Shown here: positions 1-38,824 of the stretch, piece by piece | Layout: the number at the start of each line of letters is the position of its first letter | How positions within the stretch are numbered: position 1 is the first letter of the stretch | Sequence record: MZ833439.1 | Length of the DNA stretch: 38,824 bases | Direction: 5' to 3' (one strand) | Source: Enterobacteria phage AH67C600_Q5 | Made by a program: the position numbers and the translations under genes | The notes under the pieces: generated by a model | Told to the model about the DNA's origin: nothing | Seen by the model: only the letters and a program-made list of their open reading frames with translations | Database searches by the model: none

Positions 1-77
1 CATACCTAAAGACCATACCTAAAGACCATACCTAAAGACCATACCTAAAGACCATACCTAAAGACCATACCTAAAGA
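1..77. repeat. Tandem array of a 13-bp unit (catacctaaagac), about 6 copies, truncated by the window start; same unit as the array at the window end
   Basis: Direct reading: catacctaaagac repeated head-to-tail from position 1. Resembles the CCTAAAG-containing left-end repeats of T7. Confidence 0.9.
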
Positions 78-137
78 TGCCTTGTTGTTACCTATAAAGA
101 GATTATCTTTAATCATTGTCTTTTAATCACTCCCATT

Positions 138-160
138 TAATACGACTCACTAAAGAGAGA
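138..160 (+). promoter_or_regulatory. T7-RNAP promoter phiOL-like (taatacgactcactaaagagaga)
   Basis: 23-mer matching the T7 promoter core with deviations at -2 and +2 onward; sits where phiOL lies in T7. Confidence 0.7.
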
Positions 161-214
161 GAGACTACTTAAAGAGGACTTAAAAGAGATTAATCAAAAT
201 AATTTAAAAGAGTA

Positions 215-243
215 TTGACTTAAAGAGTCCTACGGGATATTAT
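215..243 (+). promoter_or_regulatory. Host sigma70 early promoter A1
   Basis: TTGACT at 215-220, 17-bp spacer, TATTAT at 238-243; position and flanks match T7 A1. Confidence 0.75.
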
Positions 244-342
244 TCATCTCGTCAACGGGACAACGGCCTAAAAGCCACTCCCCGAGATACCGGAGTCAAC
301 CGGATAAGTAGACAGCTTGATAAGTCATACGAAAAACAAGCA

Positions 343-371
343 TTGACAACATGAAGTAAACGCAGTAAGAT
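343..371 (+). promoter_or_regulatory. Host sigma70 early promoter A2
   Basis: TTGACA at 343-348, 17-bp spacer, TAAGAT at 366-371; flanks (aaaaacaagcattgacaacatgaagtaa) match T7 A2. Confidence 0.75.
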
Positions 372-466
372 ACACAACGCTAGGTAACACTAGCAGCGTC
401 AACCGGACGAACGGTGTCTTCTAGGTGACTTAAGCGCACCACGGCACACAAAGCGAAACAAAATGG

Positions 467-495
467 TTGACAACATGCAGTAAACGCGGTACGAT
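467..495 (+). promoter_or_regulatory. Host sigma70 early promoter A3
   Basis: TTGACA at 467-472, 17-bp spacer, TACGAT at 490-495; matches T7 A3 context. Confidence 0.75.
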
Positions 496-693
496 GTACC
501 ACATTGAAATGACAGTGAGGCGTAACACTGAAACGCGCTAGGGTCTAACGAAACCTGACCGACATGCTCTTTAACAATTTGGTAAACGGCTCTTGAGTGT
601 ACACACGTAGCGGATAACTCAAGGGTATCGCAAGATGCCCTTTATGATATCCACTACTAACCTATACACACACACACTATGAGGTAACACACA

Positions 694-1062
694 ATGGCTA
701 TGTCTAACATGACTTATCACAACGTTTTCGATCACGCTTACGAAATGCTGAAAGAAAATATCCGTTATGATGACATTCGTGACACTGATGGTCTTGGGGA
801 CGCAATCCACATGGCAGCCGATAGCGCCGTTCCGCACTATTACAGCGACATTTTCAGTGTAATGGCAAGCGAGGGCATTGACCTTGAGTTCGAGGATTCT
901 GGTCTTATGCCGGACACCAAGGACGTAATCCGTATCCTGCAAGCTCGCATCTATGAGCAACTCACAGTCGACCTCTGGGAAGACGCTGAAGACTTGCTGA
1001 ACGAGTATCTTGAGGAAGTCGAAGAGTCAGAAGAGGAAGACTACGAAGAGGGAGAAGAGTAA
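694..1062 (+). CDS. ocr: Ocr (gp0.3), DNA-mimic anti-restriction protein
   Basis: 122-aa acidic [33 protein letters not shown]... with acidic C-terminus; near-identical to T7 gp0.3 as recalled. Confidence 0.95.
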
Positions 1063-1217
1063 TGACTACCGGCAACGTGCAATACGGTCTGACCGCTCAA
1101 ACTGTACTGTTTTATAGTGACATGGTGCGCTGTGGCTTTGACTGGTCGCTCGCAATGGAACACCTTAAGGAACTGTACGAAAACAACAAGGCAATAGCCT
1201 TGGAGTCTGCTGAGTGA
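1062..1217 (+). CDS. 0.4: gp0.4-like small early protein (FtsZ inhibitor in T7)
   Basis: 51-codon ORF ([26 protein letters not shown]...) starting at the ATG overlapping the ocr stop (TAATG); not in the ORF track because it is under 60 aa. Confidence 0.75.
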   Translation: MTTGNVQYGLTAQTVLFYSDMVRCGFDWSLAMEHLKELYENNKAIALESAE

Positions 1218-1219
1218 TA

Positions 1220-1262
1220 GGCTCAAGGTCGCTCATAGCGAGTGGCCTTTATGATTATCACT
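1220..1262 (+). promoter_or_regulatory. RNase III processing hairpin (R0.5-like)
   Basis: ggctcaaggtcgctcatagcgagtggcctttatgatt: the ctcaaggtc...ggcctttatga stem-loop signature recurs at 5763, 12672, 17563 and 35149. Confidence 0.7.
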
Positions 1263-1427
1263 TTTGAAACAACGCACGGGATTACCATCATGCTGAAACA
1301 CTACGTTATGCCTATCCACACCAAGAACGGCGCTACAGTTTGCACACCTGATGGCTTCGCAATGAAACAACGAATCGAACGCCTTAAGCGTGAACTGCGC
1401 ATCAATCGCAAGCTCAACAATATCTAA
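1251..1427 (+). CDS. Small early protein, gp0.5/0.6-like
   Basis: ORF containing MLKHYVMPIHTKNGATVCTPDGFAMKQRIERLKRELRINRK, resembling T7 gp0.6; exact start uncertain (GTG 1242, ATG 1251 or ATG 1290). Confidence 0.55.
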   Translation: MIITFETTHGITIMLKHYVMPIHTKNGATVCTPDGFAMKQRIERLKRELRINRKLNNI

Positions 1428-1455
1428 TCACATTTAACACTGGAGAACGCACAAA

Positions 1456-2535
1456 GTGAACGCTATCGACATCATGAACGCTACTGACGCAATCAAAGCA
1501 CTGCCAATCTGTGAACTTGATAAGCGTCAAAGTATGCTCATTGATTTGCTGGTCGAAATGGTAAACAGCGAAACGTGTGACGGTGAGATCACCAAGCTGG
1601 ACAAGCCACTTGAATATCAAGACTGGTGGACCACCTTAAAGTGCCTGACCGCTGACGCTGGCTTCACGATGCTCGGGAATGGTCACTTCTCTGCTGCATA
1701 TAGTCACCCACTGCTGCCTAACAGAGTGATTAAGGTGGGCTTTAAGAAAGAGGATTCAGGCGCTGCGTATATCGCATTCTGCCGCATGTATCAGGGACGC
1801 GCTGGTATCCCTAACGTCTACGATGTTCAACGTCATGCAGGCTGTTACACGGTGGTTCTCGATGCTCTGAATGACTGCGAACGCTATGATAACGAGGATC
1901 ATGAGAAGTATGCTTCAATGGCAAGCGGCATTATTGATTATAACTCGGATGTATATGACAAGCGTACTGGATGGGATGGGGAGTTCGTAGAGACTTGCAA
2001 GTTAATCCGCAAGTTCTTTGAGGGCATCGCTTCGTTCGACATGCACAGTGGTAACATTATGTTCGACGATAATGATGTACCATACATCACCGACCCTGTG
2101 TCATTCTCACACAAGGAAGACGGTGGCGCTTTCAGCATTGACCCTGAGGAACTCATCAAGGAAGTCGAGGAGGTCGCACGCCAGAAAGCAATAGACCGTG
2201 CCAAGGAGCGTAAAGCACGCCATGAGGGGCGCTTACAAGCGCGTAGAGTCAAACGCATTAACCGTAAGGCACGTAAGGCACACCGCGCTAAGCGTGAAAG
2301 ACTAACAGCACTATGGCGTATGAACGAGCGTCAAGAACGGCGTAACCATGAGGTAGCTGTAGATGCACTAGGAAGAACCAATAACGCTATGCTCTGGGCG
2401 CACATGTTCGCTGGGGACTTTAAGGCGCTTGAGGAACGAATCGCAGCGCACTGGTTCCAAGCTGACCGGATGGCTATCGCTAATGGTCTTCCACTAAACA
2501 TTGATAAGAAACTTGACGCAATGCTAATGGGATGA
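1456..2535 (+). CDS. 0.7: gp0.7 serine/threonine protein kinase and host transcription shutoff
   Basis: 359-aa ORF, GTG start, [25 protein letters not shown]...; same length and close sequence match to T7 gp0.7. Confidence 0.9.
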
Positions 2536-2605
2536 TAGTCTTATCTTACAGGTCATCTGCGGGTGGCCTGAAATAGATACGATTACTGACCGAAAGAGGT
2601 ACAAA

Positions 2606-5257
2606 ATGAGCACGATTAACATCGCTAAGAACGATTTCTCTGACATCGAACTGGCTGCTATCCCGTTCAATACTCTGGCTGACCACTACGGTGAGCGCCT
2701 AGCTCGCGAGCAGTTGGCCCTTGAGCATGAGAGCTATGAAATGGGTGAAGCACGTTTCCGCAAGATGTTTGAGCGTCAACTCAAGGCCGGTGAGGTTGCA
2801 GACAATGCAGCTGCTAAACCGCTGATTACTACTCTGCTGCCCAAGATGGTTACACGCATCAACGACTGGTTTGAGGAAGTGAAAGCTAAGCGCGGCAAAC
2901 GTCCAACCGCTTTCCAGTTCCTGCAAGGAATCAAGCCGGAATCTGTAGCGTATATCACCATCAAGACTACCCTTGCTTGTCTGACGAGCGTTGACAATAC
3001 AACCGTTCAGGCTGTAGCAAGCGCCATCGGACGGGCTATCGAGGAAGAAGCTCGCTTCGGTCGAATCCGTGACCTAGAAGCTAAGCACTTCAAGAAAAAC
3101 GTTGAGGAACAACTAAACAAGCGCGTAGGGCACGTCTATAAGAAGGCATTCATGCAGGTAGTCGAGGCTGATATGCTCTCTAAGGGTCTACTAGGTGGCG
3201 AGGCGTGGTCTTCATGGCACAAGGAAGACTCCATTCACGTAGGTGTACGCTGCATTGAGATGCTCATTGAGTCCACCGGAATGGTTAGCCTGCACCGCCA
3301 AAATGCTGGCGTAGTGGGCCAAGACTCTGAGACTATCGAGCTGGCACACGAATACGCTGAGGCTATCGCAACCCGCGCTGGGGCACTGGCTGGCATCTCT
3401 CCGATGTATCAGCCTTGCATAGTCCCTCCTAAGCCTTGGACTGGTGTAACTGGTGGTGGCTACTGGGCCAACGGTCGCCGCCCTCTGGTACTGGTACGCA
3501 CTCACAGCAAGAAGGCACTGATGCGCTACGAAGATGTTTACATGCCTGAGGTATACAAGGCGATCAACATTGCGCAAAACACCGCTTGGAAAATCAACAA
3601 GAAAGTCCTAGCAGTAGCCAACGTGATAACCAAGTGGAAGCACTGCCCGGTCGAGGACATCCCTTCGATTGAGCGTGAAGAACTCCCGATGAAACCGGAA
3701 GACATCGACACGAATCCTGAGGCACTGACCGCTTGGAAACGTGCTGCTGCCGCTGTGTACCGTAAAGACAAGGCCCGTAAATCTCGCCGCATAAGCCTTG
3801 AGTTCATGCTTGAGCAAGCCAACAAGTTTGCTAACCGCAAGGCCATCTGGTTCCCTTACAACATGGACTGGCGTGGCCGTGTGTACGCTGTGTCAATGTT
3901 TAATCCGCAAGGTAACGACATGACCAAAGGACTGCTGACGCTGGCTAAAGGTAAACCAATCGGCAAGGAAGGATTCTACTGGCTGAAAATCCACGGTGCT
4001 AACTGCGCGGGGGTCGATAAGGTTCCATTCCCTGAGCGCATCAAGTTCATTGAGGACAACCACGATAATATCATGGCGTGCGCTAAGTCTCCTCTGGAGA
4101 ACACTTGGTGGGCTGAGCAAGATTCTCCGTTCTGCTTCCTCGCGTTCTGCTTTGAGTACGCTGGGGTACAGCACCACGGACTGAGCTACAACTGCTCGCT
4201 GCCACTGGCGTTCGATGGGTCTTGCTCTGGTATCCAGCACTTCTCCGCGATGCTCCGCGATGAGGTAGGTGGTCGTGCTGTTAACCTGCTTCCTAGCGAA
4301 ACCGTTCAGGACATCTACGGGATTGTTGCTAAGAAAGTAAACGAGATTCTGCAAGCGGATGCAATCAACGGGACCGATAACGAAGTAGTTACCGTGACCG
4401 ATGAGAACACTGGGGAAATCTCTGAGAAAGTCAAGCTGGGTACTAAAGCGTTGGCTGGTCAATGGTTGGCCTACGGTGTGACTCGCAGTGTCACTAAGCG
4501 TTCAGTCATGACGCTGGCATATGGTTCCAAAGAGTTCGGATTCCGTCAGCAAGTCCTTGAGGACACCATACAGCCCGCTATTGATTCCGGTAAGGGTCTG
4601 ATGTTCACACAACCCAATCAGGCCGCTGGGTACATGGCTAAGCTGATTTGGGAATCTGTGAGCGTTACCGTAGTGGCTGCTGTAGAGGCTATGAACTGGC
4701 TTAAGTCTGCTGCGAAACTGCTGGCTGCTGAGGTCAAAGACAAGAAGACTGGTGAGATTCTTCGCAAGCGTTGCGCGGTGTATTGGGTAACTCCTGATGG
4801 CTTCCCTGTGTGGCAGGAATACAAGAAGCCTATTCAGACTCGCTTGAACCTGATGTTCCTCGGTCAGTTCCGCTTGCAGCCGACCATAAACACCAACAAG
4901 GACAGCGAGATTGATGCCCATAAGCAGGAATCTGGTATAGCTCCTAACTTTGTACACAGCCAAGACGGTAGCCACCTACGCAAGACTGTAGTGTGGGCGC
5001 ATGAGAAGTACGGAATCGAATCTTTCGCACTGATTCATGACTCCTTCGGGACCATTCCGGCTGACGCTGCCAACCTCTTCAAAGCTGTTCGTGAAACAAT
5101 GGTTGACACCTACGAGTCCTGCGATGTACTTGCAGACTTCTACAACCAGTTCGCTGACCAGTTACATGAGTCTCAACTGGATAAAATGCCAGCACTTCCG
5201 GCTAAAGGTAACTTGAATTTACGAGACATCTTAGAGTCAGACTTCGCGTTTGCGTAA
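2606..5257 (+). CDS. 1: Single-subunit T7-type DNA-dependent RNA polymerase (gene 1)
   Basis: 883-aa ORF near-identical to T7 RNAP (MSTINIAKNDFSDIELAAIPFNTLADHYGERLAREQL... ending DFAFA). Confidence 0.98.
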   Translation: MSTINIAKNDFSDIELAAIPFNTLADHYGERLAREQLALEHESYEMGEARFRKMFERQLKAGEVADNAAAKPLITTLLPKMVTRINDWFEEVKAKRGKRPTAFQFLQGIKPESVAYITIKTTLACLTSVDNTTVQAVASAIGRAIEEEARFGRIRDLEAKHFKKNVEEQLNKRVGHVYKKAFMQVVEADMLSKGLLGGEAWSSWHKEDSIHVGVRCIEMLIESTGMVSLHRQNAGVVGQDSETIELAHEYAEAIATRAGALAGISPMYQPCIVPPKPWTGVTGGGYWANGRRPLVLVRTHSKKALMRYEDVYMPEVYKAINIAQNTAWKINKKVLAVANVITKWKHCPVEDIPSIEREELPMKPEDIDTNPEALTAWKRAAAAVYRKDKARKSRRISLEFMLEQANKFANRKAIWFPYNMDWRGRVYAVSMFNPQGNDMTKGLLTLAKGKPIGKEGFYWLKIHGANCAGVDKVPFPERIKFIEDNHDNIMACAKSPLENTWWAEQDSPFCFLAFCFEYAGVQHHGLSYNCSLPLAFDGSCSGIQHFSAMLRDEVGGRAVNLLPSETVQDIYGIVAKKVNEILQADAINGTDNEVVTVTDENTGEISEKVKLGTKALAGQWLAYGVTRSVTKRSVMTLAYGSKEFGFRQQVLEDTIQPAIDSGKGLMFTQPNQAAGYMAKLIWESVSVTVVAAVEAMNWLKSAAKLLAAEVKDKKTGEILRKRCAVYWVTPDGFPVWQEYKKPIQTRLNLMFLGQFRLQPTINTNKDSEIDAHKQESGIAPNFVHSQDGSHLRKTVVWAHEKYGIESFALIHDSFGTIPADAANLFKAVRETMVDTYESCDVLADFYNQFADQLHESQLDKMPALPAKGNLNLRDILESDFAFA

Positions 5258-5263
5258 CGTCAA

Positions 5264-5286
5264 ATTAATATCACTATAGGGAAGAC
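5264..5286 (+). promoter_or_regulatory. Damaged T7-promoter-like sequence at the phi1.1A/phi1.1B position (ttaata-tcactatagggaagac)
   Basis: Promoter-like 3' half tcactataggg preceded by ttaata but lacking the cgac of the -11 to -8 region; only one copy where T7 has two promoters flanking an RNase III site. Confidence 0.6.
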
Positions 5287-5362
5287 CTTAAGGTTTAACT
5301 TTAAGACCCTTAAGTGTTAATTAAAGATTTAAATTAAAGACTACTAATAGAGGACTTTAAGT

Positions 5363-5491
5363 ATGCGTAACTTCGAAAAGATGACCAAACGTTCTAACCG
5401 TAACGCTCATGACTTCGAGGCAACCAAGGGTCGTAAGTTGAATAAGACAAAGCGTGATCGCTCACATAAACGTAGCTGGGAGGGTCAGTAA
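5363..5491 (+). CDS. 1.1: gp1.1 small basic protein
   Basis: 42-codon ORF MRNFEKMTKRSNRNAHDFEATKGRKLNKTKRDRSHKRSWEGQ matching T7 gp1.1. Confidence 0.8.
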   Translation: MRNFEKMTKRSNRNAHDFEATKGRKLNKTKRDRSHKRSWEGQ

Positions 5492-5492
5492 G

Positions 5493-5741
5493 ATGGGTCG
5501 TTTATACAGTGGGAACCTGAATGACTTCAAGGCTGCAACAAATAAGCTGTTTGAGTTGGACCTTGCGGTAATATGTGATGACTCGCATGAAGACGATGGG
5601 TATATTCGAGTCCGCATCGAAGACAGAGATGGAAACATGATTGACGGCAGAGCATTCATTCATTACGATGAAGACGTCCTGTACTCTATGGGAACCGCTT
5701 GGTTGAACCATATGTACGACCAGTTGAAGGACTGGAAGTAA
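5493..5741 (+). CDS. 1.2: gp1.2, inhibitor of host dGTP triphosphohydrolase
   Basis: 82-aa ORF MGRLYSGNLNDFKAATNKLFELDLAV...WLNHMYDQLKDWK; termini match T7 gp1.2, central third diverged. Confidence 0.85.
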   Translation: MGRLYSGNLNDFKAATNKLFELDLAVICDDSHEDDGYIRVRIEDRDGNMIDGRAFIHYDEDVLYSMGTAWLNHMYDQLKDWK

Positions 5742-5761
5742 TACGACTCACTAAAGGGACA
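5739..5761 (+). promoter_or_regulatory. T7-RNAP class II promoter phi1.3 (taatacgactcactaaagggac)
   Basis: 23-mer with canonical -17..-1 core; overlaps the gene 1.2 stop codon. Confidence 0.8.
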
Positions 5762-5762
5762 A

Positions 5763-5800
5763 TGCTTAAGGTCGCTCTAATTGAGTGGCCTTAGTCATTT
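5763..5800 (+). promoter_or_regulatory. RNase III processing hairpin (R1.3-like)
   Basis: gcttaaggtcgctctaattgagtggccttagtcatt stem-loop signature. Confidence 0.65.
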
Positions 5801-5821
5801 AACCAATAGGAGATAAACATT

Positions 5822-6838
5822 ATGATGAACATTAAGACCAACCCGTTTAAAGCAACGTCTTTCGTAGAGTCTGCCATTAAGAAGGCTCTGGATAACGCTG
5901 GGTATCTTATTTGTGATGTAAAATATGACGGAGTTCGTGGTAACATTGTAGTTGACAATACCGCTAACAGTTGCTGGCTCTCTCGTGTATCTAAAACGAT
6001 TCCGGCACTGGAGCACCTAAACGGATTTGATGCGCGCTGGAAGCGTCTTCTGAATGATGACCGTTGCTTCTACAAAGATGGCTTTATGCTGGATGGGGAA
6101 CTAATGGTTAAGGGCGTAGACTTTAACACTGGGTCCGGCCTACTGCGCACCAAGTGGCTCAACAAGAAGAACTTTGAGTTCGACGTTGGAGGTGTACCAC
6201 CACTCAAGGGGTCCAAGGTTGAGTTCGCGTTGGACACCAAACGTCTGAGTGTCCGACTGTATGCTATCCTCCCGCTTCACGTTGTAGAGTCTGGAGAAGA
6301 CTGCGACATCATGACGCTGCTCATGCAGGAACACGTTAAGAACATGCTGCCTCTGCTACAGGAATACTTCCCTGAAATCGAATGGCAAGCGGCTGAGTCT
6401 TACGAGGTTTACGACATGGTGGAACTACAGCAACTGTATGAGAAGAAGCGTGAAGAAGGACATGAGGGTCTCATTGTGAAAGACCCAATGTGCATCTATA
6501 AGCGAGGCAAGAAGTCCGGCTGGTTCAAGCTCAAGCCTGAATGTGAGGCTGACGGTGTAATCCAAGGTGTCAACTGGGGTACTCCTGGTCTAGCCAACGA
6601 TGGCAAGGTAATTGGTTTTAGTGTGCTTCTTGAGACTGGTCGCCTTGTAGATGCCAATAACATCTCTCGCGCCTTAATGGATGAATTTACAGCTAACGTT
6701 AAGGAACACGGAGAGGACTTCTACAACGGACACGCTTGCCAGATTAGCTACATGGAGGAAACACCAGACGGCTCTCTGCGTCACCCATCGTTCGTGTGTT
6801 TCAGAGGAACTGAGGACAATCCTCAAGAGAAAATTTAA
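5822..6838 (+). CDS. 1.3: ATP-dependent DNA ligase (gene 1.3)
   Basis: 338-aa ORF MMNIKTNPFKA...KYDGVRGN (adenylation lysine motif)...; T7 ligase homolog, about 20 aa shorter than T7 as recalled. Confidence 0.93.
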   Translation: MMNIKTNPFKATSFVESAIKKALDNAGYLICDVKYDGVRGNIVVDNTANSCWLSRVSKTIPALEHLNGFDARWKRLLNDDRCFYKDGFMLDGELMVKGVDFNTGSGLLRTKWLNKKNFEFDVGGVPPLKGSKVEFALDTKRLSVRLYAILPLHVVESGEDCDIMTLLMQEHVKNMLPLLQEYFPEIEWQAAESYEVYDMVELQQLYEKKREEGHEGLIVKDPMCIYKRGKKSGWFKLKPECEADGVIQGVNWGTPGLANDGKVIGFSVLLETGRLVDANNISRALMDEFTANVKEHGEDFYNGHACQISYMEETPDGSLRHPSFVCFRGTEDNPQEKI

Positions 6839-6845
6839 TCACAAT

Positions 6846-6876
6846 GGCTCACCGAAAGGTGGGCCTTTCTGCGTTT
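6846..6876 (+). terminator. Rho-independent terminator for host RNAP (TE-like)
   Basis: GC-rich hairpin ggctcacc-gaaa-ggtgggcc followed by tttctgcgttt, immediately after ligase. Confidence 0.75.
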
Positions 6877-6898
6877 AATACGACTCACTATAGGAGAT
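6876..6898 (+). promoter_or_regulatory. T7-RNAP class II promoter phi1.5 (taatacgactcactataggagat)
   Basis: 23-mer promoter core directly upstream of the 29-codon gene 1.5. Confidence 0.8.
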
Positions 6899-6905
6899 AC
6901 ACATA

Positions 6906-6995
6906 ATGATGTACTTACTTCCACTACTAATTATCATCGTCGGATGTCTTGCGCTACACTATAGCGATGACGACATGCCCGATGGTCACGCTTAA
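6906..6995 (+). CDS. 1.5: gp1.5-like 29-aa hydrophobic protein
   Basis: MMYLLPLLIIIVGCLALHYSDDDMPDGHA; matches T7 gp1.5 as recalled; under 60 aa so not in the ORF track. Confidence 0.65.
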   Translation: MMYLLPLLIIIVGCLALHYSDDDMPDGHA

Positions 6996-7015
6996 TACGA
7001 CTCACTAAAGGAGAC
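6993..7015 (+). promoter_or_regulatory. T7-RNAP class II promoter phi1.6 (taatacgactcactaaaggagac)
   Basis: 23-mer promoter core overlapping the gene 1.5 stop. Confidence 0.8.
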
Positions 7016-7020
7016 ACTAT

Positions 7021-7281
7021 ATGTTCCGACTTCATTTCAACAAAAGTCTTAAGAATTTCACTGTTCGCCGTGCTGACCGTTCAATCGTATGTGCGAGCGA
7101 ACGCCGAGCTAAGTTACCTCTTATTGGTGACACAGTTCCTTTGGCACCGAGCGTCCACATCATTATCACTCGTGGTGACTTTGAGAAAGCAATAGACAAG
7201 AAACGTCCGGTTCTTAGTGTGGCAGTGACCCGCTTCCCGTTCGTCCGTCTGTTACTCAAACGCATCAAGGAGGTGTTCTGA
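7021..7281 (+). CDS. 1.6: gp1.6 protein of unknown function
   Basis: 86-aa [24 protein letters not shown]..., T7 gp1.6 homolog. Confidence 0.85.
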
Positions 7282-7578
7282 TGGTCTGCATGGCATGTTT
7301 AGAGAAAGACGACCGTTATCCACATACGTGTCAACCTGTAACTAAACCAATCGAAGGTGTCACTAAGCCTTCCCATTACATGCTGTTCGATGACATTGAG
7401 GCTATCGAGGTGATTGCCCGTTCAATGACTCGTGAGCAGTTCAAAGGGTACTGCTTCGGGAACGTACTTAAATATCGCCTACGTGCTGGTAAGAAATCCG
7501 AACTGGCTTACTTAGAGAAGGACATGGCGAAAGCTGGGTTCTACGGTGAACTGTACGAGAAACATAAGGACAAGTGCT

Positions 7579-7589
<11 letters not shown>
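7281..7589 (+). CDS. 1.7: gp1.7 nucleotide kinase homolog, internally shortened
   Basis: 102 aa versus about 196 aa in T7: N-terminal CxxC segment (CMACLEKDDRYPHTC) joined directly to the conserved C-terminal part (IEGVTKPSHYMLFDDIEAIEV...KHKDKCY). Confidence 0.8.
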
Positions 7590-7894
<305 letters not shown>

Positions 7895-7897
<3 letters not shown>

Positions 7898-7917
7898 TAC
7901 GACTCACTATTGGGGAA
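7895..7917 (+). promoter_or_regulatory. T7-RNAP class II promoter phi2.5 (taatacgactcactattggggaa)
   Basis: 23-mer promoter core upstream of the SSB gene. Confidence 0.75.
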
Positions 7918-7962
7918 GACTCCCTCTGAGAAACTAAACGAAACCTAAAGGAGATTAACATT

Positions 7963-8664
7963 ATGGCTAAGAAGATTTTCACCTCTGCGCTGGGTACTGC
8001 TGAACCTTACGCTTACATCTCTAAGCCGGACTACGGCAACGAAGAGCGCGGCTTTGGGAACCCTCGTGGTATCTTTAAAGTTGACCTGACCATTCCCAAC
8101 AAAGACCCGCGTTGTCAACGTATGGTCGATGAAATCGTGAAGTGCCACGAAGAGGCTTATGCTGCTGCCGTTGAGGAATATGAGGCCAACCCGCCGGTAG
8201 TAGCTCGTGGTAAGAAGAAACCTATTGAACCTTATGAGGGAGACATGCCGTTCATTGATAACGGTGACGGTACGACTACCTTTAAGTTCAAGTGCTACGC
8301 TTCCTTCCAAGACAAGAAGACCAAAGAGACCAAGCACATCAATCTGGTTGTGGTTGACTCCAAAGGTAAGAAGATGGAAGACGTGCCGATCATTGGTGGC
8401 GGCTCTAAGCTGAAAGTCAAGTATTCGCTGGTCCCGTACAAGTGGAACAACGCTGTAGGTGCGAGCGTTAAGCTGCAATTGGAATCCGTTATGTTGGTCG
8501 AACTGGCTACCTTTGGTGGCGGTGAAGACGATTGGGCTGACGAAGTTGAAGAGAACGGCTATGTTGCCTCTGGTTCTGCCAAAGCGAGCAAACCACGCGA
8601 CGAAGAAAGCTGGGACGAAGACGACGAAGAGTCCGATGAAGTAGACGAAGACGGAGACTTCTAA
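7963..8664 (+). CDS. 2.5: Single-stranded DNA-binding protein (gene 2.5)
   Basis: 233-aa ORF with acidic C-terminal tail ending DEDGDF; T7 gp2.5 homolog. Confidence 0.95.
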   Translation: MAKKIFTSALGTAEPYAYISKPDYGNEERGFGNPRGIFKVDLTIPNKDPRCQRMVDEIVKCHEEAYAAAVEEYEANPPVVARGKKKPIEPYEGDMPFIDNGDGTTTFKFKCYASFQDKKTKETKHINLVVVDSKGKKMEDVPIIGGGSKLKVKYSLVPYKWNNAVGASVKLQLESVMLVELATFGGGEDDWADEVEENGYVASGSAKASKPRDEESWDEDDEESDEVDEDGDF

Positions 8665-9084
8665 GTGGAGCTGCGGGAGAAAATCCTTGAGAGAGTCAAG
8701 GTGACTTCCGCTGGATGTTGGGAGTGGCAGGGTGCTACGAACAGTAAGGGATACGGACAGGTGTGGTGTAGTGACACCGGAAAGGTGGTGTACTGCCACC
8801 GAGTAATGTCTAATGCCACGAAAGGTTCTACAGTCCTGCACTCCTGTGATAATCCATTATGTTGTAACCCTGAACACCTATCCATAGGAACTCCAAAAGA
8901 GAACTCCGCCGACATGGTAAATAAGGGTCGCTCACACAAGGGGTATAAACTTTCAGATGAAGACGTAATGGCAATCATGGAGTCCAGCGAGTCCAATGCT
9001 TCATTAGCTCGTGCCTATGGTGTCTCCCAACAGACGATTTGTGATATACGCAAGGGGAGGAGATATGGCAGGCTACGGCGCTAA
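8665..9084 (+). CDS. 2.8: HNH homing endonuclease (T7 gene 2.8 position)
   Basis: 139-aa ORF, GTG start; HNH-type motif HSCDNPLCCNPEHL plus C-terminal HTH-like region; paralogous to ORFs at 11759, 18823 and 37496. Confidence 0.8.
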   Translation: MELREKILERVKVTSAGCWEWQGATNSKGYGQVWCSDTGKVVYCHRVMSNATKGSTVLHSCDNPLCCNPEHLSIGTPKENSADMVNKGRSHKGYKLSDEDVMAIMESSESNASLARAYGVSQQTICDIRKGRRYGRLRR

Positions 9085-9514
9085 AGGTATTCGAAAGGTT
9101 GGAGCGTTTCGCTCTGGCCTAGAGGACAAGGTTTCACAACAGTTGGAATCAAAAGGTATTAAATTTGAGTATGAAGAATGGAAAGTACCTTACGTAATTC
9201 CGGCGAGCAATCATACTTACACACCAGACTTCCTACTGCCCAACGGAATATTCGTTGAGACAAAGGGTCTGTGGGAAAGCGACGATAGAAAGAAGCACCT
9301 ATTAATAAGAGAGCAACACCCTGAGTTAGACGTTAGAATTGTCTTCTCAAGCTCACGTACCAAGTTATACAAAGGCTCTCCAACGTCCTATGGAGAGTTT
9401 TGCGAAAAGCATGGCATTAAGTTTGCTGATAAACTAATACCTGCTGAGTGGCTAAAGGAACCTAAGAAGGAGGTCCCCTTTGATAAATTAAGAAAGAAAG
9501 GAGGAAAGAAATAA
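9065..9514 (+). CDS. 3: Endonuclease I, Holliday-junction resolvase (gene 3)
   Basis: MAGYGAKGIRKVGAFRSGLEDKVSQQLESKGIKFEYEEWKVPY..., near-identical to T7 gp3; start refined to the internal ATG of track ORF 9011..9514. Confidence 0.93.
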   Translation: MAGYGAKGIRKVGAFRSGLEDKVSQQLESKGIKFEYEEWKVPYVIPASNHTYTPDFLLPNGIFVETKGLWESDDRKKHLLIREQHPELDVRIVFSSSRTKLYKGSPTSYGEFCEKHGIKFADKLIPAEWLKEPKKEVPFDKLRKKGGKK

Positions 9515-9969
9515 TGGCTCGTGTACAGTTTAAACCGCGTGAATCTACTGACGCAATCTTTGTCCACTGCTCGGCTACCAAACCAAGCCAGAATGTAGGT
9601 GTCCGTGAGATTCGTCAGTGGCATAAAGAGCAAGGTTGGCTTGATGTCGGGTATCATTTTATCATCAAGCGCGATGGCACTGTAGAGGAAGGTCGAGACG
9701 AGATGGCTGTAGGCTCTCACGTTAAGGGCCACAACCATAACTCCATCGGTGTCTGCCTTGTTGGTGGTATTGATGATAAAGGTAAGTTCGAAGCTAACTT
9801 TACGCCAGCCCAAATGCAATCCCTTCGCTCACTGCTTGTCACACTACTAGCTAAGTATGAAGGCGCTGTGCTGAAAGCCCATCACGATGTCGCACCTAAG
9901 GCTTGCCCTTCGTTCGACCTTAAGCGTTGGTGGGAGACGAACGAACTGGTCACTTCTGACCGTGGCTAA
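9514..9969 (+). CDS. 3.5: N-acetylmuramoyl-L-alanine amidase / T7 lysozyme (gene 3.5)
   Basis: 151-aa ORF MARVQFKPRESTDAIFVHCSATKPSQNVGVREIRQWHKEQGWLDVGYHF..., T7 gp3.5 homolog. Confidence 0.95.
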   Translation: MARVQFKPRESTDAIFVHCSATKPSQNVGVREIRQWHKEQGWLDVGYHFIIKRDGTVEEGRDEMAVGSHVKGHNHNSIGVCLVGGIDDKGKFEANFTPAQMQSLRSLLVTLLAKYEGAVLKAHHDVAPKACPSFDLKRWWETNELVTSDRG

Positions 9970-9993
9970 TTAATTGATTGTTCGCAACATTGA

Positions 9994-11712
<1,719 letters not shown>

Positions 11713-11729
11713 AGGATACGTGACGATAT

Positions 11730-11752
11730 TAATACGACTCACTAAAGGAGAT
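11730..11752 (+). promoter_or_regulatory. T7-RNAP class II promoter phi4.3 (taatacgactcactaaaggagat)
   Basis: 23-mer promoter core 7 bp upstream of the HNH ORF at 11759. Confidence 0.8.
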
Positions 11753-11758
11753 AGCCAC

Positions 11759-12187
11759 ATGAGCACTGACTTAGAGAGACTTGAAAGATTCTTGAAGATT
11801 GATGGCGATTGCTGGCTGTTCACTGGTGGCAGGGCACATGCCTACGGAGTCTTCTGGATGGGCGGTAAGAATCACAAGGCACATAGGGCTGCCTTCGAAC
11901 TTTATAATGGGAGGAAACCTAATGGTGTTATATTACACTCTTGTGATAATCCTTTGTGCTGCAATCCCGCTCATCTATCTGAGGGAACTCAGCTTGATAA
12001 TATGGTGGACATGGTTAGAAAGGGACGCTCGTTAAAGGGTACGAAGAATCCCGCATGTAAGTTTACCGATGAGGATGTCAAGTTCATTCAGGAGTCTACC
12101 ATGAAGGTCAAAGATTTAGCCACTCTATTCGGAGTGACGCGCCAAACAATAACCAAATGGAGGAAACATCATGTTCAAACTGATTAA
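11759..12187 (+). CDS. HNH homing endonuclease between phi4.3 and gene 4.3
   Basis: 142 aa from ATG 11759 (MSTDLERLERFLKIDGDCWLF...HSCDNPLCCNPAHL...); the track ORF 11594..12187 is an artifactual N-terminal extension into gene 4. Confidence 0.85.
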   Translation: MSTDLERLERFLKIDGDCWLFTGGRAHAYGVFWMGGKNHKAHRAAFELYNGRKPNGVILHSCDNPLCCNPAHLSEGTQLDNMVDMVRKGRSLKGTKNPACKFTDEDVKFIQESTMKVKDLATLFGVTRQTITKWRKHHVQTD

Positions 12188-12383
12188 GAAATTAGGACAA
12201 CTGCTGGTTCGTATGTACAACGTGGAAGCCAAGCGTCTGAACGATGAGGCACGTAAAGAGGCCACACAGTCACGCGCTCTGGCTATTCGCTCAAACGAAC
12301 TGGCTGACAGCGCATCAAATAAAGTTACCGAGGCAGCCCGTGTAGCTAATCAAGTTCAACAACTTTCCAAATTCTTTGAGTAA
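12171..12383 (+). CDS. 4.3: gp4.3 small protein
   Basis: 70-aa ORF MFKLIKKLGQLLVRMYNVEAKRLNDEARKE..., T7 gp4.3 homolog. Confidence 0.85.
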   Translation: MFKLIKKLGQLLVRMYNVEAKRLNDEARKEATQSRALAIRSNELADSASNKVTEAARVANQVQQLSKFFE

Positions 12384-12401
12384 TCAAACAGGAGAACTAC
12401 C

Positions 12402-12671
12402 ATGACACAAGTAGCTGAAACTATCCGTCTATCCGATACCGCCGACCAGTGGAACCGACGAGTTCACATCAACGTTCGTAACGGAAAGGCTACTATGGTT
12501 TACCGTTGGAAGGACTCTAAGTCCTCTAAGAATCACACTCAGCGTATGACGTTGACCGATGAGCAAGCACTGCGTCTGGTCAATGCGCTTACCAAAGCTG
12601 CCGTGACAGCAATCCATGAATCTGGTCGCGTCAATGAAGCTATGGCTATCCTCGACAAGATTGATAGCTAA
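12402..12671 (+). CDS. 4.5: gp4.5 small protein
   Basis: 89-aa ORF MTQVAETIRLSDTADQWNRRVHINVRNGKATMVYRWKD..., T7 gp4.5 homolog. Confidence 0.85.
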   Translation: MTQVAETIRLSDTADQWNRRVHINVRNGKATMVYRWKDSKSSKNHTQRMTLTDEQALRLVNALTKAAVTAIHESGRVNEAMAILDKIDS

Positions 12672-12716
12672 GAGTGGTATACTCAAGGTCGCCCTAGTGG
12701 TGGCCTTCATGAATAC
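12672..12716 (+). promoter_or_regulatory. RNase III processing hairpin (R4.7-like)
   Basis: tatactcaaggtcgccctagtggtggccttcatgaat stem-loop signature. Confidence 0.65.
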
Positions 12717-12739
12717 TATTCAACTCACTATAGGAGATA
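12717..12739 (+). promoter_or_regulatory. T7-RNAP class II promoter phi4.7 (attcaactcactataggagatat)
   Basis: Promoter-like core with a deviant -17..-12 region; the last T7-type promoter before phiOR at 37991. Confidence 0.7.
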
Positions 12740-12744
12740 TTATC

Positions 12745-13152
12745 ATGCGTGACCCTAAAGTTATCCAAGCAGAAATCGCTAAGTTGGAAGCTGAACTGGA
12801 GGACGTTAAGTACCATGAGGCCAAGACTCGCTCCGCTGTTCACATCTTGAAGAACTTGGGCTGGACTTGGACACGACAGACTGGCTGGAAGAAACCAGAG
12901 CTTAACAAGTTGAGCCACAAGGTGTTTGATAAGGACACTATGACCCACATCAAGGCTGGTGATTGGGTTAAGGTTGACATGGTAGTTGTTGGTGGATATG
13001 GCTATGTCCGCTCAGTGAGTGGTAAATATGCACAAGTGTCATACATCACAGGTGTTACTCCACGAGGAGCAATCGTTGCAGACAAGACCAACATGATTCA
13101 CACAGGCTTCTTGACGGTTGTCTCGTATGAAGATATTGTTAAGTCACGATAA
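12745..13152 (+). CDS. 4.7: gp4.7 protein
   Basis: 135 aa from ATG 12745 (MRDPKVIQAEIAKLEAELEDVKYHEAK...); T7 gp4.7 homolog. Confidence 0.85.
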   Translation: MRDPKVIQAEIAKLEAELEDVKYHEAKTRSAVHILKNLGWTWTRQTGWKKPELNKLSHKVFDKDTMTHIKAGDWVKVDMVVVGGYGYVRSVSGKYAQVSYITGVTPRGAIVADKTNMIHTGFLTVVSYEDIVKSR

Positions 13153-13170
13153 TCAATAGGAGAAATCAAT

Positions 13171-15129
13171 ATGATCGTTTCTGACATCGAAGCTAACGCC
13201 CTCTTAGAGAGCGTCACTAAGTTCCACTGCGGGGTTATCTACGACTACTCCACCGCTGAGTACGTAAGCTACCGTCCGAGTGACTTCGGTGCGTATCTGG
13301 ATGCGCTGGAAGCCGAGGTTGCACGAGGCGGTCTTATTGTGTTCCACAACGGTCACAAGTATGACGTTCCCGCATTGACCAAACTGGCTAAGTTGCAATT
13401 GAACCGAGAGTTCCACCTTCCTCGTGAGAACTGTATTGACACACTTGTGTTGTCACGCTTGATTCACTCCAACCTGAAAGACACCGATATGGGCCTGCTG
13501 CGTTCCGGTAAGTTGCCCGGTAAACGCTTTGGGTCTCACGCTTTGGAGGCGTGGGGCTATCGCTTAGGTGAGATGAAGGGTGAATACAAGGATGACTTTA
13601 AGCGTATGCTTGAAGAGCAAGGTGAAGAATACGTTGACGGAATGGAGTGGTGGAACTTCAACGAAGAGATGATGGCCTATAACGTTCAGGACGTTGTGGT
13701 CACTAAGGCTCTCCTTGAGAAGCTACTCTCTGATAAACATTACTTCCCTCCTGAGATTGACTTTACGGACGTAGGATACACTACGTTCTGGTCAGAATCC
13801 CTTGAGGCCGTTGATGTTGAACATCGCGCTGCGTGGCTACTCGCTAAGCAAGAGCGCAATGGATTCCCGTTTGACACGAAAGCAATCGAAGAGTTGTACG
13901 TAGAGTTAGCTGCCCGTCGCTCTGAGTTGCTACGTAAATTGACCGAAACGTTCGGCTCGTGGTATCAACCTAAGGGTGGTACAGAAATGTTCTGCCATCC
14001 GAGGACTGGTAAACCACTTCCCAAGTATCCTCGCATTAAGACACCTAAAGTTGGTGGTATCTTTAAGAAGCCTAAGAACAATGCACAGCGAGAAGGCAGA
14101 GAGCCTTGTGAACTGGATACCCGTGAATACGTTGCTGGTGCTCCGTATACTCCAGTAGAGCACGTAGTGTTTAACCCTTCGTCTCGTGACCACATCCAGA
14201 AGAAACTCCAAGAGGCTGGATGGGTCCCAACCAAGTACACCGATAAGGGTGCTCCTGTGGTGGACGATGAGGTACTCGAAGGAGTACGTGTAGACGACCC
14301 TGAGAAGCAAGCTGCTATCGACCTCATTAAAGAGTACCTGATGATTCAGAAGAGAATCGGTCAGTCTGCTGAGGGAGACAAGGCGTGGCTTCGTTACGTT
14401 GCCGAGGACGGTAAGATTCATGGTTCTGTTAACCCTAATGGAGCAGTTACGGGTCGTGCTACCCATGCGTTCCCCAACCTTGCGCAAATTCCGGGTGTAC
14501 GTTCTCCTTATGGTGAGCAGTGCCGCGCTGCTTTTGGCGCTGAACATCACTTAGATGGACTTACAGGTAAGCCTTGGGTTCAGGCTGGTATAGACGCCTC
14601 CGGTCTGGAGTTACGTTGCTTGGCCCACTTCATGGCTCGCTTTGATAACGGTGAGTATGCTCACGAGATTCTTAATGGTGACATTCACACTAAGAATCAG
14701 ATAGCTGCCGAATTGCCTACCCGTGATAACGCCAAGACGTTCATCTATGGGTTCCTTTATGGTGCTGGTGATGAGAAGATTGGGCAGATTGTTGGTGCTG
14801 GTAAAGAGCGCGGTAAGGAACTCAAGAAGAAATTCCTTGAGAACACCCCTGCGATTGCGGCACTCCGAGAGTCTATCCAACAGACACTCGTTGAGTCATC
14901 TCAGTGGGTAGCTGGTGAACAGCAAGTCAAGTGGAAACGCCGCTGGATTAAAGGACTTGATGGGCGCAAAGTCCATGTCCGTAGTCCTCATGCTGCCCTG
15001 AACACCTTGCTGCAATCTGCTGGTGCTCTTATCTGCAAACTGTGGATTATCAAGACCGAAGAGATGCTCTTAGAGAAAGGCTTGAAGCATGGCTGGGATG
15101 GGGACTTTGCGTACATGGCATGGGTGCAT
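13171..15129 (+). CDS. 5: DNA polymerase (gene 5) exon 1, codons 1-653
   Basis: Family A polymerase near-identical to T7 gp5 up to ...[11 protein letters not shown], then leaves the T7 reading frame; the uninterrupted ORF stops 8 codons later at 15153. Confidence 0.95.
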
Positions 15130-15730
15130 AAACTATCTCATTGTGCACATTAAATCTGGTGAACTCGGTGAAACCCTTCTAGGGCAATACCGAGCCAAGC
15201 CATAGGGAGGATATATGAGAGGCAAGAAGTTAATCCTTGCGACCACAGAGAGTGGTTGTATCATCCCTACGTCACACAAACTTAATACTGATGGTTATTT
15301 CCGAAAGAAGACGAACGGTGTCCTAGAGATGTATCACAGGACAGTCTGGAAGGAACACTACGGAGATATACCAGAAGGGTATGAAGTAGACCACAAGTGT
15401 AGGAACAGGGCGTGCTGTAACGTAGAGCACCTCCAGTTATTAGAAGGTTCTGAGCATACAGTCAAGACAAACAGGGAACGATACGCTGACCGTAAAGATT
15501 CCGCGAAGGAATACTGGTTGGAGACTGGATGTACAGGAACACACTTAGGTGAGAAGTTTGGTGTAACGTTCTCTGCCGCTTGTAAGTGGATTAGAGAGTG
15601 GAAGGCGTAGAGACTATCCGAAAGGAGTAGGGCCGAGGGTGAGATTCCCTCGTTACCCGAAGCGCCAGACAGTCAACTCAAAGGCTGATGATATAGTCCG
15701 ACACTCCTAGCAATAGGAGAATACAGAAAG
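15130..15730 (+). mobile_element. Group I self-splicing intron interrupting gene 5, carrying an HNH ORF
   Basis: 601-bp interruption between codons His653 and Asp654; exon 1 ends in U (15129); candidate internal guide gtgcac at 15143-15148 can pair with exon end gugcau including a U-G wobble at the splice site; intron ends in G (15730); exons join in frame to a 704-aa product. Confidence 0.85.
15215..15610 (+). CDS. Intron-encoded HNH homing endonuclease
   Basis: 131-aa ORF with RBS gggagg upstream; motifs EVDHKCRNRACCNVEHL typical of HNH endonucleases; lies entirely inside the intron. Confidence 0.85.
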   Translation: MRGKKLILATTESGCIIPTSHKLNTDGYFRKKTNGVLEMYHRTVWKEHYGDIPEGYEVDHKCRNRACCNVEHLQLLEGSEHTVKTNRERYADRKDSAKEYWLETGCTGTHLGEKFGVTFSAACKWIREWKA

Positions 15731-15886
15731 GATGAGATTCAGGTAGGTTGTCGTACCGAAGAGATTGCTCAGGTGGTCATTGAGACTGCACAAGAGGCGA
15801 TGCGCTGGGTGGGAGACCACTGGAACTTCAGGTGTCTTCTGGATACCGAAGGTAAGATGGGTCCTAACTGGGCCGTATGTCACTAA
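15731..15886 (+). CDS. 5: DNA polymerase (gene 5) exon 2, codons 654-704
   Basis: DEIQVGCRTEEIAQVVIETAQEAMRWVGDHWNFRCLLDTEGKMGPNWAVCH*, matching the T7 gp5 C-terminus. Confidence 0.93.
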   Translation, partial: DEIQVGCRTEEIAQVVIETAQEAMRWVGDHWNFRCLLDTEGKMGPNWAVCH

Positions 15887-15905
15887 TTCTATAGGAGAAA
15901 TTATT

Positions 15906-16205
15906 ATGGCTATGACAAAGAAATTTAAAGTGTCCTTCGACGTTACCGCTAAGATGTCATCTGATGTTCAGGCAATCTTAGAGAAAGACATGCTGCACCT
16001 GTGTAAGCAGGTTGGCTCTGGTGCTATTGCTCCTAACGGTAAACAGAAGGAAATGATTGTACAGTTCCTGACACATGGCATGGAGGGCTTGATGACGTTC
16101 GTGGTACGTACAGCATTCCGTGAGGCAATCAAGGACATGCACGAAGAGTATGCCGATAAGGACTCCTTCAAACTATCTCCTGCGACAGTACGGGAGGTGT
16201 TCTGA
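15906..16205 (+). CDS. 5.5: gp5.5 (H-NS-binding protein in T7)
   Basis: 99 aa from ATG 15906 (MAMTKKFKVSFDVTAKMSSDVQAILEKDMLHLCKQVG...); the track ORF 15765..16205 is an upstream frame artifact. Confidence 0.85.
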   Translation: MAMTKKFKVSFDVTAKMSSDVQAILEKDMLHLCKQVGSGAIAPNGKQKEMIVQFLTHGMEGLMTFVVRTAFREAIKDMHEEYADKDSFKLSPATVREVF

Positions 16206-16414
16206 TGTCTGACTATCTGAAAGTGCTGCAAGCAATCAAAAGTTGCCCTAAGACTTTCCAGTCCAACTATGTACGGAACAATGCGAGCCTCGTAGCGGAG
16301 GCCGCTTCCCGTGGTCACATCTCGTGCCTGACTACGAGTGGGCGCAACGGTGGCGCTTGGGAAATCACTGCTTCTGGTACTCGCTTTCTGAAACGAATGG
16401 GAGGGTGTGTCTGA
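16205..16414 (+). CDS. 5.7: gp5.7 protein
   Basis: 69-aa ORF MSDYLKVLQAIKSCPKTFQSNYVRNNASLVAEAASRGH...; T7 gp5.7 homolog. Confidence 0.85.
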   Translation: MSDYLKVLQAIKSCPKTFQSNYVRNNASLVAEAASRGHISCLTTSGRNGGAWEITASGTRFLKRMGGCV

Positions 16415-16572
16415 TGATTCGTGACACTGTAACAATTCCTCGTGATGCGTGGAACGATATGCAGGGCTACATCGACTCTCTGGAACGTGAGAACGATAGC
16501 CTTAAGAATCAACTGATGGAAGCTGACGAATACGTAGCTGAGCTAGAGGAGAAACTTAATGGCACTTCTTGA
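16414..16572 (+). CDS. 5.9: gp5.9, RecBCD inhibitor
   Basis: 52-aa acidic ORF MIRDTVTIPRDAWNDMQGYIDSLERENDSLKNQLMEADEYVAELEEKLNGTS. Confidence 0.8.
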   Translation: MIRDTVTIPRDAWNDMQGYIDSLERENDSLKNQLMEADEYVAELEEKLNGTS

Positions 16573-17461
16573 CCTAAAACAATTCTACGAGCTGCGCGAA
16601 GGCTGTGACGACAAGGGTATCCTCGTGATGGACGGTGACTGGCTGGTCTTCCAAGCTATGAGTGCTGCTGAGTTTGATGCCTCATGGGAGGAAGAGATTT
16701 GGCACCGCTGCTGTGACCACGCTAAGGCCCGTCAGATTCTTGAGGATTCCATTAAGTCCTACGAGACCCGCAAGAAGGCTTGGGTAGGCGCTCCGATTGT
16801 CCTTGCGTTCACAGATAGTGTCAACTGGCGTAAAGAACTGGTAGACCCTAACTACAAGGCTAACCGTAAGGCCACGAAGAAACCTGTAGGTTACTTTGAG
16901 TTCCTTGATGCTCTATTTGAGCGTGAAGAGTTCTACTGCATTCGTGAGCCGATGCTTGAGGGTGATGACGTTATGGGAGTGATTGCTTCCAATCCGTCTG
17001 CCTTCGGTGCCCGTAAAGCTGTAATCATCTCGTGCGATAAGGACTTTAAGACCATCCCTAATTGCGACTTCCTGTGGTGTACCACTGGTAACATCCTGAC
17101 TCAGACCGAAGAGTCCGCTGACTGGTGGCACCTCTTCCAGACCATCAAAGGTGACATTACCGATGGTTATTCAGGGATTGCCGGATGGGGCGATACCGCC
17201 GAGGACTTCTTGAATAACCCGTTCATAACCGAGCCTAAAACGTCTGTGCTTAAGTCTGGGAAGAATAAAGGCCAAGAGGTTACTAAGTGGGTTAAACGCG
17301 ACCCTGAGCCTCATGAGACGCTCTGGGACTGCATTAAGTCCATCGGAGCGAAGGCTGGCATGACCGAAGAGGATGTTATCAAACAGGGCCAGATGGCTCG
17401 CATCCTACGGTTCAACGAGTACAACTTTATTGACAAGGAGATTTACCTGTGGAGACCGTAG
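16559..17461 (+). CDS. 6: 5'-3' exonuclease (gene 6)
   Basis: 300-aa ORF MALLDLKQFYELREGCDDKGILVMDGDWLVFQAMSAAEFD..., T7 gp6 homolog. Confidence 0.95.
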   Translation: MALLDLKQFYELREGCDDKGILVMDGDWLVFQAMSAAEFDASWEEEIWHRCCDHAKARQILEDSIKSYETRKKAWVGAPIVLAFTDSVNWRKELVDPNYKANRKATKKPVGYFEFLDALFEREEFYCIREPMLEGDDVMGVIASNPSAFGARKAVIISCDKDFKTIPNCDFLWCTTGNILTQTEESADWWHLFQTIKGDITDGYSGIAGWGDTAEDFLNNPFITEPKTSVLKSGKNKGQEVTKWVKRDPEPHETLWDCIKSIGAKAGMTEEDVIKQGQMARILRFNEYNFIDKEIYLWRP

Positions 17462-17562
17462 CGTATATTGGCGTTGGTATTTGTGTTCTCGGAATGTGCC
17501 TCATTGCGTGGGGCCTTTGGGACTTAGCCCGAATAATCAAGTCGTTACACGACATTAAGTGA
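17449..17562 (+). CDS. 6.3: gp6.3 small hydrophobic protein
   Basis: 37-codon ORF from GTG (VETVAYIGVGICVLGMCLIAWGLWDLARIIKSLHDIK); length matches T7 gp6.3. Confidence 0.55.
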   Translation: METVAYIGVGICVLGMCLIAWGLWDLARIIKSLHDIK

Positions 17563-17600
17563 TAAACTCAAGGTCCAGGGGCCTTTATGATTATTACTTT
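17563..17600 (+). promoter_or_regulatory. RNase III processing hairpin (R6.5-like); no promoter present
   Basis: aaactcaaggtccaggggcctttatgattattac stem-loop signature; no T7 promoter core in the loop or nearby. Confidence 0.65.
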
Positions 17601-17629
17601 AAGATTTAACTCTAAGAGGAATCTTTATT

Positions 17630-17884
17630 ATGCTAACACCTATTAACCATTTACTTAAGAACCCTAACGATGTTCCAGACGTGCCTCGTGCGACTGCTGA
17701 GTATCTACAGGTTCGATTCAACTATGCGTACCTCGAAGCGTCTGGTCATATAGGACTTATGCGTGCTAACGGTTGTAGTGAGGCCCACATCTTGGGTTTC
17801 ATTCAGGGCCTACAGTATGCCTCTAACGTCATTGACGAGATTGAGTTGCGCAAGGAACAACTAAGAGAAGATGGGGAGGATTGA
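17630..17884 (+). CDS. 6.5: gp6.5 protein
   Basis: 84-aa [43 protein letters not shown]... Confidence 0.85.
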
Positions 17885-17888
17885 CACT

Positions 17889-18155
17889 ATGTGTTTCTCA
17901 CCGAAAATTAAAACTCCGAAGATGGATACCAATCAGGTTCGAGCCGTTGAACCAGCGCCACTGACCCAAGAAGTCTCAGGCGTGGAGTTCGGTGGGTCTT
18001 CTGATGAGACGGATACCGAAGGAACCGAAGTGTCTGGACGCAAAGACCTCAAGGTCGAACGCGACGATTCCGTAGCGAAGTCTAAAGCCGCTGGTACTGG
18101 CTCTGCTCGTATGAAATCTTCAATCCGTAAGTCTGCATTCGGAGGTAAGAAGTAA
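17889..18155 (+). CDS. 6.7: gp6.7 virion protein
   Basis: 88 aa from ATG 17889 (MCFSPKIKTPKMDTNQVRAVEPAPLTQEV...). Confidence 0.85.
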   Translation: MCFSPKIKTPKMDTNQVRAVEPAPLTQEVSGVEFGGSSDETDTEGTEVSGRKDLKVERDDSVAKSKAAGTGSARMKSSIRKSAFGGKK

Positions 18156-18556
18156 TGTCTGAGTTCACACGTGTGGATGCAAAAAGTCGCTTCCGTGCAA
18201 TCCAGTGGACCGTAGAGCACCTTGGGTTGCCTAAGGGATTCGAAGGACACTTTATTGGCTATAGTCTCTACGTTGACGAAGTTATGGACATGTCTGGTTG
18301 TCACGAAGAGTACATTCTGGACTCTACCGGAAAACATGTAGCGTACTTCGCGTGGTGCGTAAGCTGTGACATTCACCATAAAGGTGACATTCTGGATATA
18401 ACGTCCGTTGTCATTAATCCTGAGGCAGACTCTAGGGGCTTACAGCGATTCTTAGCGAAACGCTTTAAGTGCCTTGCAGAACTCCACGATTGCGATTGGG
18501 TGTCCCGCTGCAAACACGAAGGCGAGACAATGCGTGTATACTTTAAGGAGGTATAA
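18155..18556 (+). CDS. 7: gp7 virion/host-range protein
   Basis: 133-aa ORF MSEFTRVDAKSRFRAIQWTVEHLGLPKGFEGHF... Confidence 0.85.
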   Translation: MSEFTRVDAKSRFRAIQWTVEHLGLPKGFEGHFIGYSLYVDEVMDMSGCHEEYILDSTGKHVAYFAWCVSCDIHHKGDILDITSVVINPEADSRGLQRFLAKRFKCLAELHDCDWVSRCKHEGETMRVYFKEV

Positions 18557-18559
18557 GTT

Positions 18560-18826
18560 ATGGGTAAGAAAATTAAGAAGGCCGTTAAGAAAGTCGTTAA
18601 GGAAGTGGCTCGTCCGATTAAACAGGTTGCTGGTGGCATTGCCGGTCTGGCTGGCGGGCAAGTATTGGAAGTTCCACAGGCTGCTGCACAGATTGTTGAC
18701 GCGCCTGAGAAAGAGGTTTCCACTGAGGACGAAGCACAGACCGAAAGCGGACGTAAGAAAGCTCGCGCTGGTGGTAAGAAGTCATTAAGTGTGGCTCGTA
18801 GCTCAGGTGGGGGTATAAATATATGA
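18560..18826 (+). CDS. 7.3: gp7.3 tail-associated protein
   Basis: 88-aa Lys/Ala-rich ORF MGKKIKKAVKKVVKEVARPIKQVAGGIAGLAGG... Confidence 0.85.
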   Translation: MGKKIKKAVKKVVKEVARPIKQVAGGIAGLAGGQVLEVPQAAAQIVDAPEKEVSTEDEAQTESGRKKARAGGKKSLSVARSSGGGINI

Positions 18827-19218
18827 CAGATTGTATCGAGTGGACTGGCTACCTCACAAAAGATGGGTACGGCGAAACTCGACTGAATGGTGTCAAGTTT
18901 AGGGTTCATCGTCTAGAATGGGTGAAACAAAGAGGCCCAATACCTGAAGGTCTAGTTGTTCGCCATAAGTGCGATAACCCTAAATGTTACAATATCGAAC
19001 ACCTTGAGCTAGGAACAACTCAGGATAACACTAGAGATAGGGTCTTGAGGAATAGAAGCGCAAAGGGAGTACGTAATGGTAATTCCAAATTAACACCCGA
19101 TGTCGTTCTGGCAATACGTGCAAGTAGTAAGACCCACAAGCTGATAGCCGAAGAGTTCGGTGTATCCAAATCAGTTGTGACACAGATACGAGCACGTAAG
19201 ACATGGAGGCATATCTAA
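18823..19218 (+). CDS. 7.7: HNH homing endonuclease (T7 gene 7.7 position)
   Basis: 131-aa ORF with HKCDNPKCYNIEHL motif and C-terminal HTH-like region. Confidence 0.85.
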   Translation: MTDCIEWTGYLTKDGYGETRLNGVKFRVHRLEWVKQRGPIPEGLVVRHKCDNPKCYNIEHLELGTTQDNTRDRVLRNRSAKGVRNGNSKLTPDVVLAIRASSKTHKLIAEEFGVSKSVVTQIRARKTWRHI

Positions 19219-20834
19219 TGGCTGAGAAACGAACAGGACTTGCGGAGGAGGGCGCAAAGTCTGTCTATGAGCGTTTAAAGAATGACCGTGCTCCCTACGA
19301 GACACGCGCTCAGAATTGCGCTCAGTATACAATCCCTTCATTGTTCCCTAAGGACTCCGATAACGCCTCAACGGACTATGTAACTCCGTGGCAAGCCGTA
19401 GGCGCTCGTGGTCTAAACAATCTAGCCTCCAAGTTGATGTTAGCGTTATTCCCTATGCAGACGTGGATGCGTCTCACTATATCGGAGTTCGAGGCTAAAC
19501 AGTTACTTGATGACCCTGACGCTCTCGCTAAGGTCGATGAGGGTCTCTCGATGGTAGAGCGTATCATCATGAACTACATTGAGTCTAACAGCTACCGAGT
19601 GACTCTCTTTGAGGCTCTAAAGCAGTTAGTCGTTGCTGGTAACGTACTGCTGTACCTACCGGAACCAGAAGGGTCGAACTACAATCCCATGAAGCTGTAC
19701 CGCTTGTCTTCTTATGTGGTCCAACGAGACGCATTCGGCAACGTTCTGCAAATGGTGACTCGCGACCAGATAGCTTTCGGGGCACTCCCTGAGGATGTCC
19801 GTAAGGCTGTAGAAGGTCAAGGTGGTGAGAAGAAACCTGATGAGACCATTGATGTGTACACTCACATTTATATGGACGAGGAATCAGGAGAGTATCTCCG
19901 CTACGAAGAGGTTGAAGGTATGGAGGTCCAAGGTTCAGATGGGTCGTACCCTAAAGAGGCTTGTCCATACATCCCGATTCGAATGGTTCGACTAGATGGT
20001 GAATCCTATGGTCGTTCGTACATTGAGGAATACTTAGGTGACTTACGGTCCCTTGAGAATCTCCAAGAGGCTATCGTTAAGATGTCCATGATTAGCTCTA
20101 AGGTTATCGGCTTAGTGAACCCTGCTGGTATTACCCAGCCACGCCGACTGACTAAAGCTCAGACTGGTGACTTCGTTACAGGTCGCCCAGAAGACATCTC
20201 GTTCCTCCAACTGGAGAAGCAAGCAGACTTTACTGTGGCTAAGGCCGTCAGTGACGCTATCGAGGCTCGCCTTTCGTTTGCCTTTATGTTGAACTCTGCT
20301 GTTCAGCGCACTGGTGAACGTGTGACCGCCGAAGAGATTCGGTATGTCGCTTCTGAACTTGAAGATACTTTAGGTGGTGTCTACTCAATCCTTTCTCAAG
20401 AATTACAATTGCCTCTGGTACGAGTGCTCTTGAAGCAACTACAAGCCACGCAACAGATTCCTGAGTTACCTAAGGAAGCAGTAGAGCCAACTATTAGTAC
20501 AGGTCTGGAAGCAATCGGTCGTGGTCAAGACCTTGATAAGCTGGAACGCTGTGTCTCTGCATGGGCTGCTCTGGCCCCTATGCGTGATGACCCAGACATT
20601 AACCTTGCGATGATTAAGTTACGCATTGCTAACGCTATCGGTATTGACACTTCTGGCATCCTTCTTACCGAAGAGCAGAAGCAACAGAAGATGGCGCAAC
20701 AGTCTGTGCAAATGGGTATGGATAATGGTGCTGCTGCGCTTGGTCAAGGTATGGCTGCTCAGGCTACAGCTTCACCTGAGGCTATGGCTGCTGCCGCTGA
20801 TTCCGTTGGTTTACAGCAGGGCATTCATCTTTGA
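19218..20834 (+). CDS. 8: Head-tail connector / portal protein (gene 8)
   Basis: MAEKRTGLAEEGAKSVYERLKNDRAPYETRAQNCAQYTIP..., near-identical to T7 gp8; ends ...QQGIHL*, 2 aa longer than T7 as recalled. Confidence 0.95.
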   Translation: MAEKRTGLAEEGAKSVYERLKNDRAPYETRAQNCAQYTIPSLFPKDSDNASTDYVTPWQAVGARGLNNLASKLMLALFPMQTWMRLTISEFEAKQLLDDPDALAKVDEGLSMVERIIMNYIESNSYRVTLFEALKQLVVAGNVLLYLPEPEGSNYNPMKLYRLSSYVVQRDAFGNVLQMVTRDQIAFGALPEDVRKAVEGQGGEKKPDETIDVYTHIYMDEESGEYLRYEEVEGMEVQGSDGSYPKEACPYIPIRMVRLDGESYGRSYIEEYLGDLRSLENLQEAIVKMSMISSKVIGLVNPAGITQPRRLTKAQTGDFVTGRPEDISFLQLEKQADFTVAKAVSDAIEARLSFAFMLNSAVQRTGERVTAEEIRYVASELEDTLGGVYSILSQELQLPLVRVLLKQLQATQQIPELPKEAVEPTISTGLEAIGRGQDLDKLERCVSAWAALAPMRDDPDINLAMIKLRIANAIGIDTSGILLTEEQKQQKMAQQSVQMGMDNGAAALGQGMAAQATASPEAMAAAADSVGLQQGIHL

Positions 20835-20901
20835 AATGAGCGATGACAAGAGGTTGGAGTCCTCGGTCTTCCTGTAGTTCAACTTTAAGGAGACAATAAT
20901 A

Positions 20902-21816
20902 ATGGCTGAATCTAATGCAGACGTATATGCATCTTTTGGTGTGAACTCCGCTGTGATGTCTGGTGGTTCCGTTGAGGAACATGAGCAGAACATGCTGGCT
21001 CTTGATGTTGCTGCCCGTGATGGCGATGATGCAATCGAGTTAGCGTCCGACGAAGTGGAAACAGAACGCGACCTGTATGACAACTCTGACCCGTTCGGTC
21101 AAGAGGATGATGAGGGACGCATTCAGGTTCGTATTGGTGATGGCTCTGAGCCGACCGATGTGGATACTGGAGAAGAAGTCGCTGAGGGCACAGAGGAGTT
21201 TACCCCGCTGGGCGAGACTCCAGAAGAACTGGTAGCTGCCTCTGAGCAACTTGGTGAGCACGAAGAGGGCTTCCAAGAGATGATTAACATTGCTGCCGAG
21301 CGCGGTATGAGTGCTGAGACCATTGAGGCAATCCAGCGTGAGTACGAGGAGAACGAAGAGTTATCCGATGCGTCATACGCTAAGCTGGCTGAAATTGGCT
21401 ACACTAAGGCTTTCATCGACTCGTACATTCGCGGTCAAGAAGCTCTGGTGGAGCAGTACGTCAACAGTATCGTTGAGTACGCTGGTGGTCGTGAGCGTTT
21501 TGATGCGCTGTACAGTCACCTTGAGACTCACAACCCTGAGGCTGCACAATCGCTGGACAACGCGTTGACGAATCGCGACTTAGCGACCGTTAAGGCCATC
21601 ATCAACTTGGCTGGTGAGTCTCGTGCTAAGGCGTTCGGTCGTAAGCCAACTCGTAGTGTAACCAGTCGAGCTATTCCGGCTAAACCTCAAGCTACTAAGC
21701 GTGAAGGGTTTGCTGACCGTAGCGAGATGATTAAGGCTATGAGTGACCCTCGGTATCGCACTGATGCAAACTATCGCCGTCAAGTCGAACAGAAAGTTAT
21801 CGACTCGAACTTCTGA
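20902..21816 (+). CDS. 9: Capsid assembly scaffold protein (gene 9)
   Basis: 304-aa acidic ORF MAESNADVYASFGVNSAVMSGGSVEEHEQNMLALD..., T7 gp9 homolog. Confidence 0.95.
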   Translation: MAESNADVYASFGVNSAVMSGGSVEEHEQNMLALDVAARDGDDAIELASDEVETERDLYDNSDPFGQEDDEGRIQVRIGDGSEPTDVDTGEEVAEGTEEFTPLGETPEELVAASEQLGEHEEGFQEMINIAAERGMSAETIEAIQREYEENEELSDASYAKLAEIGYTKAFIDSYIRGQEALVEQYVNSIVEYAGGRERFDALYSHLETHNPEAAQSLDNALTNRDLATVKAIINLAGESRAKAFGRKPTRSVTSRAIPAKPQATKREGFADRSEMIKAMSDPRYRTDANYRRQVEQKVIDSNF

Positions 21817-21817
21817 T

Positions 21818-22168
21818 AGACTCTCAACTTGCCGGATTCATCCAATGAGAACATTACTGGCCTTGGGTCCGCATCGGTCATTGAGACTACTCAGGCTAAG
21901 ACTCGCTGGAACCTCTCGCGCTAATACCGATGGTCAGAAACATGGCTTCCCAGAAGGCGTTGGCGGTAACAACAAGGTGGCTAAAATCAACGTTATCGGC
22001 CTGTTCATGCACCGCTCTGCGGTTGGTACTGTGAAACTGCGTGACTTGGCTCTGGAGCGCGCTCGCCGTGCTAACTTCCAAGCTGACCAGATTATCGCTA
22101 AGTACGCAATGGGCCACGGTGGTCTGCGCCCAGAAGCTGCTGGTGCAGTGGTTTTCAAAGCGGGGTAA
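21818..22168 (+). pseudogene. 10: Remnant of the major capsid protein gene (gene 10): about 115 of about 345 codons, in two different frames
   Basis: In the frame from 21820, NENITGLGSASVIETTQAK resembles T7 gp10 NENIEGLGTATVIETTQNK and then hits a stop at 21919-21921; in the +1 frame, [87 protein letters not shown] matches the gp10 C-terminus. No N-terminal half, no start codon, no RBS, no promoter. Confidence 0.85.
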
Positions 22169-22284
22169 TGCATGAAGTGACCTCAACGGTCGCTGCTAGT
22201 ACCGAAGAGGTAAGCATTACTGCCGAAGAGAGTCTAACTCCAGCACAAAAAGCTGCACGTACACGCTTTAATGGGAGGAACTAT

Positions 22285-22875
22285 ATGCGCTCTTACGATA
22301 TGAACGTTGAGACTGCCGCTGAGTTATCCGCTGTTAACGACATTCTGGCATCTATCGGTGAACCTCCGGTATCGACGCTGGAAGGTGACGCTAACGCAGA
22401 TGTGGCGAACGCTCGGCGTATTCTCAACAAGATTAACCGACAGATTCAGTCTCGTGGCTGGACATTCAACATTGAGGAAGGCATAACGCTATTACCTGAT
22501 GTTTACTCCAACCTGATTGTATACAGTGACGACTATTTGTCCCTAATGGCTACTTCTGGTCAATCCATCTACGTCAACCGAGGTGGCTATGTGTATGACC
22601 GAACGAGTCAATCTGACCGCTTTGAATCTGGCATTACCGTTAACATTATTCGTCTTCGAGACTACGATGAGATGCCTGAGTGCTTCCGCTACTGGATTGT
22701 CACTAAGGCTTCCCGTCAGTTCAACAACCGATTCTTTGGGGCACCAGAAGTAGAAGGTGCACTCCAAGAAGAGGAAGATGAGGCTCGACGTCTCTGCATG
22801 GAGTACGAAGTGGACTACGGTGGGTACAATATGCTGGATGGCGATGCGTTCACTTCTGGTCTACTGACTCGCTAA
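22285..22875 (+). CDS. 11: Tail tubular protein A (gene 11)
   Basis: 196 aa from ATG 22285 ([35 protein letters not shown]...), near-identical to T7 gp11; upstream part of track ORF 22168..22875 is the gene 10B-extension remnant. Confidence 0.95.
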
Positions 22876-22895
22876 TAATCAATAAGGAGGCTCTA

Positions 22896-25280
22896 ATGGC
22901 ACTCATTAGCCAATCAATCAAGAACTTGAAGGGTGGTATCAGCCAACAGCCTGACATCCTTCGTTATCCAGACCAAGGGTCACGCCAAGTTAACGGTTGG
23001 TCTTCGGAGACCGAGGGCCTCCAAAAGCGTCCACCTATGGTTTTCCTTAAGACCCTAGGAGGAAGTGGTGACTTAGGACAAGCGCCTTACATCCACCTGA
23101 TTAACCGTGATGAACGAGAACAGTATTACGCTGTGTTCACTGGTAGTGGAATCAGAGTGTTCGACCTTGCTGGTAACGAGAAGCAAGTTAGGTATCCTAA
23201 CGGTTCCGACTACATCAATACCGCTAATCCGCGTAACGACCTGCGAATGGTTACTGTAGCAGACTACACGTTCATCGTTAATCGCAACGTTGCTGTACAG
23301 AAGAACGAAACGTCTGTCAACTTACCGAATTACAACCCTAAGCAAGATGGATTGATTAACGTTCGTGGTGGTCAGTATGGTAGGGAACTAATTGTGCACA
23401 TTAACGGTAAAGACGTTGCGAAGTATAAAATCCCAGATGGTAGCAAACCTGAACACGTAAACAATACGGATGCCCAATGGTTAGCCGAAGAGTTAGCCAA
23501 GCAGATGAGCACTAACTTGTCTGGTTGGGCTGTAAATGTGGGGCAAGGGTTCATACACGTTACCGCACCTAGCGATCAACAGATTGACTCCTTCACGACT
23601 AAAGACGGATACGCAGACCAGTTGATTAACCCTGTGACCCACTACGTTCAGTCGTTCTCTAAGTTACCACCTAATGCTCCTGACGGCTACATGGTGAAAA
23701 TAGTAGGGGACGCCTCTAAGTCTGCCGACCAGTATTATGTTCGGTATGACGCTGAGCGGAAAGTTTGGGTTGAGACTTTAGGCTGGAACACTGAGAACCA
23801 AGTCCTATGGGAAACAATGCCACACGCTCTTGTGCGAGCCGCTGACGGTAATTTCGACTTCAAGTGGCTTGAGTGGTCTCCTAAGTCTTGTGGTGACGTT
23901 GACACCAACCCTTGGCCTTCTTTTGTTGGTTCAAGTATTAACGATGTGTTCTTCTTCCGTAACCGCTTAGGGTTCCTTAGTGGGGAGAACATCATATTGA
24001 GTCGTACAGCCAAATACTTCAACTTCTACCCTGCGTCCATTGCGAACCTTAGTGATGACGACCCTATAGACGTAGCTGTGAGTACCAACCGAATAGCAAT
24101 CCTTAAGTACGCCGTTCCGTTCTCAGAAGAGTTACTCATATGGTCAGATGAAGCCCAGTTCGTCCTGACTGCATCTGGTACCCTTACATCGAAGTCAGTT
24201 GAGTTGAACCTAACGACTCAGTTTGATGTGCAGGACCAAGCGAGACCTTACGGGATTGGGCGTAACGTCTACTTTGCTAGTCCGAGGTCCAGCTACACGT
24301 CCATCCACAGATATTACGCCGTGCAGGATGTAAGTTCCGTTAAGAACGCTGAGGACATTACATCACATGTTCCTAACTACATCCCTAATGGTGTGTTCAG
24401 TATTTGTGGTAGTGGTACGGAAAACTTCTGTTCGGTACTATCTCATGGGGACCCCAGCAAAATCTTCATGTACAAATTCCTGTACCTGAATGAAGAGCTA
24501 CGACAACAGTCGTGGTCTCACTGGGACTTTGGGGAAAACGTGCAGGTTCTAGCGTGCCAAAGTATCAGCTCAGATATGTATGTTATTCTTCGCAATGAGT
24601 TCAATACGTTCCTAGCTAAAATCTCTTTCACTAAGAACGCCATTGACTTACGAGGTGAACCTTACCGTGCCTTTATGGACATGAAGATTCGCTACACGAT
24701 TCCGAGTGGAACATACAACGATGACACGTTCACTACCTCTATCCATATTCCAACCATTTATGGTGCAAACTTCGGGAGGGACACAATCACCGTATTGGAG
24801 CCTGATGGTAAGATAACCGTATGTGAGCAACCAACTGGTGGGTGGAATAGTGACCCTTGGCTGAGACTCAGCGGTAACTTAGAGGGACGTGAAGTGTTCA
24901 TTGGGTTCAACATACACTTCGTCTATGAGTTCTCTAAGTTCCTCATCAAGCAAACTGCCGACGATGGGTCTACCTCCACGGAAGACATTGGTCGCTTACA
25001 GCTACGCCGAGCGTGGGTTAACTACGAGGAATCTGGTACGTTTGATATTTACGTTGAGAACCAATCATCCAACTGGAAGTACACAATGGCTGGTGCTCGC
25101 TTAGGCTCTAACAGTCTGAGGGCTGGGCGATTGAACTTAGGGACCGGACAATACCGATTCCCTGTGGTGGGCAACGCCAAATTCAATACCGTATACATCG
25201 TGTCAGATGCGACTACCCCTCTTAACATCATTGGGTGTGGCTGGGAAGGTAACTACTTACGGAGAAGTTCCGGTATTTAA
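22896..25280 (+). CDS. 12: Tail tubular protein B (gene 12)
   Basis: 794-aa ORF MALISQSIKNLKGGISQQPDILRYPDQGSRQVNGW..., T7 gp12 homolog. Confidence 0.97.
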   Translation: MALISQSIKNLKGGISQQPDILRYPDQGSRQVNGWSSETEGLQKRPPMVFLKTLGGSGDLGQAPYIHLINRDEREQYYAVFTGSGIRVFDLAGNEKQVRYPNGSDYINTANPRNDLRMVTVADYTFIVNRNVAVQKNETSVNLPNYNPKQDGLINVRGGQYGRELIVHINGKDVAKYKIPDGSKPEHVNNTDAQWLAEELAKQMSTNLSGWAVNVGQGFIHVTAPSDQQIDSFTTKDGYADQLINPVTHYVQSFSKLPPNAPDGYMVKIVGDASKSADQYYVRYDAERKVWVETLGWNTENQVLWETMPHALVRAADGNFDFKWLEWSPKSCGDVDTNPWPSFVGSSINDVFFFRNRLGFLSGENIILSRTAKYFNFYPASIANLSDDDPIDVAVSTNRIAILKYAVPFSEELLIWSDEAQFVLTASGTLTSKSVELNLTTQFDVQDQARPYGIGRNVYFASPRSSYTSIHRYYAVQDVSSVKNAEDITSHVPNYIPNGVFSICGSGTENFCSVLSHGDPSKIFMYKFLYLNEELRQQSWSHWDFGENVQVLACQSISSDMYVILRNEFNTFLAKISFTKNAIDLRGEPYRAFMDMKIRYTIPSGTYNDDTFTTSIHIPTIYGANFGRDTITVLEPDGKITVCEQPTGGWNSDPWLRLSGNLEGREVFIGFNIHFVYEFSKFLIKQTADDGSTSTEDIGRLQLRRAWVNYEESGTFDIYVENQSSNWKYTMAGARLGSNSLRAGRLNLGTGQYRFPVVGNAKFNTVYIVSDATTPLNIIGCGWEGNYLRRSSGI

Positions 25281-25329
25281 TTAAATATTCTCCCTGTGGT
25301 GGCCAATACGACTACGGGAGGGTTTTCTT

Positions 25330-25755
25330 ATGATGACTATAAGACCTACTAAAAGTACAGACTTAGAGGTATTCACTCCGGCTCACCATGACATTCTTGA
25401 AGCTAAGGCTGCTGGTATTGAGCCGAGTTTCCCTGATGCTTCCGAGTGTGTCACGTTGAGCCTCTATGGGTTCCCTCTAGCTATCGGTGGTAACTGCGGG
25501 GGCCAGTGCTGGTTCGTTACGAGCGACCAAGTGTGGCGACTTAGTGGAAAAGCTAAGCGAGAGTTCCGTAAGTTAATCATGGAGTATCGTGATAAGATGC
25601 TTGAGAAGTATGATACTCTTTGGAATTACGTATGGGTAGGTAATACGTCCCACATTCGTTTCCTCAAGACTATCGGTGCGGTATTCCATGAAGAGTACAC
25701 ACGCGATGGTCAGTTTCAGTTATTTACAATAAATAGGAGGACTCAGTATGGCTAG
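25330..25755 (+). CDS. 13: gp13 internal virion protein
   Basis: 141-aa ORF MMTIRPTKSTDLEVFTPAHHDILEAKAAGIEPSF... Confidence 0.9.
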   Translation: MMTIRPTKSTDLEVFTPAHHDILEAKAAGIEPSFPDASECVTLSLYGFPLAIGGNCGGQCWFVTSDQVWRLSGKAKREFRKLIMEYRDKMLEKYDTLWNYVWVGNTSHIRFLKTIGAVFHEEYTRDGQFQLFTINRRTQYG

Positions 25756-26062
25756 AGACAAAGCTAAGAAAGCGGCTTATGACAAGGCTCGCTACAATCC
25801 CCGCGCTAACAAGGACAGACACCTTAGGCGCTCGTATGGGATAACCATAGAAGATTATGATAAAATGTTTGAGTCACAAGGCGGAGCATGTGCCATTTGC
25901 GGTCGCCCTGAAACAGCCAAAGGTCGCTCATTAGCAGTAGATCATTCTCATGATACTGGCGAGGTACGTGGACTTCTGTGTCACGCCTGTAATACCTCCA
26001 TTGGTAAGTTTAGGGAGAACCGTGAGTGGCTTCTTAAAGCTATCAAATATATAGGAGGTTAA
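25748..26062 (+). CDS. HNH endonuclease of the Endonuclease VII-like type, inserted between genes 13 and 14
   Basis: 104-aa ORF with CAICGRPE...AVDHSHDTGEVRGLLCHACNTSIG, the Cys-pair/DH/HxxN pattern of Endo VII-family HNH nucleases; overlaps the gene 13 stop. Confidence 0.8.
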   Translation: MARDKAKKAAYDKARYNPRANKDRHLRRSYGITIEDYDKMFESQGGACAICGRPETAKGRSLAVDHSHDTGEVRGLLCHACNTSIGKFRENREWLLKAIKYIGG

Positions 26063-26064
26063 TT

Positions 26065-26655
26065 ATGTGTTGGGCAGCCGCAATTCCTATTGCTATATCT
26101 GGCGCTCAGGCTATCGGTAGTCAGAACGCTCAAGCTAAAATGATAGCCTCTCAGACCGCTGCTGGTCGCCGTCAAGCATTTGAACTTATGAAGCAGACGA
26201 ACATCCAGAATGCTGACCTATCGCTGCAAGCTCGAAGTAAACTTGAGGAAGCGTCCGCTGAGTTGACCTCTCAGAACATGCAGAAGGTTCAGGCTATGGG
26301 GTCAATCCGAGCTGCTATCGGAGAGAGTATGCTTGAAGGTGCCTCAATGGACCGCATTAAGCGAGTCACGGAAGGTCAGTTCATTCGGGAAGCCAATATG
26401 GTAACTGAGAACTATCGCCGAGATTATCAAGCAATCTTCGCACAGCAACTTGGTGGTACTCAAAGTGCTGCAAGCCAGATTGACGAAATCTATAAGAGCG
26501 AACAGAAACAGAAGAGTAAGCTACAGATGGTTCTGGACCCACTGGCTATCATGGGGTCTTCCGCTGCGAGTGCTTACGCATCCGGTGCGTTCGACTCTAA
26601 GTCCACAACTAAGGCACCTATTGTTGCCGCTAAAGGAACCAAGACGGGGAGGTAA
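26065..26655 (+). CDS. 14: Internal virion protein B (gene 14)
   Basis: 196-aa ORF MCWAAAIPIAISGAQAIGSQNAQAKMIASQTAAGRRQAFE... Confidence 0.93.
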   Translation: MCWAAAIPIAISGAQAIGSQNAQAKMIASQTAAGRRQAFELMKQTNIQNADLSLQARSKLEEASAELTSQNMQKVQAMGSIRAAIGESMLEGASMDRIKRVTEGQFIREANMVTENYRRDYQAIFAQQLGGTQSAASQIDEIYKSEQKQKSKLQMVLDPLAIMGSSAASAYASGAFDSKSTTKAPIVAAKGTKTGR

Positions 26656-26661
26656 TGAGCT

Positions 26662-28905
26662 ATGAGTAAAATTGAATCTGCCCTTCAAGCGGCACAACCG
26701 GGACTCTCTCGGTTACGTGGTGGCGCTGGCGGTATGGGCTATCGTGCGGCTACCACTCAGGCTGAACAGCCAAAGTCAAGCCTATTGGACACCATTGGTC
26801 GGTTCGCTAAGGCTGGTGCCGATATGTATACCGCTAGGGAACAACGAGCGCGTGACCTAGCTGATGAACGCTCTAACGAGATTATCCGTAAGTTGACCCC
26901 TGAGCAGCGCCGAGAGGCTCTCAACAACGGGACCCTTCTGTATCAGGATGACCCATACGCTATGGAAGCACTTCGCGTCAAGACTGGTCGTAACGCAGCG
27001 TACCTTGTGGACGATGACGTTATGCAGAAGATTAAAGAGGGTGTCTTCCGTACTCGTGAAGAGATGGAAGAGTACCGTCATAGTCGTCTTCAAGATGGCG
27101 CTAAGGCATACGCTGAGCAGTTCGGTATCGACCCTGATGACGTTGACTATCAGCGTGGTTTCAACGGGGACATTACTGAGCGTAACATCTCACTGTATGG
27201 GGCACATGATAGCTTCTTGAGTCAGCAAGCTCAGAAGGGTGCCATCATGAACAGCCGAGTGGAACTCAACGGCGTCCTTCAAGACCCTGATATGCTTCGA
27301 CGCCCAGACTCTGCGGACTTCTTTGAGAAGTACATCGACAACGGTCTGGTTACTGGGGCAATCCCTTCTGACGCTCAAGCAACACAGCTTATAAGCCAAG
27401 CGTTCAGTGACGCTTCTAGCCGTGCTGGTGGTGCGGACTTCCTGATGCGAGTCGGTGACAAGAAGGTAACTCTTAACGGAGCCACTACGACTTACCGAGA
27501 GTTGATGGGTGAAGAACAGTGGAATGCTCTCATGGTCACAGCACAACGTTCTCAGTTTGAGAATGACGCTAAGATGAACGAGCAGTATCGCTTGAAGATT
27601 AACTCTGCGCTTAACCAAGAGGACCCTCGTACTGCGTGGGAGATGCTTCAAGGTATCAAGGCTGAACTCGATAAGGTTCAACCTGATGAGCAGATGACAC
27701 CGCAACGTGAGTGGCTAATCTCGGCACAGGAACAAGTCCAGAATCAGATGAACGCATGGACGAAGGCTCAAGCCAAAGCTCTGGATGACTCAATGAAGTC
27801 TATGAACAAACTTGACGTAATCGACAAGCAATTCCAGAAGCGAATCAACGGTGAGTGGGTCTCAACGGACTTTAAGGATATGCCAGTCAATGAGAACACT
27901 GGTGAGTTCAAGCATAGTGATATGGTTAACTACGCCAATAAGAAGCTCGCTGAGATTGACAGTATGGACATTCCAGATGGTGCCAAGGATGCTATGAAGT
28001 TGAAGTACCTTAAAGCGGACTCTAAGGACGGCGCATTCCGTACAGCAATCGGAACTATGGTTACTGACGCCGGTCAAGAGTGGTCTGCCGCTGTGATTAA
28101 CGGTAAGTTGCCAGAACGAACCCCAGCTTTGGATGCTCTGCGTAGAATCCGTAATGCCGACCCTCAGTTGATTGCTGCGCTATACCCAGACCAAGCTGAG
28201 CTATTCCTGACGATGGACATGATGGACAAGCAGGGTATTGACCCTCAGGTTATTCTTGACGCTGACCGACTGACTGCCAAACGTTCCAAAGAGCAACGCT
28301 TCGAGGATGATAAAGCATTCGAGTCTGCACTGAATAGCTCTACGGCCCCTGAGATTGCCCGTATGCCAGCGTCACTTCGTGAATCTGCACGTAAGATTTA
28401 TGACTCCGTTAAGTATCGCTCGGGGAACGAAAGCATGGCTATGGAGCAGATGACCAAGTTCCTTAAGGAATCTACCTACACGTTCACTGGTGATGATGTT
28501 GACGGTGATACCGTTGGTGTGATTCCTAGGAATATGATGCAGGTTAACTCTGACCCGAAATCATGGGAGCAAGGTCGGGATATTCTGGAGGAAGCACGTA
28601 AGGGAATCATTGCGAGCAACCCTTGGATAACCAACAAGCAACTGACCATGTATTCTCAAGGTGACTCCATTTACCTTATGGATACCACTGGTCAAGTCCG
28701 CGTCCGTTATGATAAAGAGTTACTCTCGAAGGTCTGGAGTGAGAACCAGAAGAAACTCGAAGAGAAGGCTCGCGAGAAGGCTCTGGCTGATGCGAATAAG
28801 CGAGCACCTATAGTTGCCGCTACGAAAGCTCGCGAAGCTGCTGCTAAACGAGTGCGAGAGAAACGTAAACAGACTCCTAAGTTCATCTACGGGCGCAAGG
28901 AGTAA
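26662..28905 (+). CDS. 15: Internal virion protein C (gene 15)
   Basis: 747-aa ORF, T7 gp15 homolog. Confidence 0.95.
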   Translation: MSKIESALQAAQPGLSRLRGGAGGMGYRAATTQAEQPKSSLLDTIGRFAKAGADMYTAREQRARDLADERSNEIIRKLTPEQRREALNNGTLLYQDDPYAMEALRVKTGRNAAYLVDDDVMQKIKEGVFRTREEMEEYRHSRLQDGAKAYAEQFGIDPDDVDYQRGFNGDITERNISLYGAHDSFLSQQAQKGAIMNSRVELNGVLQDPDMLRRPDSADFFEKYIDNGLVTGAIPSDAQATQLISQAFSDASSRAGGADFLMRVGDKKVTLNGATTTYRELMGEEQWNALMVTAQRSQFENDAKMNEQYRLKINSALNQEDPRTAWEMLQGIKAELDKVQPDEQMTPQREWLISAQEQVQNQMNAWTKAQAKALDDSMKSMNKLDVIDKQFQKRINGEWVSTDFKDMPVNENTGEFKHSDMVNYANKKLAEIDSMDIPDGAKDAMKLKYLKADSKDGAFRTAIGTMVTDAGQEWSAAVINGKLPERTPALDALRRIRNADPQLIAALYPDQAELFLTMDMMDKQGIDPQVILDADRLTAKRSKEQRFEDDKAFESALNSSTAPEIARMPASLRESARKIYDSVKYRSGNESMAMEQMTKFLKESTYTFTGDDVDGDTVGVIPRNMMQVNSDPKSWEQGRDILEEARKGIIASNPWITNKQLTMYSQGDSIYLMDTTGQVRVRYDKELLSKVWSENQKKLEEKAREKALADANKRAPIVAATKAREAAAKRVREKRKQTPKFIYGRKE

Positions 28906-28931
28906 CTAAAGGCTACATAAGGAGGCCCTAA

Positions 28932-31900
28932 ATGGATAAGTACGATAAGAACGTACCAAGTGATTATGATGGTCTGTTCCAAAAGGCGGCTGATGCCAAC
29001 GGGGTCTCTTATGACCTTTTACGTAAAGTCGCTTGGACGGAATCACGCTTTGTACCCACAGCAAAATCTAAGACTGGACCATTAGGTATGATGCAGTTCA
29101 CCAAGGCAACCGCTAAGGCCCTTGGTCTGCGAGTTACCGATGGTCCAGATGATGACCGACTGAACCCTGAGTTAGCTATCAACGCTGCTGCTAAGCACCT
29201 TGCAGGTCTGGTTGGTAAATTCGATGGTGATGAACTCAAAGCTGCTCTTGCATATAACCAAGGCGAGGGACGCTTGGGTAATCCTCAACTTGAGGCGTAC
29301 TCCAAGGGAGACTTCGCGTCCATCTCTGAGGAGGGGCGTAATTACATGCGTAGCCTTCTGGATGTTGCTAAGTCACCTATGGCTGGACAGTTGGAAACTT
29401 TTGGAGGTATCACCCCAAAGGGTAAAGGCATTCCGGCTGAGGTAGGATTGGCTGGAATTGGTCATAAGCAGAAGGTGACACAGGAACTACCTGAGTCCAC
29501 AAGTTTTGACGTTAAGGGTATCGAACAGGAGGCTCCGGCGAAACCATTCGCCAAGGACTTTTGGGAGACCCACGGAGAAACGCTTGACGAATACAACAGT
29601 CGTTCAACCTTCTTCGGATTCAAAAATGCTGCCGAAGCTGAACTCTCCAACTCAGTCGCTGGGATGGCTTTCCGTGCTGGTCGTCTCGATAATGGTTTTG
29701 ACGTGTTTAAAGACACCATTACGCCGACTCGCTGGAACTCTCACATCTGGACTCCAGAAGAGTTAGAGAAGATTAGAACAGAGGTTAAGAACCCTGCGTA
29801 CATCAACGTGGTAACTGGTGGTTCTCCTGAGAATCTTGATGACCTCATTAAGCTGGCTAACGAGAACTTTGAGAATGACTCCCGCGCTGCCGAAGCTGGC
29901 CTAGGTGCAAAACTGAGTGCTGGAGTTATTGGTGCTGGCGTGGACCCACTCAGTTATGTTCCTATGGTCGGTGTGACTGGTAAGGGCTTTAAGTTAGTCA
30001 ATAAGGCTCTTGTAGTCGGTGCAGAGAGTGCTGCGCTGAACGTTGCATCCGAAGGTCTACGTACATCCGTAGCTGGCGGTGACGCTCACTACTCAGAGGC
30101 TGCTTTAAGTGGCTTTTTGTTTGGTGCTGGTATGTCCGCAATCAGTGACGCTGTAGCTGCTGGACTGAAACGTAGTAAGCCAGAAGTTGAGTTCGATAAT
30201 GAGTTCATCGGTCCTATGATGCGAATGGAAGCCCGTGAGACAGCACGTAACGCCAACTCTGCGGACCTCTCTCGGATGAACACTGAGAACATGAAGTTTG
30301 AAGGTGAGCATAATGGTATTCCGTATGCGGACTTACCGACCGAGAAAGGTGCTGTGGTGTTACATGATGGCTCCGTTATAAGCGCAAGCAACCCAACCAA
30401 CCCTAAGACTCTAAAAGAGTTCTCTGAGGTTGACCCTGAGAAGGCTGCGCGAGGAATCAAACTTGCTGGGTTCACCGAGATAGGCTTGAAGACCTTGGGG
30501 TCTGATGATGCTGACATCCGTAGAGTGGCTATCGACTTAGTTCGCTCACCTACTGGTATGCAGTCTGGTGCCTCAGGTAAGTTCGGTGCAACAGCTTCTG
30601 ACATCCACGAGAGACTTCACGGTACTGACCAGCGTACTTACAATGACCTGTACAAAGCAATGTCTGACGCGATGAAAGACCCTGAGTTCTCTACTGGTGG
30701 TGCTAAGATGTCTCGCGAAGAGGCACGATACACTATCTATCGTAGAGCGGCATTGGCTATTGAGCGTCCAGAGTTGCAGAGCGCACTCACTCGGTCTGAG
30801 AGAACCGTTATGGACATCATTAAGCGTCACTTTGACACCAAGCGTGAACTTATGGAGAACCCAGCAATCTTCGGTAATACGAAGGCTGTTAGTATCTTCC
30901 CTGAGAGTCGCCACAAAGGGACTTACGTTCCTCATGTATACGACCGACACGCTAAGGCGGTGATGATTCAACGCTACGGTGCCGAAGGTTTACAGGAAGG
31001 GGTTGCTCGCTCATGGATGAACAGCTACGTCTCCAGACCTGAGGTCAAGGCACGAGTTGATGAGATGCTTAAGGAATTACATGGGGTGAAGGAAGTAACG
31101 CCAGAGATGGTAGAGAAGTACGCTATGGATAAGGCTTACGGTATCTCTCATTCCGACCAGTTCACCAACAGTTCCATAATCGAAGAGAACATTGAGGGCT
31201 TAGTAGGTATCGAGAACAACTCGTTCCTTGAGGCACGTAACTTGTTCGATTCGGACTTATCCATCACTATGCCAGACGGACAGCAATTCTCAGTGAACGA
31301 CCTAAGGGACTTCGATATGTTCCACATCATGCCAGCGTATGACCGCCGCGTCAATGGTGACATCGCCATCATGGGGTCAACTGGTAAAACCACTAAGGAA
31401 CTTAAGGACGAGATTTTGGCTCTCAAAGCTAAAGCTGAGGGAGACGGTAAGAAGACTGGCGAGGTTCATGCTCTTATGGATACCGTTAAGATTCTTACTG
31501 GACGTGCTCGACGCAATCAGGATACTGTGTGGGAAACCTCGATGCGAGCTATCAATGACCTAGGGTTCTTCGCTAAGAACGCCTATATGGGTGCTCAGAA
31601 CCTTACTGAGATTGCTGGGATGTTTGCCACAGGTAACGTGCGTGCTCTCGGTCACGGTATCCCAATTCTGCGAGATACACTCTACAAGTCTAAACCAGTT
31701 TCCGCTAAGGAACTCAAGGAACTCCATGCGTCTCTGTTCGGGAAGGAGGTGGACCAGTTGATTCGACCTAAACGTGCTGACATAGTACAGCGACTAAGGG
31801 AAGCGACTGATACCGGACCTGCTGTGGCGAACATCGTAGGGACCTTGAAGTATTCCACGCAGGAACTGGCTGCTCGCTCTCCGTGGACTAAGGTGCTGAA

Positions 31901-32906
31901 TGGAACCACTAACTACCTTCTGGATGCTGCGCGTCAAGGTATGCTTGGTGACGTTATTAGTGCCACCCTAACAGGTAAGACTACCCGCTGGGAGAAAGAG
32001 GGATTCCTTCGGGGTGCCTCCATAACTCCTGAGCAGATGGCTGGTATCAAGTCTCTAATCAAGGAACACATGGTCCGTGGTGAGGACGGGAAGTTTACCG
32101 TTAAGGACAAGCAAGCGTTCTCTATGGACCCGCGTGCTATGGACTTATGGCGACTGGCTGACAAGGTAGCTGATGAGGCGATGCTGCGTCCGCATAAGGT
32201 GTCCTTACAGGATTCCCATGCGTTCGGAGCATTAGGTAAGATGGTGATGCAGTTTAAGTCTTTCACCATTAAATCCCTTAACTCTAAGTTCATTCGAACC
32301 TTCTACGATGGATACAAGAACAACCGAGCGATTGACGCTGCGCTGACTAGTATCATCTCTATGGGTCTCGCTGGTGGTTACTACGCTATGGCTGCACACG
32401 TCAAAGCGTATGGGATGCCTAAGGAGCAACGTAAAGAATACTTGGAGCGAGCACTGGACCCAACCATGATTGCCCACGCTTCGTTGTCTCGTAGTTCTCA
32501 ATTAGGTGCTCCTTTGGCTATGGCTGACCTAGTTGGTGGTATCTTAGGGGTAGAGTCCTCCAAGATGGTTCGCTCCACGATTCTACCTAAGGACACCATG
32601 AAGGAACGTGACCCAAACAAACCGTACACCTCTAGAGAGGTAATGGGAGCTATGGGTTCGAACCTTCTGGAGCAGATGCCTTCGGCTGGCTTTGTGGCTA
32701 ACGTTGGGGCCTCCCTAATGAACGCTGCTGGTGTGGTTAACTCACCTAACAAAGCAACCGAGCAGGACTTCATGACTGGCTTAATGAACTCTACCAAAGA
32801 GTTAGTGCCTAACGACCCTCTTACTCAACAGCTTGTGGTTAAGATTTATGAGGCCAACGGTGTTAACTTGAAGGAGCGTCGGAATGAAAGAATCTTCTCC
32901 CTGTAG
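28932..32906 (+). CDS. 16: Internal virion protein D with N-terminal lytic transglycosylase domain (gene 16)
   Basis: 1324-aa ORF; N-terminal transglycosylase-like region (TESRFVPTAKSKTGPLGMMQF); T7 gp16 homolog with a 6-aa longer C-terminus (NERIFSL*). Confidence 0.95.
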   Translation: MDKYDKNVPSDYDGLFQKAADANGVSYDLLRKVAWTESRFVPTAKSKTGPLGMMQFTKATAKALGLRVTDGPDDDRLNPELAINAAAKHLAGLVGKFDGDELKAALAYNQGEGRLGNPQLEAYSKGDFASISEEGRNYMRSLLDVAKSPMAGQLETFGGITPKGKGIPAEVGLAGIGHKQKVTQELPESTSFDVKGIEQEAPAKPFAKDFWETHGETLDEYNSRSTFFGFKNAAEAELSNSVAGMAFRAGRLDNGFDVFKDTITPTRWNSHIWTPEELEKIRTEVKNPAYINVVTGGSPENLDDLIKLANENFENDSRAAEAGLGAKLSAGVIGAGVDPLSYVPMVGVTGKGFKLVNKALVVGAESAALNVASEGLRTSVAGGDAHYSEAALSGFLFGAGMSAISDAVAAGLKRSKPEVEFDNEFIGPMMRMEARETARNANSADLSRMNTENMKFEGEHNGIPYADLPTEKGAVVLHDGSVISASNPTNPKTLKEFSEVDPEKAARGIKLAGFTEIGLKTLGSDDADIRRVAIDLVRSPTGMQSGASGKFGATASDIHERLHGTDQRTYNDLYKAMSDAMKDPEFSTGGAKMSREEARYTIYRRAALAIERPELQSALTRSERTVMDIIKRHFDTKRELMENPAIFGNTKAVSIFPESRHKGTYVPHVYDRHAKAVMIQRYGAEGLQEGVARSWMNSYVSRPEVKARVDEMLKELHGVKEVTPEMVEKYAMDKAYGISHSDQFTNSSIIEENIEGLVGIENNSFLEARNLFDSDLSITMPDGQQFSVNDLRDFDMFHIMPAYDRRVNGDIAIMGSTGKTTKELKDEILALKAKAEGDGKKTGEVHALMDTVKILTGRARRNQDTVWETSMRAINDLGFFAKNAYMGAQNLTEIAGMFATGNVRALGHGIPILRDTLYKSKPVSAKELKELHASLFGKEVDQLIRPKRADIVQRLREATDTGPAVANIVGTLKYSTQELAARSPWTKVLNGTTNYLLDAARQGMLGDVISATLTGKTTRWEKEGFLRGASITPEQMAGIKSLIKEHMVRGEDGKFTVKDKQAFSMDPRAMDLWRLADKVADEAMLRPHKVSLQDSHAFGALGKMVMQFKSFTIKSLNSKFIRTFYDGYKNNRAIDAALTSIISMGLAGGYYAMAAHVKAYGMPKEQRKEYLERALDPTMIAHASLSRSSQLGAPLAMADLVGGILGVESSKMVRSTILPKDTMKERDPNKPYTSREVMGAMGSNLLEQMPSAGFVANVGASLMNAAGVVNSPNKATEQDFMTGLMNSTKELVPNDPLTQQLVVKIYEANGVNLKERRNERIFSL

Positions 32907-32934
32907 TATCTTAGATTTACTTTAAGGAGGTCAA

Positions 32935-34611
32935 ATGGATAACGTAATTAAAACCGTTTTGACTTACCAGTTAGATGGCTCCACTCGTGATTTTAATATC
33001 CCGTTTGAGTATCTAGCCCGTAAGTTCGTAGTGGTAACTCTTATTGGTGTAGACCGTAAGGTCCTTACGCTTAATACAGACTATCGCTTTGCTACACGTA
33101 CTACCATCTCACTGACGAAGGCTTGGGGTCCAGCCGATGGCTACACGACCATCGAGTTACGCCGAGTAACCCCCACGACCGACCGCTTGGTTGACTTTAC
33201 GGACGGCTCAATCCTCCGTGCGTATGACCTTAACGTTGCTCAGATTCAAACGATGCACGTAGCGGAGGAGGCGCGTGACCTGACTGCGGATACCATCGGT
33301 GTCAATAATGATGGTCATTTGGATGCCCGTGGTCGTCGAATTGTGAACCTAGCGAACGCTGTAGATGCCCGTGACGCTGTTCCGTTTGGCCAACTTAAGA
33401 CCATGAACCAGAACTCGTGGCAGGCTCGTAATGAGGCACTACAGTTCCGCAATGAGGCTGAGACTTTCAGAAACCAAGCGGAGGGCTTTAAGAACGAGTC
33501 CAGCACCAACGCTACTAACACAAAGCACTGGCGAGATGAGGTTAATAGGTTCCGAGATGAAGCAGAGCAGTTCAAGAATACGGCTGGTCAATATGCGACA
33601 TCTGCTGGGAACTCTGCTACTGCTGCGCATCAATCTGAGGTAAACGCTGAGAACTCCGCTACAGCCTCCGCTAACTCTGCGCATTTGGCAGAACAACACG
33701 CAGACCGTGCGGAACGCGAAGCAGACAAGCTGGGGAATTTTAACGGACTAGCTGGCGCAATTGACAGGGTGGATGGAACCAATGTGTACTGGAAAGGAGG
33801 TATCCATGCGAACGGACGACTTTACCTTACCTCAGATGGTTTCGACTGTGGTCAGTATCAACAGTTCTTTGGCGGTTCTACTAGTCGTTACTCTGTCATG
33901 GAGTGGGGTGATGAGAACGGATGGCTGATGTATGTTCAACGTAGAGGGTGGACAACAGCGATAGGTGATAACATCCAGCTAGTAGTAAACGGACATATCA
34001 TCGCCCAAGGTGGAGAAATGACTGGTCCGCTGAAATTGCAGAATGGACATGCCCTTTACTTAGAGTCCGCATCCGACAAGGCGCAATATATTCTATCTAA
34101 AGATGGTAACAGAAACAACTGGTACATTGGTAGAGGATCAGATAACAACAATGACTGTACCTTCCACTCCTATGTGTATGGTACGAACTTAACACTCAAG
34201 CAGGACTATGCAGTAGTTAACAAACACTTCCACGTAGGTCAGGCCGTTGTGTCCACTGATGGTAATATTCAAGGTACTAAGTGGGGAGGTAAGGGGCTTG
34301 ATGTTTACCTAAACGATACTTACGTTAAGAAGACAATGGCTTGGACTCAAGTATGGGCTGCTGATAGTGGTAAGTACATGCCAGGAGGTTCTCAGACTGA
34401 TACTCTCCCACAGGACTTGCGATTCCGCAACATATGGATTAAGACCAGAAACAACTATTGGAACTTCTTCCGAACTGGTCCTGACGGTATCTACTACCTT
34501 TCAGCCGAGGGCGGTTGGCTAAAATTCCAGATACACTCTAATGGCAGGGTATTTAAGAACATAGCTGATAGAGATGCGCCTCCAACAGCAATAGCCGTAG
34601 AGGACGTGTAA
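32935..34611 (+). CDS. 17: Tail fiber protein (gene 17)
   Basis: 558-aa ORF; N-terminal 150 aa near-identical to T7 gp17 (MDNVIKTVLTYQLDGSTRDFNIPFEYLARKFVVVTLIG...), C-terminal tip diverged. Confidence 0.95.
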   Translation: MDNVIKTVLTYQLDGSTRDFNIPFEYLARKFVVVTLIGVDRKVLTLNTDYRFATRTTISLTKAWGPADGYTTIELRRVTPTTDRLVDFTDGSILRAYDLNVAQIQTMHVAEEARDLTADTIGVNNDGHLDARGRRIVNLANAVDARDAVPFGQLKTMNQNSWQARNEALQFRNEAETFRNQAEGFKNESSTNATNTKHWRDEVNRFRDEAEQFKNTAGQYATSAGNSATAAHQSEVNAENSATASANSAHLAEQHADRAEREADKLGNFNGLAGAIDRVDGTNVYWKGGIHANGRLYLTSDGFDCGQYQQFFGGSTSRYSVMEWGDENGWLMYVQRRGWTTAIGDNIQLVVNGHIIAQGGEMTGPLKLQNGHALYLESASDKAQYILSKDGNRNNWYIGRGSDNNNDCTFHSYVYGTNLTLKQDYAVVNKHFHVGQAVVSTDGNIQGTKWGGKGLDVYLNDTYVKKTMAWTQVWAADSGKYMPGGSQTDTLPQDLRFRNIWIKTRNNYWNFFRTGPDGIYYLSAEGGWLKFQIHSNGRVFKNIADRDAPPTAIAVEDV

Positions 34612-34669
34612 TGAGCATCAAAGGAACTACTTTAAGTCCACGGATGGACTATCACACTAAGGAGGACAC

Positions 34670-34873
34670 ATGTTGTCATTGGATTTTAACAACGAACTAA
34701 TTAAAGCGGCACCGATTGTAGGTACAGGTGTTGCAGATGTTAGTGCAAGACTGTTCTTCGGGCTAAGCCTGAATGAATGGTTCTATGTGGCTGCTATCGC
34801 CTACACAGTGGTTCAGATTGGTGCCAAGGTAGTCGATAAGATGATTGACTGGAAGAAAGCTAATAAGGAGTGA
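34670..34873 (+). CDS. 17.5: Class II holin (gene 17.5)
   Basis: 67-aa ORF with one hydrophobic stretch and charged C-terminus (MLSLDFNNELIKAAPIVGTGVADVSARLFFGLSLNEWFYVAAIAYTVVQIGAK...). Confidence 0.9.
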   Translation: MLSLDFNNELIKAAPIVGTGVADVSARLFFGLSLNEWFYVAAIAYTVVQIGAKVVDKMIDWKKANKE

Positions 34874-34878
34874 TGTGT

Positions 34879-35148
34879 ATGGAAAAAGATAAGAGCCTTA
34901 TCACGTTCTTAGAGATGTTGGACACTGAGATGGCTCAGCGTATGCTTGCGGACCTTTCGGACCCTGAGCGTCGTTCTCCGCAACTCTATAACGCCATCAA
35001 CAAACTGTTAGACCGCCACAAGTTCCAGATTGGTAAGTTGCAGCCGGATGTTCACATCTTGGGTGGCCTTGCTGGTGCTCTTGAAGAGTACAAAGAGAAA
35101 GTCGGTGAGAACGGTCTTACGGATGATGATATTTACACTTTACAGTGA
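34879..35148 (+). CDS. 18: Terminase small subunit / DNA maturation protein A (gene 18)
   Basis: 89 aa from ATG 34879 (MEKDKSLITFLEMLDTEMAQRMLADLSDPERRSPQLYNAINKLL...). Confidence 0.9.
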   Translation: MEKDKSLITFLEMLDTEMAQRMLADLSDPERRSPQLYNAINKLLDRHKFQIGKLQPDVHILGGLAGALEEYKEKVGENGLTDDDIYTLQ

Positions 35149-35195
35149 TATACTCAAGGCCACTACCTATAGTGGTCTTTATGGATGTCATTGTC
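35149..35195 (+). promoter_or_regulatory. RNase III processing hairpin (R18.5-like)
   Basis: tatactcaaggccactacctatagtggtctttatgga stem-loop signature. Confidence 0.65.
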
Positions 35196-35242
35196 TACAC
35201 GAGATGCTCCTACGTGAAATCTGAAAGTTAACGGGAGGCATT

Positions 35243-35686
35243 ATGCTGGAATTTTTACGTAAGCTGGTCCCTTGGGTTCTCGCTGGGATGCTATTCGGAT
35301 GGGGATGGCAACTTGGGGCAGACTCAATGGACGCCAAGTGGAAACAGGAGGTACAGAATGAGTACGTTAAGAGAGTTGAGGCTACAGCGAGCACTCAAAG
35401 AGCACTCAATGAAATATCGGCTAAGTATCAAGAAGACCTTGCCGCGCTGGAAGGGAGCACTGATAGGATTATTTCTGATTTGCGTAGCGACAATAAGCGG
35501 TTGCTCGTCAGAGTCAAAACTACCGGAACCTCCGATGGTGAGTGTGGATTCGAGCCTGATGGTCGAGCCGAACTTGACGACCGAGATGCTAAACGTATTC
35601 TCGCAGTGACCCAAAAGGGTGACGCTTGGATTCGTGCCCTACAGGACACTATACGAGAACTACAGCATAAGCAGGAGGTTAAGTAA
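35243..35686 (+). CDS. 18.5: i-spanin (Rz-like, gene 18.5)
   Basis: 147-aa ORF with N-terminal TM segment ([15 protein letters not shown]) and coiled-coil periplasmic domain. Confidence 0.88.
35358..35609 (+). CDS. 18.7: o-spanin (Rz1-like, gene 18.7), embedded in the +1 frame of 18.5
   Basis: 83 aa from ATG 35358 with lipobox-like [13 protein letters not shown] and proline-rich segment; fully nested in gene 18.5. Confidence 0.75.
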   Translation: MSTLRELRLQRALKEHSMKYRLSIKKTLPRWKGALIGLFLICVATISGCSSESKLPEPPMVSVDSSLMVEPNLTTEMLNVFSQ

Positions 35687-37458
35687 TGAGGAAAGGTGTA
35701 TCCACTCAGTCCAATCGTAATGCGCTCGTTGTGGCGCAACTAAAGGGTGACTTCGTGGCGTTCCTGTTCGTCTTATGGAAGGCGTTAAACCTACCAGTGC
35801 CTACTAAGTGTCAAATTGACATGGCTAAGGTACTGGCGAATGGGGACAACAAGAAGTTCATCTTACAGGCTTTCCGTGGTATCGGTAAGTCATTCATCAC
35901 CTGTGCGTTCGTTGTGTGGTCCTTATGGAGGGACCCTCAGTTGAAGATACTTATCGTATCAGCTTCTAAAGAACGTGCAGACGCTAACTCCATCTTTATT
36001 AAGAACATCATTGACCTGCTACCGTTTCTCAGTGAGTTGAAGCCGAGACCCGGACAGCGTGACTCTGTGATTAGTTTTGATGTTGGTCCTGCTAGTCCTG
36101 ACCACTCGCCTAGTGTGAAATCAGTGGGTATCACTGGTCAGTTAACTGGTAGTCGTGCTGACATTATCATTGCGGATGACGTTGAGATTCCGTCTAACAG
36201 TGCTACTATGGGTGCCCGTGAGAAGCTATGGACTCTCGTTCAGGAGTTCGCTGCGTTACTTAAACCACTGCCTTCTTCTCGTGTTATCTATCTTGGTACA
36301 CCTCAAACTGAGATGACTCTCTATAAGGAACTTGAAGATAACCGTGGGTACACCACTATCATCTGGCCTGCTCTATACCCAAGGACACGCGAAGAGAACC
36401 TCTATTACTCACAGCGTCTTGCTCCTATGCTACGTGCTGAGTACGATGAGAACCCTGAGGCACTCGCTGGGACTCCTACGGACCCTGTGCGCTTCGACCG
36501 TGATGACCTCCGTGAGCGTGAGTTGGAATACGGTAAGGCTGGCTTCACACTACAGTTCATGCTTAACCCGAACCTGAGTGATGCCGAGAAGTACCCTCTG
36601 AGGCTCCGTGACGCTATCGTAGCGGCCTTAGACTTAGAGAAGGCACCAATGCATTACCAATGGCTTCCGAACCGTCAGAACATCATTGAGGACCTTCCTA
36701 ACGTGGGCCTTAAGGGTGACGACCTGCATACATACCATGAGTGCTCAAATAACTCTGGTCAGTATCAACAGAAGATTCTGGTCATTGACCCTAGTGGTCG
36801 CGGTAAGGATGAAACAGGTTACGCTGTACTGTACACCCTCAACGGTTATATCTACCTTATGGAAGCTGGAGGTTTCCGTGATGGCTACTCCGATAAGACT
36901 CTTGAGATGCTCGCTAAGAAAGCTAAGCAATGGGGAGTCCAGACGGTTGTCTACGAGAGTAACTTCGGTGATGGTATGTTTGGTAAGGTATTCAGTCCTA
37001 TCCTTCTTAAACACCACAACTGCGCGATGGAGGAGATTCGTGCTCGTGGTATGAAGGAGATGCGTATTTGTGATACCCTTGAGCCAGTCATGCAGACTCA
37101 CCGCCTTGTCATTCGAGATGAGGTCATTCGGGCAGACTATCAGTCCGCTCGTGACATAGACGGTAAGCATGACGTTAAGTATTCACTGTTCTACCAGATG
37201 ACTCGTATCACTCGTGAGAAAGGTGCTCTGGCCCACGATGACCGATTGGATGCCCTTGCGTTAGGCGTTGAGTATCTCCGTGAGTCCATGCAGTTGGATT
37301 CCGTTAAGGTCGAAGGTGAAGTGCTTGCTGACTTCCTTGAGGAACACATGATGCGTCCTACAGTTTCTGCTACCCACATCATTGAGATGTCTGTAGGAGG
37401 AGTTGATGTGTACTCTGAGGACGATGAAGGGTACGGTACGTCTTTCATTGAGTGGTGA
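35686..37458 (+). CDS. 19: Terminase large subunit / DNA maturation protein B (gene 19)
   Basis: 590-aa ORF; T7 gp19 homolog with ATPase and nuclease domains. Confidence 0.96.
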
Positions 37459-37495
37459 TTTATGAGGCCAAGGAAGGCCGCTTTAAGGAGGTAAT

Positions 37496-37939
37496 ATGAT
37501 AAGCAAGAAGAAGTATGTTATCGATAAGGAGACTGGTTGCTGGAACTTTAGGGGATGTAAGACGAAGACTGGTTATGGTCGCATTCGTGTGAACGGAGTC
37601 CATTGGATGGCCCACAGGTATTCCCTGAGTTGTCATCTAGGCAGACCGATAGCTGACGGAATGGTTGTGATGCACCTATGTGATAATCCTTCATGTGTTA
37701 ACCCTGAGCACCTTAAGGAAGGGACTCAGAAGGAGAACATAGAGGACTGCATCTCAAAAGGTCGTGCAACTAAGTCCACAGGTAAACGTGATGCAACTAA
37801 GAGAGACCCTAGCGAGGAACGTAAGGCTATAGTGATTCGAAGATACCATAAAGGCTGGACCGCAACGTCCATAGCGAGATACCATAAGCTCTCTGTGGCG
37901 TGGGTAAAGAGGGTCATTGAGGATTACCTAAGTGATTGA
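37496..37939 (+). CDS. HNH homing endonuclease between gene 19 and phiOR
   Basis: 147-aa ORF with RBS aaggagg; MHLCDNPSCVNPEHL motif and C-terminal HTH-like region; paralog of the 8665, 11759 and 18823 ORFs. Confidence 0.85.
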   Translation: MISKKKYVIDKETGCWNFRGCKTKTGYGRIRVNGVHWMAHRYSLSCHLGRPIADGMVVMHLCDNPSCVNPEHLKEGTQKENIEDCISKGRATKSTGKRDATKRDPSEERKAIVIRRYHKGWTATSIARYHKLSVAWVKRVIEDYLSD

Positions 37940-37990
37940 TATTTGAAATTAGTGATACAGGTCTAAGTATATGATTACAGACCATTATTC

Positions 37991-38013
37991 TAATTCGACT
38001 CACTATAGGGAGA
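37991..38013 (+). promoter_or_regulatory. T7-RNAP promoter phiOR-like (taattcgactcactatagggaga)
   Basis: Only remaining 23-mer with the full class III-type tatagggaga 3' half; carries T instead of A at -13. Confidence 0.8.
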
Positions 38014-38103
38014 AGCCTACCTAAAGATTACTATAAGACTTAAAGTTACCTATAAGGTAGGTTGTTATTATTGTTAATACAACCAACATAAAGGAGGAGA
38101 CTC

Positions 38104-38253
38104 ATGTTCCGCTTATTGTTGAACCTACTGCGGCATAGAGTCACCTATCGCTTTCTTGTGGTACTTTGTGCTGCCCTTGGGTACGCATCGCTTAACGGAG
38201 ACCTCAGTTCACTGGAGTCTACCGTTTGCTCTTTACTCACTTGTAGTGATTAA
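38104..38253 (+). CDS. 19.5: gp19.5 small membrane protein
   Basis: 49-codon ORF MFRLLLNLLRHRVTYRFLVVLCAALGYASLNGDLSSLESTVCSLLTCSD matching T7 gp19.5. Confidence 0.75.
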   Translation: MFRLLLNLLRHRVTYRFLVVLCAALGYASLNGDLSSLESTVCSLLTCSD

Positions 38254-38493
38254 GGTCTTACTGACCGACTGATGGCTCACCGAGGGATTCAGCGGTATGA
38301 TTGCATCACACCACTTCATCCCTATAGAGTCAAGTCCTAAGGTATACCCTATAAAGAGCCTCTAATGGTCTATCCTAAGGTCTATACCTAAAGATAGGCC
38401 ATCCTATCAGTGATGCCTAAAGAGTTGCTTAGAGAGGGCCTAAGGAGTCCCTAGAGGGTCCTTTAAAATATACCATAAAAATCTGAGTGACTA

Positions 38494-38657
38494 TCTCACA
38501 GTGTAAGCGCCCAAAGTTCCCCCCATAGGGGTACCCAAAGTCACTCCTTTGGAGTGCCGGACCTTGAGGTGGCCTTAAAGTGGGCCTTGAGGTGGACCGA
38601 AGGAGGGTCCTAGTGATACCGTGGGGAGTGTCTCCTTGTCCCTATCTGTTCAGCCTC
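38494..38657. repeat. Sequence corresponding to the direct terminal repeat of a T7-like linear genome (single collapsed copy); physical genome ends inferred here
   Basis: tctcacagtgta...ccctatctgtt resembles the T7 left-end terminal repeat, preceded by right-end-type sequence (ataccataaaaatctgagtgacta). Confidence 0.7.
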
Positions 38658-38753
38658 CTAAAGTCACCTCCTAAAGTCATTCTACCGTCTACAGCCTAAA
38701 GACTACACCTAAAGACCCATTCAGTCAATCCCTATCTTAAAGATAATCCTAAA

Positions 38754-38824
38754 GACCATACCTAAAGACCATACCTAAAGACCATACCTAAAGACCATAC
38801 CTAAAGACCATACCTAAAGACCAT
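38754..38824. repeat. Tandem array of the 13-bp unit (accatacctaaag), about 5.5 copies, truncated by the window end; continuous with the array at 1-77
   Basis: Direct reading; preceded at 38650-38750 by dispersed cctaaag motifs as in the T7 left end. Confidence 0.9.

Follow-up and report, generated by a model that had tools for sequence, protein, structure and literature searches.

Probable vector-screen deletion of the primary origin region in a T7-like phage genome record

The primary origin in T7 and in the record

The primary origin, with its promoters phi1.1A and phi1.1B, is where T7 begins to replicate, and if it is deleted, secondary origins such as phiOR and phi6.5 can take over (PMC8373140). 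The primary origin covers T7 ~5830-5990 and comprises phi1.1A, the RNase III site R1.1, phi1.1B and an AT-rich region; the two promoters have 19 nt in common (TTAATACGACTCACTATAG), and the R1.1 hairpin is present in all intact relatives. The specificity region of T7 promoters, -12 to -8 (CGACT), is the contact of the polymerase specificity loop. What a real deletion at the phi1.1 locus looks like is shown by the T7 mutant T7_1t1 (OL964748.1), in which a genuine 75-nt deletion fuses phi1.1A with phi1.1B and removes R1.1.

The DNA analysed here, called the window, is the whole stretch of 38,824 nt in record MZ833439.1 (Enterobacteria phage AH67C600_Q5). It represents the nearly complete genome of a phage of the T7 group (Teseptimavirus) in the usual T7 gene order, ~88-93% identical, in a mosaic pattern, to T7, 13a, HZP2, HZ2R8 and Yersinia phages. 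Its two ends have 68-73 identical nt in common and lie inside a 13-bp tandem array with the unit CATACCTAAAGAC (1-80 and 38750-38824), which indicates a circularised assembly in which the terminal repeat is collapsed and the true genome ends are not represented. All essential genes other than the capsid gene are intact open reading frames (ORFs). The DNA polymerase gene 5 is interrupted (13171-15887): a 660-aa ORF (13171-15153) is followed by an ORF for an HNH_3 endonuclease (15215-15610, Pfam E = 7e-17) and then by the last ~157 nt of the gene (15731-15887), an arrangement resembling that of phage 13a, where a joined gp5 plus endonuclease are annotated. Four further homing-type nuclease ORFs are extra relative to T7 (8806-9084, 18823-19218, 25748-26062 and 37496-37939), three of the HNH_3 type, with the ORF at 8806 just under the Pfam cut-off, and one Endonuclease_7 situated between genes 13 and 14.

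At the position of the T7 primary origin, the gene 1/gene 1.1 interval followed by an AT-rich region downstream of promoters, the window has a spacer of 105 nt (5258-5362) with a single promoter-like element, ttaata/tcactatagggaagacc. An earlier note on this DNA had read the spacer in the same way, as one element in place of phi1.1A, R1.1 and phi1.1B, and had proposed aligning the locus to T7; the alignment confirms the homology, with T7 5836-5914 missing. Within 5258-5286 (cgtcaaattaata/tcactatagggaagacc), the junction lies between 5270 and 5271, where TCACTATAGGGA starts, and the AT-rich sequence comes next. The retention of this stretch had been described correctly: GC is 23-30% over 5280-5379, the sequence is almost identical to T7, and the homologous stretch of Yersinia phage Y is annotated as rep_origin. 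Compared with HZP2, the closest relative at the locus, one contiguous block of 80 nt is missing and both flanks are identical. In T7 the block is 5836-5914 (79 nt), reaching from the CGAC of phi1.1A to the CGAC of phi1.1B, so that what had been taken for a collapse plus a separate 4-nt loss is a single gap; CGAC is indeed lost, at -12 to -9 rather than at -11 to -8. The AT-rich segment and phi1.1B from -8 to +8 are nearly identical in T7 and the window, whereas the phi1.1A core, R1.1 and phi1.1B from -17 to -9 are present in T7 and missing from the record, a difference that is attributed here to a probable editing of the record rather than to biology.

As written, the lone element should not be recognised by T7 RNA polymerase, judging from its sequence. 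In the register given by the TATAG start, the bases from -9 to -13 are a, t, a, a, t against the consensus C, A, G, C, A, and a search with the 23-mer T7 promoter consensus (-17 to +6) did not recover the element at 5264-5286 even with up to six substitutions. The unwinding and initiation region from -8 to +6 (TCACTATAGGGAGA) is present as TCACTATAGGGAAG at 5271-5284 and equals that of phi1.1B in HZP2 and WW2. The R1.1 hairpin (ctcaaggtc...gtggcctttatga) is absent from 5258-5362, in agreement with the earlier note; the predicted RNA fold of this interval is no better than that of shuffled sequences (z = -0.71), and Rfam gave no match on the spacer region. In the record as written, no working promoter for T7 RNA polymerase immediately precedes the AT-rich region; in the real phage one is expected there, and the site is expected to show an intact promoter core once the sequence is corrected.

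A genuine deletion of the 80 nt, removing the phi1.1A core, R1.1 and the upstream half of phi1.1B and leaving replication to start from phiOL/phiOR or from read-through transcription, would be in line with the intact flanks and AT-rich region, with the tolerance of T7 for the loss of one phi1.1 promoter and R1.1 as seen in T7_1t1, and with the use of secondary origins in T7 when the primary one is deleted (PMC8373140). Even so, it is regarded as extremely improbable. T7_1t1 resembles the window in that R1.1 and one promoter copy are gone and the mutant spacer is ~75 nt shorter than in wild-type T7, but unlike the window it keeps CGAC, within an intact hybrid promoter (CAATACGACTCACTATAGGAGAA), and a true recombination product retains this motif. 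Recombination between phi1.1A and phi1.1B, which predicts a 76-nt loss and an intact promoter as in T7_1t1, was rejected as the origin of the gap. Further evidence against a genuine deletion comes from the rest of the genome and from other records.

Excisions along the genome

The spacer gap is one of ~8 clean excisions that local alignments to T7 reveal in the window (Table 1). All five class III promoters, phi6.5, phi9, phi10, phi13 and phi17, are gone; the earlier note had listed phi6.5 and phi13, both truly absent, and had left out the other three. Its statement that phiOR is the only intact origin-associated promoter does not hold, since phiOL is intact as well. The -13 T of phiOR limits its exact match to vector-type promoters to 18 nt. 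The 26 nt cut out at phi9 coincide to the base with the maximal perfect match to the phi10 context. The cuts at phi9 and phi17 also took away the stop codons of genes 8 and 16, whose ORFs are thereby extended by 2 and 8 codons, respectively. A different late-promoter specificity of this phage was dismissed as an explanation, given that the class II promoters and phiOR are of the T7 type and that the class III sites show clean gaps instead of sequence divergence.

The largest loss concerns the capsid gene. After the gene 9 stop codon, T7 22880 to ~23763 is replaced by ~108 nt of scraps, with removal of phi10, the s10 leader and approximately codons 1-257, i.e. ~70% of this essential gene. What remains of gene 10, within 21817-22168, is limited to the final 85-90 codons plus scraps from its variable middle part, and the Pfam family Gp10A-like (major capsid) is matched only at profile positions 197-279 of 279. 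We know of no phage that could exist without a capsid gene; with this gene mostly absent, the record therefore cannot faithfully reproduce a viable phage, and the truncated gene 10 is the clearest sign of this. The lack of ~70% of the capsid gene and of the class III promoters in the same record also weighs against a genuine deletion at the origin. Between the 10B tail and gene 11, the loss of the Tphi block has created an artificial ORF of 235 aa (22168-22875) in which upstream sequence is fused to gp11, the tail tubular protein. At phi3.8, the downstream leader, which resembles the phi10 leader, was probably excised together with the promoter core. Gene 3.8 itself is missing from the window, which may be natural variation.

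Table 1. Positions of the retained, truncated and excised features in the window
Feature	Position	Strand	Basis or remark
phiOL, intact, TAATACGACTCACTAAAGAGAGA	138-160	+	
gene 1, T7-type RNA polymerase, 883 aa, intact	2606-5257	+	ORF list; ~88% identical to T7 gene 1
ttaata, remaining left part of phi1.1A (-18 to -13)	5264-5270	+	alignments with HZP2, WW2, Yersinia phage Y and T7
tcactatagggaagac, remaining right part of phi1.1B (-8 to +8)	5271-5286	+	equals HZP2 and WW2 phi1.1B from -8 onward
AT-rich part of T7-type primary origin, retained	5287-5345	+	GC content and near-identity to T7, 13a and Yersinia phage Y
gene 1.1, 42 aa	5363-5491	+	ORF list
gene 1.2	5493-5741		
phi3.8 core and downstream leader, probable excision; only taattga left	9977/9978	+	alignment to T7
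phi6.5 site, excision junction, 30 nt missing vs T7	17576/17577	+	alignment to T7
phi9 site, excision junction, 26 nt missing (TTAATACGACTCACTATAGGGAGACC)	20824/20825	+	alignment to T7
capsid gene 10, scraps of variable middle	21823-21930	+	alignment to T7
Tphi terminator block, excision junction; T7 24106 to ~24216 missing	22266-22274	+	alignment to T7
phi13 site, excision junction, 31 nt missing vs T7	25303/25304	+	alignment to T7
phi17 site, excision junction, 26 nt missing	32883-32886 (~32884)	+	alignment to T7
phiOR, intact	37991-38013	+	natural -13 T, as in phage 13a

A mixed reading, in which the other excisions are artefacts and the spacer gap alone is real, would describe an AT-rich primary origin that lacks a recognisable phage promoter; if it were true, replication would have to be primed at phiOL/phiOR, by transcripts reading through from gene 1 or in some way that needs no promoter. 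This reading is given hardly any credence.

The gap could also have arisen if the assembler had collapsed the two near-identical promoters, which form a tandem duplication of 76 nt, and added a small local error. The 19 nt common to phi1.1A and phi1.1B could short-circuit a short-k de Bruijn graph, and the terminal repeat of the window, a circularised assembly, is itself collapsed. However, such a collapse predicts the loss of one 76-nt period and an intact hybrid promoter, not the observed loss of 80 nt; it does not extend to the gene 10 and Tphi sequences, which are single-copy and were removed too, and 22-nt promoter repeats were kept twice, at 6993 and 11730. The additional loss of CGAC is moreover identical in four records, and the loop remnant in one of them (vB_Yep_15, described below) is left unexplained, so that an assembler collapse is considered very remote.

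Correspondence with vector-borne segments of T7

The boundaries of the larger excisions coincide with those of T7 segments carried by expression vectors. In the plasmid database PLSDB, pET-like plasmids carry T7 sequence from 22881 as well as 24102/6-24229, and excisions of the window begin at T7 22880 and 24106, i.e. at pET-type insert boundaries. Retained gene 10 sequence starts around codon 257-260, where the 260-codon gene 10 leader of pGEMEX and pET-3x/17x vectors ends. By comparison with pET-like plasmids, the coincidence with vector-borne T7 segments holds for phi10/s10 and for Tphi; for the R1.1 block we infer it. T7 5836-5914 was not found in PLSDB plasmids, and in E. coli genomes checked for the block, the T7 fragment of DE3 stops within phi1.1A, at 5841. 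R1.1 has been moved into engineered plasmids (PMC3643576). Among pET vectors, early ones contained a fragment with R1.1. Literature searches on the vB_Yep phages, on VecScreen match categories and on the coordinates of pET fragments returned nothing usable.

The losses follow a sharp length threshold. Exact matches of at least 23 nt to the three target T7 segments are found nowhere in the window. For the R1.1 block (T7 5836-5914), the longest exact match is 17 nt in the window and 79 nt in 13a; for phi10, s10 and the gene 10 leader (T7 22881-23746), it is 20 and 74 nt, and for Tphi (T7 24106-24228) 12 and 65 nt, respectively. Adjacent control segments of T7 have longest matches of 38-107 nt in the window and of 73-185 nt in 13a, which is intact, so that no more than 20 nt is left of any target segment and the neighbouring sequence is untouched. 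The retained promoters match the vector-type promoter exactly over at most 20-22 nt (20 for phi1.5). VecScreen reports, as weak matches, internal matches scoring at least 23, and the pattern of survival fits a screen of this kind. Gene 1 of the window has exact runs of up to 38 nt in common with T7, none of which was excised, and gene 1 therefore stood outside the screening set. Screening against the whole T7 genome was ruled out on similar grounds, as T7 23-mers are abundant across the window except in the three target segments.

With high probability, the gap at 5270/5271 is an artefact of sequence handling in which vector-like T7 spans were cut and the flanks joined, and not a property of the phage. 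After assembly, each span resembling vector-borne T7 sequence would have been removed and its flanks joined; the segments concerned would be the consensus T7 promoter, the phi10 promoter with the s10 leader and gene 10 up to codon 260, the Tphi fragment and a 79-bp R1.1 fragment (T7 5836-5914). The most probable route would be a submitter deleting spans flagged by a contamination screen of the VecScreen/UniVec type. The pattern of the losses, their boundaries, the length threshold and the recurrence in other records are demonstrated; the identity of the screening tool we infer, and the presence of T7 5836-5914 in the screening database is deduced from the breakpoints.

An artefact at an earlier stage, in which reads or k-mers matching vector or artefact libraries were trimmed and uncovered positions were dropped from a reference-guided consensus, likewise predicts that the losses are confined to vector-like segments of T7 and obey the length threshold, and would agree with a pattern common to three records from two laboratories. 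Removal of reads, on the other hand, normally leads to broken contigs or Ns and not to seamless joins, and the cuts follow the maximal local matches base by base, as in the 26-nt block at phi9 and an 8-nt remnant in vB_Yep_15; therefore, an excision of alignment spans on the finished contig fits better, and trimming at the read stage is judged unlikely.

Recurrence in other records and independent contigs

The junction TTAATA/TCACTATAGG is found in three GenBank records, vB_Yep_9 (PV596790.1), vB_Yep_15 (PV596791.1) and PSP2-22 (ON886116.1). These are different phages from the window, with 72-97% identity depending on the region, so that identical breakpoints recur in records of different genomes; at the junction vB_Yep_9 is 99.2% identical to the window over 131 nt. 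In each of the three, the longest exact match to vector-type T7 segments is at most 20 nt. The vB_Yep_9 and vB_Yep_15 records contain no class III promoters and only a short fragment of the capsid gene, and among the best matches listed from 179 phage records, the junction lacking phi13 occurs only in these two. PSP2-22 comes from another laboratory and is flagged UNVERIFIED_ORG; it has two promoter-like sites in total, and its capsid gene is represented only by a 378-nt feature "similar to major capsid protein". PSP2-22 is a chimeric assembly of T7-like pieces and pieces of unrelated phages.

Two of these records bear on how the cut was made. In vB_Yep_15 an 8-nt remnant, GCTTAAAC, stands between the two halves of the junction and corresponds exactly to the stretch of the R1.1 loop bounded by mismatches to T7. 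Such a remnant would be expected after vector-type screening because only spans aligned to T7's own R1.1 would be deleted. In PSP2-22 the right flank is identical to T7 over at least 52 nt, and the block removed there was therefore T7 5836 to exactly 5914. The loop of R1.1 was also cut in the window and in vB_Yep_9, which would need the loop of the real phage to be of the T7 type or a short segment between two matches to have been removed as well. For a genuine deletion, both the identical breakpoints in four different genome backgrounds and the vB_Yep_15 remnant, which points to an alignment against T7 and not to recombination, are counterevidence.

A protein identical to gp1.1 of the window is encoded on many independent contigs from ENA, Logan and JGI, which never went through a vector-type screen. 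The ten contigs examined all carry the full phi1.1A-R1.1-phi1.1B arrangement and a spacer of 183-187 nt after gene 1, compared to 105 nt in the window. The RNA polymerase protein of the window had no entry in the contig collection. An 18-mer spanning the junction had no match in IMG/VR, and its 47 matches in metagenome and genome contigs are all AT-rich sequences unrelated to T7. This absence of the junction from ten out of ten independent contigs and from IMG/VR likewise disagrees with a genuine deletion.

With the excision of vector-like spans as the preferred explanation, the sequence comparisons also suggest what the real phage looks like. Only near-exact T7 matches could have been flagged, and the missing 80 nt would therefore be almost identical to T7 5836-5914, which in turn implies that the primary origin of the phage is of the canonical T7 type. 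Almost certainly, the retained AT-rich region is preceded in the real phage by phi1.1A, R1.1 and phi1.1B, and replication would begin as in T7, with transcripts made by RNA polymerase at the primary origin. The collapsed origin region is almost certainly not a real feature but an editing artefact of the record. The earlier note had concluded that the loss of origins leaves the start of replication unexplained; with the gap being one of ~8 vector-like excisions whose breakpoints recur in unrelated records, this concern falls away, and the primary origin of the phage is very probably an ordinary one of the T7 type, with no open question of initiation. Nothing in the spacer gap would then bear on how the phage starts replication, and its value would be that of a database-quality warning only. 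Genuine phage DNA appears to have been removed from the window and from at least three public records (PV596790.1, PV596791.1 and ON886116.1) because it resembles vector parts that are themselves derived from T7. Such records have lost promoters, an RNase III site, a terminator and the larger part of the capsid gene, and they would mislead studies of promoter repertoires, of the co-variation of RNA polymerase and promoters, of origin architecture and of capsid phylogeny, as well as the training of sequence models.

Among wild relatives represented by metagenome and read-archive contigs, phi1.1B varies, for example as TAATACGACTCACTATATGAGAA and TTAATTCGACTCACTATAGGGAGAA, and the second origin promoter is not invariant in nature.

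Follow-up and report, generated by a model that had tools for sequence, protein, structure and literature searches.

The divergent centre of gp1.2 in Enterobacteria phage AH67C600_Q5 probably reflects weak constraint within an old, recombining allele

How does a small anti-host protein come to have conserved ends and a divergent middle? The question is raised by gene 1.2 of Enterobacteria phage AH67C600_Q5 (record MZ833439.1), of which we analyzed a stretch of 38,824 nucleotides, here called the window. The window as a whole belongs to Teseptimavirus and is ~91 to 92% identical to EG1, HZ2R8, T7 and similar phages. According to a preliminary description, its gp1.2, an inhibitor of the host dGTP triphosphohydrolase (Dgt), has T7-like N- and C-terminal thirds around a replaced central segment, which makes the protein a mosaic whose specificity for Dgt may differ.

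The segment from 5493 to 5741 on the plus strand is gene 1.2, which encodes the T7-family Dgt inhibitor gp1.2 and lies, as in T7, between genes 1.1 and 1.3. The assignment is based on the ORF and its translation, the Pfam profile PF10922, matches in the PDB, and synteny. The ORF extends from an ATG (5493 to 5495) to a TAA (5739 to 5741), comprises 82 codons plus the stop codon, and is translated as MGRLYSGNLNDFKAATNKLFELDLAVICDDSHEDDGYIRVRIEDRDGNMIDGRAFIHYDEDVLYSMGTAWLNHMYDQLKDWK. Family membership could be read directly from the profile of T7-like gene 1.2 (PF10922; 125.2 bits, with a cut-off of 22; E = 1.3e-36), which was matched over its full length, with residues 1 to 82 corresponding to profile positions 1 to 85. 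The T7 Gp1.2 entries 2MDP and 7U65 of the PDB were also matched over the full length (E ~5e-33).

The gene order around gene 1.2 (1.1 - 1.2 - 1.3) is that of T7, and the annotated relatives agree. The phage RNA polymerase gene (2606 to 5257) precedes gene 1.1 (5363 to 5491, plus strand; 42 aa; PF08200, E = 1.7e-15), while a 338-aa ORF on the 3' side (5822 to 6838) aligns with the DNA ligase (gene 1.3) annotated in the relatives. The stop codon of gene 1.1 (5489 to 5491) is followed by one base and then by the start of gene 1.2; the spacing is equal in T7, where gene 1.1 ends at 1499 and gene 1.2 begins at 1501 (locus positions). Read from the sequence, a Shine-Dalgarno-like GGAGG (5479 to 5483, plus strand) is present 9 nt 5' of the ATG. 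At the other end, a φ1.3-type T7 RNA polymerase promoter-like site, TAATACGACTCACTAAAGGGACA (5739 to 5761, plus strand), with two mismatches to the consensus, overlaps the gene 1.2 stop codon; the chance expectation of such matches was 0. An Rfam scan of 5200 to 5900 on both strands (E ≤ 1) gave no match and no sign of an embedded structured RNA, and antisense ORFs of 42 to 69 aa inside gene 1.2 were without support.

At the amino acid level, alignment with T7 gp1.2 bore out the description of T7-like terminal thirds and a substantially different centre. Identity was 24/27 over residues 1 to 27 and 19/23 at the C terminus (T7 residues 63 to 85); in the centre (T7 residues 28 to 62), 16 of 35 positions were identical, including one 3-residue gap. 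Overall identity was 69%, and the differences were concentrated in the centre (19/35 vs 7/50; Fisher P = 1e-4). The central peptide quoted previously, ICDDSHEDDGYIRVRIEDRDGNMIDGRAFIHY, corresponds to residues 27 to 58. On the plus strand, codons 1 to 27 (5493 to 5573) encode the N-terminal plug (G2, R3, Y5, S6, and G7) and helix α1 (F12 and K13), i.e., the face that binds Dgt in T7; codons 28 to 58 (5574 to 5666), the flagged centre, encode the end of β1, the β1-β2 loop, β2, a turn, and β3, and are the hypervariable part of the family; codons 59 to 82 (5667 to 5738) encode the DEDVL motif and helix α2 (60 to 78 in the model described below), with D59, L63, and L78 invariant in the family sample. 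The window protein is three residues shorter than T7 Gp1.2, and the alignments place the missing codons in the β1-β2 loop, between 5603 and 5604 on the plus strand, where the 85-aa alleles have RKD (T7) or RQG (C2).

The word "replaced" overstates this difference. A column-by-column alignment of the centre with T7 is still possible, and the elements DD, IR.RIEDR.GN.ID, and F.H.DEDVL are kept. An AlphaFold2 (AF2) model built on 65 family sequences (pLDDT 85.4) predicted a helix at 6 to 21, strands at 25 to 29, 37 to 43, and 49 to 56, and a helix at 60 to 78 (α-β3-α), i.e., two helices on a three-stranded antiparallel sheet, as expected for a T7-like gp1.2. Confidence was lowest at the β1-β2 loop (pLDDT 74 for residues 31 to 40), in which residues 30 to 36 have no regular secondary structure. 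In direct comparison by Foldseek, the model superposed on the Dgt-bound T7 Gp1.2 chains 7U65_G and 7U66_G with a TM score of 0.90 to 0.91 and an rmsd of 1.4 to 1.7 Å. Judged by the model, the centre is homologous to the T7 centre, and its fold is kept. A replacement by foreign or unrelated sequence was ruled out by the 16/35 identity, the single gap, the conserved core positions, and the same strands.

Structures of T7 Gp1.2 are available for the free protein and for the complex with the E. coli Dgt hexamer (Klemm et al. 2022, PMC9478638; complexes 7U65, 7U66, and 7U67 in the PDB). The N terminus of T7 Gp1.2 (G2, R3) enters the Dgt active site, and dGTP or GTP is held in a noncatalytic manner; Y5, S6, G7, A10, and V65 touch Dgt monomer A, and F12, K13, and Y28 engage R436 and F437 of monomer E through cation-π contacts, which gives ten contact residues (PMC9478638). 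The noncontact parts hang into the solvent, and loops that are disordered by NMR stay disordered when bound, with the exception of the ordered α1-β1 loop (PMC9478638). In the window protein, eight of the ten contacts are identical to T7, including F12, K13, and V62 (the equivalent of V65); the changed ones, A10N and Y28C, are peripheral in the T7 Gp1.2-Dgt interface. The plug residues G2-R3 and Y5-S6-G7 were invariant or found in at least 95% of 65 family representatives. From these residues, we infer that the window allele would inhibit Dgt by the same mechanism as T7 Gp1.2. Since Dgt R436 loses one of its two aromatic stacking partners through Y28C, and A10N changes a van der Waals contact, the affinity could be somewhat different.

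Could the altered centre, then, retune gp1.2 for binding another or a variant host Dgt and shift the host-target specificity? Y28 is located at the N-terminal edge of the centre, where in the T7 complex it stacks on R436 of Dgt; the window has Cys at this position. Moreover, the hosts on which phages with the window allele or the sister allele were isolated comprise E. coli, Yersinia enterocolitica, and Salmonella. However, Y28 is the only one of the ten contacts that falls within the flagged centre; the other nine are outside, and the remainder of the segment faces the solvent (PMC9478638). Tyr28 itself was found in just 3 of the 65 family representatives sampled, and the window residues N10 (58/65) and C28 (24/65) are each the commonest residue at their position. 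Furthermore, the phages isolated on E. coli carry at least four distinct central cassettes (those of T7, HZ2R8/EG1, C5, and HZP2), which argues that all of these are compatible with one host Dgt, and the identical 82-aa cassette of the window is found in phages of two host genera (E. coli and Y. enterocolitica). A changed Dgt specificity is thus not indicated, and we regard retuning of this kind as very unlikely.

Central variability was found to be a property of the whole gp1.2 family and not of this phage. The family sample consisted of 65 cluster representatives from a search of 5.8 billion proteins and is biased toward relatives sharing 5-mers with the query. In this sample, the columns of window residues 28 to 37 and the three columns deleted in the window had no majority residue. 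Column entropy over residues 28 to 58 was mostly 1.3 to 2.8 bits and near zero at the IEDR.G columns and at H57, and it was mostly below 1 bit in the N-terminal columns. Single-linkage clustering of the representatives separated the centre into 14 or more types at 65% identity and gave, for the N terminus at 80% identity, one dominant type. Among the cassettes are the T7 type (DDWYDAYTRKDC), the C2 type (DDLYEDNGHRQG), the VVEQEGSPNIK type of HZ2R8 and EG1 (VVEQEGSPNIKAT), and the window type, which is DDSHEDDGY together with the 3-codon deletion. In β2, I38, V40, and I42 stay hydrophobic (M/L/I/V) among the 65 representatives and positions 39 and 41 vary, an alternation expected for a sheet with one buried and one exposed face.

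The constraint pattern was directly apparent from substitution rates. In the window's clade of 14 sequences, dN/dS was 0.06 for the N terminus, 0.48 for the centre, and 0.35 for the C terminus, which points to a relaxation of constraint in the centre; pervasive positive selection there was rejected on the clade-wide value of 0.48. The counts of nonsynonymous and synonymous changes differed between N terminus and centre in comparison to C2 (Fisher P = 0.0016) and to RPN15 (P = 0.0003). For the centre, these single pairs gave dN/dS values of 0.75 (C2) and 1.42 (RPN15), calculated from small counts (3 to 5 synonymous vs 16 to 17 nonsynonymous changes). Such values are compatible with a few positively selected central sites; these would not be expected under pure drift.

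The DNA alignment gave a different picture of the boundaries than the protein alignment. A max-chi-square scan of the window-T7 alignment over 5300 to 5890 directly delimited a divergent block at 5513 to 5698 (plus strand), corresponding to approximately codons 7 to 69 and also visible in the sliding identity and in the difference map. There were 59 differences in 186 nt inside the block (32%) vs 25 in 405 nt outside (6%), and none of 200 permutations reached the observed max-chi-square value. Only 5699 to 5741, the last ~14 codons, is T7-like at the nucleotide level, with one difference. In codons 1 to 27, pS to T7 was 0.66 (12 of ~18 synonymous sites), pN was 0.10, and dN/dS was 0.06; in the centre, pS was 0.74 and pN was 0.29, and dN/dS was not computable because of saturated pS. 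Since synonymous sites are near saturation in codons 1 to 27, the N-terminal protein match to T7 reflects constraint and not recent shared ancestry: purifying selection on the Dgt-binding face keeps these amino acids fixed, and the N-terminal third and the centre belong to one old, divergent allele.

Thus, a mosaic patch does exist, but it spans almost the entire gene, and the protein cannot be described as T7 ends spliced around a new middle. Of the mosaic claim, the part that stands is a localized divergent patch of the kind produced by allele exchange; its limits are not near codons 27 and 60. Breakpoints flanking the centre were not found, as the block reaches from about codon 7 to about codon 69, with dense differences from 5513 on. 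Likewise, the idea that both ends share recent T7 ancestry failed at the 5' end, where pS (0.66) is close to that of the centre (0.74). A strictly intragenic event, in which recombination swapped just codons ~27 to 60 and left T7-derived ends, would account for the amino acid identity pattern (24/27, 16/35, 19/23), and intragenic reshuffling is known in the family: the representative P0017 combines a different N-terminal type with a C2-type centre, and one central type is found with three C-terminal types. Nevertheless, such an event is contradicted at its 5' boundary, both by the statistically best block and by a synonymous divergence in codons 1 to 27 that is as high as in the centre, vs ~6% nucleotide divergence in the flanks. 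Furthermore, N-terminal and central types were coinherited in 13 of the 14 sequences of the window's clade. We consider this explanation extremely improbable.

Low-identity patches are frequent in the window: about 16 regions are below 75% identity to T7, with a median of 92% (unaligned bases counted as mismatches), and the gene 1.2 block, at 70% identity, belongs to the lowest 12% of 200-nt intervals compared with T7. The ligase gene 1.3 is also patchy. Its segment 5900 to 5950 is ~68 to 78% identical to all eleven relatives compared, and 6150 to 6250 is ~96 to 100% identical to WX1 and EG1 and 42 to 78% identical to the other nine.

The 82-aa allele is already known: it is present in GenBank with the annotation of a dGTPase inhibitor. 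Direct comparison of the proteins found it in Escherichia phage HZP2 (97.6% aa identity), in the Y. enterocolitica phages vB_YenP_WX1 and vB_YenP_WX2 (92.7%), and in Escherichia phage PGX1 (91.5%), with two to seven amino acid differences from the window protein, as well as in the metagenomic clusters P0001 to P0003, of which P0002 has 24 member sequences. The HZP2 protein (QBI89976.1, annotated "inhibitor of dGTPase") has the same deletion and the same central cassette in the same gene order; it differs at two C-terminal positions, G67A and H73R, and the nucleotide identity over 5500 to 5650 is ~100%. An IMG/VR scan with the window gp1.2 yielded 11 loci, of which none surpassed the HZP2 record in similarity.

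Among the 85-aa forms, the nearest one, the sister allele, is found in the Salmonella phages C2 and vB_SAg-RPN15 and in a dozen metagenomic clusters, and its central cassette is CDDLYEDNGHRQG. Overall identity to the window is 78 to 83%. The N-terminal 27 residues are identical to the window in C2 and differ at one position in RPN15, while the 3-codon deletion is absent and ~12 subclade-specific substitutions are present in the centre. The 82-aa form thus looks derived from a C2-type 85-aa form or from a common ancestor. RPN15 is a T3-like Teetrevirus; its gene 1.2 (1501 to 1758 of its locus) is 80 to 94% identical to the window at the nucleotide level vs 58 to 70% in the flanks, and therefore the allele has moved between genera.

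Escherichia phage EG1 has two tandem copies of gene 1.2 (locus L009, 1501 to 1767 and 1767 to 2039). The first belongs to the T7 clade and has the VEQEGSPNIK cassette, and the second is of the T3/Berlinvirus type, 80% identical to the PifA-resistant allele of JeanTinguely; therefore, one phage holds both allele classes. In several relatives, including metagenomic contigs that carry P0002, an HNH homing endonuclease gene is located directly between gene 1.2 and the ligase gene (555 to 971 in locus L027, 369 to 785 in L028, 1794 to 2231 in L031, and 1784 to 2197 in L034); it is absent in the window. Coconversion during homing could help to spread gene 1.2 alleles.

We therefore favor, with a probability of roughly 0.78, the reading that the window carries a functional, ordinary gp1.2 allele with a weakly constrained scaffold centre, and that this allele is old and recombining. 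By homology to the T7 complex, the processed N terminus (G2-R3) would insert into the Dgt active site, and Y5, S6, and G7 together with helix α1 (F12, K13) would wedge between two Dgt monomers. The wedged protein would hold dGTP or GTP in a noncatalytic pose, and dGTP would be saved for phage DNA replication. The centre, a predicted three-stranded β sheet with its loops, would serve as a scaffold mostly facing the solvent in the complex. Because it is largely solvent facing, it would be weakly constrained and would drift and acquire indels across the family, with core-facing hydrophobic residues staying hydrophobic. The N-terminal third would look T7-like because strong purifying selection fixes its amino acids, and approximately codons 7 to 69 would represent an old divergent allele passed among T7- and T3-like phages by recombination.

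Selection by host immunity could act on top of this scaffold reading. The gp1.2 allele correlates with sensitivity to PifA, the F-exclusion factor of the F plasmid, in phages including those of the BASEL collection (PMC8594841, PMC11990801). T7, JacobBurckhardt (Bas65), and MeretOppenheim (Bas102) are sensitive, and the Teseptimavirus JeanTinguely (Bas64), which has a Berlinvirus-like gp1.2 allele, is resistant; according to the authors, the picture is more complex than two alleles at one locus (PMC8594841, PMC11990801). In addition, coexpression of T7 gp1.2 and ApeA reduced cell growth, and gp1.2 was suggested as the trigger (preprint, PMC11482910). With the three sensitive alleles, the window protein has 65 to 72% identity, and with the resistant type 37%. 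The T3/Berlinvirus-type proteins (T3, JeanTinguely Bas64, and the second copy of EG1) belong to the same family and have the N-terminal motif MGR(L/I)YSGNL in common with it, reading MGRIYSGN in T3 and MGRLYSGN in the window and T7. They are 90 to 92 aa long, 37 to 38% identical to the window, and different along the whole length; they are annotated as dGTPase inhibitor and F-exclusion determinant, and the class is associated with PifA resistance (PMC8594841, PMC11990801). T7 Gp1.2, by comparison, shares with the window protein the Pfam family, the genome position, the predicted fold, and an identical MGRLYSGN plug.

One could therefore propose that abortive-infection sensors recognizing gp1.2 (PifA, possibly ApeA) select for the central variability, with the cassette setting the triggering and Dgt inhibition unchanged. 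The correlation of PifA sensitivity with the allele and the slowed growth with ApeA would fit this proposal, as would the concentration of variability away from the Dgt face and the single-pair central dN/dS of up to 0.75 to 1.4. The three sensitive alleles also have one cassette type in common, (C/Y)D(D/E)WYD(A/T)Y(K/T)R, which is missing from the window, where the sequence is CDDSHEDDGY; the PifA phenotype is not predictable from this difference. However, the clade-wide central dN/dS of 0.48 speaks against pervasive positive selection, and the resistant alleles differ from the window over the whole length rather than just centrally. Moreover, the sensors may detect a consequence of Dgt inhibition instead of the gp1.2 surface. 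We consider selection by such sensors rather unlikely as the source of the variability. A related, equally tentative and on balance doubtful proposal from the sequence pattern is that the exposed sheet and loop form an immune-recognition surface, of which the 82-aa short-loop cassette would be an escape form with full Dgt inhibition.

As a discovery, the locus carries little weight: the anti-host protein is well understood, this allele of it is known and annotated, and both the allelic diversity of gp1.2 and the suggested link to PifA are already published. If cassettes govern recognition by PifA or ApeA, the T7, C2, 82-aa, and VVEQEGSPNIK types would be a ready-made series for mapping the recognition surface. 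The methodological use of the locus is that conserved ends and a divergent middle in a small anti-host protein can result from differential constraint on an old allele, and that synonymous sites distinguish this from a splice.

Several other features of the window depart from T7. The major capsid gene 10 is mostly absent at 21817 to 22170, directly after the end of gene 9 at 21816. The φ10 promoter, the ribosome-binding site, and gp10A codons 1 to 146 and 172 to 267 have no counterpart in the window, and tblastn with T7 gp10A detected just residues 147 to 171 (21826 to 21900, 64%) and 268 to 343 (21935 to 22159, 91%). None of the other unaligned regions of the window is large enough for a capsid gene. 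Furthermore, no class III consensus promoter is left: besides the loss of φ10, the promoters φ6.5, φ9, φ13, and φ17 are cleanly excised in comparison to T7 and HZP2, with 26 to 31 nt missing at each; the junctions are near 17576/17577, 20824/20825, 25303/25304, and 32884/32885, and the flanks are ~95% identical to T7 up to the junctions. Four sites with at most three mismatches to the T7 promoter consensus were found in the window (138, 5739, 7895, and 37991). HZP2 keeps φ6.5, φ9, φ10, and φ13 and the full capsid gene; its partial record stops before φ17.

At 5258 to 5290, ~80 nt from φ1.1A to φ1.1B are missing, and one shortened promoter-like site, TAATATCACTATAGGGAAGA, remains. This region is the primary replication origin in T7, and T7, C2, and HZP2 have both promoters. 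The junction is out of register and therefore was not generated by simple promoter-to-promoter recombination. Together, the missing promoters and gene 10 look like a processing artifact (e.g., removal of T7 promoter and gene 10 sequences as vector-like matches) or like an engineered or defective genome. The conclusions on gene 1.2 are unaffected, because the allele is corroborated by independent records.

Stretches without a blastn counterpart in T7 were located at 9977 to 10185, 11726 to 12163, 15129 to 15731, 18822 to 19195, 25741 to 26053, 34356 to 34617, and 37464 to 38082; some of them may have been inserted, for example as homing endonuclease genes. Near 12000 to 12160, the sequence stands in place of the φ4.3 region of T7.

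Follow-up and report, generated by a model that had tools for sequence, protein, structure and literature searches.

The stretch of DNA analyzed, referred to below as the window, comprises 38,824 nt of sequence record MZ833439.1 (Enterobacteria phage AH67C600_Q5) and represents the genome, whole or nearly so, of a T7-like phage of the genus Teseptimavirus. When all T7 proteins were compared with the window by tblastn, T7 order was found to be kept for nearly every T7 gene. The part extending from the ligase gene to gene 2 was matched by 312 phage records, the best match being Escherichia phage HZ2R8 (92.8%).

Gene 1.7 is present as a short allele at 7281-7589 on the plus strand, encoding 102 aa plus a stop codon. 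Its ATG overlaps the stop codon of gene 1.6 (TGATG), and its ribosome-binding site, AAGGAGGT, is the same as in T7. The gene lies in the orthologous slot between gene 1.6 and genes 1.8/2, where the DNA is collinear with that of T7, and the flanking proteins gp1.6 and gp2 are 95% and 97% identical to their T7 counterparts (tblastn).

Several features of neighboring genes were recorded. The 86-aa gp1.6 (7021-7281) matched the whole of the Pfam profile PF06726, "Bladder cancer-related protein BC10" (E 6e-23), an odd label for a phage early protein, and gp1.8 (7579-7701) consists of 40 aa with 41% identity to the T7 protein. The DNA ligase (5822-6838) has 338 aa compared to 359 aa in T7, and the Pfam match of its C-terminal domain is broken into two stretches. 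Ligases of about 340 aa are also found in phages 13a and HZ2R8, T7 being the longer outlier.

The preliminary description of this DNA had reported a 102-aa gene 1.7 homolog that has lost its central half, with an N-terminal CxxC segment joined directly to the conserved C-terminal region. The open reading frame bears out the stated length. The possibility that T7 gp1.7 itself measures only about 100 aa was examined, and the T7 protein (NP_041967) was found to have 196 aa. BLASTP against T7 gp1.7 returned two collinear blocks, in which aa 3-18 of the window protein correspond to T7 aa 21-36 (14 of 16 identical, E 4e-9) and aa 7-100 correspond to T7 aa 102-195 (81% identical, E 5e-54). Alignment of the DNA with T7, 13a, HZ2R8, CICC 80001, and NC-A yielded two clean in-frame gaps relative to T7, one of 54 nt covering codons 2-19 and one of 231 nt covering codons 36-112. 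What is missing from the middle is not a full half but 77 of 196 residues, in addition to an 18-aa N-terminal extension. This extension (T7 codons 2-19) is absent in most relatives of T7, 13a and HZ2R8 among them.

The N-terminal module, designated N1, is encoded at 7287-7331 (+) and follows the pattern C3-x2-C6-x8-H15-x-C17 (CMACLEKDDRYPHTC), equal to T7 aa 21-35. Its C, C, H, and C residues are invariant across 20 long-form homologs; the motif resembles a zinc knuckle, and zinc binding is putative. The deletion junction falls between Cys17 and Gln18 (7329-7334, +), with T7 codons 36-112 expected between positions 7331 and 7332. The linker QPVTKP (7332-7349, +), homologous to T7 QPSAET (aa 113-118), stands just before the DUF3310 domain (PF11753; 7359-7544, +; aa 27-88), which forms the conserved core in gp1.7 proteins. 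This domain is complete, as its Pfam match spanned profile positions 1-58 of 60 with a score of 79 bits (cut-off 24; E 2.8e-22). An AF2 model predicts three helices in the DUF3310 region. The profile phrog_2585, "nucleotide kinase", was also matched (E 3.7e-57), but only in its C-terminal half (positions 92-173 of 175).

In contrast to T7 gp1.7, which has both aa 2-19 and the central Cys4 module (aa 36-112), the window protein contains neither, and its C-terminus reads YDS where T7 gp1.7 has YA. A PDB sequence search with the window protein found nothing, NCBIfam held no model for it, and an exact-sequence look-up gave no identical protein on record.

Empty gene slots, nuclease genes and missing promoters

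Genes 1.4, 3.8, and 5.3 of T7 had been listed as absent from intervals too short to encode anything. The absences stand, since all three genes appear as gaps in the DNA alignment, T7 gp1.4 and gp5.3 gave no tblastn match in the window, and T7 gp3.8 gave only a weak one, located on an unrelated HNH gene of the 7.7 slot. The list was nevertheless incomplete, as T7 gp0.5 and gp4.1 had no tblastn match in the window either (the gp0.5 region of the window is 1215-1290). The intervals are indeed too short in all three cases, but that at 9970-10008 is artificially so, by 32 nt.

The interval between the ligase gene and promoter phi1.5 (6839-6875, +, 37 nt) is occupied by the early terminator TE, with a stem formed by 6846-6853 and 6858-6865. 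Its hairpin (-15.8 kcal/mol, z -3.5) is homologous to the annotated TE of T7 and was not called by a simple terminator scanner. A phi1.5-type T7 promoter (6876-6898, +; TAATACGACTCACTATAGGAGAT) follows directly, and T7 gene 1.4 corresponds to a clean gap. The same succession of TE and phi1.5 was observed in phage 13a, annotated without gene 1.4, and in HZ2R8, which has no gene 1.4. Among 50,697 phage records, gp1.4 was detected in 44, in 41 of them with at least 90% identity to the T7 protein. Gene 1.4 is thus almost confined to T7 itself, and it is T7 that is the outlier.

Gene 3.8 (HNH) is missing from the 39-nt interval between genes 3.5 and 4 (9970-10008, +), as it is in HZ2R8. Exactly between positions 9977 and 9978, the sequence ACTCACTATAGGGAGACCACAACGGTTTCCCT of HZ2R8 is lacking, amounting to 32 nt of promoter sequence. 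With these nucleotides restored the interval measures about 71 nt, promoter included, which is still too small for a gene.

In the case of gene 5.3, a clean gap was found between gene 5 and gene 5.5 (15887-15905, +), where the remaining nucleotides link the gene 5 stop codon to the gene 5.5 ribosome-binding site. This junction is collinear in 13a, which also lacks gene 5.3, as well as in CICC 80001, IME390, 3A_8767, and others. gp5.3 was found in 100 phage records, and 57 of these proteins were at least 95% identical to that of T7.

Two of the absent genes encode nucleases in T7. gp3.8 is an HNH_3 protein (PF13392; 56 bits, cut-off 24.8), and gp5.3 is a PD-(D/E)XK endonuclease (PDDEXK_5, PF11645; 42.1 bits, cut-off 26.1) whose homologs carry a homing endonuclease annotation. 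T7-like phages carry homing nuclease genes both free-standing and within introns, such as the intron HNH gene in gene 5 of K1F-type phages, and members of these families are found at different sites in the window than in T7. One such gene, inserted after gene 4 (11759-12187, +, 142 aa), encodes an endonuclease with HNH_3 and HTH parts (HNH_3 46.3 bits, E 3.3e-12, cut-off 24.8) that shares 44% identity with T7 gp2.8. Near it, the region of promoter phi4.3 deviates from the T7 sequence. Another lies in a candidate group I intron of 601 nt (15130-15730, +), which interrupts gene 5 at the boundary of codons 653 and 654. A full-length match to RF00028 (positions 1-253) at 15120-15720 coincides with this interruption, with a score of 35.4 bits (E 2.8e-7) that is below the gathering score of 50. 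At the gathering threshold Rfam returned nothing in the window, and the intron surfaced only when an E-value threshold was used. Its HNH open reading frame (15215-15610) reached 61.3 bits for HNH_3 (E 6.6e-17, cut-off 24.8), and the two exons of gene 5 share 99% and 98% identity with T7 gp5 (tblastn). Introns in gene 5 are known from some T7-like phages, e.g., K1F (PMC4925675).

An extra open reading frame between genes 13 and 14 (25748-26062, 104 aa), where the T7 gap measures 4 nt, matched endonuclease VII families (phrog_2914, E 2.9e-36) and probably encodes a free-standing homing-type nuclease. The HNH protein of the 7.7 slot (18829-19215) is 51% identical to T7 gp7.7.

The slots that are empty (3.5/4 and 5/5.5) or filled here (behind gene 4, within gene 5, and between genes 13 and 14) behave as typical sporadic nuclease-gene insertion sites. 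A gp3.8-like HNH gene is carried by phage SH5 but not by its siblings SH4 and Dev2 (PMC4925675). Because gp3.8 and gp5.3 are themselves of homing-endonuclease type, their losses and the HNH gains represent one process, and the overall pattern is selfish nuclease gene turnover plus loss of small accessory genes. The preliminary description had regarded it as a streamlined region offset by HNH gains. The bases are roughly balanced, as the distance from the start of gene 1.3 to the start of gene 6 is 10,737 nt in the window and 11,029 nt in T7 (about 290 nt apart), but what takes place is turnover in the presence and absence of nuclease genes. The short gp1.7 together with the missing optional genes constitutes ordinary variation, shared with many related phages, and no special streamlining event.

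A different kind of gap was observed at the promoters. Consensus class III promoters are gone as clean gaps of 26-31 nt with flanks near-identical to T7 or HZ2R8. The junctions are 17576/17577 for phi6.5, 20824/20825 for phi9, 25303/25304 for phi13, and 32884/32885 for phi17, in addition to 9977/9978 for the phi3.8-equivalent promoter described above. The non-consensus promoters phi1.3, phi2.5, phi4.7, phiOL, and phiOR are kept. Between genes 9 and 11, the capsid gene 10 region (21817-22284) contains only remnants, corresponding to T7 aa 147-171 (21826-21900, 64% identical) and aa 258-343 (21905-22159). Absent are promoter phi10, the leader, the ribosome-binding site, Tphi, and two parts of gene 10, one reaching from codon 1 to about codon 146 and the other covering approximately codons 172-257. 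A similarly short 9-11 interval is present in Yersinia phage vB_Yep_15 (PV596791).

With these promoters and two-thirds of the capsid gene missing, a phage could not be viable. The missing promoter, gene 10, and Tphi pieces are the T7 segments carried by common expression vectors of the pET type and by primers. We conclude that vector-like segments were cut out of MZ833439.1, and regard these gaps as a data-processing artefact and not biology. The interval between genes 1 and 1.1 (5255-5362; phi1.1A/B, origin region) is about 80 nt shorter than in T7, and a promoter-like element in it is without 4 nt, possibly reflecting more trimming. Users of MZ833439.1 should not take the missing promoters and capsid gene for biology.

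Distribution of gp1.7 forms and selection on the retained parts

A homolog search covering 5.8 billion proteins yielded 953 gp1.7 homologs, and the best 120 cluster representatives of these ranged in length from 84 to 179 aa. Four modules were distinguished in the alignment of the closest homologs: N0 (MGLLDG...), N1 (CxxC..HxC), M (four conserved Cys in about 77 aa), and C (DUF3310). The C-terminal DUF3310 is the constant part, while N0, N1, and M are optional. Module M is missing from 60 of the 122 closest homolog clusters, including those of CICC 80001 and NC-A. The central Cys4 module is therefore a feature of the T7 protein that does not define the gp1.7/DUF3310 family, and the shortened gp1.7 is no peculiarity of this phage.

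The N1+C layout of the window protein was shared by 33 of the 122 aligned sequences. Among the remaining M-less layouts, some had N0+C or N0+N1+C, some had only C, and some carried other small N-termini rich in Cys. The junctions of the M-less alleles were of at least six types, namely QPVAKP, EPVVNKPQD, CATSxKPQE, SGEK, ESES, and N0 joined directly to QPSAES. In one allele (P0044; HTC-SGEK-IEGV) the C-terminus is identical to that of T7, and it is therefore an independent deletion that arose separately in a T7-proper background. Among phage records, the DUF3310 part of gp1.7 was present in 1,261, and a T7-like M was found by tblastn in 200, including 50 records from Klebsiella phages and 6 from Kayfunavirus.

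The closest cases for comparison are CICC 80001 (YP_009152471, 105 aa) and NC-A (YP_009820160, 104 aa), two cultured Escherichia phages represented in RefSeq. Both carry the same succession of N1, linker, and DUF3310 in the same slot, both proteins are annotated as "nucleotide kinase", and the window gp1.7 is about 90% identical to them. Its linker QPVTKP is shorter than the EPVVNKPQD or QPVAKPQA of these alleles. In contrast, phages 13a and HZ2R8 carry a 179-aa gp1.7 composed of N1, M, and C. In T7-like phages of Citrobacter and Cronobacter, gp1.7 proteins of 107-116 aa have been described (PMC4925675). The window allele is thus one more sequence in a large, well-populated class of short gp1.7 alleles.

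Selection was evaluated as dN/dS over 77 DUF3310 codons. The value was 0.013 between the short alleles of CICC 80001 and NC-A, 0.11 between the window and each of these two, and 0.03-0.05 when the window was compared with long alleles, with an overall range of 0.01-0.12. The DUF3310 domain of the short allele is therefore under strong purifying selection. Within 20 long forms, mean pairwise identity was 94.5% for N1 and 96.5% for C, compared to 66.7% for M, in which the four Cys are kept despite the low identity. Selection therefore guards N1 and DUF3310 and is lax or diversifying on M.

T7 reportedly makes two forms of gp1.7, of 22.2 and 17.8 kDa, both said to be active, and the C-terminal half is said to be enough for dideoxythymidine sensitivity. 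The smaller isoform matches a start at Met42, inside M. Given these reported results, the dN/dS values, and the unchanged start context, the 102-aa protein is a putative dTMP/dGMP kinase that, under such strong purifying selection on DUF3310, is probably still working. DUF3310 would represent the catalytic and oligomerising core of gp1.7. Metal-independent dTMP/dGMP kinase activity and assembly into roughly a 12-mer are on record for the T7 protein alone (PMC7693777).

Origin and significance of the short allele

Module M was also found outside Teseptimavirus. In Przondovirus kpssk3 the protein reads MTEREIQ...C-x5-C-x4-C-x2-C...DUF3310, and in Kayfunavirus EcpYZU01 M is followed by an extra insert and then DUF3310; T3-like SH1 has no Cys4 module and a different N-terminal domain. 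Since M is present in both Przondovirus and Kayfunavirus, it is older than the genus, and the M-less Teseptimavirus alleles, including that of the window, are derived losses. The direction implied by the earlier wording "has lost" was therefore right.

Taken together, the gene at 7281-7589 is most readily understood as a naturally occurring short form of the T7-group gene 1.7 (dTMP/dGMP nucleotide kinase) that is still functional, a reading to which we assign a probability of roughly 85%. M would have been removed from a long ancestor of the 179-aa type by an in-frame deletion of 231 nt, with illegitimate recombination or replication slippage, frequent in T7, as the likely mechanism. No convincing direct repeat flanking the 231-nt deletion was found, and this mechanism is for that reason conjecture. 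A 9-nt similarity at the deletion, ACCTGTAAC, lies in another frame and was judged to be due to chance.

The short allele may then have spread among co-infecting T7-like phages by homologous recombination. Across the linker, the window DNA agrees best with NC-A and its short allele (15 of 18 nt, versus 9-10 of 18 for long alleles), whereas across DUF3310 the long allele of HZ2R8 comes nearest (168 of 171 nt, 98%, versus 158-159 of 171, 92-93%, for short alleles). These affinities would fit recombination among co-infecting relatives, and because the compared segments are short (18-171 nt), they are only suggestive of mosaicism. The retained DUF3310 would act as the catalytic and oligomerising core and the lost M as an accessory part, and the short protein would still supply phage DNA synthesis with diphosphates made from the dTMP and dGMP that the breakdown of host DNA releases.

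Selection by the host could also have driven the loss of M, in place of neutral shrinkage. Avs5 is a SIR2-STAND defence protein for which T7 gp1.7 is a reported trigger, the phage protein activating filamentation and NADase activity of EfAvs5 (PMC11897194). Loss or swapping of the Cys-rich modules would then have been selected as an escape from such an immune sensor, removing the surface that the sensor recognises and leaving the kinase core in place. The fast evolution of the accessory modules, which are repeatedly lost or swapped, would agree with this. The conserved DUF3310 core is, however, an equally plausible target, and relaxed constraint alone is enough to account for the pattern, so that adaptive escape from Avs5 or a similar sensor is considered unlikely.

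Still more doubtful is that the short form is ancestral, with the long T7-type proteins arising by insertion of the central module and no loss having occurred here. Many phages encode DUF3310 as a separate protein with a length of roughly 100 aa (phrog_4472, whose profile has 100 positions), and the M-less SH1 with its other N-terminal domain points in the same direction. Against this, the combination of M and DUF3310 is homologous in three genera, including the MTERE start and the four conserved Cys. Moreover, many different short junctions are nested among nearly identical long alleles, and the DUF3310 DNA of the window is 98% identical to that of a long allele.

T7 gene 1.7 can be deleted or replaced and plaques still form (PMC9712115; PMC7697293), in agreement with the preliminary description of the gene as nonessential, and a truncated copy might on this ground be tolerated as a decaying, functionless remnant. 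We regard this as very improbable, as the frame, the ribosome-binding site, and the translational coupling are all intact. The low dN/dS values extend to the comparison between two short alleles, and the same architecture persists in dozens of clusters as well as in many contigs of about 39 kb.

That the gaps stem from faulty assembly or sequence scrubbing is scarcely credible and was rejected as the cause of the gp1.7 gap. Consensus promoters, Tphi, and gene 10 from codon 1 to about codon 257 were cleanly excised from MZ833439.1, but everything excised is T7-promoter or expression-vector-like, which does not hold for genes 1.7, 1.4, and 5.3. The sole artefact within the slots considered here is the 32-nt promoter piece between genes 3.5 and 4. 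Trimming does not explain the gp1.7, 1.4, or 5.3 gaps because the gp1.7 architecture and the 1.3-TE-phi1.5 and 5-5.5 junctions recur in independent GenBank isolates.

The window shows the customary mosaic of optional genes in T7-like phages, and T7 is an atypically gene-rich reference and a poor yardstick for what is "normal" in the gene content of the genus it belongs to. DUF3310 with the 17-aa Cys/His knuckle is what selection preserves, and may represent the smallest unit on which the biochemistry and structure of this unusual kinase could be studied. Should the Avs5 connection turn out to matter, naturally short alleles would be ready reagents for mapping recognition by the sensor.

Follow-up and report, generated by a model that had tools for sequence, protein, structure and literature searches.

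The introns of T4 td, nrdB and nrdD (sunY) are phage group I introns that occupy conserved sites of nucleotide-metabolism or replication genes and hold a homing endonuclease open reading frame (ORF) in a peripheral helix. The polymerase introns of SPO1, SP82 and Bastille (I-HmuI, I-BasI) are likewise phage group I introns with a looped-out ORF at a conserved site, and they specify HNH enzymes from within the gene of a family A polymerase (PMC3428280). Both groups share these traits with the element described here but differ from it in insertion site (Pol I 674/676 as opposed to 881), endonuclease lineage and host. Site 881 is occupied in phages PhiI and W31, for which self-splicing introns of subgroup IA2 with an HNH ORF in P6a were reported (Bonocora & Shub 2004, cited in PMC3428280); this subgroup is recognised by the helices P7.1 and P7.2 being joined by G-U-A (PMC3428280). 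A polymerase intron of K1F is mentioned in PMC4925675, and gene 5 is written as a two-piece join in the GenBank records of 13a (EU734174, together with an 'endonuclease'), K1F (DQ111067) and MeretOppenheim_Bas102.

Gene 5 of Enterobacteria phage AH67C600_Q5 (GenBank accession number MZ833439.1) carries an element of the same kind. The whole stretch of DNA analysed, 38,824 nt, is called the window below. Taken together, the evidence makes it about 95% probable that a mobile group I intron, of subgroup IA2 and of the PhiI/W31 lineage, occupies positions 15130-15730, with splicing and homing predicted on that basis. The features of the locus are as follows.

13171..15129, plus strand, gene 5 (DNA polymerase) exon 1, codons 1-653 (ORF list; Pfam DNA_pol_A, 133 bits; T7 gp5 alignment)
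15130..15730, plus strand, group I (IA2-type) intron, 601 nt, with omega-G15730 as its last base (Rfam RF00028, covariation, near-identical phage copies)
15151..15153, plus strand, in-frame TAA of the exon 1 frame, just 5' of P3, ending unspliced translation before the ribozyme core
15205..15210, plus strand, Shine-Dalgarno-like GGGAGG, 4 nt 5' of the ORF start codon (sequence reading)
15215..15610, plus strand, HNH homing endonuclease gene, I-TslI orthologue, 131 aa, in the P6a loop (Pfam HNH_3, PHROG 6254, I-TslI cluster)
15731..15886, plus strand, gene 5 exon 2, codons 654-704 and TAA stop, starting GAT GAG (Asp654, Glu655)

Exon 1 ends at 15129 with GTG CAT (His653), the polymerase sequence running up to ...AYMAWVH, and its final six bases, GTGCAT (15124-15129), form the exon strand of P1. 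From 15731 onward the sequence is GAT GAG ATT CAG GTA GGT, which is translated as DEIQVG.... Joining 13171-15129 to 15731-15886 gave a product of 704 aa, the last 129 aa of which aligned without gaps to residues 576-704 of T7 gp5 (PDB chains) with 127/129 identical, so that H653|D654-E655 lies exactly at the junction. Phage EG1, whose gene 5 has no intron, matches the spliced window colinearly, 420 of 450 nt being identical, again without gaps. Moving the junction one base to the left or right fails to rebuild CAT|GAT, which leaves a single possible splice point, and the spliced junction is predicted to read ...TGGGTGCAT|GATGAGATT.... An earlier reading made from the letters of the window (the sequence-only reading) had gene 5 broken after His653 and resuming at Asp654-Glu655 in motif C, on either side of a 601-bp insert at 15130-15730; the coordinates and the T7 alignment agree with the former, and the lengths and ends of the insert were verified on the sequence.

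In the unspliced frame, exon 1 continues through seven unrelated codons of the insert to the TAA at 15151-15153, giving an ORF of 660 aa. An in-frame stop before P3 recurs in 11/12 homologues despite their differing P1 loop lengths, an arrangement that fits the usual one in which ribosomes are kept off the ribozyme core. The same stop bears on whether the insert might be an intein or a group II intron, since elements of both kinds also insert at conserved motifs of polymerases and frequently encode a homing nuclease, HNH or other. The chance of either is effectively nil: the polymerase frame of an intein would not meet a stop after seven codons, and the HNH ORF, out of continuous frame with exon 1, begins from a start codon and ribosome binding site of its own, while no group II family of Rfam was returned for 15050-15800 at E values up to 10 and the insert is far too short for an ORF-bearing group II intron.

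A default Rfam scan of the whole window returned nothing at gathering score. In a permissive scan of 15050-15800, the full RF00028 model (1-253) was matched at 15120-15720, on the plus strand only, with 35.4 bits and an E value of 2.8e-7; the curated gathering score of this family is 50 bits, below which the window intron falls. Thus the covariance-model search that the sequence-only reading had proposed as a check gave a full-length match, but at a score under the curated threshold. In the RF00028 alignment the ORF region appeared as an insertion of about 440 nt, P2 was deleted, and P6 and the 5' strand of P7 were misplaced inside the ORF. The misplaced P7 strand, the deleted P2 and the ORF insertion probably lower the score, and an ORF-less relative from Salmonella phage Arash passes the gathering score with 58.9 bits. 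Because of the misplacement of P6 and P7 5' the structure was built by hand, and because the Rfam score lies under the gathering threshold the structural case rests on comparative analysis. The elements of the structure are given here in 5' to 3' order of their first strands, P1 and P10 including exon bases.

15124-29 / 15143-48, plus strand, P1, exon GTGCAT with guide GTGCAC, U15129·G15143 at the splice site
15137..15148, plus strand, internal guide sequence, P10 and P1 strands combined
15137-42 / 15731-36, plus strand, P10, guide CTCATT with 3' exon GATGAG
15155..15196, plus strand, core 5' half (P3 5' strand, P4, P5, P6 5' strand; covariation, MFE fold)
15155-61 / 15663-69, plus strand, P3, 5' strand TCTGGTG
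15165-70 / 15188-93, plus strand, P4, pairs in 100% of cells
15174-77 / 15181-84, plus strand, P5
15194-96 / 15604-06, plus strand, P6, 5' strand GCC
15200-03 / 15598-601, plus strand, P6a, CCAT with GTGG, enclosing the ORF
15610..15730, plus strand, core 3' half (P7 5' strand to omega-G; covariation, MFE fold)
G15610, bulged A15611 and GACTA 15612-16 / TAGTCC 15694-99, plus strand, P7, pairs in 100% of cells
15617-26, plus strand, P7.1, GAAA loop
15627-29, plus strand, GUA (GTA) linker
15630-58, plus strand, P7.2
15670-87, plus strand, P8
15704-19, plus strand, P9, GCAA loop
15730, plus strand, omega-G, invariant in 12/12

Covariation was assessed on 12 homologues with the hand-built P1-P10 structure, which comprises 65 pairs in 14 helices and 755 cells. 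Copies at the same site were retrieved from 11 phages (13a, K1F, Bas102, VSG32, CHRF_10037, PC192, Aeromonas PT2, Edwardsiella WAG25P1, ECBP2, PAS59 and Vibrio Vp_R1), and the ORF-less Arash relative was retrieved as well; Citrobacter phage NS1 was left out, its record being rearranged around the element. The lineages represented are Teseptimavirus, Kayfunavirus, Teetrevirus, Berlinvirus, and Aeromonas, Edwardsiella, Gordonclarkvirinae and Grimontviridae phages. In this 12-sequence alignment standard pairs filled 96.3% of the 755 cells and compensatory changes were found in 28 of the 65 pairs. None of 500 shuffles reached any of the five measures, which together with the E value of the RF00028 match excludes chance, and in controls with the 3' partners slid by 1-3 columns only 37-46% of cells paired and 5-8 pairs were compensatory. 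MFE folding of the RNA without its ORF independently recovered P1, P4/P5, P7.1, P7.2, P8 and P9 (z = -1.96). The group I secondary structure (P1-P9) on which the sequence-only reading had depended can therefore be drawn in full from 15130-15730, with covariation support.

The splice-site helices follow the exons of each host. The junctions of the 11 same-site copies are alike: ...TGCAT closes the 5' exon, GAYGAR opens the 3' exon, and G is the final base of the intron. The U·G pair of P1 is present in 11/11 sequences, and its outer pair is G-C in eight and A-U in three; where the host exon has AUGCAU instead of GUGCAU, the guide has GUGCAU instead of GUGCAC. For P10, 90.6% of cells pair, compensatory changes occur in 2/6 pairs, and a 3' exon with GAUGAA or GAC is accompanied by a P10 strand altered to match. 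The 5' exon ending in U, the guide gtgcac at 15143-15148 with its U-G wobble and the terminal G at 15730 had all been picked out beforehand, and each has its counterpart in the alignment, as U15129·G15143 is paired throughout and the final G does not vary.

P3 shows compensatory changes in 5/7 pairs with 100% of cells paired, and reads UCUGGUG/CGCCAGA in the window, CUUUGUG/CGCAAAG in the Aeromonas phage and CUCAUUG/CGGUGAG in the vibriophage. P8, P9 and P7.2 have compensatory changes in 3-4 pairs each (four in P7.2). The least regular parts are the last pair of P5, which fails in 4/12 sequences, and P6a, a helix of only 4 bp in which 89.6% of cells pair; the Edwardsiella phage has ACUG/CAGU at the position of P6a, together with a 6-nt insertion. 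The hand-built structure of the window intron has no P2. The sequences AGAGACUAUCC and GAUAUAGUCCGA, in which P7 is flanked by J6/7 and J8/7, are nearly invariant among the homologues, and the putative guanosine-binding site lies in P7, at G15610-C15699, bulged A15611 and G15612-C15698. P7.1 and P7.2 stand between P7 and P3' and are linked by GUA, as in subgroup IA2, and GAGUAGG is invariant.

A different account would have a free-standing HNH cassette splitting the gene, its RNA left unspliced, with polypeptides of about 660 and 51 aa assembling into an active enzyme. In some T4-like phages polymerase or reductase genes are indeed split by homing endonuclease insertions. The two polymerase halves are annotated as separate CDSs in the records of pO111, ECBP2 and the Edwardsiella phage, and split genes of such a kind exist in phages, to go by the title of a reference in PMC10448857. 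It is nevertheless highly improbable here. No start codon in the frame of exon 2 lies at or close to 15731, and the sole nearby ATG (15732) opens another frame that closes after four codons; the split would part His653 from Asp654-Glu655 within one active-site strand. A passive spacer would not keep a group I fold through compensatory changes such as the 28 found in the non-coding parts of the insert, and the Rfam group I model is matched over its full length.

The low Rfam score and the name 'hypothetical protein' given to the HNH protein in the source record could also speak for a decayed, non-splicing intron or an assembly artefact, with gene 5 being a pseudogene. This too has very little to recommend it, for the core helices, the invariant positions of J6/7, J8/7 and P7, and omega-G are all preserved and do not differ from those in many independent isolates, the ORF is not truncated, and phages sequenced independently carry copies 98-99.7% identical. 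T7-like phages cannot do without gp5, and the window appears to be a whole phage genome, which argues against a pseudogene. The intron of AH67C600_Q5 is thus real, and the sequence-only reading had described it correctly as an element already known.

The ORF at 15215-15610, which had also been recognised as an internal HNH ORF, encodes the protein UAW06986.1. It matched Pfam HNH_3 over residues 40-82 with 61.3 bits (cut-off 24.8; E 6.6e-17) and PHROG 6254 'HNH endonuclease' with an E value of 1.2e-46, while a PDB sequence search with the protein gave no meaningful match. It shares a 90% cluster with AAV53690.1, 'I-TslI [Phage PhiI]', and is identical to I-TslI of PhiI at 112 of 131 positions (85%; 95% similar) without gaps, both proteins being 131 aa long. 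The PhiI/W31 introns agree with that of the window in gene, in site (Pol I 881 corresponds to T7 His653|Asp654), in the GUA-joined P7.1/P7.2 and in the location of the ORF in P6a. The difference from PhiI, as compared by protein, is one of sequence divergence only, the HNH protein of PhiI resembling that of the Bas102/VSG32 variant. The element is therefore nearly identical to a characterised one, and the earlier view that it belongs to a known class is borne out by the I-TslI cluster and by the same site in the published work (cited in PMC3428280).

The ORF is interlocked with the ribozyme. The codons at its end (Trp-Lys-Ala-stop) also serve as the 3' strands of P6a (15598-601) and P6 (15604-06), and P7 begins with the G (15610) of the TAG stop. 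The C-terminal ...WIREWKA/V is near-invariant in the homologues, which fits the use of the same codons as P6a and P6 strands. At the other end of the ORF, GGAG of the Shine-Dalgarno-like sequence is kept in 12/12 homologues, the ORF-less Arash copy included. In the 5' region of P6a, CAUA (15201-04) is complementary to UAUG (15214-17), a stretch containing the HNH start codon, and the loop between them would hold the Shine-Dalgarno sequence; the same alternative hairpin has 6 bp in Vp_R1, ECBP2 and PAS59 and 4 bp in the window. Such a hairpin, weak in the window and not uniformly predicted, might couple ribozyme folding to endonuclease translation. A conserved hairpin hiding the HNH ribosome binding site or start codon was considered but found no support, as local folds differ between homologues and the window pairing has only 4 bp.

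The HNH endonuclease of gene 5.3 in T3-like phages (T3, phiYeO3-12, Citrobacter phage SH2 gp23) is a relative found beside the same target: SH2 gp23 is 51% identical to the intron protein over 90 aa, and its gene starts 10 nt past the end of the intron-less polymerase gene (SH2; PMC4925675). It differs in lying outside any intron and in its length of 110 aa: missing are the 40 C-terminal residues, whose codons in the intron copy also supply P6a and P6 with their 3' strands. The gene 5.3 enzyme is reported to cut intron-less gene 5 at the position of I-TslI (Bonocora & Shub 2009, Curr Biol 19:223).

The window holds two further HNH_3 ORFs on the plus strand, both free-standing. The first, at 11759-12187 (142 aa; Pfam 3.3e-12, with a weak C-terminal HTH), follows the end of gene 4 (11712) and precedes gene 4.3 (12171). 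In the close relatives HZP2 and pO111 the alignments have a gap over about 11750-12165, so that this ORF is probably another mobile homing-endonuclease cassette. The second, at 18823-19218 (131 aa; Pfam 3.9e-16), is just 5' of gene 8, at the position of T7 gene 7.7; the HZP2 alignment has a gap at about 18820-19195, and pO111 is only 52-73% identical there, with a different ORF.

A BLAST search against phage genomes located copies of the intron in 39 phage records at 80% coverage or more, and as 160 records matched the exon flanks, its presence is patchy (39/160). At the identical junction the intron is 98.8% identical to that of the window in 13a, 99.7% in HZP2 and 99.0% in pO111, and these are copies of the same 601-nt element that differ in nothing of substance. 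Identity to the window in the gene 5 exons is mostly 90-95% for pO111 and 13a, and 93-100% for HZP2. The variant of Bas102 and VSG32 has about 86% DNA identity to the window intron, and the K1F-type copies are 80% identical and 598 nt long, with TAA directly at the first intron codon. The island of 98-100% identity formed by the intron, its patchy distribution and the homologous free-standing HNH gene beside intron-less polymerase genes of T3-like phages are consistent with mobility, although identity above that of the flanks could in part reflect the double constraint of RNA and protein and not recent transfer.

The exon ends of the alleles were also compared. Intron-bearing alleles always end exon 1 with GTGCAT or ATGCAT, and the two intron-less alleles have GTCCAC (EG1, two synonymous differences in the P1 strand) and ATTCAT (SH2). 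These differences could stem from the requirement of P1, from co-conversion or from resistance to the endonuclease.

In distant mode the BLAST search also brought up the same intron, with an I-TslI-like ORF, at the identical His|Asp-Glu junction in phages unrelated to T7, at 66-72% DNA identity. These carriers are ECBP2 and PAS59 (77-79 kb, Gordonclarkvirinae), Vibrio Vp_R1 (112 kb, Grimontviridae) and the podophages Aeromonas PT2 and Edwardsiella WAG25P1; in each the guide sequence is matched to the host exon, and in their records the polymerase appears at best as two separate CDSs, without a join. The ORF-less relative of the window ribozyme, in Salmonella phage Arash (181 kb, OQ632216.1; positions 1049-1320 of the fetched locus), has P2 and retains an AGGAGG...ATG remnant within a long P6a hairpin. 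It is inserted in motif B of a family A polymerase, at ...AKSVTF|GLLYGA in the codon equivalent to Phe762 (E. coli Pol I numbering), the 5' splice site being placed by the reading frame and thus putative. Arash uses none of the polymerase intron sites 674, 676 and 881 listed in PMC3428280. Whether the ribozyme-plus-I-TslI lineage has undergone repeated transfer across families and, in Arash, one ectopic transposition is evenly poised on these data.

In IMG/VR, at least 120 contigs carry a AGAGACTATCC...GATATAGTCCGA core, a generic P7...P7' with a spacing of 51-81 nt, which suggests that IA2-type introns are very numerous in phages. The viral-contig pattern with a shorter gap gave seven unrelated shorter introns.

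By analogy with group I chemistry and the published work on PhiI and W31, the following course may be proposed for AH67C600_Q5. Phage RNA polymerase would transcribe gene 5 together with the intron, and the ribozyme with helices P1-P10 would form from the intron RNA. P7 would bind an external guanosine (at G15612-C15698, beside the bulged A15611), which would attack after U15129, held in its U·G wobble by the guide GUGCAC; P10 would then align the 3' exon, and the freed exon end would attack after omega-G15730. CAU would thereby be joined to GAU, restoring the active-site stretch His653-Asp654-Glu655 and the 704-aa polymerase. Splicing would be obligatory for the phage, since unspliced RNA yields only the 660-aa protein without the carboxylates of motif C. 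The ORF in the P6a loop would be translated from its own ribosome binding site to give the HNH endonuclease, which in a mixed infection would cut gene 5 alleles that lack the intron, close to where it inserts, and repair off an intron-bearing genome would copy the intron into the cut allele.

For AH67C600_Q5 the finding matters mainly to annotation: gene 5 should read join(13171..15129,15731..15886), as the essential polymerase would otherwise seem to end early, at 660 aa, and the product of 15215-15610, now a 'hypothetical protein', should become an I-TslI-type homing endonuclease. Being a further copy of a selfish element known from textbooks, seated in a catalytic-site codon, the intron adds nothing new on group I introns as such. 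Its wider value is modest and comparative, in that the diverged copies suffice for a covariation-supported structure and for tracing moves between phage families. The distribution across families and the ORF-less copy at a second polymerase site, both outside the window, are the only parts that might be new; if repeated transfer and transposition did occur, the element would be a natural record of a group I intron changing both host and target site.

Follow-up and report, generated by a model that had tools for sequence, protein, structure and literature searches.

The window, by which we mean the whole 38,824-nucleotide stretch of Enterobacteria phage AH67C600_Q5 analyzed here (sequence record MZ833439.1), is the genome of a T7-like phage (Teseptimavirus) with ∼91–93% nucleotide identity to 13a, PGX1, and T7. 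Its gene order is collinear with that of T7, and it encodes a single-subunit RNA polymerase and T7-type structural genes. The products gp1, gp8, gp9, and gp11–gp19 are full length, with 86–99% amino acid identity to T7. Among the T7 proteins tested, 11 besides gp10 were full length at this level of identity (10 of the 11 are late, and all virion and packaging proteins tested are among them), and gp10 was the sole broken protein.

The original prediction held that promoter cores are present at phiOL, at class II positions, and at phiOR, that none occurs between 12740 and 37990, and that the exact class III consensus is missing altogether. Consistent with this, the 23-mer TAATACGACTCACTATAGGGAGA was absent from the window, and a search allowing up to three mismatches returned only positions 138, 5739, 7895, and 37991. 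A looser core search added 6876, 6993, 11098, 11730, and 12716, in agreement with the claimed cores, and yielded between 12740 and 37990 only four two-mismatch matches of the type expected by chance. The promoters retained are as follows (vector match refers to the comparison with cloning vectors described below):

138..160, + strand: phiOL-type promoter; longest vector match 16 nt
5739..5761, + strand: phi1.3 promoter
6876..6898, + strand: phi1.5 promoter; vector match 20 nt, the highest residual score in the window
6993..7015, + strand: phi1.6 promoter; vector match 16
7895..7917, + strand: phi2.5 promoter; vector match 16
11098..11120, + strand: phi4c promoter
11730..11752, + strand: phi4.3 promoter; vector match 17
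12716..12738, + strand: phi4.7 promoter
37991..38013, + strand: phiOR promoter, TAATTCGACTCACTATAGGGAGA

Upstream of genes 6.5, 9, 10, 13, and 17, the class III consensus 23-mer was absent in five of five cases. Alignment to 13a revealed clean losses of 26–31 nt between conserved flanks at phi6.5, phi9, phi13, and phi17. The core of the original description, five late promoters missing between kept flanks, was borne out, although the gap at phi10 is not promoter-sized. The junction flanks are up to 100% identical to relatives (comparison with T7, 13a, and HZP2), and those of phi6.5 match HZP2 at 100% over 151 nt, with a 30-nt promoter insert in HZP2. The further claim that class II promoters are retained holds only in part: phi3.8 is cut between 9977 and 9978, and phi1.1A, R1.1, and phi1.1B are collapsed between 5270 and 5271. 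The junctions and the gene 10 remnants are listed below:

5270..5271, + strand: phi1.1A/R1.1/phi1.1B junction, AAATTAATA joined to TCACTATAGGG (also written AAATTAATA joined to TCACTATAGGGAAG); ∼80 nt lost
9977..9978, + strand: phi3.8 junction, inside a class II promoter; TAATTGA kept, ACTCACTAAAGGGAGACCACAGCGGTTTCCCT (32 nt) lost
17576..17577, + strand: phi6.5 junction; 30 nt lost, CTAAATTAATACGACTCACTATAGGGAGAT in HZP2, 13a, and T7
20824..20825, + strand: phi9 junction; 26 nt lost (TTAATACGACTCACTATAGGGAGACC), gene 8 stop codon removed
21823..21831, + strand: phi10/gene 10 left junction, ambiguous within a few bases; phi10 promoter, s10 leader, and codons 1–146 lost
21826..21903, + strand: gene 10 island, 78 nt; gp10A residues 147–171 kept (tblastn, frame 1)
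21903..21904, + strand: second gene 10 junction; ∼254 nt (codons 172–257) lost, not a multiple of 3
21904..22266, + strand: gene 10 3′ part, retained; gp10A residues 258–343 and the 10B tail, in a frame different from that of the island
22266..22267, + strand: 10B end/Tphi junction; ∼107 nt lost, GCTGCTAACAAAGCCCGAAAGG...GGGGTTTTTTGCT
25303..25304, + strand: phi13 junction; 31 nt lost
32884..32885, + strand: phi17 junction; 26 nt lost, gene 16 stop codon removed

As predicted, gp8 reads through to ...GIHL* and gp16 to ...NERIFSL*, because the stop codons of both genes are the TAA of the deleted phi9 and phi17 promoters. The "half-promoter remnant" reported near 25307 proved to be ordinary conserved sequence: aatacgactacggg lies downstream of the phi13 junction, and CAATACGACTACGGGA is also found in intact 13a.

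The loss around phi10, which starts at ∼T7 22880, amounts to ∼780 nt; besides the promoter and its leader, it takes in gene 10 codons 1–146 and 172–257. The 78-nt island left within it is 73% identical to PGX1 and is the stretch most divergent from T7. Beyond the second junction, the retained sequence restarts at the first T7 mismatch, just ahead of codon 260, and four T7-identical runs of 34–47 nt are left in place; such T7-like sequence right after codon 260 is absent from vectors. A Pfam Gp10A-like match to this 3′ part spans only profile positions 197–279 of 279. Of gene 10, then, only residues 147–171 and 258–343 are encoded, in two different frames, and the remnants have no start codon. 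Because gp10 exists only as two out-of-frame fragments, the sequence as written cannot make capsids. Farther downstream, the loss of Tphi starts at T7 24106, inside gene 10B, and no terminator was found in the 22266..22267 region.

Vectors of the pET type and related vectors are assembled from T7 elements: the phi10 promoter with its leader (starting at T7 22881), gene 10 codons 1–260, and the Tphi terminator (T7 24106–24229). For example, pET3xa-barn36 (NC_025174.1) carries T7 22881–22969 and 24106–24232. We simulated VecScreen (+1/−5) on intact 13a with a proxy library consisting of pET3xa and T7 22881–23746 (gene 10 codons 1–260; vectors with these codons presumably belong to the screening library). 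Seven intervals scored at least 23, corresponding to phi3.8, phi6.5, phi9, phi10-gene 10, Tphi, phi13, and phi17, and the window lacks every one of them. The edges of the losses agreed exactly with the simulation for phi3.8, phi9, and the left side of Tphi, and elsewhere to within 1–2 nt. At phi9, both the observed loss and the simulated match are 13a 20312–20337. The phi3.8 loss equals the simulated match 13a 9361–9392, which aligns to positions 14–45 of the phi10 fragment (score 26), and the cut begins exactly where similarity to that fragment starts. At phi6.5 (observed 13a 17022–17051, simulated 17024–17050), phi13 (observed 25714–25744, predicted 25715–25743), and phi17 (observed 33012–33037, predicted 33013–33035, score 23), the missing spans are 1–2 nt longer per side than the exact proxy-vector match. 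The Tphi insert of pET3xa-barn36 begins at T7 24106, the very base where the Tphi loss starts, and the gene 10 loss extends to codon 257, stopping at the first mismatch ahead of codon 260, where the fusion leader of the vectors ends. Commercial vectors carry gene 10 codons 1–260 as such a leader (PMC2095791). These vector-fragment boundaries (T7 24106 inside gene 10B, ∼T7 22881, and approximately gene 10 codon 257–260) carry no meaning for the phage.

The simulation also revealed a sharp threshold: matches that were removed score at least 23 (phi17, 23), and those that were kept score 20 or less (phi1.5, 20; phiOR, 18). Class III promoters share 23–29 nt with the vector phi10 promoter, and surviving promoters share 16–20 nt; phiOR escaped with an exact match of only 18 nt because of one mismatch to the consensus. 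The lowest class of internal matches in VecScreen is that with a score of 23–24, which fits the gap between removed and kept sequences. Across the whole genome, exact runs of at least 23 nt shared by the window and T7 (n = 435) account for 45.9% of the T7 sequence lying outside the vector-borne intervals, but none of the 990 vector-borne T7 bases falls in such a run; in the intact control 13a, 77% of these bases do. The pattern is thus well beyond what chance would give. Overall, the losses track similarity to the T7 fragments of pET-type vectors, regardless of promoter class, and in this sense the original description of a selective, repeated, and sequence-directed rather than random loss is borne out. 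The interval bounded by CGAC of phi1.1A and CGAC of phi1.1B, with the R1.1 RNase III site between them (T7 5836–5914), was not predicted by the simulation (scores, 22 and 20); PLSDB contained no plasmid with this T7 stretch, and the junction was not found in IMG/VR. Its loss probably belongs to the same artefact.

Pattern, edges, and threshold are joined by a further observation, the recurrence of the cuts in other records. PV596790.1 (Yersinia phage vB_Yep_9; ∼89% identical to the window) and PV596791.1 (vB_Yep_15) are different phages that were submitted in one batch; both show the same excisions, and neither has an annotated major capsid CDS. Among the records inspected, only these two match continuously across the junctions; promoters are kept in the other top-ranked relatives among the ∼170 records matching these regions. 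As in the window, the 23-mer consensus is absent from both, the phi6.5 and Tphi junctions are identical, the right edge of the gene 10 loss is shared, and T7 24106–24216 is missing; the highest residual vector scores are 20 and 18, respectively. Unlike the window, vB_Yep_9 has lost the stretch from phi10 to codon 257 whole (855 nt in one piece) because its gene 10 is without the T7-divergent island, and its cut starts at CGAAATT, that is, at T7 22881, exactly where the phi10 fragment of pET begins. The phi1.1 junction, which differs in vB_Yep_15, was matched in one piece only by vB_Yep_9 among the 12 best-matching records.

Taken together, these results make it very likely that the losses are a computational excision artefact of a vector-similarity screen and not a real feature of the phage. 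A normal T7-like phage (Teseptimavirus) would have been sequenced and its genome assembled, and the assembly would then have been screened against a cloning-vector library (a VecScreen/UniVec-type BLAST search or an equivalent contamination report). Because the vectors are built from T7 parts, the screen would have taken the phage's own sequence for vector and flagged each of the five class III promoters, that portion of phi3.8 with similarity to the phi10 leader, gene 10 up to codon 257 wherever it is T7-like, and Tphi. Each flagged span would have been deleted and its flanks joined; promoters with a vector match of 16–20 nt would have fallen under the reporting threshold and survived, and the 78-nt island would have escaped because no other stretch there diverges as far from T7. 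The program used, who ran it, and the placing of the removal after assembly are inferred. We attribute the incomplete gene 10 to the excision artefact rather than to the phage itself. The missing late promoters would accordingly be an effect of software, by which the main terminator and most of the capsid gene were removed likewise.

The original prediction had favored either engineering or selection acting on the exact consensus, and it made the late genes dependent on read-through from phi4.7 or promoters upstream. A phage truly without class III promoters, whether by natural selection or by engineering, whose late genes are read through from class II promoters, would fit losses as precise and repeated as these, and in the window the RNA polymerase gene is indeed intact and class II promoters lie upstream. 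However, the same process took two thirds of the capsid gene, together with Tphi. With gp10A residues 1–146 and 172–257 absent and remnants that are out of frame and lack a start codon, no capsid protein would be made. Moreover, a class II promoter, phi3.8, is cut midway at the point where phi10 similarity begins, the cut edges are ends of pET fragments, and identical cuts occur in two divergent GenBank phages that were submitted in one batch, while no other relative examined has them. We therefore regard such a phage as scarcely credible, and the gene 10 truncation already effectively refutes it; the "selection" is that of software, or of a submitter acting on a vector-contamination screen, and neither that of nature nor that of a genome engineer. 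We give still less credence to a faithful read-out of a real defective or helper-dependent T7-like genome from which Tphi, most of gene 10, and every consensus late promoter have been lost. If true, such a genome could, for example, be propagated on a host supplying capsid protein from a pET-type plasmid, the losses arising through recombination with the plasmid.

Two technical routes other than a screen of the finished assembly were also weighed. Relatives carry the five class III promoters as exact repeats, the window is circularly permuted as assembled and its ends overlap by 68 nt, and the phi1.1A/phi1.1B loss sits between two direct repeats, all of which would suit an assembler that collapsed or skipped identical 23-nt promoters. 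Yet repeat collapse removes the sequence between repeats or breaks contigs; it does not excise each copy in place with gene order kept. Gene 10 and Tphi are single-copy and were nevertheless removed, the island left within gene 10 is the T7-divergent stretch, the cuts go no further than codon 257, and phiOR (18-nt shared repeat) and phi1.5 (20 nt) are untouched. An assembly artefact is thus very improbable. Clipping of vector-like segments from the reads before assembly, after which the assembler joined the flanks, would account for the same lost intervals and the same threshold, and we consider it unlikely but less so than the other alternatives. End-trimming would leave no gap-spanning reads, and contig breaks or N-gaps would be expected, whereas at six or more sites the observed joins are seamless and share no overlap; clipping would require software able to cut out matches lying inside reads. 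Vector-screen excision from the assembled genome is the reading that we retain.

Compared with T7, 13a, and HZP2, the window shares gene order, RNA polymerase, class II promoters, and phiOR, and its structural genes are full length except for gene 10. It differs in being without phi6.5, phi9, phi10, phi13, phi17, and half of phi3.8, as well as the phi1.1A-R1.1-phi1.1B interval, ∼770 nt of gene 10, and Tphi, none of which is missing from the relatives. The likeness to VecScreen/UniVec-type screening is that the lost intervals are the BLAST matches of an intact relative to a pET-type vector, with edges at vector insert ends or at the first mismatch. Such screens are meant for foreign vector sequence, usually at sequence ends; here, unlike in normal vector screening, the matches are the phage's native sequence, and internal spans were deleted without review. 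The proxy library differs from the presumed screen in failing to reproduce the phi1.1/R1.1 loss and the 1–2-nt over-cuts. Finally, engineered T7 promoter knock-outs (phi9/phi10), which have been used for attenuation studies, resemble the window in that late promoters were removed from the T7 genome. In those knock-outs, however, one or two promoters were removed from T7 itself, gene 10 is intact, and the phage is viable, whereas the window, a ∼92% relative, has lost every vector-like segment and no longer has a working capsid gene.

The reported loss of the late T7-RNAP promoters from the window is confirmed here and does not reflect genuine biology; what is missing corresponds exactly to the pieces of T7 built into cloning and expression vectors. 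As claimed, the exact 23-mer TAATACGACTCACTATAGGGAGA was absent from the window, and allowing up to three mismatches returned matches only at 138, 5739, 7895, and 37991. A looser core search gave four chance-like two-mismatch matches within 12740–37990, in agreement with the claim that this interval is without a promoter core, and located extra promoters at 6876, 6993, 11098, 11730, and 12716. Further, alignment to the intact, annotated relative 13a revealed that phi6.5, phi9, phi13, and phi17 are missing between well-conserved flanks in seamless losses; at phi6.5, the surrounding 151 nt are 100% identical to the relative HZP2, save for the 30-nt promoter insert of the latter. The claimed read-through of gp8 to ...GIHL-stop and of gp16 to ...NERIFSL-stop was seen in translation and arises because the stop codons of both genes are the TAA of the lost promoters. 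What had been taken for a half-promoter remnant after phi13 (aatacgactacggg) is ordinary conserved sequence that is present in intact 13a too. The accompanying claim that class II promoters are retained holds for those matched in the core searches but fails for phi3.8, which is cut mid-promoter, and for phi1.1A–phi1.1B, which are collapsed.

Losses in the window, by junction (sizes at phi6.5, phi9, phi13, and phi17 from alignment to 13a)
5270/5271: collapse of phi1.1A–R1.1–phi1.1B (R1.1, RNase III site); reads AAATTAATA/TCACTATAGGG; T7 5836–5914 missing
9977/9978: cut in phi3.8 (class II); TAATTGA retained, ACTCACTAAAGGGAGACCACAGCGGTTTCCCT gone
17576/17577: phi6.5, 30 nt
20824/20825: phi9, 26 nt
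22266/22267: gene 10B end and Tphi terminator, ∼107 nt
25303/25304: phi13, 31 nt
32884/32885: phi17, 26 nt

At phi10, the promoter is missing as claimed, but the loss is not promoter-sized: ∼780 nt are gone, comprising the promoter, the leader, gene 10 codons 1–146, and codons 172–257. Between the two losses a 78-nt island (residues 147–171) is kept, which is the gene 10 stretch most divergent from T7, and the right-hand loss stops at codon 257, at the first T7 mismatch before codon 260. The two gene 10 remnants are out of frame with each other, a Pfam search with the capsid family matched only profile positions 197–279 of 279, and a phage with the sequence as written could not assemble a capsid. 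Downstream, the Tphi loss starts at T7 24106, at GCTGCTAACAAAGCCC, inside gene 10B; this edge is meaningless for a phage, but the vector insert begins at this very base. On the right, the loss stops after TTTTTTGCT, where the phage departs from T7, and a terminator search at 22266/22267 detected none. The mechanical ORF of gene 11 (22168–22875; 235 aa versus 196 aa in T7; true gp11 start at 22285) is extended upstream because Tphi and the gene 10B end have been removed.

The plasmid NC_025174.1 (pET3xa-barn36), a pET-3xa derivative found in PLSDB, carries T7 22881–22969 (phi10 promoter and leader) and 24106–24232 (Tphi), and codon 260 is the last of the gene 10 fusion leader in commercial vectors. 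pSCREEN-1b(+) is described as carrying the first 260 residues of gene 10 in PMC2095791, the one useful source in the literature searched on pET-3xa coordinates and on the sibling phages described below. We simulated VecScreen by BLAST (+1/−5) of intact 13a against a proxy library of pET3xa plus T7 22881–23746 (gene 10 codons 1–260). Seven 13a intervals scored at least 23, and 7/7 are missing from the window.

Simulated vector matches in 13a
9361–9392: phi3.8, score 26
17024–17050: phi6.5, score 27
20312–20337: phi9, score 26
21347–22216: phi10 and gene 10, score 610
22573–22695: Tphi, score 111
25715–25743: phi13, score 29
33013–33035: phi17, score 23

Simulated and observed edges agree exactly at phi3.8, at phi9, and on the left of Tphi and elsewhere lie within 1–2 nt of each other, the phi6.5, phi13, and phi17 cuts being 1–2 nt wider than the exact proxy-vector match. 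Residual vector matches in the window all score 20 or less; phiOR is spared because one mismatch limits its exact vector match to 18 nt. With 20 as the highest score kept and every removed interval at 23 or more, the dividing line is therefore a vector likeness of at least 23 nt and not class III versus class II. A cut-off of 23 equals the lowest internal-match class reported by VecScreen.

T7-like sequence absent from vectors was spared. T7 and the window have 435 exact runs of at least 23 nt in common; outside the vector-borne intervals these account for 45.9% of T7, and inside them for 0/990 bases, whereas in the intact 13a control coverage inside these intervals is 77%. Four T7-identical runs of 34–47 nt are kept directly 3′ of gene 10 codon 260. 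Because T7-like runs are kept outside the vector-borne intervals, the criterion is likeness to vector-carried T7 parts and not to T7 itself. A screen against the whole T7 genome or pLysS was rejected, as T7-identical runs persist genome-wide outside these intervals, including just after codon 260, and the full-length ORF 9514–9969, at the expected position of the gene 3.5 lysozyme, also contradicts it. A k-mer masker tolerating one mismatch, considered for the 1–2-nt over-cuts, predicts longer over-cuts to the left of phi17 and to the right of gene 10 and was likewise discarded.

Overall, we are highly confident that a vector-library screen after assembly produced these losses: the assembled genome would have been compared with a vector library, the flagged spans deleted, and the flanks of the deleted spans joined. 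Directly shown are which intervals are lost and where they end, the score threshold, the sparing of T7-like sequence absent from vectors, and the recurrence in the sibling phages; which program and library were used is inferred, as is removal from the finished assembly instead of from reads, which is favored because the joins are seamless and without overlap. A genuine phage without class III promoters is excluded in practice, as the capsid gene is destroyed and the cut edges are vector-defined; there is no evidence for the original prediction that late genes run without class III promoters in a T7-like phage. Assembler repeat collapse cannot explain the losses either, given that gene 10 and Tphi, both single-copy, were removed too and that phi3.8 was cut internally.

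The loss of T7 5836–5914 was not predicted by the proxy library, with scores there of 22 and 20. In its place, window 5265–5290 holds a crippled hybrid, AAATTAATA/TCACTATAGGGAAG, without CGAC. The junction is identical in Yersinia phage vB_Yep_9, the only one of the 12 best-matching records to span it in one piece, and takes a variant form in vB_Yep_15; a search of IMG/VR for the junction gave no match, and a PLSDB search for plasmids carrying T7 5780–5990 found none. A HinfI-fragment model, which accounted for the left edge (5836) but missed the right one (5914), was rejected. Early pET vectors carried the R1.1 RNase III site, and a vector-borne R1.1 fragment is suspected to be behind this loss.

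The window is a whole Teseptimavirus (T7-like) genome of 38,824 bases, collinear with T7, 13a, PGX1, and HZP2 at ∼91–93% nucleotide identity. It runs from about T7 position 279 around to about T7 position 340, and because its ends share a 68-nt exact overlap (1–68 = 38757–38824), it represents a circularly permuted assembly that crosses the concatemer junction and has its terminal repeat collapsed. Eleven T7 proteins other than gp10 were tested, of which ten are late, and all proved full length at 86–99% identity. Gene 5 (DNA polymerase) is broken relative to T7 by a 601-nt insertion (15130–15730) with an HNH_3 endonuclease ORF (15215–15610); 13a has a similarly split gene 5 with an annotated HNH endonuclease, and an intron or homing element is the probable identity of the insertion. 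Another four nuclease ORFs, these free-standing (11594–12187, 18823–19218, 25748–26062, and 37496–37939; three HNH_3 and one Endonuclease VII-type, the latter between genes 13 and 14), occupy sites variable among T7-like genomes and are typical homing-endonuclease mosaicism. A clean 88-nt loss at 7589/7590 (13a 7282–7369, an "unknown product" ORF between genes 1.7 and 1.8) looks like ordinary variation unrelated to promoters or vectors.

The promoter loss thus has no biological significance; its importance lies in data quality, with at least three T7-like genomes hit: the window and the consecutive GenBank accessions PV596790.1 (vB_Yep_9) and PV596791.1 (vB_Yep_15), the latter two both labeled "complete genome." Native sequence was removed from all three because it resembles vectors themselves built from T7. 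The three records are left without the major capsid gene, late promoters, and main terminator and with gp8 and gp16 falsely extended at their C termini, and they will be a source of error in promoter surveys, in pangenome and core-gene analyses, and in sequence-model training sets. The value of the finding is as a curation alert: PV596790.1 and PV596791.1 need correction, and the joint absence of the 23-mer consensus, the 5′ end of gene 10, and Tphi from a T7-like genome is an easy signature to screen for. Among the records inspected, only these two cross the junctions without a break, and the inserts are retained in the other top-ranked relatives (best of ∼170 records matching these regions). 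vB_Yep_9 and vB_Yep_15 are different phages, vB_Yep_9 being ∼89% identical to the window; residual vector scores reach at most 20 and 18, respectively, and the phi10 cut of vB_Yep_9 begins at CGAAATT (T7 22881), which is where the pET fragment starts. Like the window, both are without the consensus 23-mer, the 5′ part of gene 10, the late promoters, and Tphi (T7 24106–24216 missing), with the major capsid CDS unannotated; their phi6.5 and Tphi junctions are identical to those of the window, and the right edge of the gene 10 loss is the same.

Follow-up and report, generated by a model that had tools for sequence, protein, structure and literature searches.

The loss of the major capsid gene (gene 10) from the window, by which the whole 38,824-nt stretch of DNA analysed is meant, is very probably an artefact of vector-contamination trimming applied after assembly to the genome of an ordinary Teseptimavirus, and not the mark of a capsid-less virus. 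Wherever the assembled sequence significantly matched, by BLAST, T7 sequence borne by vectors (the phi10 promoter with the s10 leader, codons 1-260 of gene 10, and the Tphi fragment), the span would have been deleted once assembly was complete and its flanks joined. Most likely, coordinates flagged by a VecScreen/UniVec or FCS-adaptor screen were taken out before the sequence was submitted to GenBank or on its submission. It is almost certain that the real phage carries an intact gene 10 of ~345 codons, all class III promoters and Tphi; about 1 kb would have been removed in total, from a native genome of roughly 39.8 kb, a usual size in the genus. Deletion of DNA guided by a BLAST score against the T7 phi10 region has no counterpart in biology, and a phage lacking the capsid gene, the class III promoters and Tphi would not be obtainable as a plaque-forming isolate. 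The capsid loss does not belong to the phage itself and holds nothing new biologically.

Three candidate explanations had been offered in a preliminary description of the window. The artefact class stands, in a form more specific than mis-assembly, whereas the biological candidates, a defective or helper-dependent genome and an engineered deletion, are contradicted by the additional loss of five promoters and Tphi, by the cutting of the gene 8 and gene 16 stop codons, and by cut sites that follow a BLAST-score threshold.

Remains of gene 10 between genes 9 and 11

The window holds almost the whole genome of a Teseptimavirus (T7-like phage), a mosaic ~93% identical to phages such as 13a, phiA1122 and T7, and the phage collection searched contains no copy of it. 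All large genes other than the capsid gene are intact, which rules out a generally poor, frameshift-ridden assembly, and the other essential genes are intact too. Intact relatives have in common the order gene 8, phi9, gene 9, phi10, gene 10A/10B, Tphi, gene 11, gene 12. On comparison with the intact gene 10 loci of T7, 13a, PGX1, pO111 and vB_YenP_WW2 (WW2), breakpoint mapping against gene 10 located three missing blocks, amounting to ~880 bp of the intact locus, with phi9 missing as well. The features of the interval and its neighbours are as follows:

20902-21816, + strand: gene 9 (scaffolding protein), intact, left neighbour; 304-aa ORF, ~93% nucleotide identity to intact relatives
21817-21824, + strand: gene 9-gene 10 intergenic stub TAGACTCT; intact relatives continue with GAAATTAATACGACTCACTATAGGGAGA, the phi10 promoter
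21824-21825, unstranded: excision junction 1; lost are the phi10 promoter, leader, RBS and gene 10 codons 1 to ~146 (~520 bp)
21825-21903, + strand: gene 10 middle piece, 79 nt, aa ~147-172; hypervariable stretch, 73% nucleotide identity to PGX1 (blastn)
21903-21904, unstranded: excision junction 2; lost are codons ~173-257, 254 bp
21904-22168, + strand: C-terminal quarter of gene 10A, aa ~258-345 and stop; 97% nucleotide identity to PGX1
22169-22266, + strand: first part of the gene 10B tail region, by alignment with intact relatives
22266-22267, unstranded: excision junction 3; lost are ~107 bp (GCTGCTAACAAAGCCCGAA...GGGGTTTTTTGC), comprising the end of the 10B tail and the Tphi terminator
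22285-22875, + strand: gene 11 (tail tubular protein A), intact, right neighbour

The equivalent of 22169-22266 is annotated in 13a as 'similar to C-terminal tail of gp10B'. Between the scaffold gene, ending at 21816, and gene 11, starting at 22285, only the 468 bp first reported are present, and a tblastn search with the intact 345-aa gp10A of PGX1 returns just two pieces, in agreement with the description of two capsid fragments in different reading frames: aa 147-172 at 21826-21903 in frame 1 (69% aa identity) and aa 258-344 at 21905-22165 in frame 2 (98.9% aa identity). The change of frame between them follows from the 254-bp loss at junction 2, which is not a multiple of 3. The frame of the middle piece does end in a stop, as had been described, although its position is 21922-21924 and not 21919-21921.

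With codons 1-146 absent, the reported lack of promoter, RBS, start codon and N-terminal half is borne out, and codons 173-257 are absent also. The same gp10A query, run against the whole window, gave nothing further better than E=3.9, in keeping with the earlier statement that no other capsid gene is present, and no second capsid gene was found by it in the whole of the related genome vB_Yep_15 (see below). A functional gp10A (HK97 fold) would be expected as a continuous ~345-codon ORF with its own start and RBS, preceded by phi10 and followed by Tphi; the window has no such ORF, and both phi10 and Tphi are absent. The earlier impression that the region was patched by a number of small deletions, and not cut out cleanly in one piece, is likewise correct, as alignment with two intact relatives and vB_Yep_15 shows three gaps, and this patched appearance of the capsid region is the key clue to the cause of the loss. 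Mis-assembly via repeats was rejected, since in intact relatives the sequences at the breakpoints have only 2-5 nt of ambiguous bases in common, too few for an assembler jump.

Promoter losses and two related phage records

T7-like phages have 17 T7-type promoters each, following the 13a annotation, and the window has four T7-promoter-like sites, none of them perfect. Imperfect promoter-like sites left in the window lie, for example, at 138, 5739, 6875, 6992, 7895, 11728 and 37991. Outside gene 10, five class III or phi10-like promoters have been cut, each cut spanning 26-32 nt with the flanks abutting seamlessly:

9977-9978, unstranded: phi3.8 junction; 32 nt lost (ACTCACTATAGGGAGACCGCAACGGTTTCCCT in WW2), relatives being 28-32 nt longer here
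17576-17577, unstranded: phi6.5 junction; 30 nt with the consensus promoter lost
20824-20825, unstranded: phi9 junction; 26 nt lost, including the gene 8 TAA stop
25303-25304, unstranded: phi13 junction; ~31 nt lost
32884-32885, unstranded: phi17 junction; ~26 nt lost, including the gene 16 TAA stop

The phi3.8 cut splits its promoter, the 5' half AATTAATTGA, which has no phi10 match, being kept and the phi10-matching ACTCACTATAGGGAGACCGCAACGGTTTCCCT removed, such that the cut falls exactly where the likeness to phi10 begins. Compared with 13a, the ORF of portal protein gp8 (19203-20834) is 7 codons longer (543 aa versus 536) and that of gp16 (28932-32906) 6 codons longer (1324 aa versus 1318); these C-terminal extensions, ending in QQGIHL and RRNERIFSL respectively before the stop, are artefactual, because the native TAA stops lay inside the excised phi9 and phi17.

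Comparable losses are found in two GenBank 'complete genomes' deposited by one submitter under consecutive accessions, vB_Yep_15 (PV596791.1) and vB_Yep_9 (PV596790.1), both wastewater isolates on Yersinia enterocolitica; in the capsid region their identity to the window is ~92% and ~86%, respectively. Both are without the capsid gene, Tphi and phi6.5, and their short capsid remnants carry the labels 'minor capsid protein' and 'virion structural protein'; vB_Yep_15 is also without phi9, phi13 and phi17, and its phi6.5, phi9, phi13 and phi17 cuts are the same as those of the window. Among 50,697 phage records, only vB_Yep_9 and vB_Yep_15 crossed the phi6.5 junction, a weak result in that the query reached 4 nt past the junction. 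A literature search on the names of the two phages found nothing relevant.

The capsid loci of the two records are cut differently, with four cuts in vB_Yep_15 and, in vB_Yep_9, one long cut that leads from the gene 9 stop straight to the C-terminal quarter. Relative to the window, vB_Yep_15 has an extra 110 bp after gene 9, a different allele right after junction 2, and a 3-nt offset. The extra 110 bp are 99% identical to intact WW2, in which the gene 9 stop is followed by the phi10 promoter, a 110-nt non-T7 leader, and the RBS with gene 10. When vB_Yep_15 is set against WW2, the ~29-nt promoter is lost and the non-T7 leader kept; the RBS and codons 1-146 are lost, the divergent middle is kept, and the stretch to codon ~257 and Tphi are lost. 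T7-like sequence is gone and non-T7 sequence is kept. A single inherited deletion common to the window and vB_Yep_15 is ruled out by the 110-nt leader, the allele after junction 2 and the 3-nt offset, and the pattern of vB_Yep_9 is different again; the recurrence of a boundary at capsid codon ~258 in unlike alleles speaks for something systematic and against one inherited deletion.

A capsid-less architecture common to three genomes that differ by ~8% could be taken as the sign of a real defective or helper-dependent lineage, in which the capsid gene was lost and propagation is ensured by a co-infecting T7-like helper. The junction patterns of the three genomes are, however, allele-dependent and predicted by similarity to T7, not by common descent; the losses of phi3.8, phi6.5, phi9, phi13, phi17 and Tphi would abolish late transcription without any selective logic; genes 8 and 16 have lost their stop codons too; and vB_Yep_15 has lost a 29-nt promoter yet kept the adjacent 110-nt non-T7 leader. 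In a defective phage, loss would be limited to functions that can be supplied in trans, with cis signals preserved, and shared junctions would stem from one deletion event; the losses seen here are not so limited, and the junction sets differ among the three genomes. Such a lineage is considered extremely improbable. The capsid junction had 0 matches in IMG/VR, a result that speaks neither for nor against it.

T7 DNA in cloning vectors and simulated vector screening

The trimming artefact is indicated by the match between the missing spans and the T7 DNA carried by cloning vectors. Plasmids derived from pET (PLSDB) match T7 in two segments, one starting from CGAAATTAATACGACTC (the phi10 promoter) and the other being a 128-bp Tphi fragment. 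Left of junction 1, the retained sequence TGATAGACTCT ends at 21824 in the alignment, and the cut begins at GAAATTAATACGACTC, the same point at which the pET-derived plasmids start to match T7; the gap at junction 3 corresponds to the T7 terminator fragment of pET vectors and starts where that fragment starts. Gene 10 fusion vectors contain gene 10 up to aa 260 (PMC2095791). The vector types concerned for codons 1-260 are of the pSCREEN/pET-3x type, and codons 259-260 of T7 gene 10 read GGTACC, a KpnI site. In the window, capsid sequence resumes at codon ~258, and the retained C-terminal quarter lies outside the content of the gene 10 fusion vectors. As the lost segments end where vector T7 DNA ends, the outer limits of the loss are the limits of T7 DNA in common vectors, and every missing span (phi10 with its leader, codons 1-260, Tphi and the promoter cuts) corresponds to vector-carried sequence. 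The 79-nt island, the most T7-divergent stretch, would have been kept as too unlike T7 to match a vector.

T7 gene 10 deletion derivatives grown on complementing hosts exist, and the same segments might in principle be affected by recombination with a plasmid of the pET type, as would be relevant to an engineered or laboratory-evolved gene 10 deletion phage maintained on a host expressing gp10 from a plasmid. Against this origin, the window is not T7 but a mosaic ~93% identical to it, the two sister records come from wastewater and were isolated on Yersinia enterocolitica, and engineering would account neither for five promoters cut in keeping with a BLAST-score threshold nor for capsid islands left out of frame; the chance of it is rated as minimal. 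T7 gene 10 deletion and amber mutants resemble the window in being phage genomes without a functional capsid gene, but theirs are defined single lesions with transcription signals intact, whereas the losses in the window are multiple, similarity-defined and genome-wide.

VecScreen was simulated by searching intact relatives with blastn under its settings (match reward 1, mismatch penalty -5, gap costs 3/3); in place of UniVec the target was a mini-library with one T7 segment running from the phi10 promoter up to and including codon 260 and a second consisting of the Tphi fragment. In pO111, three spans were flagged around a 78-nt unflagged island, which is the pattern of the window with its 79-nt island; in WW2, four flagged spans left a 108-nt non-T7 leader and an 84-nt island, the pattern of vB_Yep_15; and in PGX1, which has a T7-like middle region, one continuous span was flagged from the promoter to codon 257, the pattern of vB_Yep_9. 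The different remnants in the window, vB_Yep_15 and vB_Yep_9 are each predicted by the sequence's own vector similarity. The flagged span of PGX1 starts at the G of GAAATT and ends at position 2500 of the PGX1 sequence, and the C-terminal fragment of the window aligns from 2501; together with the split phi3.8 and the severed stops of genes 8 and 16, these positions place the cuts at local-alignment ends and not at biological boundaries. The phi13 and phi17 junctions and the right edge of the middle island lie 1-3 nt off the predictions, offsets that are expected where predictions come from the alleles of relatives and a minimal vector library, and that are assumed to reflect small allele differences in the native sequence or vector matches outside the mini-library.

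The same simulation separates removed from retained elements by score. In intact 13a, scores of at least 23 are reached by the phi3.8 region (score 26), phi6.5, phi9, phi10 to codon 260, Tphi, phi13 and phi17, and all of these flagged elements are missing from the window. The other eleven 13a promoters score 16-22 or lower and go unflagged; ten of the eleven scoring 22 or less were traced one-to-one and are kept in the window, the phi1.1A/phi1.1B pair being without one-to-one assignment. Elements scoring 23 or more have been removed, and those scoring 22 or less kept. As deposited, the window, vB_Yep_15 and vB_Yep_9 have no match above the simulation threshold, the best residual score being 20 in the window and 18 in vB_Yep_15.

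The behaviour of VecScreen/UniVec (NCBI) parallels the losses in the window: the same spans are flagged, the threshold score for an internal match is 23, unflagged islands longer than 50 nt are kept, and once trimming is done no above-threshold match is left. Unlike true contamination caught by this screen, the matches here are false positives, the vectors having borrowed their sequence from T7 and the phage being its natural source. Other similarity-based cleaning, in which reads matching vectors or contaminants are filtered or k-mer-trimmed before assembly, or zero-coverage consensus positions are dropped, would target the same T7- and vector-like sequences, and the consecutive accessions and single submitter of vB_Yep_9 and vB_Yep_15 suggest a shared pipeline. 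Read-level filtering, however, drops whole reads or breaks contigs, from which seamless joins are not expected, and cuts of 23-32 nt at local-alignment ends, with scores of 23 or more removed and 22 or less retained, fit the internal-match rule of VecScreen better than filters based on 27-31-mers; this kind of cleaning is regarded as unlikely. The score threshold of 23 and the seamless joins favour a VecScreen-type route, which, on the evidence of the mini-library of T7 segments, appears the most likely one. That the window and the two Yersinia records are instead faithful sequences of natural T7-like helper parasites, devoid of capsid gene and class III promoters and coinciding with vector content by accident, is given next to no credence.

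Affected records and other features of the window

The trimming artefact bears on database quality, in that the window, PV596790.1 and PV596791.1 are each ~1 kb short, wanting the major capsid gene, late promoters and the main terminator. At least the window and two public records are affected, T7-derived vector parts having been treated as contamination in genuine T7-like phages; no publication was found on this artefact or on VecScreen/UniVec problems in T7-like phages. Trimmed records of this kind would mislead capsid phylogenies and taxonomy, studies of promoter-RNA polymerase co-variation, completeness estimates, and searches for 'capsid-less' satellites, and the artefact is a useful warning to database users and curators. 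A possible screen for other affected records would be to look for Teseptimavirus genomes that combine the lack of a perfect TAATACGACTCACTATAGGGAGA site with a short gap between gene 9 and gene 11.

Several further features of the window were observed. Gene 5 (DNA polymerase) is apparently split into a 660-aa ORF (13171-15153) followed by a 131-aa ORF (15215-15610), a split that corresponds to an intron with an HNH endonuclease; the 131-aa endonuclease ORF is nearly identical to its counterpart in 13a, where the annotation joins gene 5 from 2 pieces around an 'endonuclease' CDS. This split is real, already known, and lies outside the artefact. Genes 3.5 and 4 have no gene 3.8 between them (window 9969-10009), a gene that encodes an HNH endonuclease in T7 and 13a; it is likewise missing from WW2, HZ2R8, EG1 and pO111, which makes its absence natural gene-content variation and not an excision. 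A further 131-aa ORF with an HNH-like motif (HRLEWV…HKCDNPKCYNIEHL) at 18823-19218, in the position of gene 7.7 and overlapping the start of gene 8, probably encodes a free-standing homing endonuclease of a type common in Teseptimavirus.

Where the ends of the window were considered (1-225 and 37888-38824), position 17 aligns to ~304 of 13a, from which it follows that the window does not open with the left terminal repeat and the initial ~290 nt, and the right end (37888-38824) seems to extend beyond the 13a-equivalent end; the sequence record may be circularly permuted or differently trimmed.

What the first reader, a model, noticed from the sequence alone, without database searches (positions are those of the whole stretch)
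37459..38103. Right-end region between terminase and phiOR carries an HNH gene near the packaging and concatemer-processing sequences
The 645 bp between the gene 19 stop and gene 19.5 hold a 147-aa HNH ORF and phiOR with an A-to-T change at -13. In T7 this interval is recalled as non-coding and is involved in concatemer junction processing. A nuclease gene inserted here, next to the terminal repeat, is unusual and could affect or exploit packaging.
Basis: inference. Interest (0 to 1): 0.35.

Follow-up and report, generated by a model that had tools for sequence, protein, structure and literature searches.

The report
Known homing-endonuclease gene after T7-like terminase
The extra gene between the terminase gene and the right-end promoter is an ordinary selfish "homing" nuclease gene, already annotated at this same spot (as gene 19.4) in many T7 relatives, and nothing suggests it takes part in DNA packaging.

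Summary
Gene 19 stops at 37458. A 147-aa ORF (37496-37939) with a strong ribosome-binding site follows. Next comes phiOR (37991-38013, TAATTCGACTCACTATAGGGAGA, T at -13), then gene 19.5 at 38104. T7 has only 258 non-coding bp in this interval.

The feature is not new. The protein is 100% identical to one in phage HZP2, and the same gene is annotated as gene 19.4 "HNH endonuclease" in phage 13a. About 29 of 180 matching phage records carry it. Homologues of about 50% identity occupy the same slot in Berlin-like Yersinia, Pectobacterium, Salmonella and Klebsiella phages.

It has an HNH_3 nuclease domain plus a C-terminal helix-turn-helix. Its predicted fold is closest to I-HmuI, and it is under purifying selection (dN/dS 0.09). 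It is a paralogue of the genome's four other HNH genes, including the one in the gene 7.7 slot.

The whole intergenic region (37465-38081) is a distinct allele: a backbone about 70% identical to T7's plus an insert of about 485 bp. Its edges are sharp and flanking SNPs show no linkage to it. The gene lies upstream of phiOR, so the phiOR-to-concatemer-junction unit is untouched.

Best reading: a free-standing homing endonuclease cassette. No activity has been tested. Separately, the window lacks all class III promoters and most of gene 10, which looks like vector-trimming damage.

The parts
35686..37458 (+). Gene 19, terminase large subunit (left flank, context)
   Evidence: 590-aa ORF. Homologous records annotate it as terminase large subunit / DNA packaging protein B.
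37465..38081 (+). The HEG+ allele of the 19-19.5 intergenic region. This is the stretch in which every HNH-bearing genome differs from every HNH-less genome.
   Evidence: The first fixed difference lies 7 nt after the gene 19 stop and the last lies 23 nt before the 19.5 ATG. No fixed difference occurs in 2.45 kb to the left or 0.47 kb to the right. The post-ORF part is found only in HNH-bearing records.
37466..37479 (+). Small stem-loop GGCC-AAGGAA-GGCC after the gene 19 stop. It is the counterpart of T7 GACCA-CGGA-TGGTC.
   Evidence: The position is kept and the stem sequence changes with compensation in four lineages. Function unknown.
37485..37491 (+). Shine-Dalgarno sequence AAGGAGG of the HNH ORF
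   Evidence: Read directly from the sequence. It lies 4 nt before the ATG.
37496..37939 (+). HNH homing-endonuclease-type gene (147 aa), orthologue of phage 13a gene 19.4
   Evidence: Pfam HNH_3 + HTH_23 and PHROG 6254. 100% identical to HZP2 and 68% to 13a gp19.4. Invariant residues C15, H40, R41, H60, C62, N64, C67, N69, H72, N81. Model pLDDT 89.9 with best fold match I-HmuI 1u3e. dN/dS 0.09.
37991..38013 (+). phiOR, T7-RNA-polymerase promoter with T at -13 (+1 = 38008)
   Evidence: One mismatch to the consensus. All 8 Teseptimavirus loci whose HNH is 92-100% identical, and 13a, have this exact 23-mer. Vi06, with a 67%-identical HNH, also has T at -13 but differs downstream (TAATTCGACTCACTATTAGGGGA). 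It is annotated as phiOR in 13a.
38016..38061 (+). Inverted repeat CCTACCT ... AGGTAGG in the phiOR leader
   Evidence: 7-nt arms, 100% complementary, 32 nt apart.
38059..38084 (+). Stem-loop GGTTGT(T)ATTA...TAATACAACC just upstream of the 19.5 ribosome-binding site
   Evidence: Seen. Other lineages have a stem-loop at the same place with different stem sequences.
38104..38253 (+). Gene 19.5 (right flank, context)
   Evidence: NCBIfam T7_gp19.5 equivalog, 84 bits.
38494..38643 (.). Terminal repeat, present as a single collapsed copy. Limits are inferred by homology to 13a, not measured.
   Evidence: Alignment to the annotated terminal repeat of 13a.
38644..38650 (+). ATCTGTT, the concatemer-junction pause/termination signal for T7 RNA polymerase
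   Evidence: It aligns with the 13a 'concatemeric junction' feature. The role of the pause in packaging is stated in PMC3276506.

Best explanation
The ORF is a free-standing homing endonuclease gene of the I-HmuI-like HNH_3 + helix-turn-helix type. It is the local copy of the gene annotated as 19.4 in phage 13a. It has its own ribosome-binding site but no promoter. There is no terminator between gene 19 and the ORF, so it should be translated from the late read-through transcripts that also carry gene 19 (inferred).

In a cell co-infected by a relative carrying the T7-type, HNH-less intergenic region, the enzyme would nick or cut that relative's DNA. The most likely target is the T7-type spacer between the gene 19 hairpin and phiOR, which the insertion interrupts in the HNH-bearing allele (inferred). 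Recombinational repair templated on the HNH-bearing genome would then copy the whole allele, with crossovers resolving in the highly conserved end of gene 19 and the start of gene 19.5.

The allele carries its own working equivalents of everything the phage needs there: the post-19 hairpin, phiOR and the leader hairpin. The nuclease gene sits upstream of phiOR. Transcription from phiOR through gene 19.5 to the concatemer-junction pause site, and therefore replication and packaging functions, are not disturbed. T at -13 of phiOR is simply the version of the promoter that belongs to this allele.
For: Family and integrity:
- Pfam HNH_3 and HTH_23 score above their cut-offs, and PHROG 6254 gives E=3e-60.
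- The catalytic and Zn-site residues are invariant in 36 homologues.
- A confident model (pLDDT 89.9) has I-HmuI as its best PDB match (prob 1.0, E=8e-4), followed by I-PpoI.
- dN/dS is 0.09, with dS (0.25) like that of neighbouring gene 19 (0.22).

Mobility signature:
- 29 of 180 matching records carry the gene. Sister isolates differ: vB_Yep_9 versus vB_Yep_15, and ESh6 versus ESh1.
- HNH status is unlinked to any of 611 variable sites in 2.45 kb to the left or to any site in 0.47 kb to the right, and the allele boundaries are sharp.
- Homologues of about 50% identity sit in the same slot, always between gene 19 and phiOR, in other genera.
- Four paralogues occupy other intergenic or intron slots in the same genome.

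Cassette nature:
- The post-ORF non-coding part occurs only with the HNH gene.
- With about 485 bp removed, the backbone is about 70% identical to the T7 type while flanking genes are 92-98% identical.

Expression: no sigma-70-like promoter or terminator-like site lies on the + strand of the interval.

General model: free-standing, promoter-less endonuclease cassettes in intergenic regions are reviewed in PMC2988022.

T at -13 occurs in other annotated 13a promoters, phi3.8 and phi4.7.
Against: No nuclease activity, cleavage site or homing has been shown for this protein or any orthologue. A search for papers on gene 19.4 found nothing.

Free-standing endonucleases often cut hundreds of bp from their own gene (PMC2988022). 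Here the flanks carry no difference that would protect the HNH-bearing genome, so the target assignment to the replaced spacer is an inference by elimination.

The ORF's dS is as large as that of gene 19. This indicates long residence rather than a recent sweep, so current mobility is not demonstrated.

The Foldseek TM-score to I-HmuI is modest (0.44). Sequence similarity to 1u3e is not significant on its own (E=0.75).
Confidence: 0.85

Rival explanations
1. The HNH protein is an accessory factor of the terminase, as in HK97-like phages. It would help cut concatemers at or near the terminal repeat.
For: The gene lies directly after the terminase large-subunit gene and about 0.55 kb before the terminal repeat. 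It would be co-expressed with gene 19, because no promoter or terminator lies between them.
Against: Most close relatives, T7 and phiA1122 included, lack the gene and have near-identical terminases of 97-99% identity. There is no match to the Pfam HNH family PF01844; the matches are to the homing-type HNH_3 with a sequence-reading HTH. The best fold match is a homing endonuclease. The gene has paralogues in four unrelated slots of the same genome.
Confidence: 0.04
2. The nuclease is kept because it benefits the phage as a weapon. It would cut competing T7-like genomes (marker exclusion) or act as a DNA-binding regulator at phiOR, and its own copying would be secondary.
For: Purifying selection is strong (dN/dS 0.09) and the gene's age is similar to that of neighbouring genes. 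This fits a retained function better than a purely parasitic element in decay. The same slot is occupied in several genera. Marker exclusion by homing endonucleases is established in T-even phages (PMC2988022).
Against: The molecular mechanism is the same as homing, so the sequence data cannot separate the two readings. The patchy distribution among sister isolates argues against a strong general benefit. There is no evidence for an operator-like site.
Confidence: 0.08
3. The ORF is an inactive remnant of a homing endonuclease that persists only because deleting it would damage neighbouring signals.
For: No activity has ever been shown. The synonymous divergence between alleles shows that the element is old.
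Against: All seven close alleles are full-length with no stop codon. The catalytic and Zn residues are invariant. dN/dS is 0.06 in the nuclease half and 0.15 in the DNA-binding half.
Confidence: 0.03

Closest known systems
Gene 19.4 of Escherichia phage 13a (EU734174 / NC_011045, 'HNH endonuclease'), and the identical or near-identical genes of HZP2, HZ2R8, pO111, N30, CICC 80001, IME390 and JeanTinguely ('putative homing endonuclease')
   Same: Same slot, gene 19 stop -> HNH -> phiOR with T at -13 -> 19.5. Same ribosome-binding site and the same flanking non-coding backbone. The protein is 100% identical to HZP2, 99% to HZ2R8 and 92-98% to the others.
   Different: Against 13a and Vi06 the N-terminal nuclease half is about 95% identical, but the C-terminal DNA-binding half is strongly diverged (68% identity overall). 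There are therefore at least two subtypes of the cassette, and this window carries the commoner HZP2 type.
HNH genes in the same slot of other Studiervirinae: Yersinia phages Berlin, Yepe2 ('gp7.7 homolog'), Yep-phi and the fPS series (Gp045); Salmonella BP12A; Pectobacterium PP74; Klebsiella cp31
   Same: A homologous protein of 49-55% identity over more than 90% of its length sits between the terminase gene and the right-end phage promoter. PMC5923468 calls it a homing endonuclease that is unusual among late genes.
   Different: These are different genera with different promoter variants. Their phiOR has A at -13.
T7 gene 7.7-type HNH proteins, including the other HNH_3 genes of this genome in the 2.8, post-gene-4, gene-5-intron and 7.7 slots
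   Same: Same HNH_3 family. The window copies show 29-44% identity at E = 2e-7 to 6e-18. The Vi06 and Yepe2 annotators named the right-end gene after 7.7.
   Different: They sit in different genomic slots. The 7.7-type proteins align over the nuclease half only, whereas the right-end gene has its own C-terminal HTH.
I-HmuI (PDB 1u3e), intron-encoded HNH nicking homing endonuclease of Bacillus phage SPO1
   Same: Best structural match. It shares the order of elements: N-terminal beta-sheet, HNH motif, then C-terminal helix-turn-helix.
   Different: Sequence similarity is not significant (E=0.75) and the TM-score is 0.44. I-HmuI is intron-encoded, whereas this gene is free-standing. Whether this enzyme nicks or makes double-strand cuts is unknown.
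T4 MobE and other free-standing, promoter-less homing endonuclease cassettes (PMC2790892, PMC2988022)
   Same: An HNH family gene in an intergenic region between conserved genes. It has no promoter of its own and rides on an existing transcript. The neighbouring promoter is preserved.
   Different: There is no detectable close sequence relationship. For MobE, activity, target (nrdB) and mobility are demonstrated. Here none of these is.
HK97 gp74-type HNH proteins that work with terminase
   Same: An HNH nuclease gene next to terminase genes, near the genome end.
   Different: The HNH family differs: no PF01844 match, and an HTH is present. The gene is dispensable in the lineage, because most relatives lack it. 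It lies after, not before, the terminase genes.

Membership tests
HNH_3 / I-HmuI-like homing endonucleases | HNH (beta-beta-alpha-metal) nuclease motif with conserved His and Asn residues and the Cys/His zinc site | tested here: met
   Pfam PF13392 scores 35.2 bits against a cut-off of 24.8. H60, N64, N69, H72, N81, C15, C62 and C67 are invariant in 36 homologues.
HNH_3 / I-HmuI-like homing endonucleases | Separate sequence-reading DNA-binding module (helix-turn-helix) joined to the nuclease | tested here: met
   Pfam HTH_23 scores 27.4 bits against a cut-off of 24.6 at residues 104-145. The model has three helices at 105-146 joined by a low-confidence linker.
HNH_3 / I-HmuI-like homing endonucleases | Fold resembles a solved homing endonuclease | tested here: met
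   Foldseek against PDB ranks 1u3e (I-HmuI) first at E=8e-4, prob 1.00 and TM 0.44, with I-PpoI next. The match is modest.
HNH_3 / I-HmuI-like homing endonucleases | Site-specific nicking or cleavage of DNA | not testable with these tools
   This needs purified protein and a substrate. No paper on this protein was found.
Free-standing homing endonuclease gene (mobile cassette) | Presence/absence polymorphism at one fixed locus among closely related genomes | tested here: met
   29 of 180 records carry it, and sister isolates differ. In a panel of 9 HNH-bearing and 8 HNH-less loci the gene is always in the same slot.
Free-standing homing endonuclease gene (mobile cassette) | Exchange independent of the flanking genes (recombination at the cassette borders) | tested here: met
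   No flanking SNP is linked to HNH status in 2.45 kb to the left or 0.47 kb to the right. The borders lie 7 nt after the gene 19 stop and 23 nt before the 19.5 ATG.
Free-standing homing endonuclease gene (mobile cassette) | A target site in HNH-less genomes that is absent or altered in HNH-bearing genomes | tested here: inconclusive
   The only fixed differences lie in the replaced intergenic region. This is compatible with a target there, but no site was identified.
Free-standing homing endonuclease gene (mobile cassette) | Above-input inheritance in mixed infections that depends on the nuclease | not testable with these tools
   This is an experiment: a T7 x 13a or HZP2 cross with an H60A control.
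Orthologues of phage 13a gene 19.4 | Homologous protein in the same synteny (gene 19 - HNH - phiOR - 19.5) | tested here: met
   BLASTP gives E=1e-74 and 68% identity over the full length. The 13a record annotates the same order of features.
Terminase-associated HNH proteins (HK97 gp74 type) | Conserved in all packaging-competent relatives, as expected for a required factor | tested here: not met
   It is absent from T7, phiA1122, EG1 and most other matching records.
Terminase-associated HNH proteins (HK97 gp74 type) | Small HNH protein of the Pfam PF01844 type without a sequence-specific DNA-binding domain | tested here: not met
   There is no PF01844 hit at E<=1, and the HTH domain is present.

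The most novel reading that the evidence does not exclude
The enzyme's recognition site may lie in the T7-type spacer and promoter just upstream of phiOR. In that case it would cut rival genomes, in mixed infections, inside the unit that drives polymerase to the concatemer-junction pause site and starts packaging. Homing would then be coupled to shutting rivals out of capsids. T at -13 of phiOR, also seen in one HNH-less variant allele (L040: CAATTCGAC...), would be an immunity change.
Probability: 0.07. Interest if true: 0.5.

Novelty: already known. Interest (0 to 1): 0.15.

Why it matters
It matters little for discovery. The gene has been in public annotation since the phage 13a record, and this window's copy is identical to that of phage HZP2.

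Two modest points may be useful. First, the 19-19.5 interval of T7-like phages exists as discrete, freely recombining alleles. The nuclease always sits upstream of phiOR. This marks the gene 19-to-phiOR spacer as a slot that tolerates added DNA without disturbing the replication and packaging signals, which could help phage engineering. Second, none of the HNH genes in this slot has been tested experimentally, so a simple T7 x 13a cross would be a cheap test of homing in the T7 group.

Tried and rejected
- **Simple insertion into T7 sequence: rejected.** Alignment shows that the whole interval from 7 nt after the gene 19 stop to 23 nt before the 19.5 ATG differs. Once about 485 bp are removed, a backbone about 70% identical to T7 is recognisable, with the hairpins and phiOR in register.
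- **Co-conversion tracts in the flanks: none found.** Maximum allele separation was 0.62 at one of 611 variable sites.
- **T(-13) as a mutation tied specifically to the nuclease: weakened.** It is fixed in the Teseptimavirus HNH-bearing alleles. It also occurs in an HNH-less allele (L040), while Berlin-like HNH-bearing phages have A. T at -13 also occurs in other annotated promoters.
- **Terminator or host promoter that would isolate the ORF transcriptionally: none found on the + strand.**
- **Known RNA families in 37300-38824 or anywhere in the window: none found.**
- **Papers on 'gp19.4' or 'gene 19.4': nothing relevant.** Papers on T7 phiOR, hairpins and concatemer processing were not in the searchable library. 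My statements on a requirement for phiOR in packaging therefore rest on PMC3276506 and on my own recollection of the Hinkle, Fujisawa and Studier work.
- **Sequence search of PDB: only a non-significant I-HmuI hit.** The fold search was needed.
- **'phiOR is the only class-III-type promoter in this genome': rejected as biology.** See the trimming artefact under things noticed in passing.

Full report
**Observation**

The region reads as the first-stage reader described it.
- The 590-aa ORF at 35686-37458 is gene 19, which homologous records annotate as terminase large subunit.
- A 645-bp interval follows. It holds a 147-aa ORF at 37496-37939, preceded by AAGGAGG.
- Next is a T7-RNA-polymerase promoter at 37991-38013, TAATTCGACTCACTATAGGGAGA, which differs from the 23-nt consensus only by T for A at -13.
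- Gene 19.5 starts at 38104 and matches NCBIfam T7_gp19.5 at 84 bits.
- In T7 (NC_001604) the same interval is 258 bp, has no annotated ORF, and contains a consensus phiOR.

**What the ORF is**

- It matches Pfam HNH_3 (35.2 bits, cut-off 24.8) at residues 39-81 and HTH_23 (27.4 bits, cut-off 24.6) at residues 104-145. It also gives a just-sub-threshold match to the zinc-binding loop of homing endonucleases, and PHROG 6254 'HNH endonuclease' at E=3e-60.
- A search of 5.8 billion proteins gave 135 homologues at E<=1e-5.
- In an alignment of 36 of them, C15, H40, R41, H60, C62, N64, C67, N69, H72 and N81 are invariant.
- An AlphaFold model built on that alignment is confident (pLDDT 89.9). It shows a beta-rich N-terminal part, the HNH element, a flexible linker and a three-helix C-terminal domain.
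- Its best PDB match is the HNH homing endonuclease I-HmuI (1u3e, prob 1.00, E=8e-4, TM 0.44), followed by I-PpoI. The C-terminal helices resemble resolvase/Fis-type helix-turn-helix domains.
- Among seven close alleles dN/dS is 0.09: 0.06 in the nuclease half and 0.15 in the DNA-binding half. dS is 0.25, similar to the 0.22 of the adjoining part of gene 19. The protein is therefore intact and under selection.

**It is already known**

- A 1-kb query around the ORF finds 180 phage records. In 29 of them the whole query aligns, and many annotate the ORF as 'HNH endonuclease' or 'putative homing endonuclease'.
- Phage 13a (EU734174 / NC_011045) names it gene 19.4. Its record lists gene 19, gene 19.4, promoter phiOR, gene 19.5 and the terminal repeat in that order.
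- The window's protein is 100% identical to that of phage HZP2 and 99% to HZ2R8.
- It is 68% identical to 13a gp19.4. The first 84 residues are almost identical and the DNA-binding half is strongly diverged, so at least two subtypes of the gene exist.
- Homologues of 49-55% identity sit between the terminase gene and the right-end phage promoter in Yersinia phages Berlin, Yepe2, Yep-phi and the fPS series, Salmonella phage BP12A, Pectobacterium phage PP74 and Klebsiella phages.
- I found no paper that tests any of these proteins.

**Anatomy of the allele**

The HNH-bearing region is not T7 sequence with an ORF dropped in.
- In alignments of the window and 13a with T7 and phiA1122, similarity stops a few bases after the gene 19 stop. 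It resumes at the ribosome-binding site of 19.5.
- In a panel of nine HNH-bearing and eight HNH-less Teseptimavirus loci, the first fixed difference lies 7 nt after the gene 19 stop and the last lies 23 nt before the 19.5 ATG (window 37465-38081).
- Outside those limits no site is associated with HNH status. This holds for 611 variable sites in 2.45 kb to the left and for all variable sites in 0.47 kb to the right.
- The 186 bp after the ORF, including phiOR with T at -13 and its leader, occur in the phage collection only in records that also have the HNH gene.
- The eight panel loci with a 92-100%-identical HNH, and 13a, have the exact 23-mer TAATTCGACTCACTATAGGGAGA. Vi06 also has T at -13 but differs downstream.
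- If about 485 bp (ribosome-binding site, ORF and about 30 bp after it) are removed, the rest aligns with the T7-type interval at about 70% identity. The neighbouring genes are 92-98% identical by comparison.
- That residual alignment keeps several elements in register: a small hairpin after gene 19 (window GGCC-AAGGAA-GGCC, T7 GACCA-CGGA-TGGTC), phiOR, a CCTAAAG block, and a hairpin just upstream of the 19.5 ribosome-binding site.

The HNH-bearing allele is therefore a diverged version of the intergenic region, with the nuclease gene inserted between the post-19 hairpin and phiOR. It is exchanged as a unit by recombination in the conserved flanks. One HNH-less locus (L040) has a third variant of the spacer and a promoter reading CAATTCGAC..., so T at -13 is not exclusive to HNH-bearing genomes. 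T at -13 also occurs in the annotated 13a promoters phi3.8 and phi4.7.

**Relation to packaging signals**

- By homology to 13a the terminal repeat is window 38494-38643. The polymerase pause/termination signal ATCTGTT of the concatemer junction is at 38644-38650.
- The nuclease gene lies upstream of phiOR in the 10 HNH-bearing loci scanned for the promoter and in 13a. This covers Teseptimavirus, the Salmonella phage BP12A (L013) and the Berlin-like Yersinia phage Yep-phi (L014).
- The transcription unit from phiOR through 19.5 to the pause site is therefore unchanged by its presence.
- No host-type promoter or terminator-like site lies on the + strand of the interval. The ORF should therefore be expressed from late read-through transcripts together with gene 19, which is an inference.

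**Mechanism**

The pieces match the description of a free-standing homing endonuclease cassette as reviewed for T4 (PMC2988022; PMC2790892):
- an intact nuclease with a sequence-reading domain;
- a fixed intergenic slot;
- patchy presence among sister isolates (vB_Yep_9 versus vB_Yep_15, and ESh6 versus ESh1);
- sharp recombination borders;
- no promoter of its own;
- four paralogues elsewhere in the same genome.

The likely sequence of events is as follows. The enzyme cuts or nicks the HNH-less allele in a co-infecting relative. Repair is then templated on the HNH-bearing genome. Resolution occurs in gene 19 and gene 19.5.

Where it cuts is not shown. Free-standing enzymes can cut far from their gene. 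Here, however, the flanks offer no difference that would protect the carrier genome, which points by elimination to the replaced spacer. Alternatively, the enzyme may touch both alleles, as I-HmuI does (my recollection).

**Rivals**

- *Terminase helper of the HK97 type.* This is contradicted by the gene's absence from most relatives with 97-99% identical terminases, by the domain family and by the paralogues.
- *Retained competitive weapon or regulator.* Sequence data cannot separate this from homing.
- *Dead remnant.* This is contradicted by dN/dS and the invariant catalytic residues.

**Side finding on the window itself**

- The window is a circularly permuted genome with one collapsed copy of the terminal repeat, broken inside the 13-bp CCTAAAGACCATA array.
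- Compared with 13a it lacks short stretches at four class III promoters: phi6.5 (30 bp), phi9 (26 bp), phi13 (31 bp) and phi17 (about 50 bp), each covering the promoter. It also lacks phi10 together with gene 10 codons about 1-146 and 172-257.
- A diverged 25-codon patch and codons 258-344 of gene 10 remain.
- The surviving promoters all lack the exact 20-mer TAATACGACTCACTATAGGG. phiOR survives only because of T at -13.
- This is the pattern expected if stretches matching the T7 promoter primer and the gene 10 fragment of expression vectors were removed during contamination screening (inference). A phage without its major capsid gene would not be viable.
- It does not affect the finding. It does mean that phiOR's status as the only class-III-like promoter in the window is an artefact.

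**Verdict**

The feature is a known, annotated but experimentally untested homing-endonuclease cassette. Interest is low.

Noticed in passing
window ~17576, ~20824, 21830-21903, ~25303, ~32885: All five class III T7 promoters are missing relative to phage 13a. phi6.5, phi9 and phi13 show gaps of 26-31 bp, phi17 a gap of about 50 bp, and phi10 is lost together with gene 10 codons about 1-146 and 172-257. The major capsid gene is therefore truncated. Only promoters containing the exact 20-mer TAATACGACTCACTATAGGG are gone. This looks like removal of cloning-vector or primer matches, not biology.
   Followed up: partly
window 1-80 and 38494-38824: The window is a circular permutation of a linear genome with the terminal repeat collapsed to one copy (about 38494-38643 by homology to 13a). 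The break falls inside a 13-bp CCTAAAGACCATA tandem array that continues from the window's end to its start.
   Followed up: yes
window 38059-38084 (also T7 L030 ~2649-2674, L043, L013, L014, L045): A stem-loop with an A+T-rich loop lies just upstream of the gene 19.5 ribosome-binding site. It is kept in five lineages with different, mutually compensating stem sequences: GGTTGT/ACAACC, GGTGAT/ATCACC, GGTGGTG/CACCACC, GGGATG/CATCCC and GAGGGATGG/CCCATCCTC. In the window-type allele the predicted fold also pairs the 19.5 Shine-Dalgarno region (z = -2.4 to -2.8). There is no Rfam family, and the function is unknown.
   Followed up: partly
window 37466-37479: A second small hairpin lies after the gene 19 stop: GGCC-AAGGAA-GGCC. 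Its counterparts have changed stems in T7 (GACCA-CGGA-TGGTC), L043 (GGCC-ACGGAA-GGCC) and L045 (GCCAC-ATGGAG-GTGGC). The HNH insert begins right after it.
   Followed up: partly
window 8713-9156, 11810-12043, 15215-15610, 18823-19218: The genome holds four more HNH_3 paralogues of the right-end gene (29-44% identity, E = 2e-7 to 6e-18). They lie in the slot after gene 2.5, after gene 4, at the position of the 13a gene 5 intron-encoded HNH (13a 14660-15055), and in the gene 7.7 slot. Rfam at gathering threshold did not report a group I intron in the window.
   Followed up: partly
window 37750-37936 versus L004 (13a) 37900-38103: The right-end HNH gene is itself mosaic. The nuclease half is about 95% identical between the window type and the 13a/Vi06 type, but the C-terminal helix-turn-helix half is strongly diverged. 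This suggests domain-level exchange or a different target preference.
   Followed up: no
L040 2448-2560 (IMGVR_UViG_2974585177_000001): This HNH-less locus has a third variant of the gene 19-phiOR spacer and a promoter CAATTCGACTCACTATAGGGAGA (T at -13, C at -17), followed by a T7-type leader. It may be a recombinant or a target-site variant.
   Followed up: no
L035 3842 (HZP2) versus window 138: In HZP2 the left-end promoter phiOL reads TAATTCGACTCACTATAGGGAGA, identical to phiOR with T at -13. The window's phiOL is TAATACGACTCACTAAAGAGAGA.
   Followed up: no
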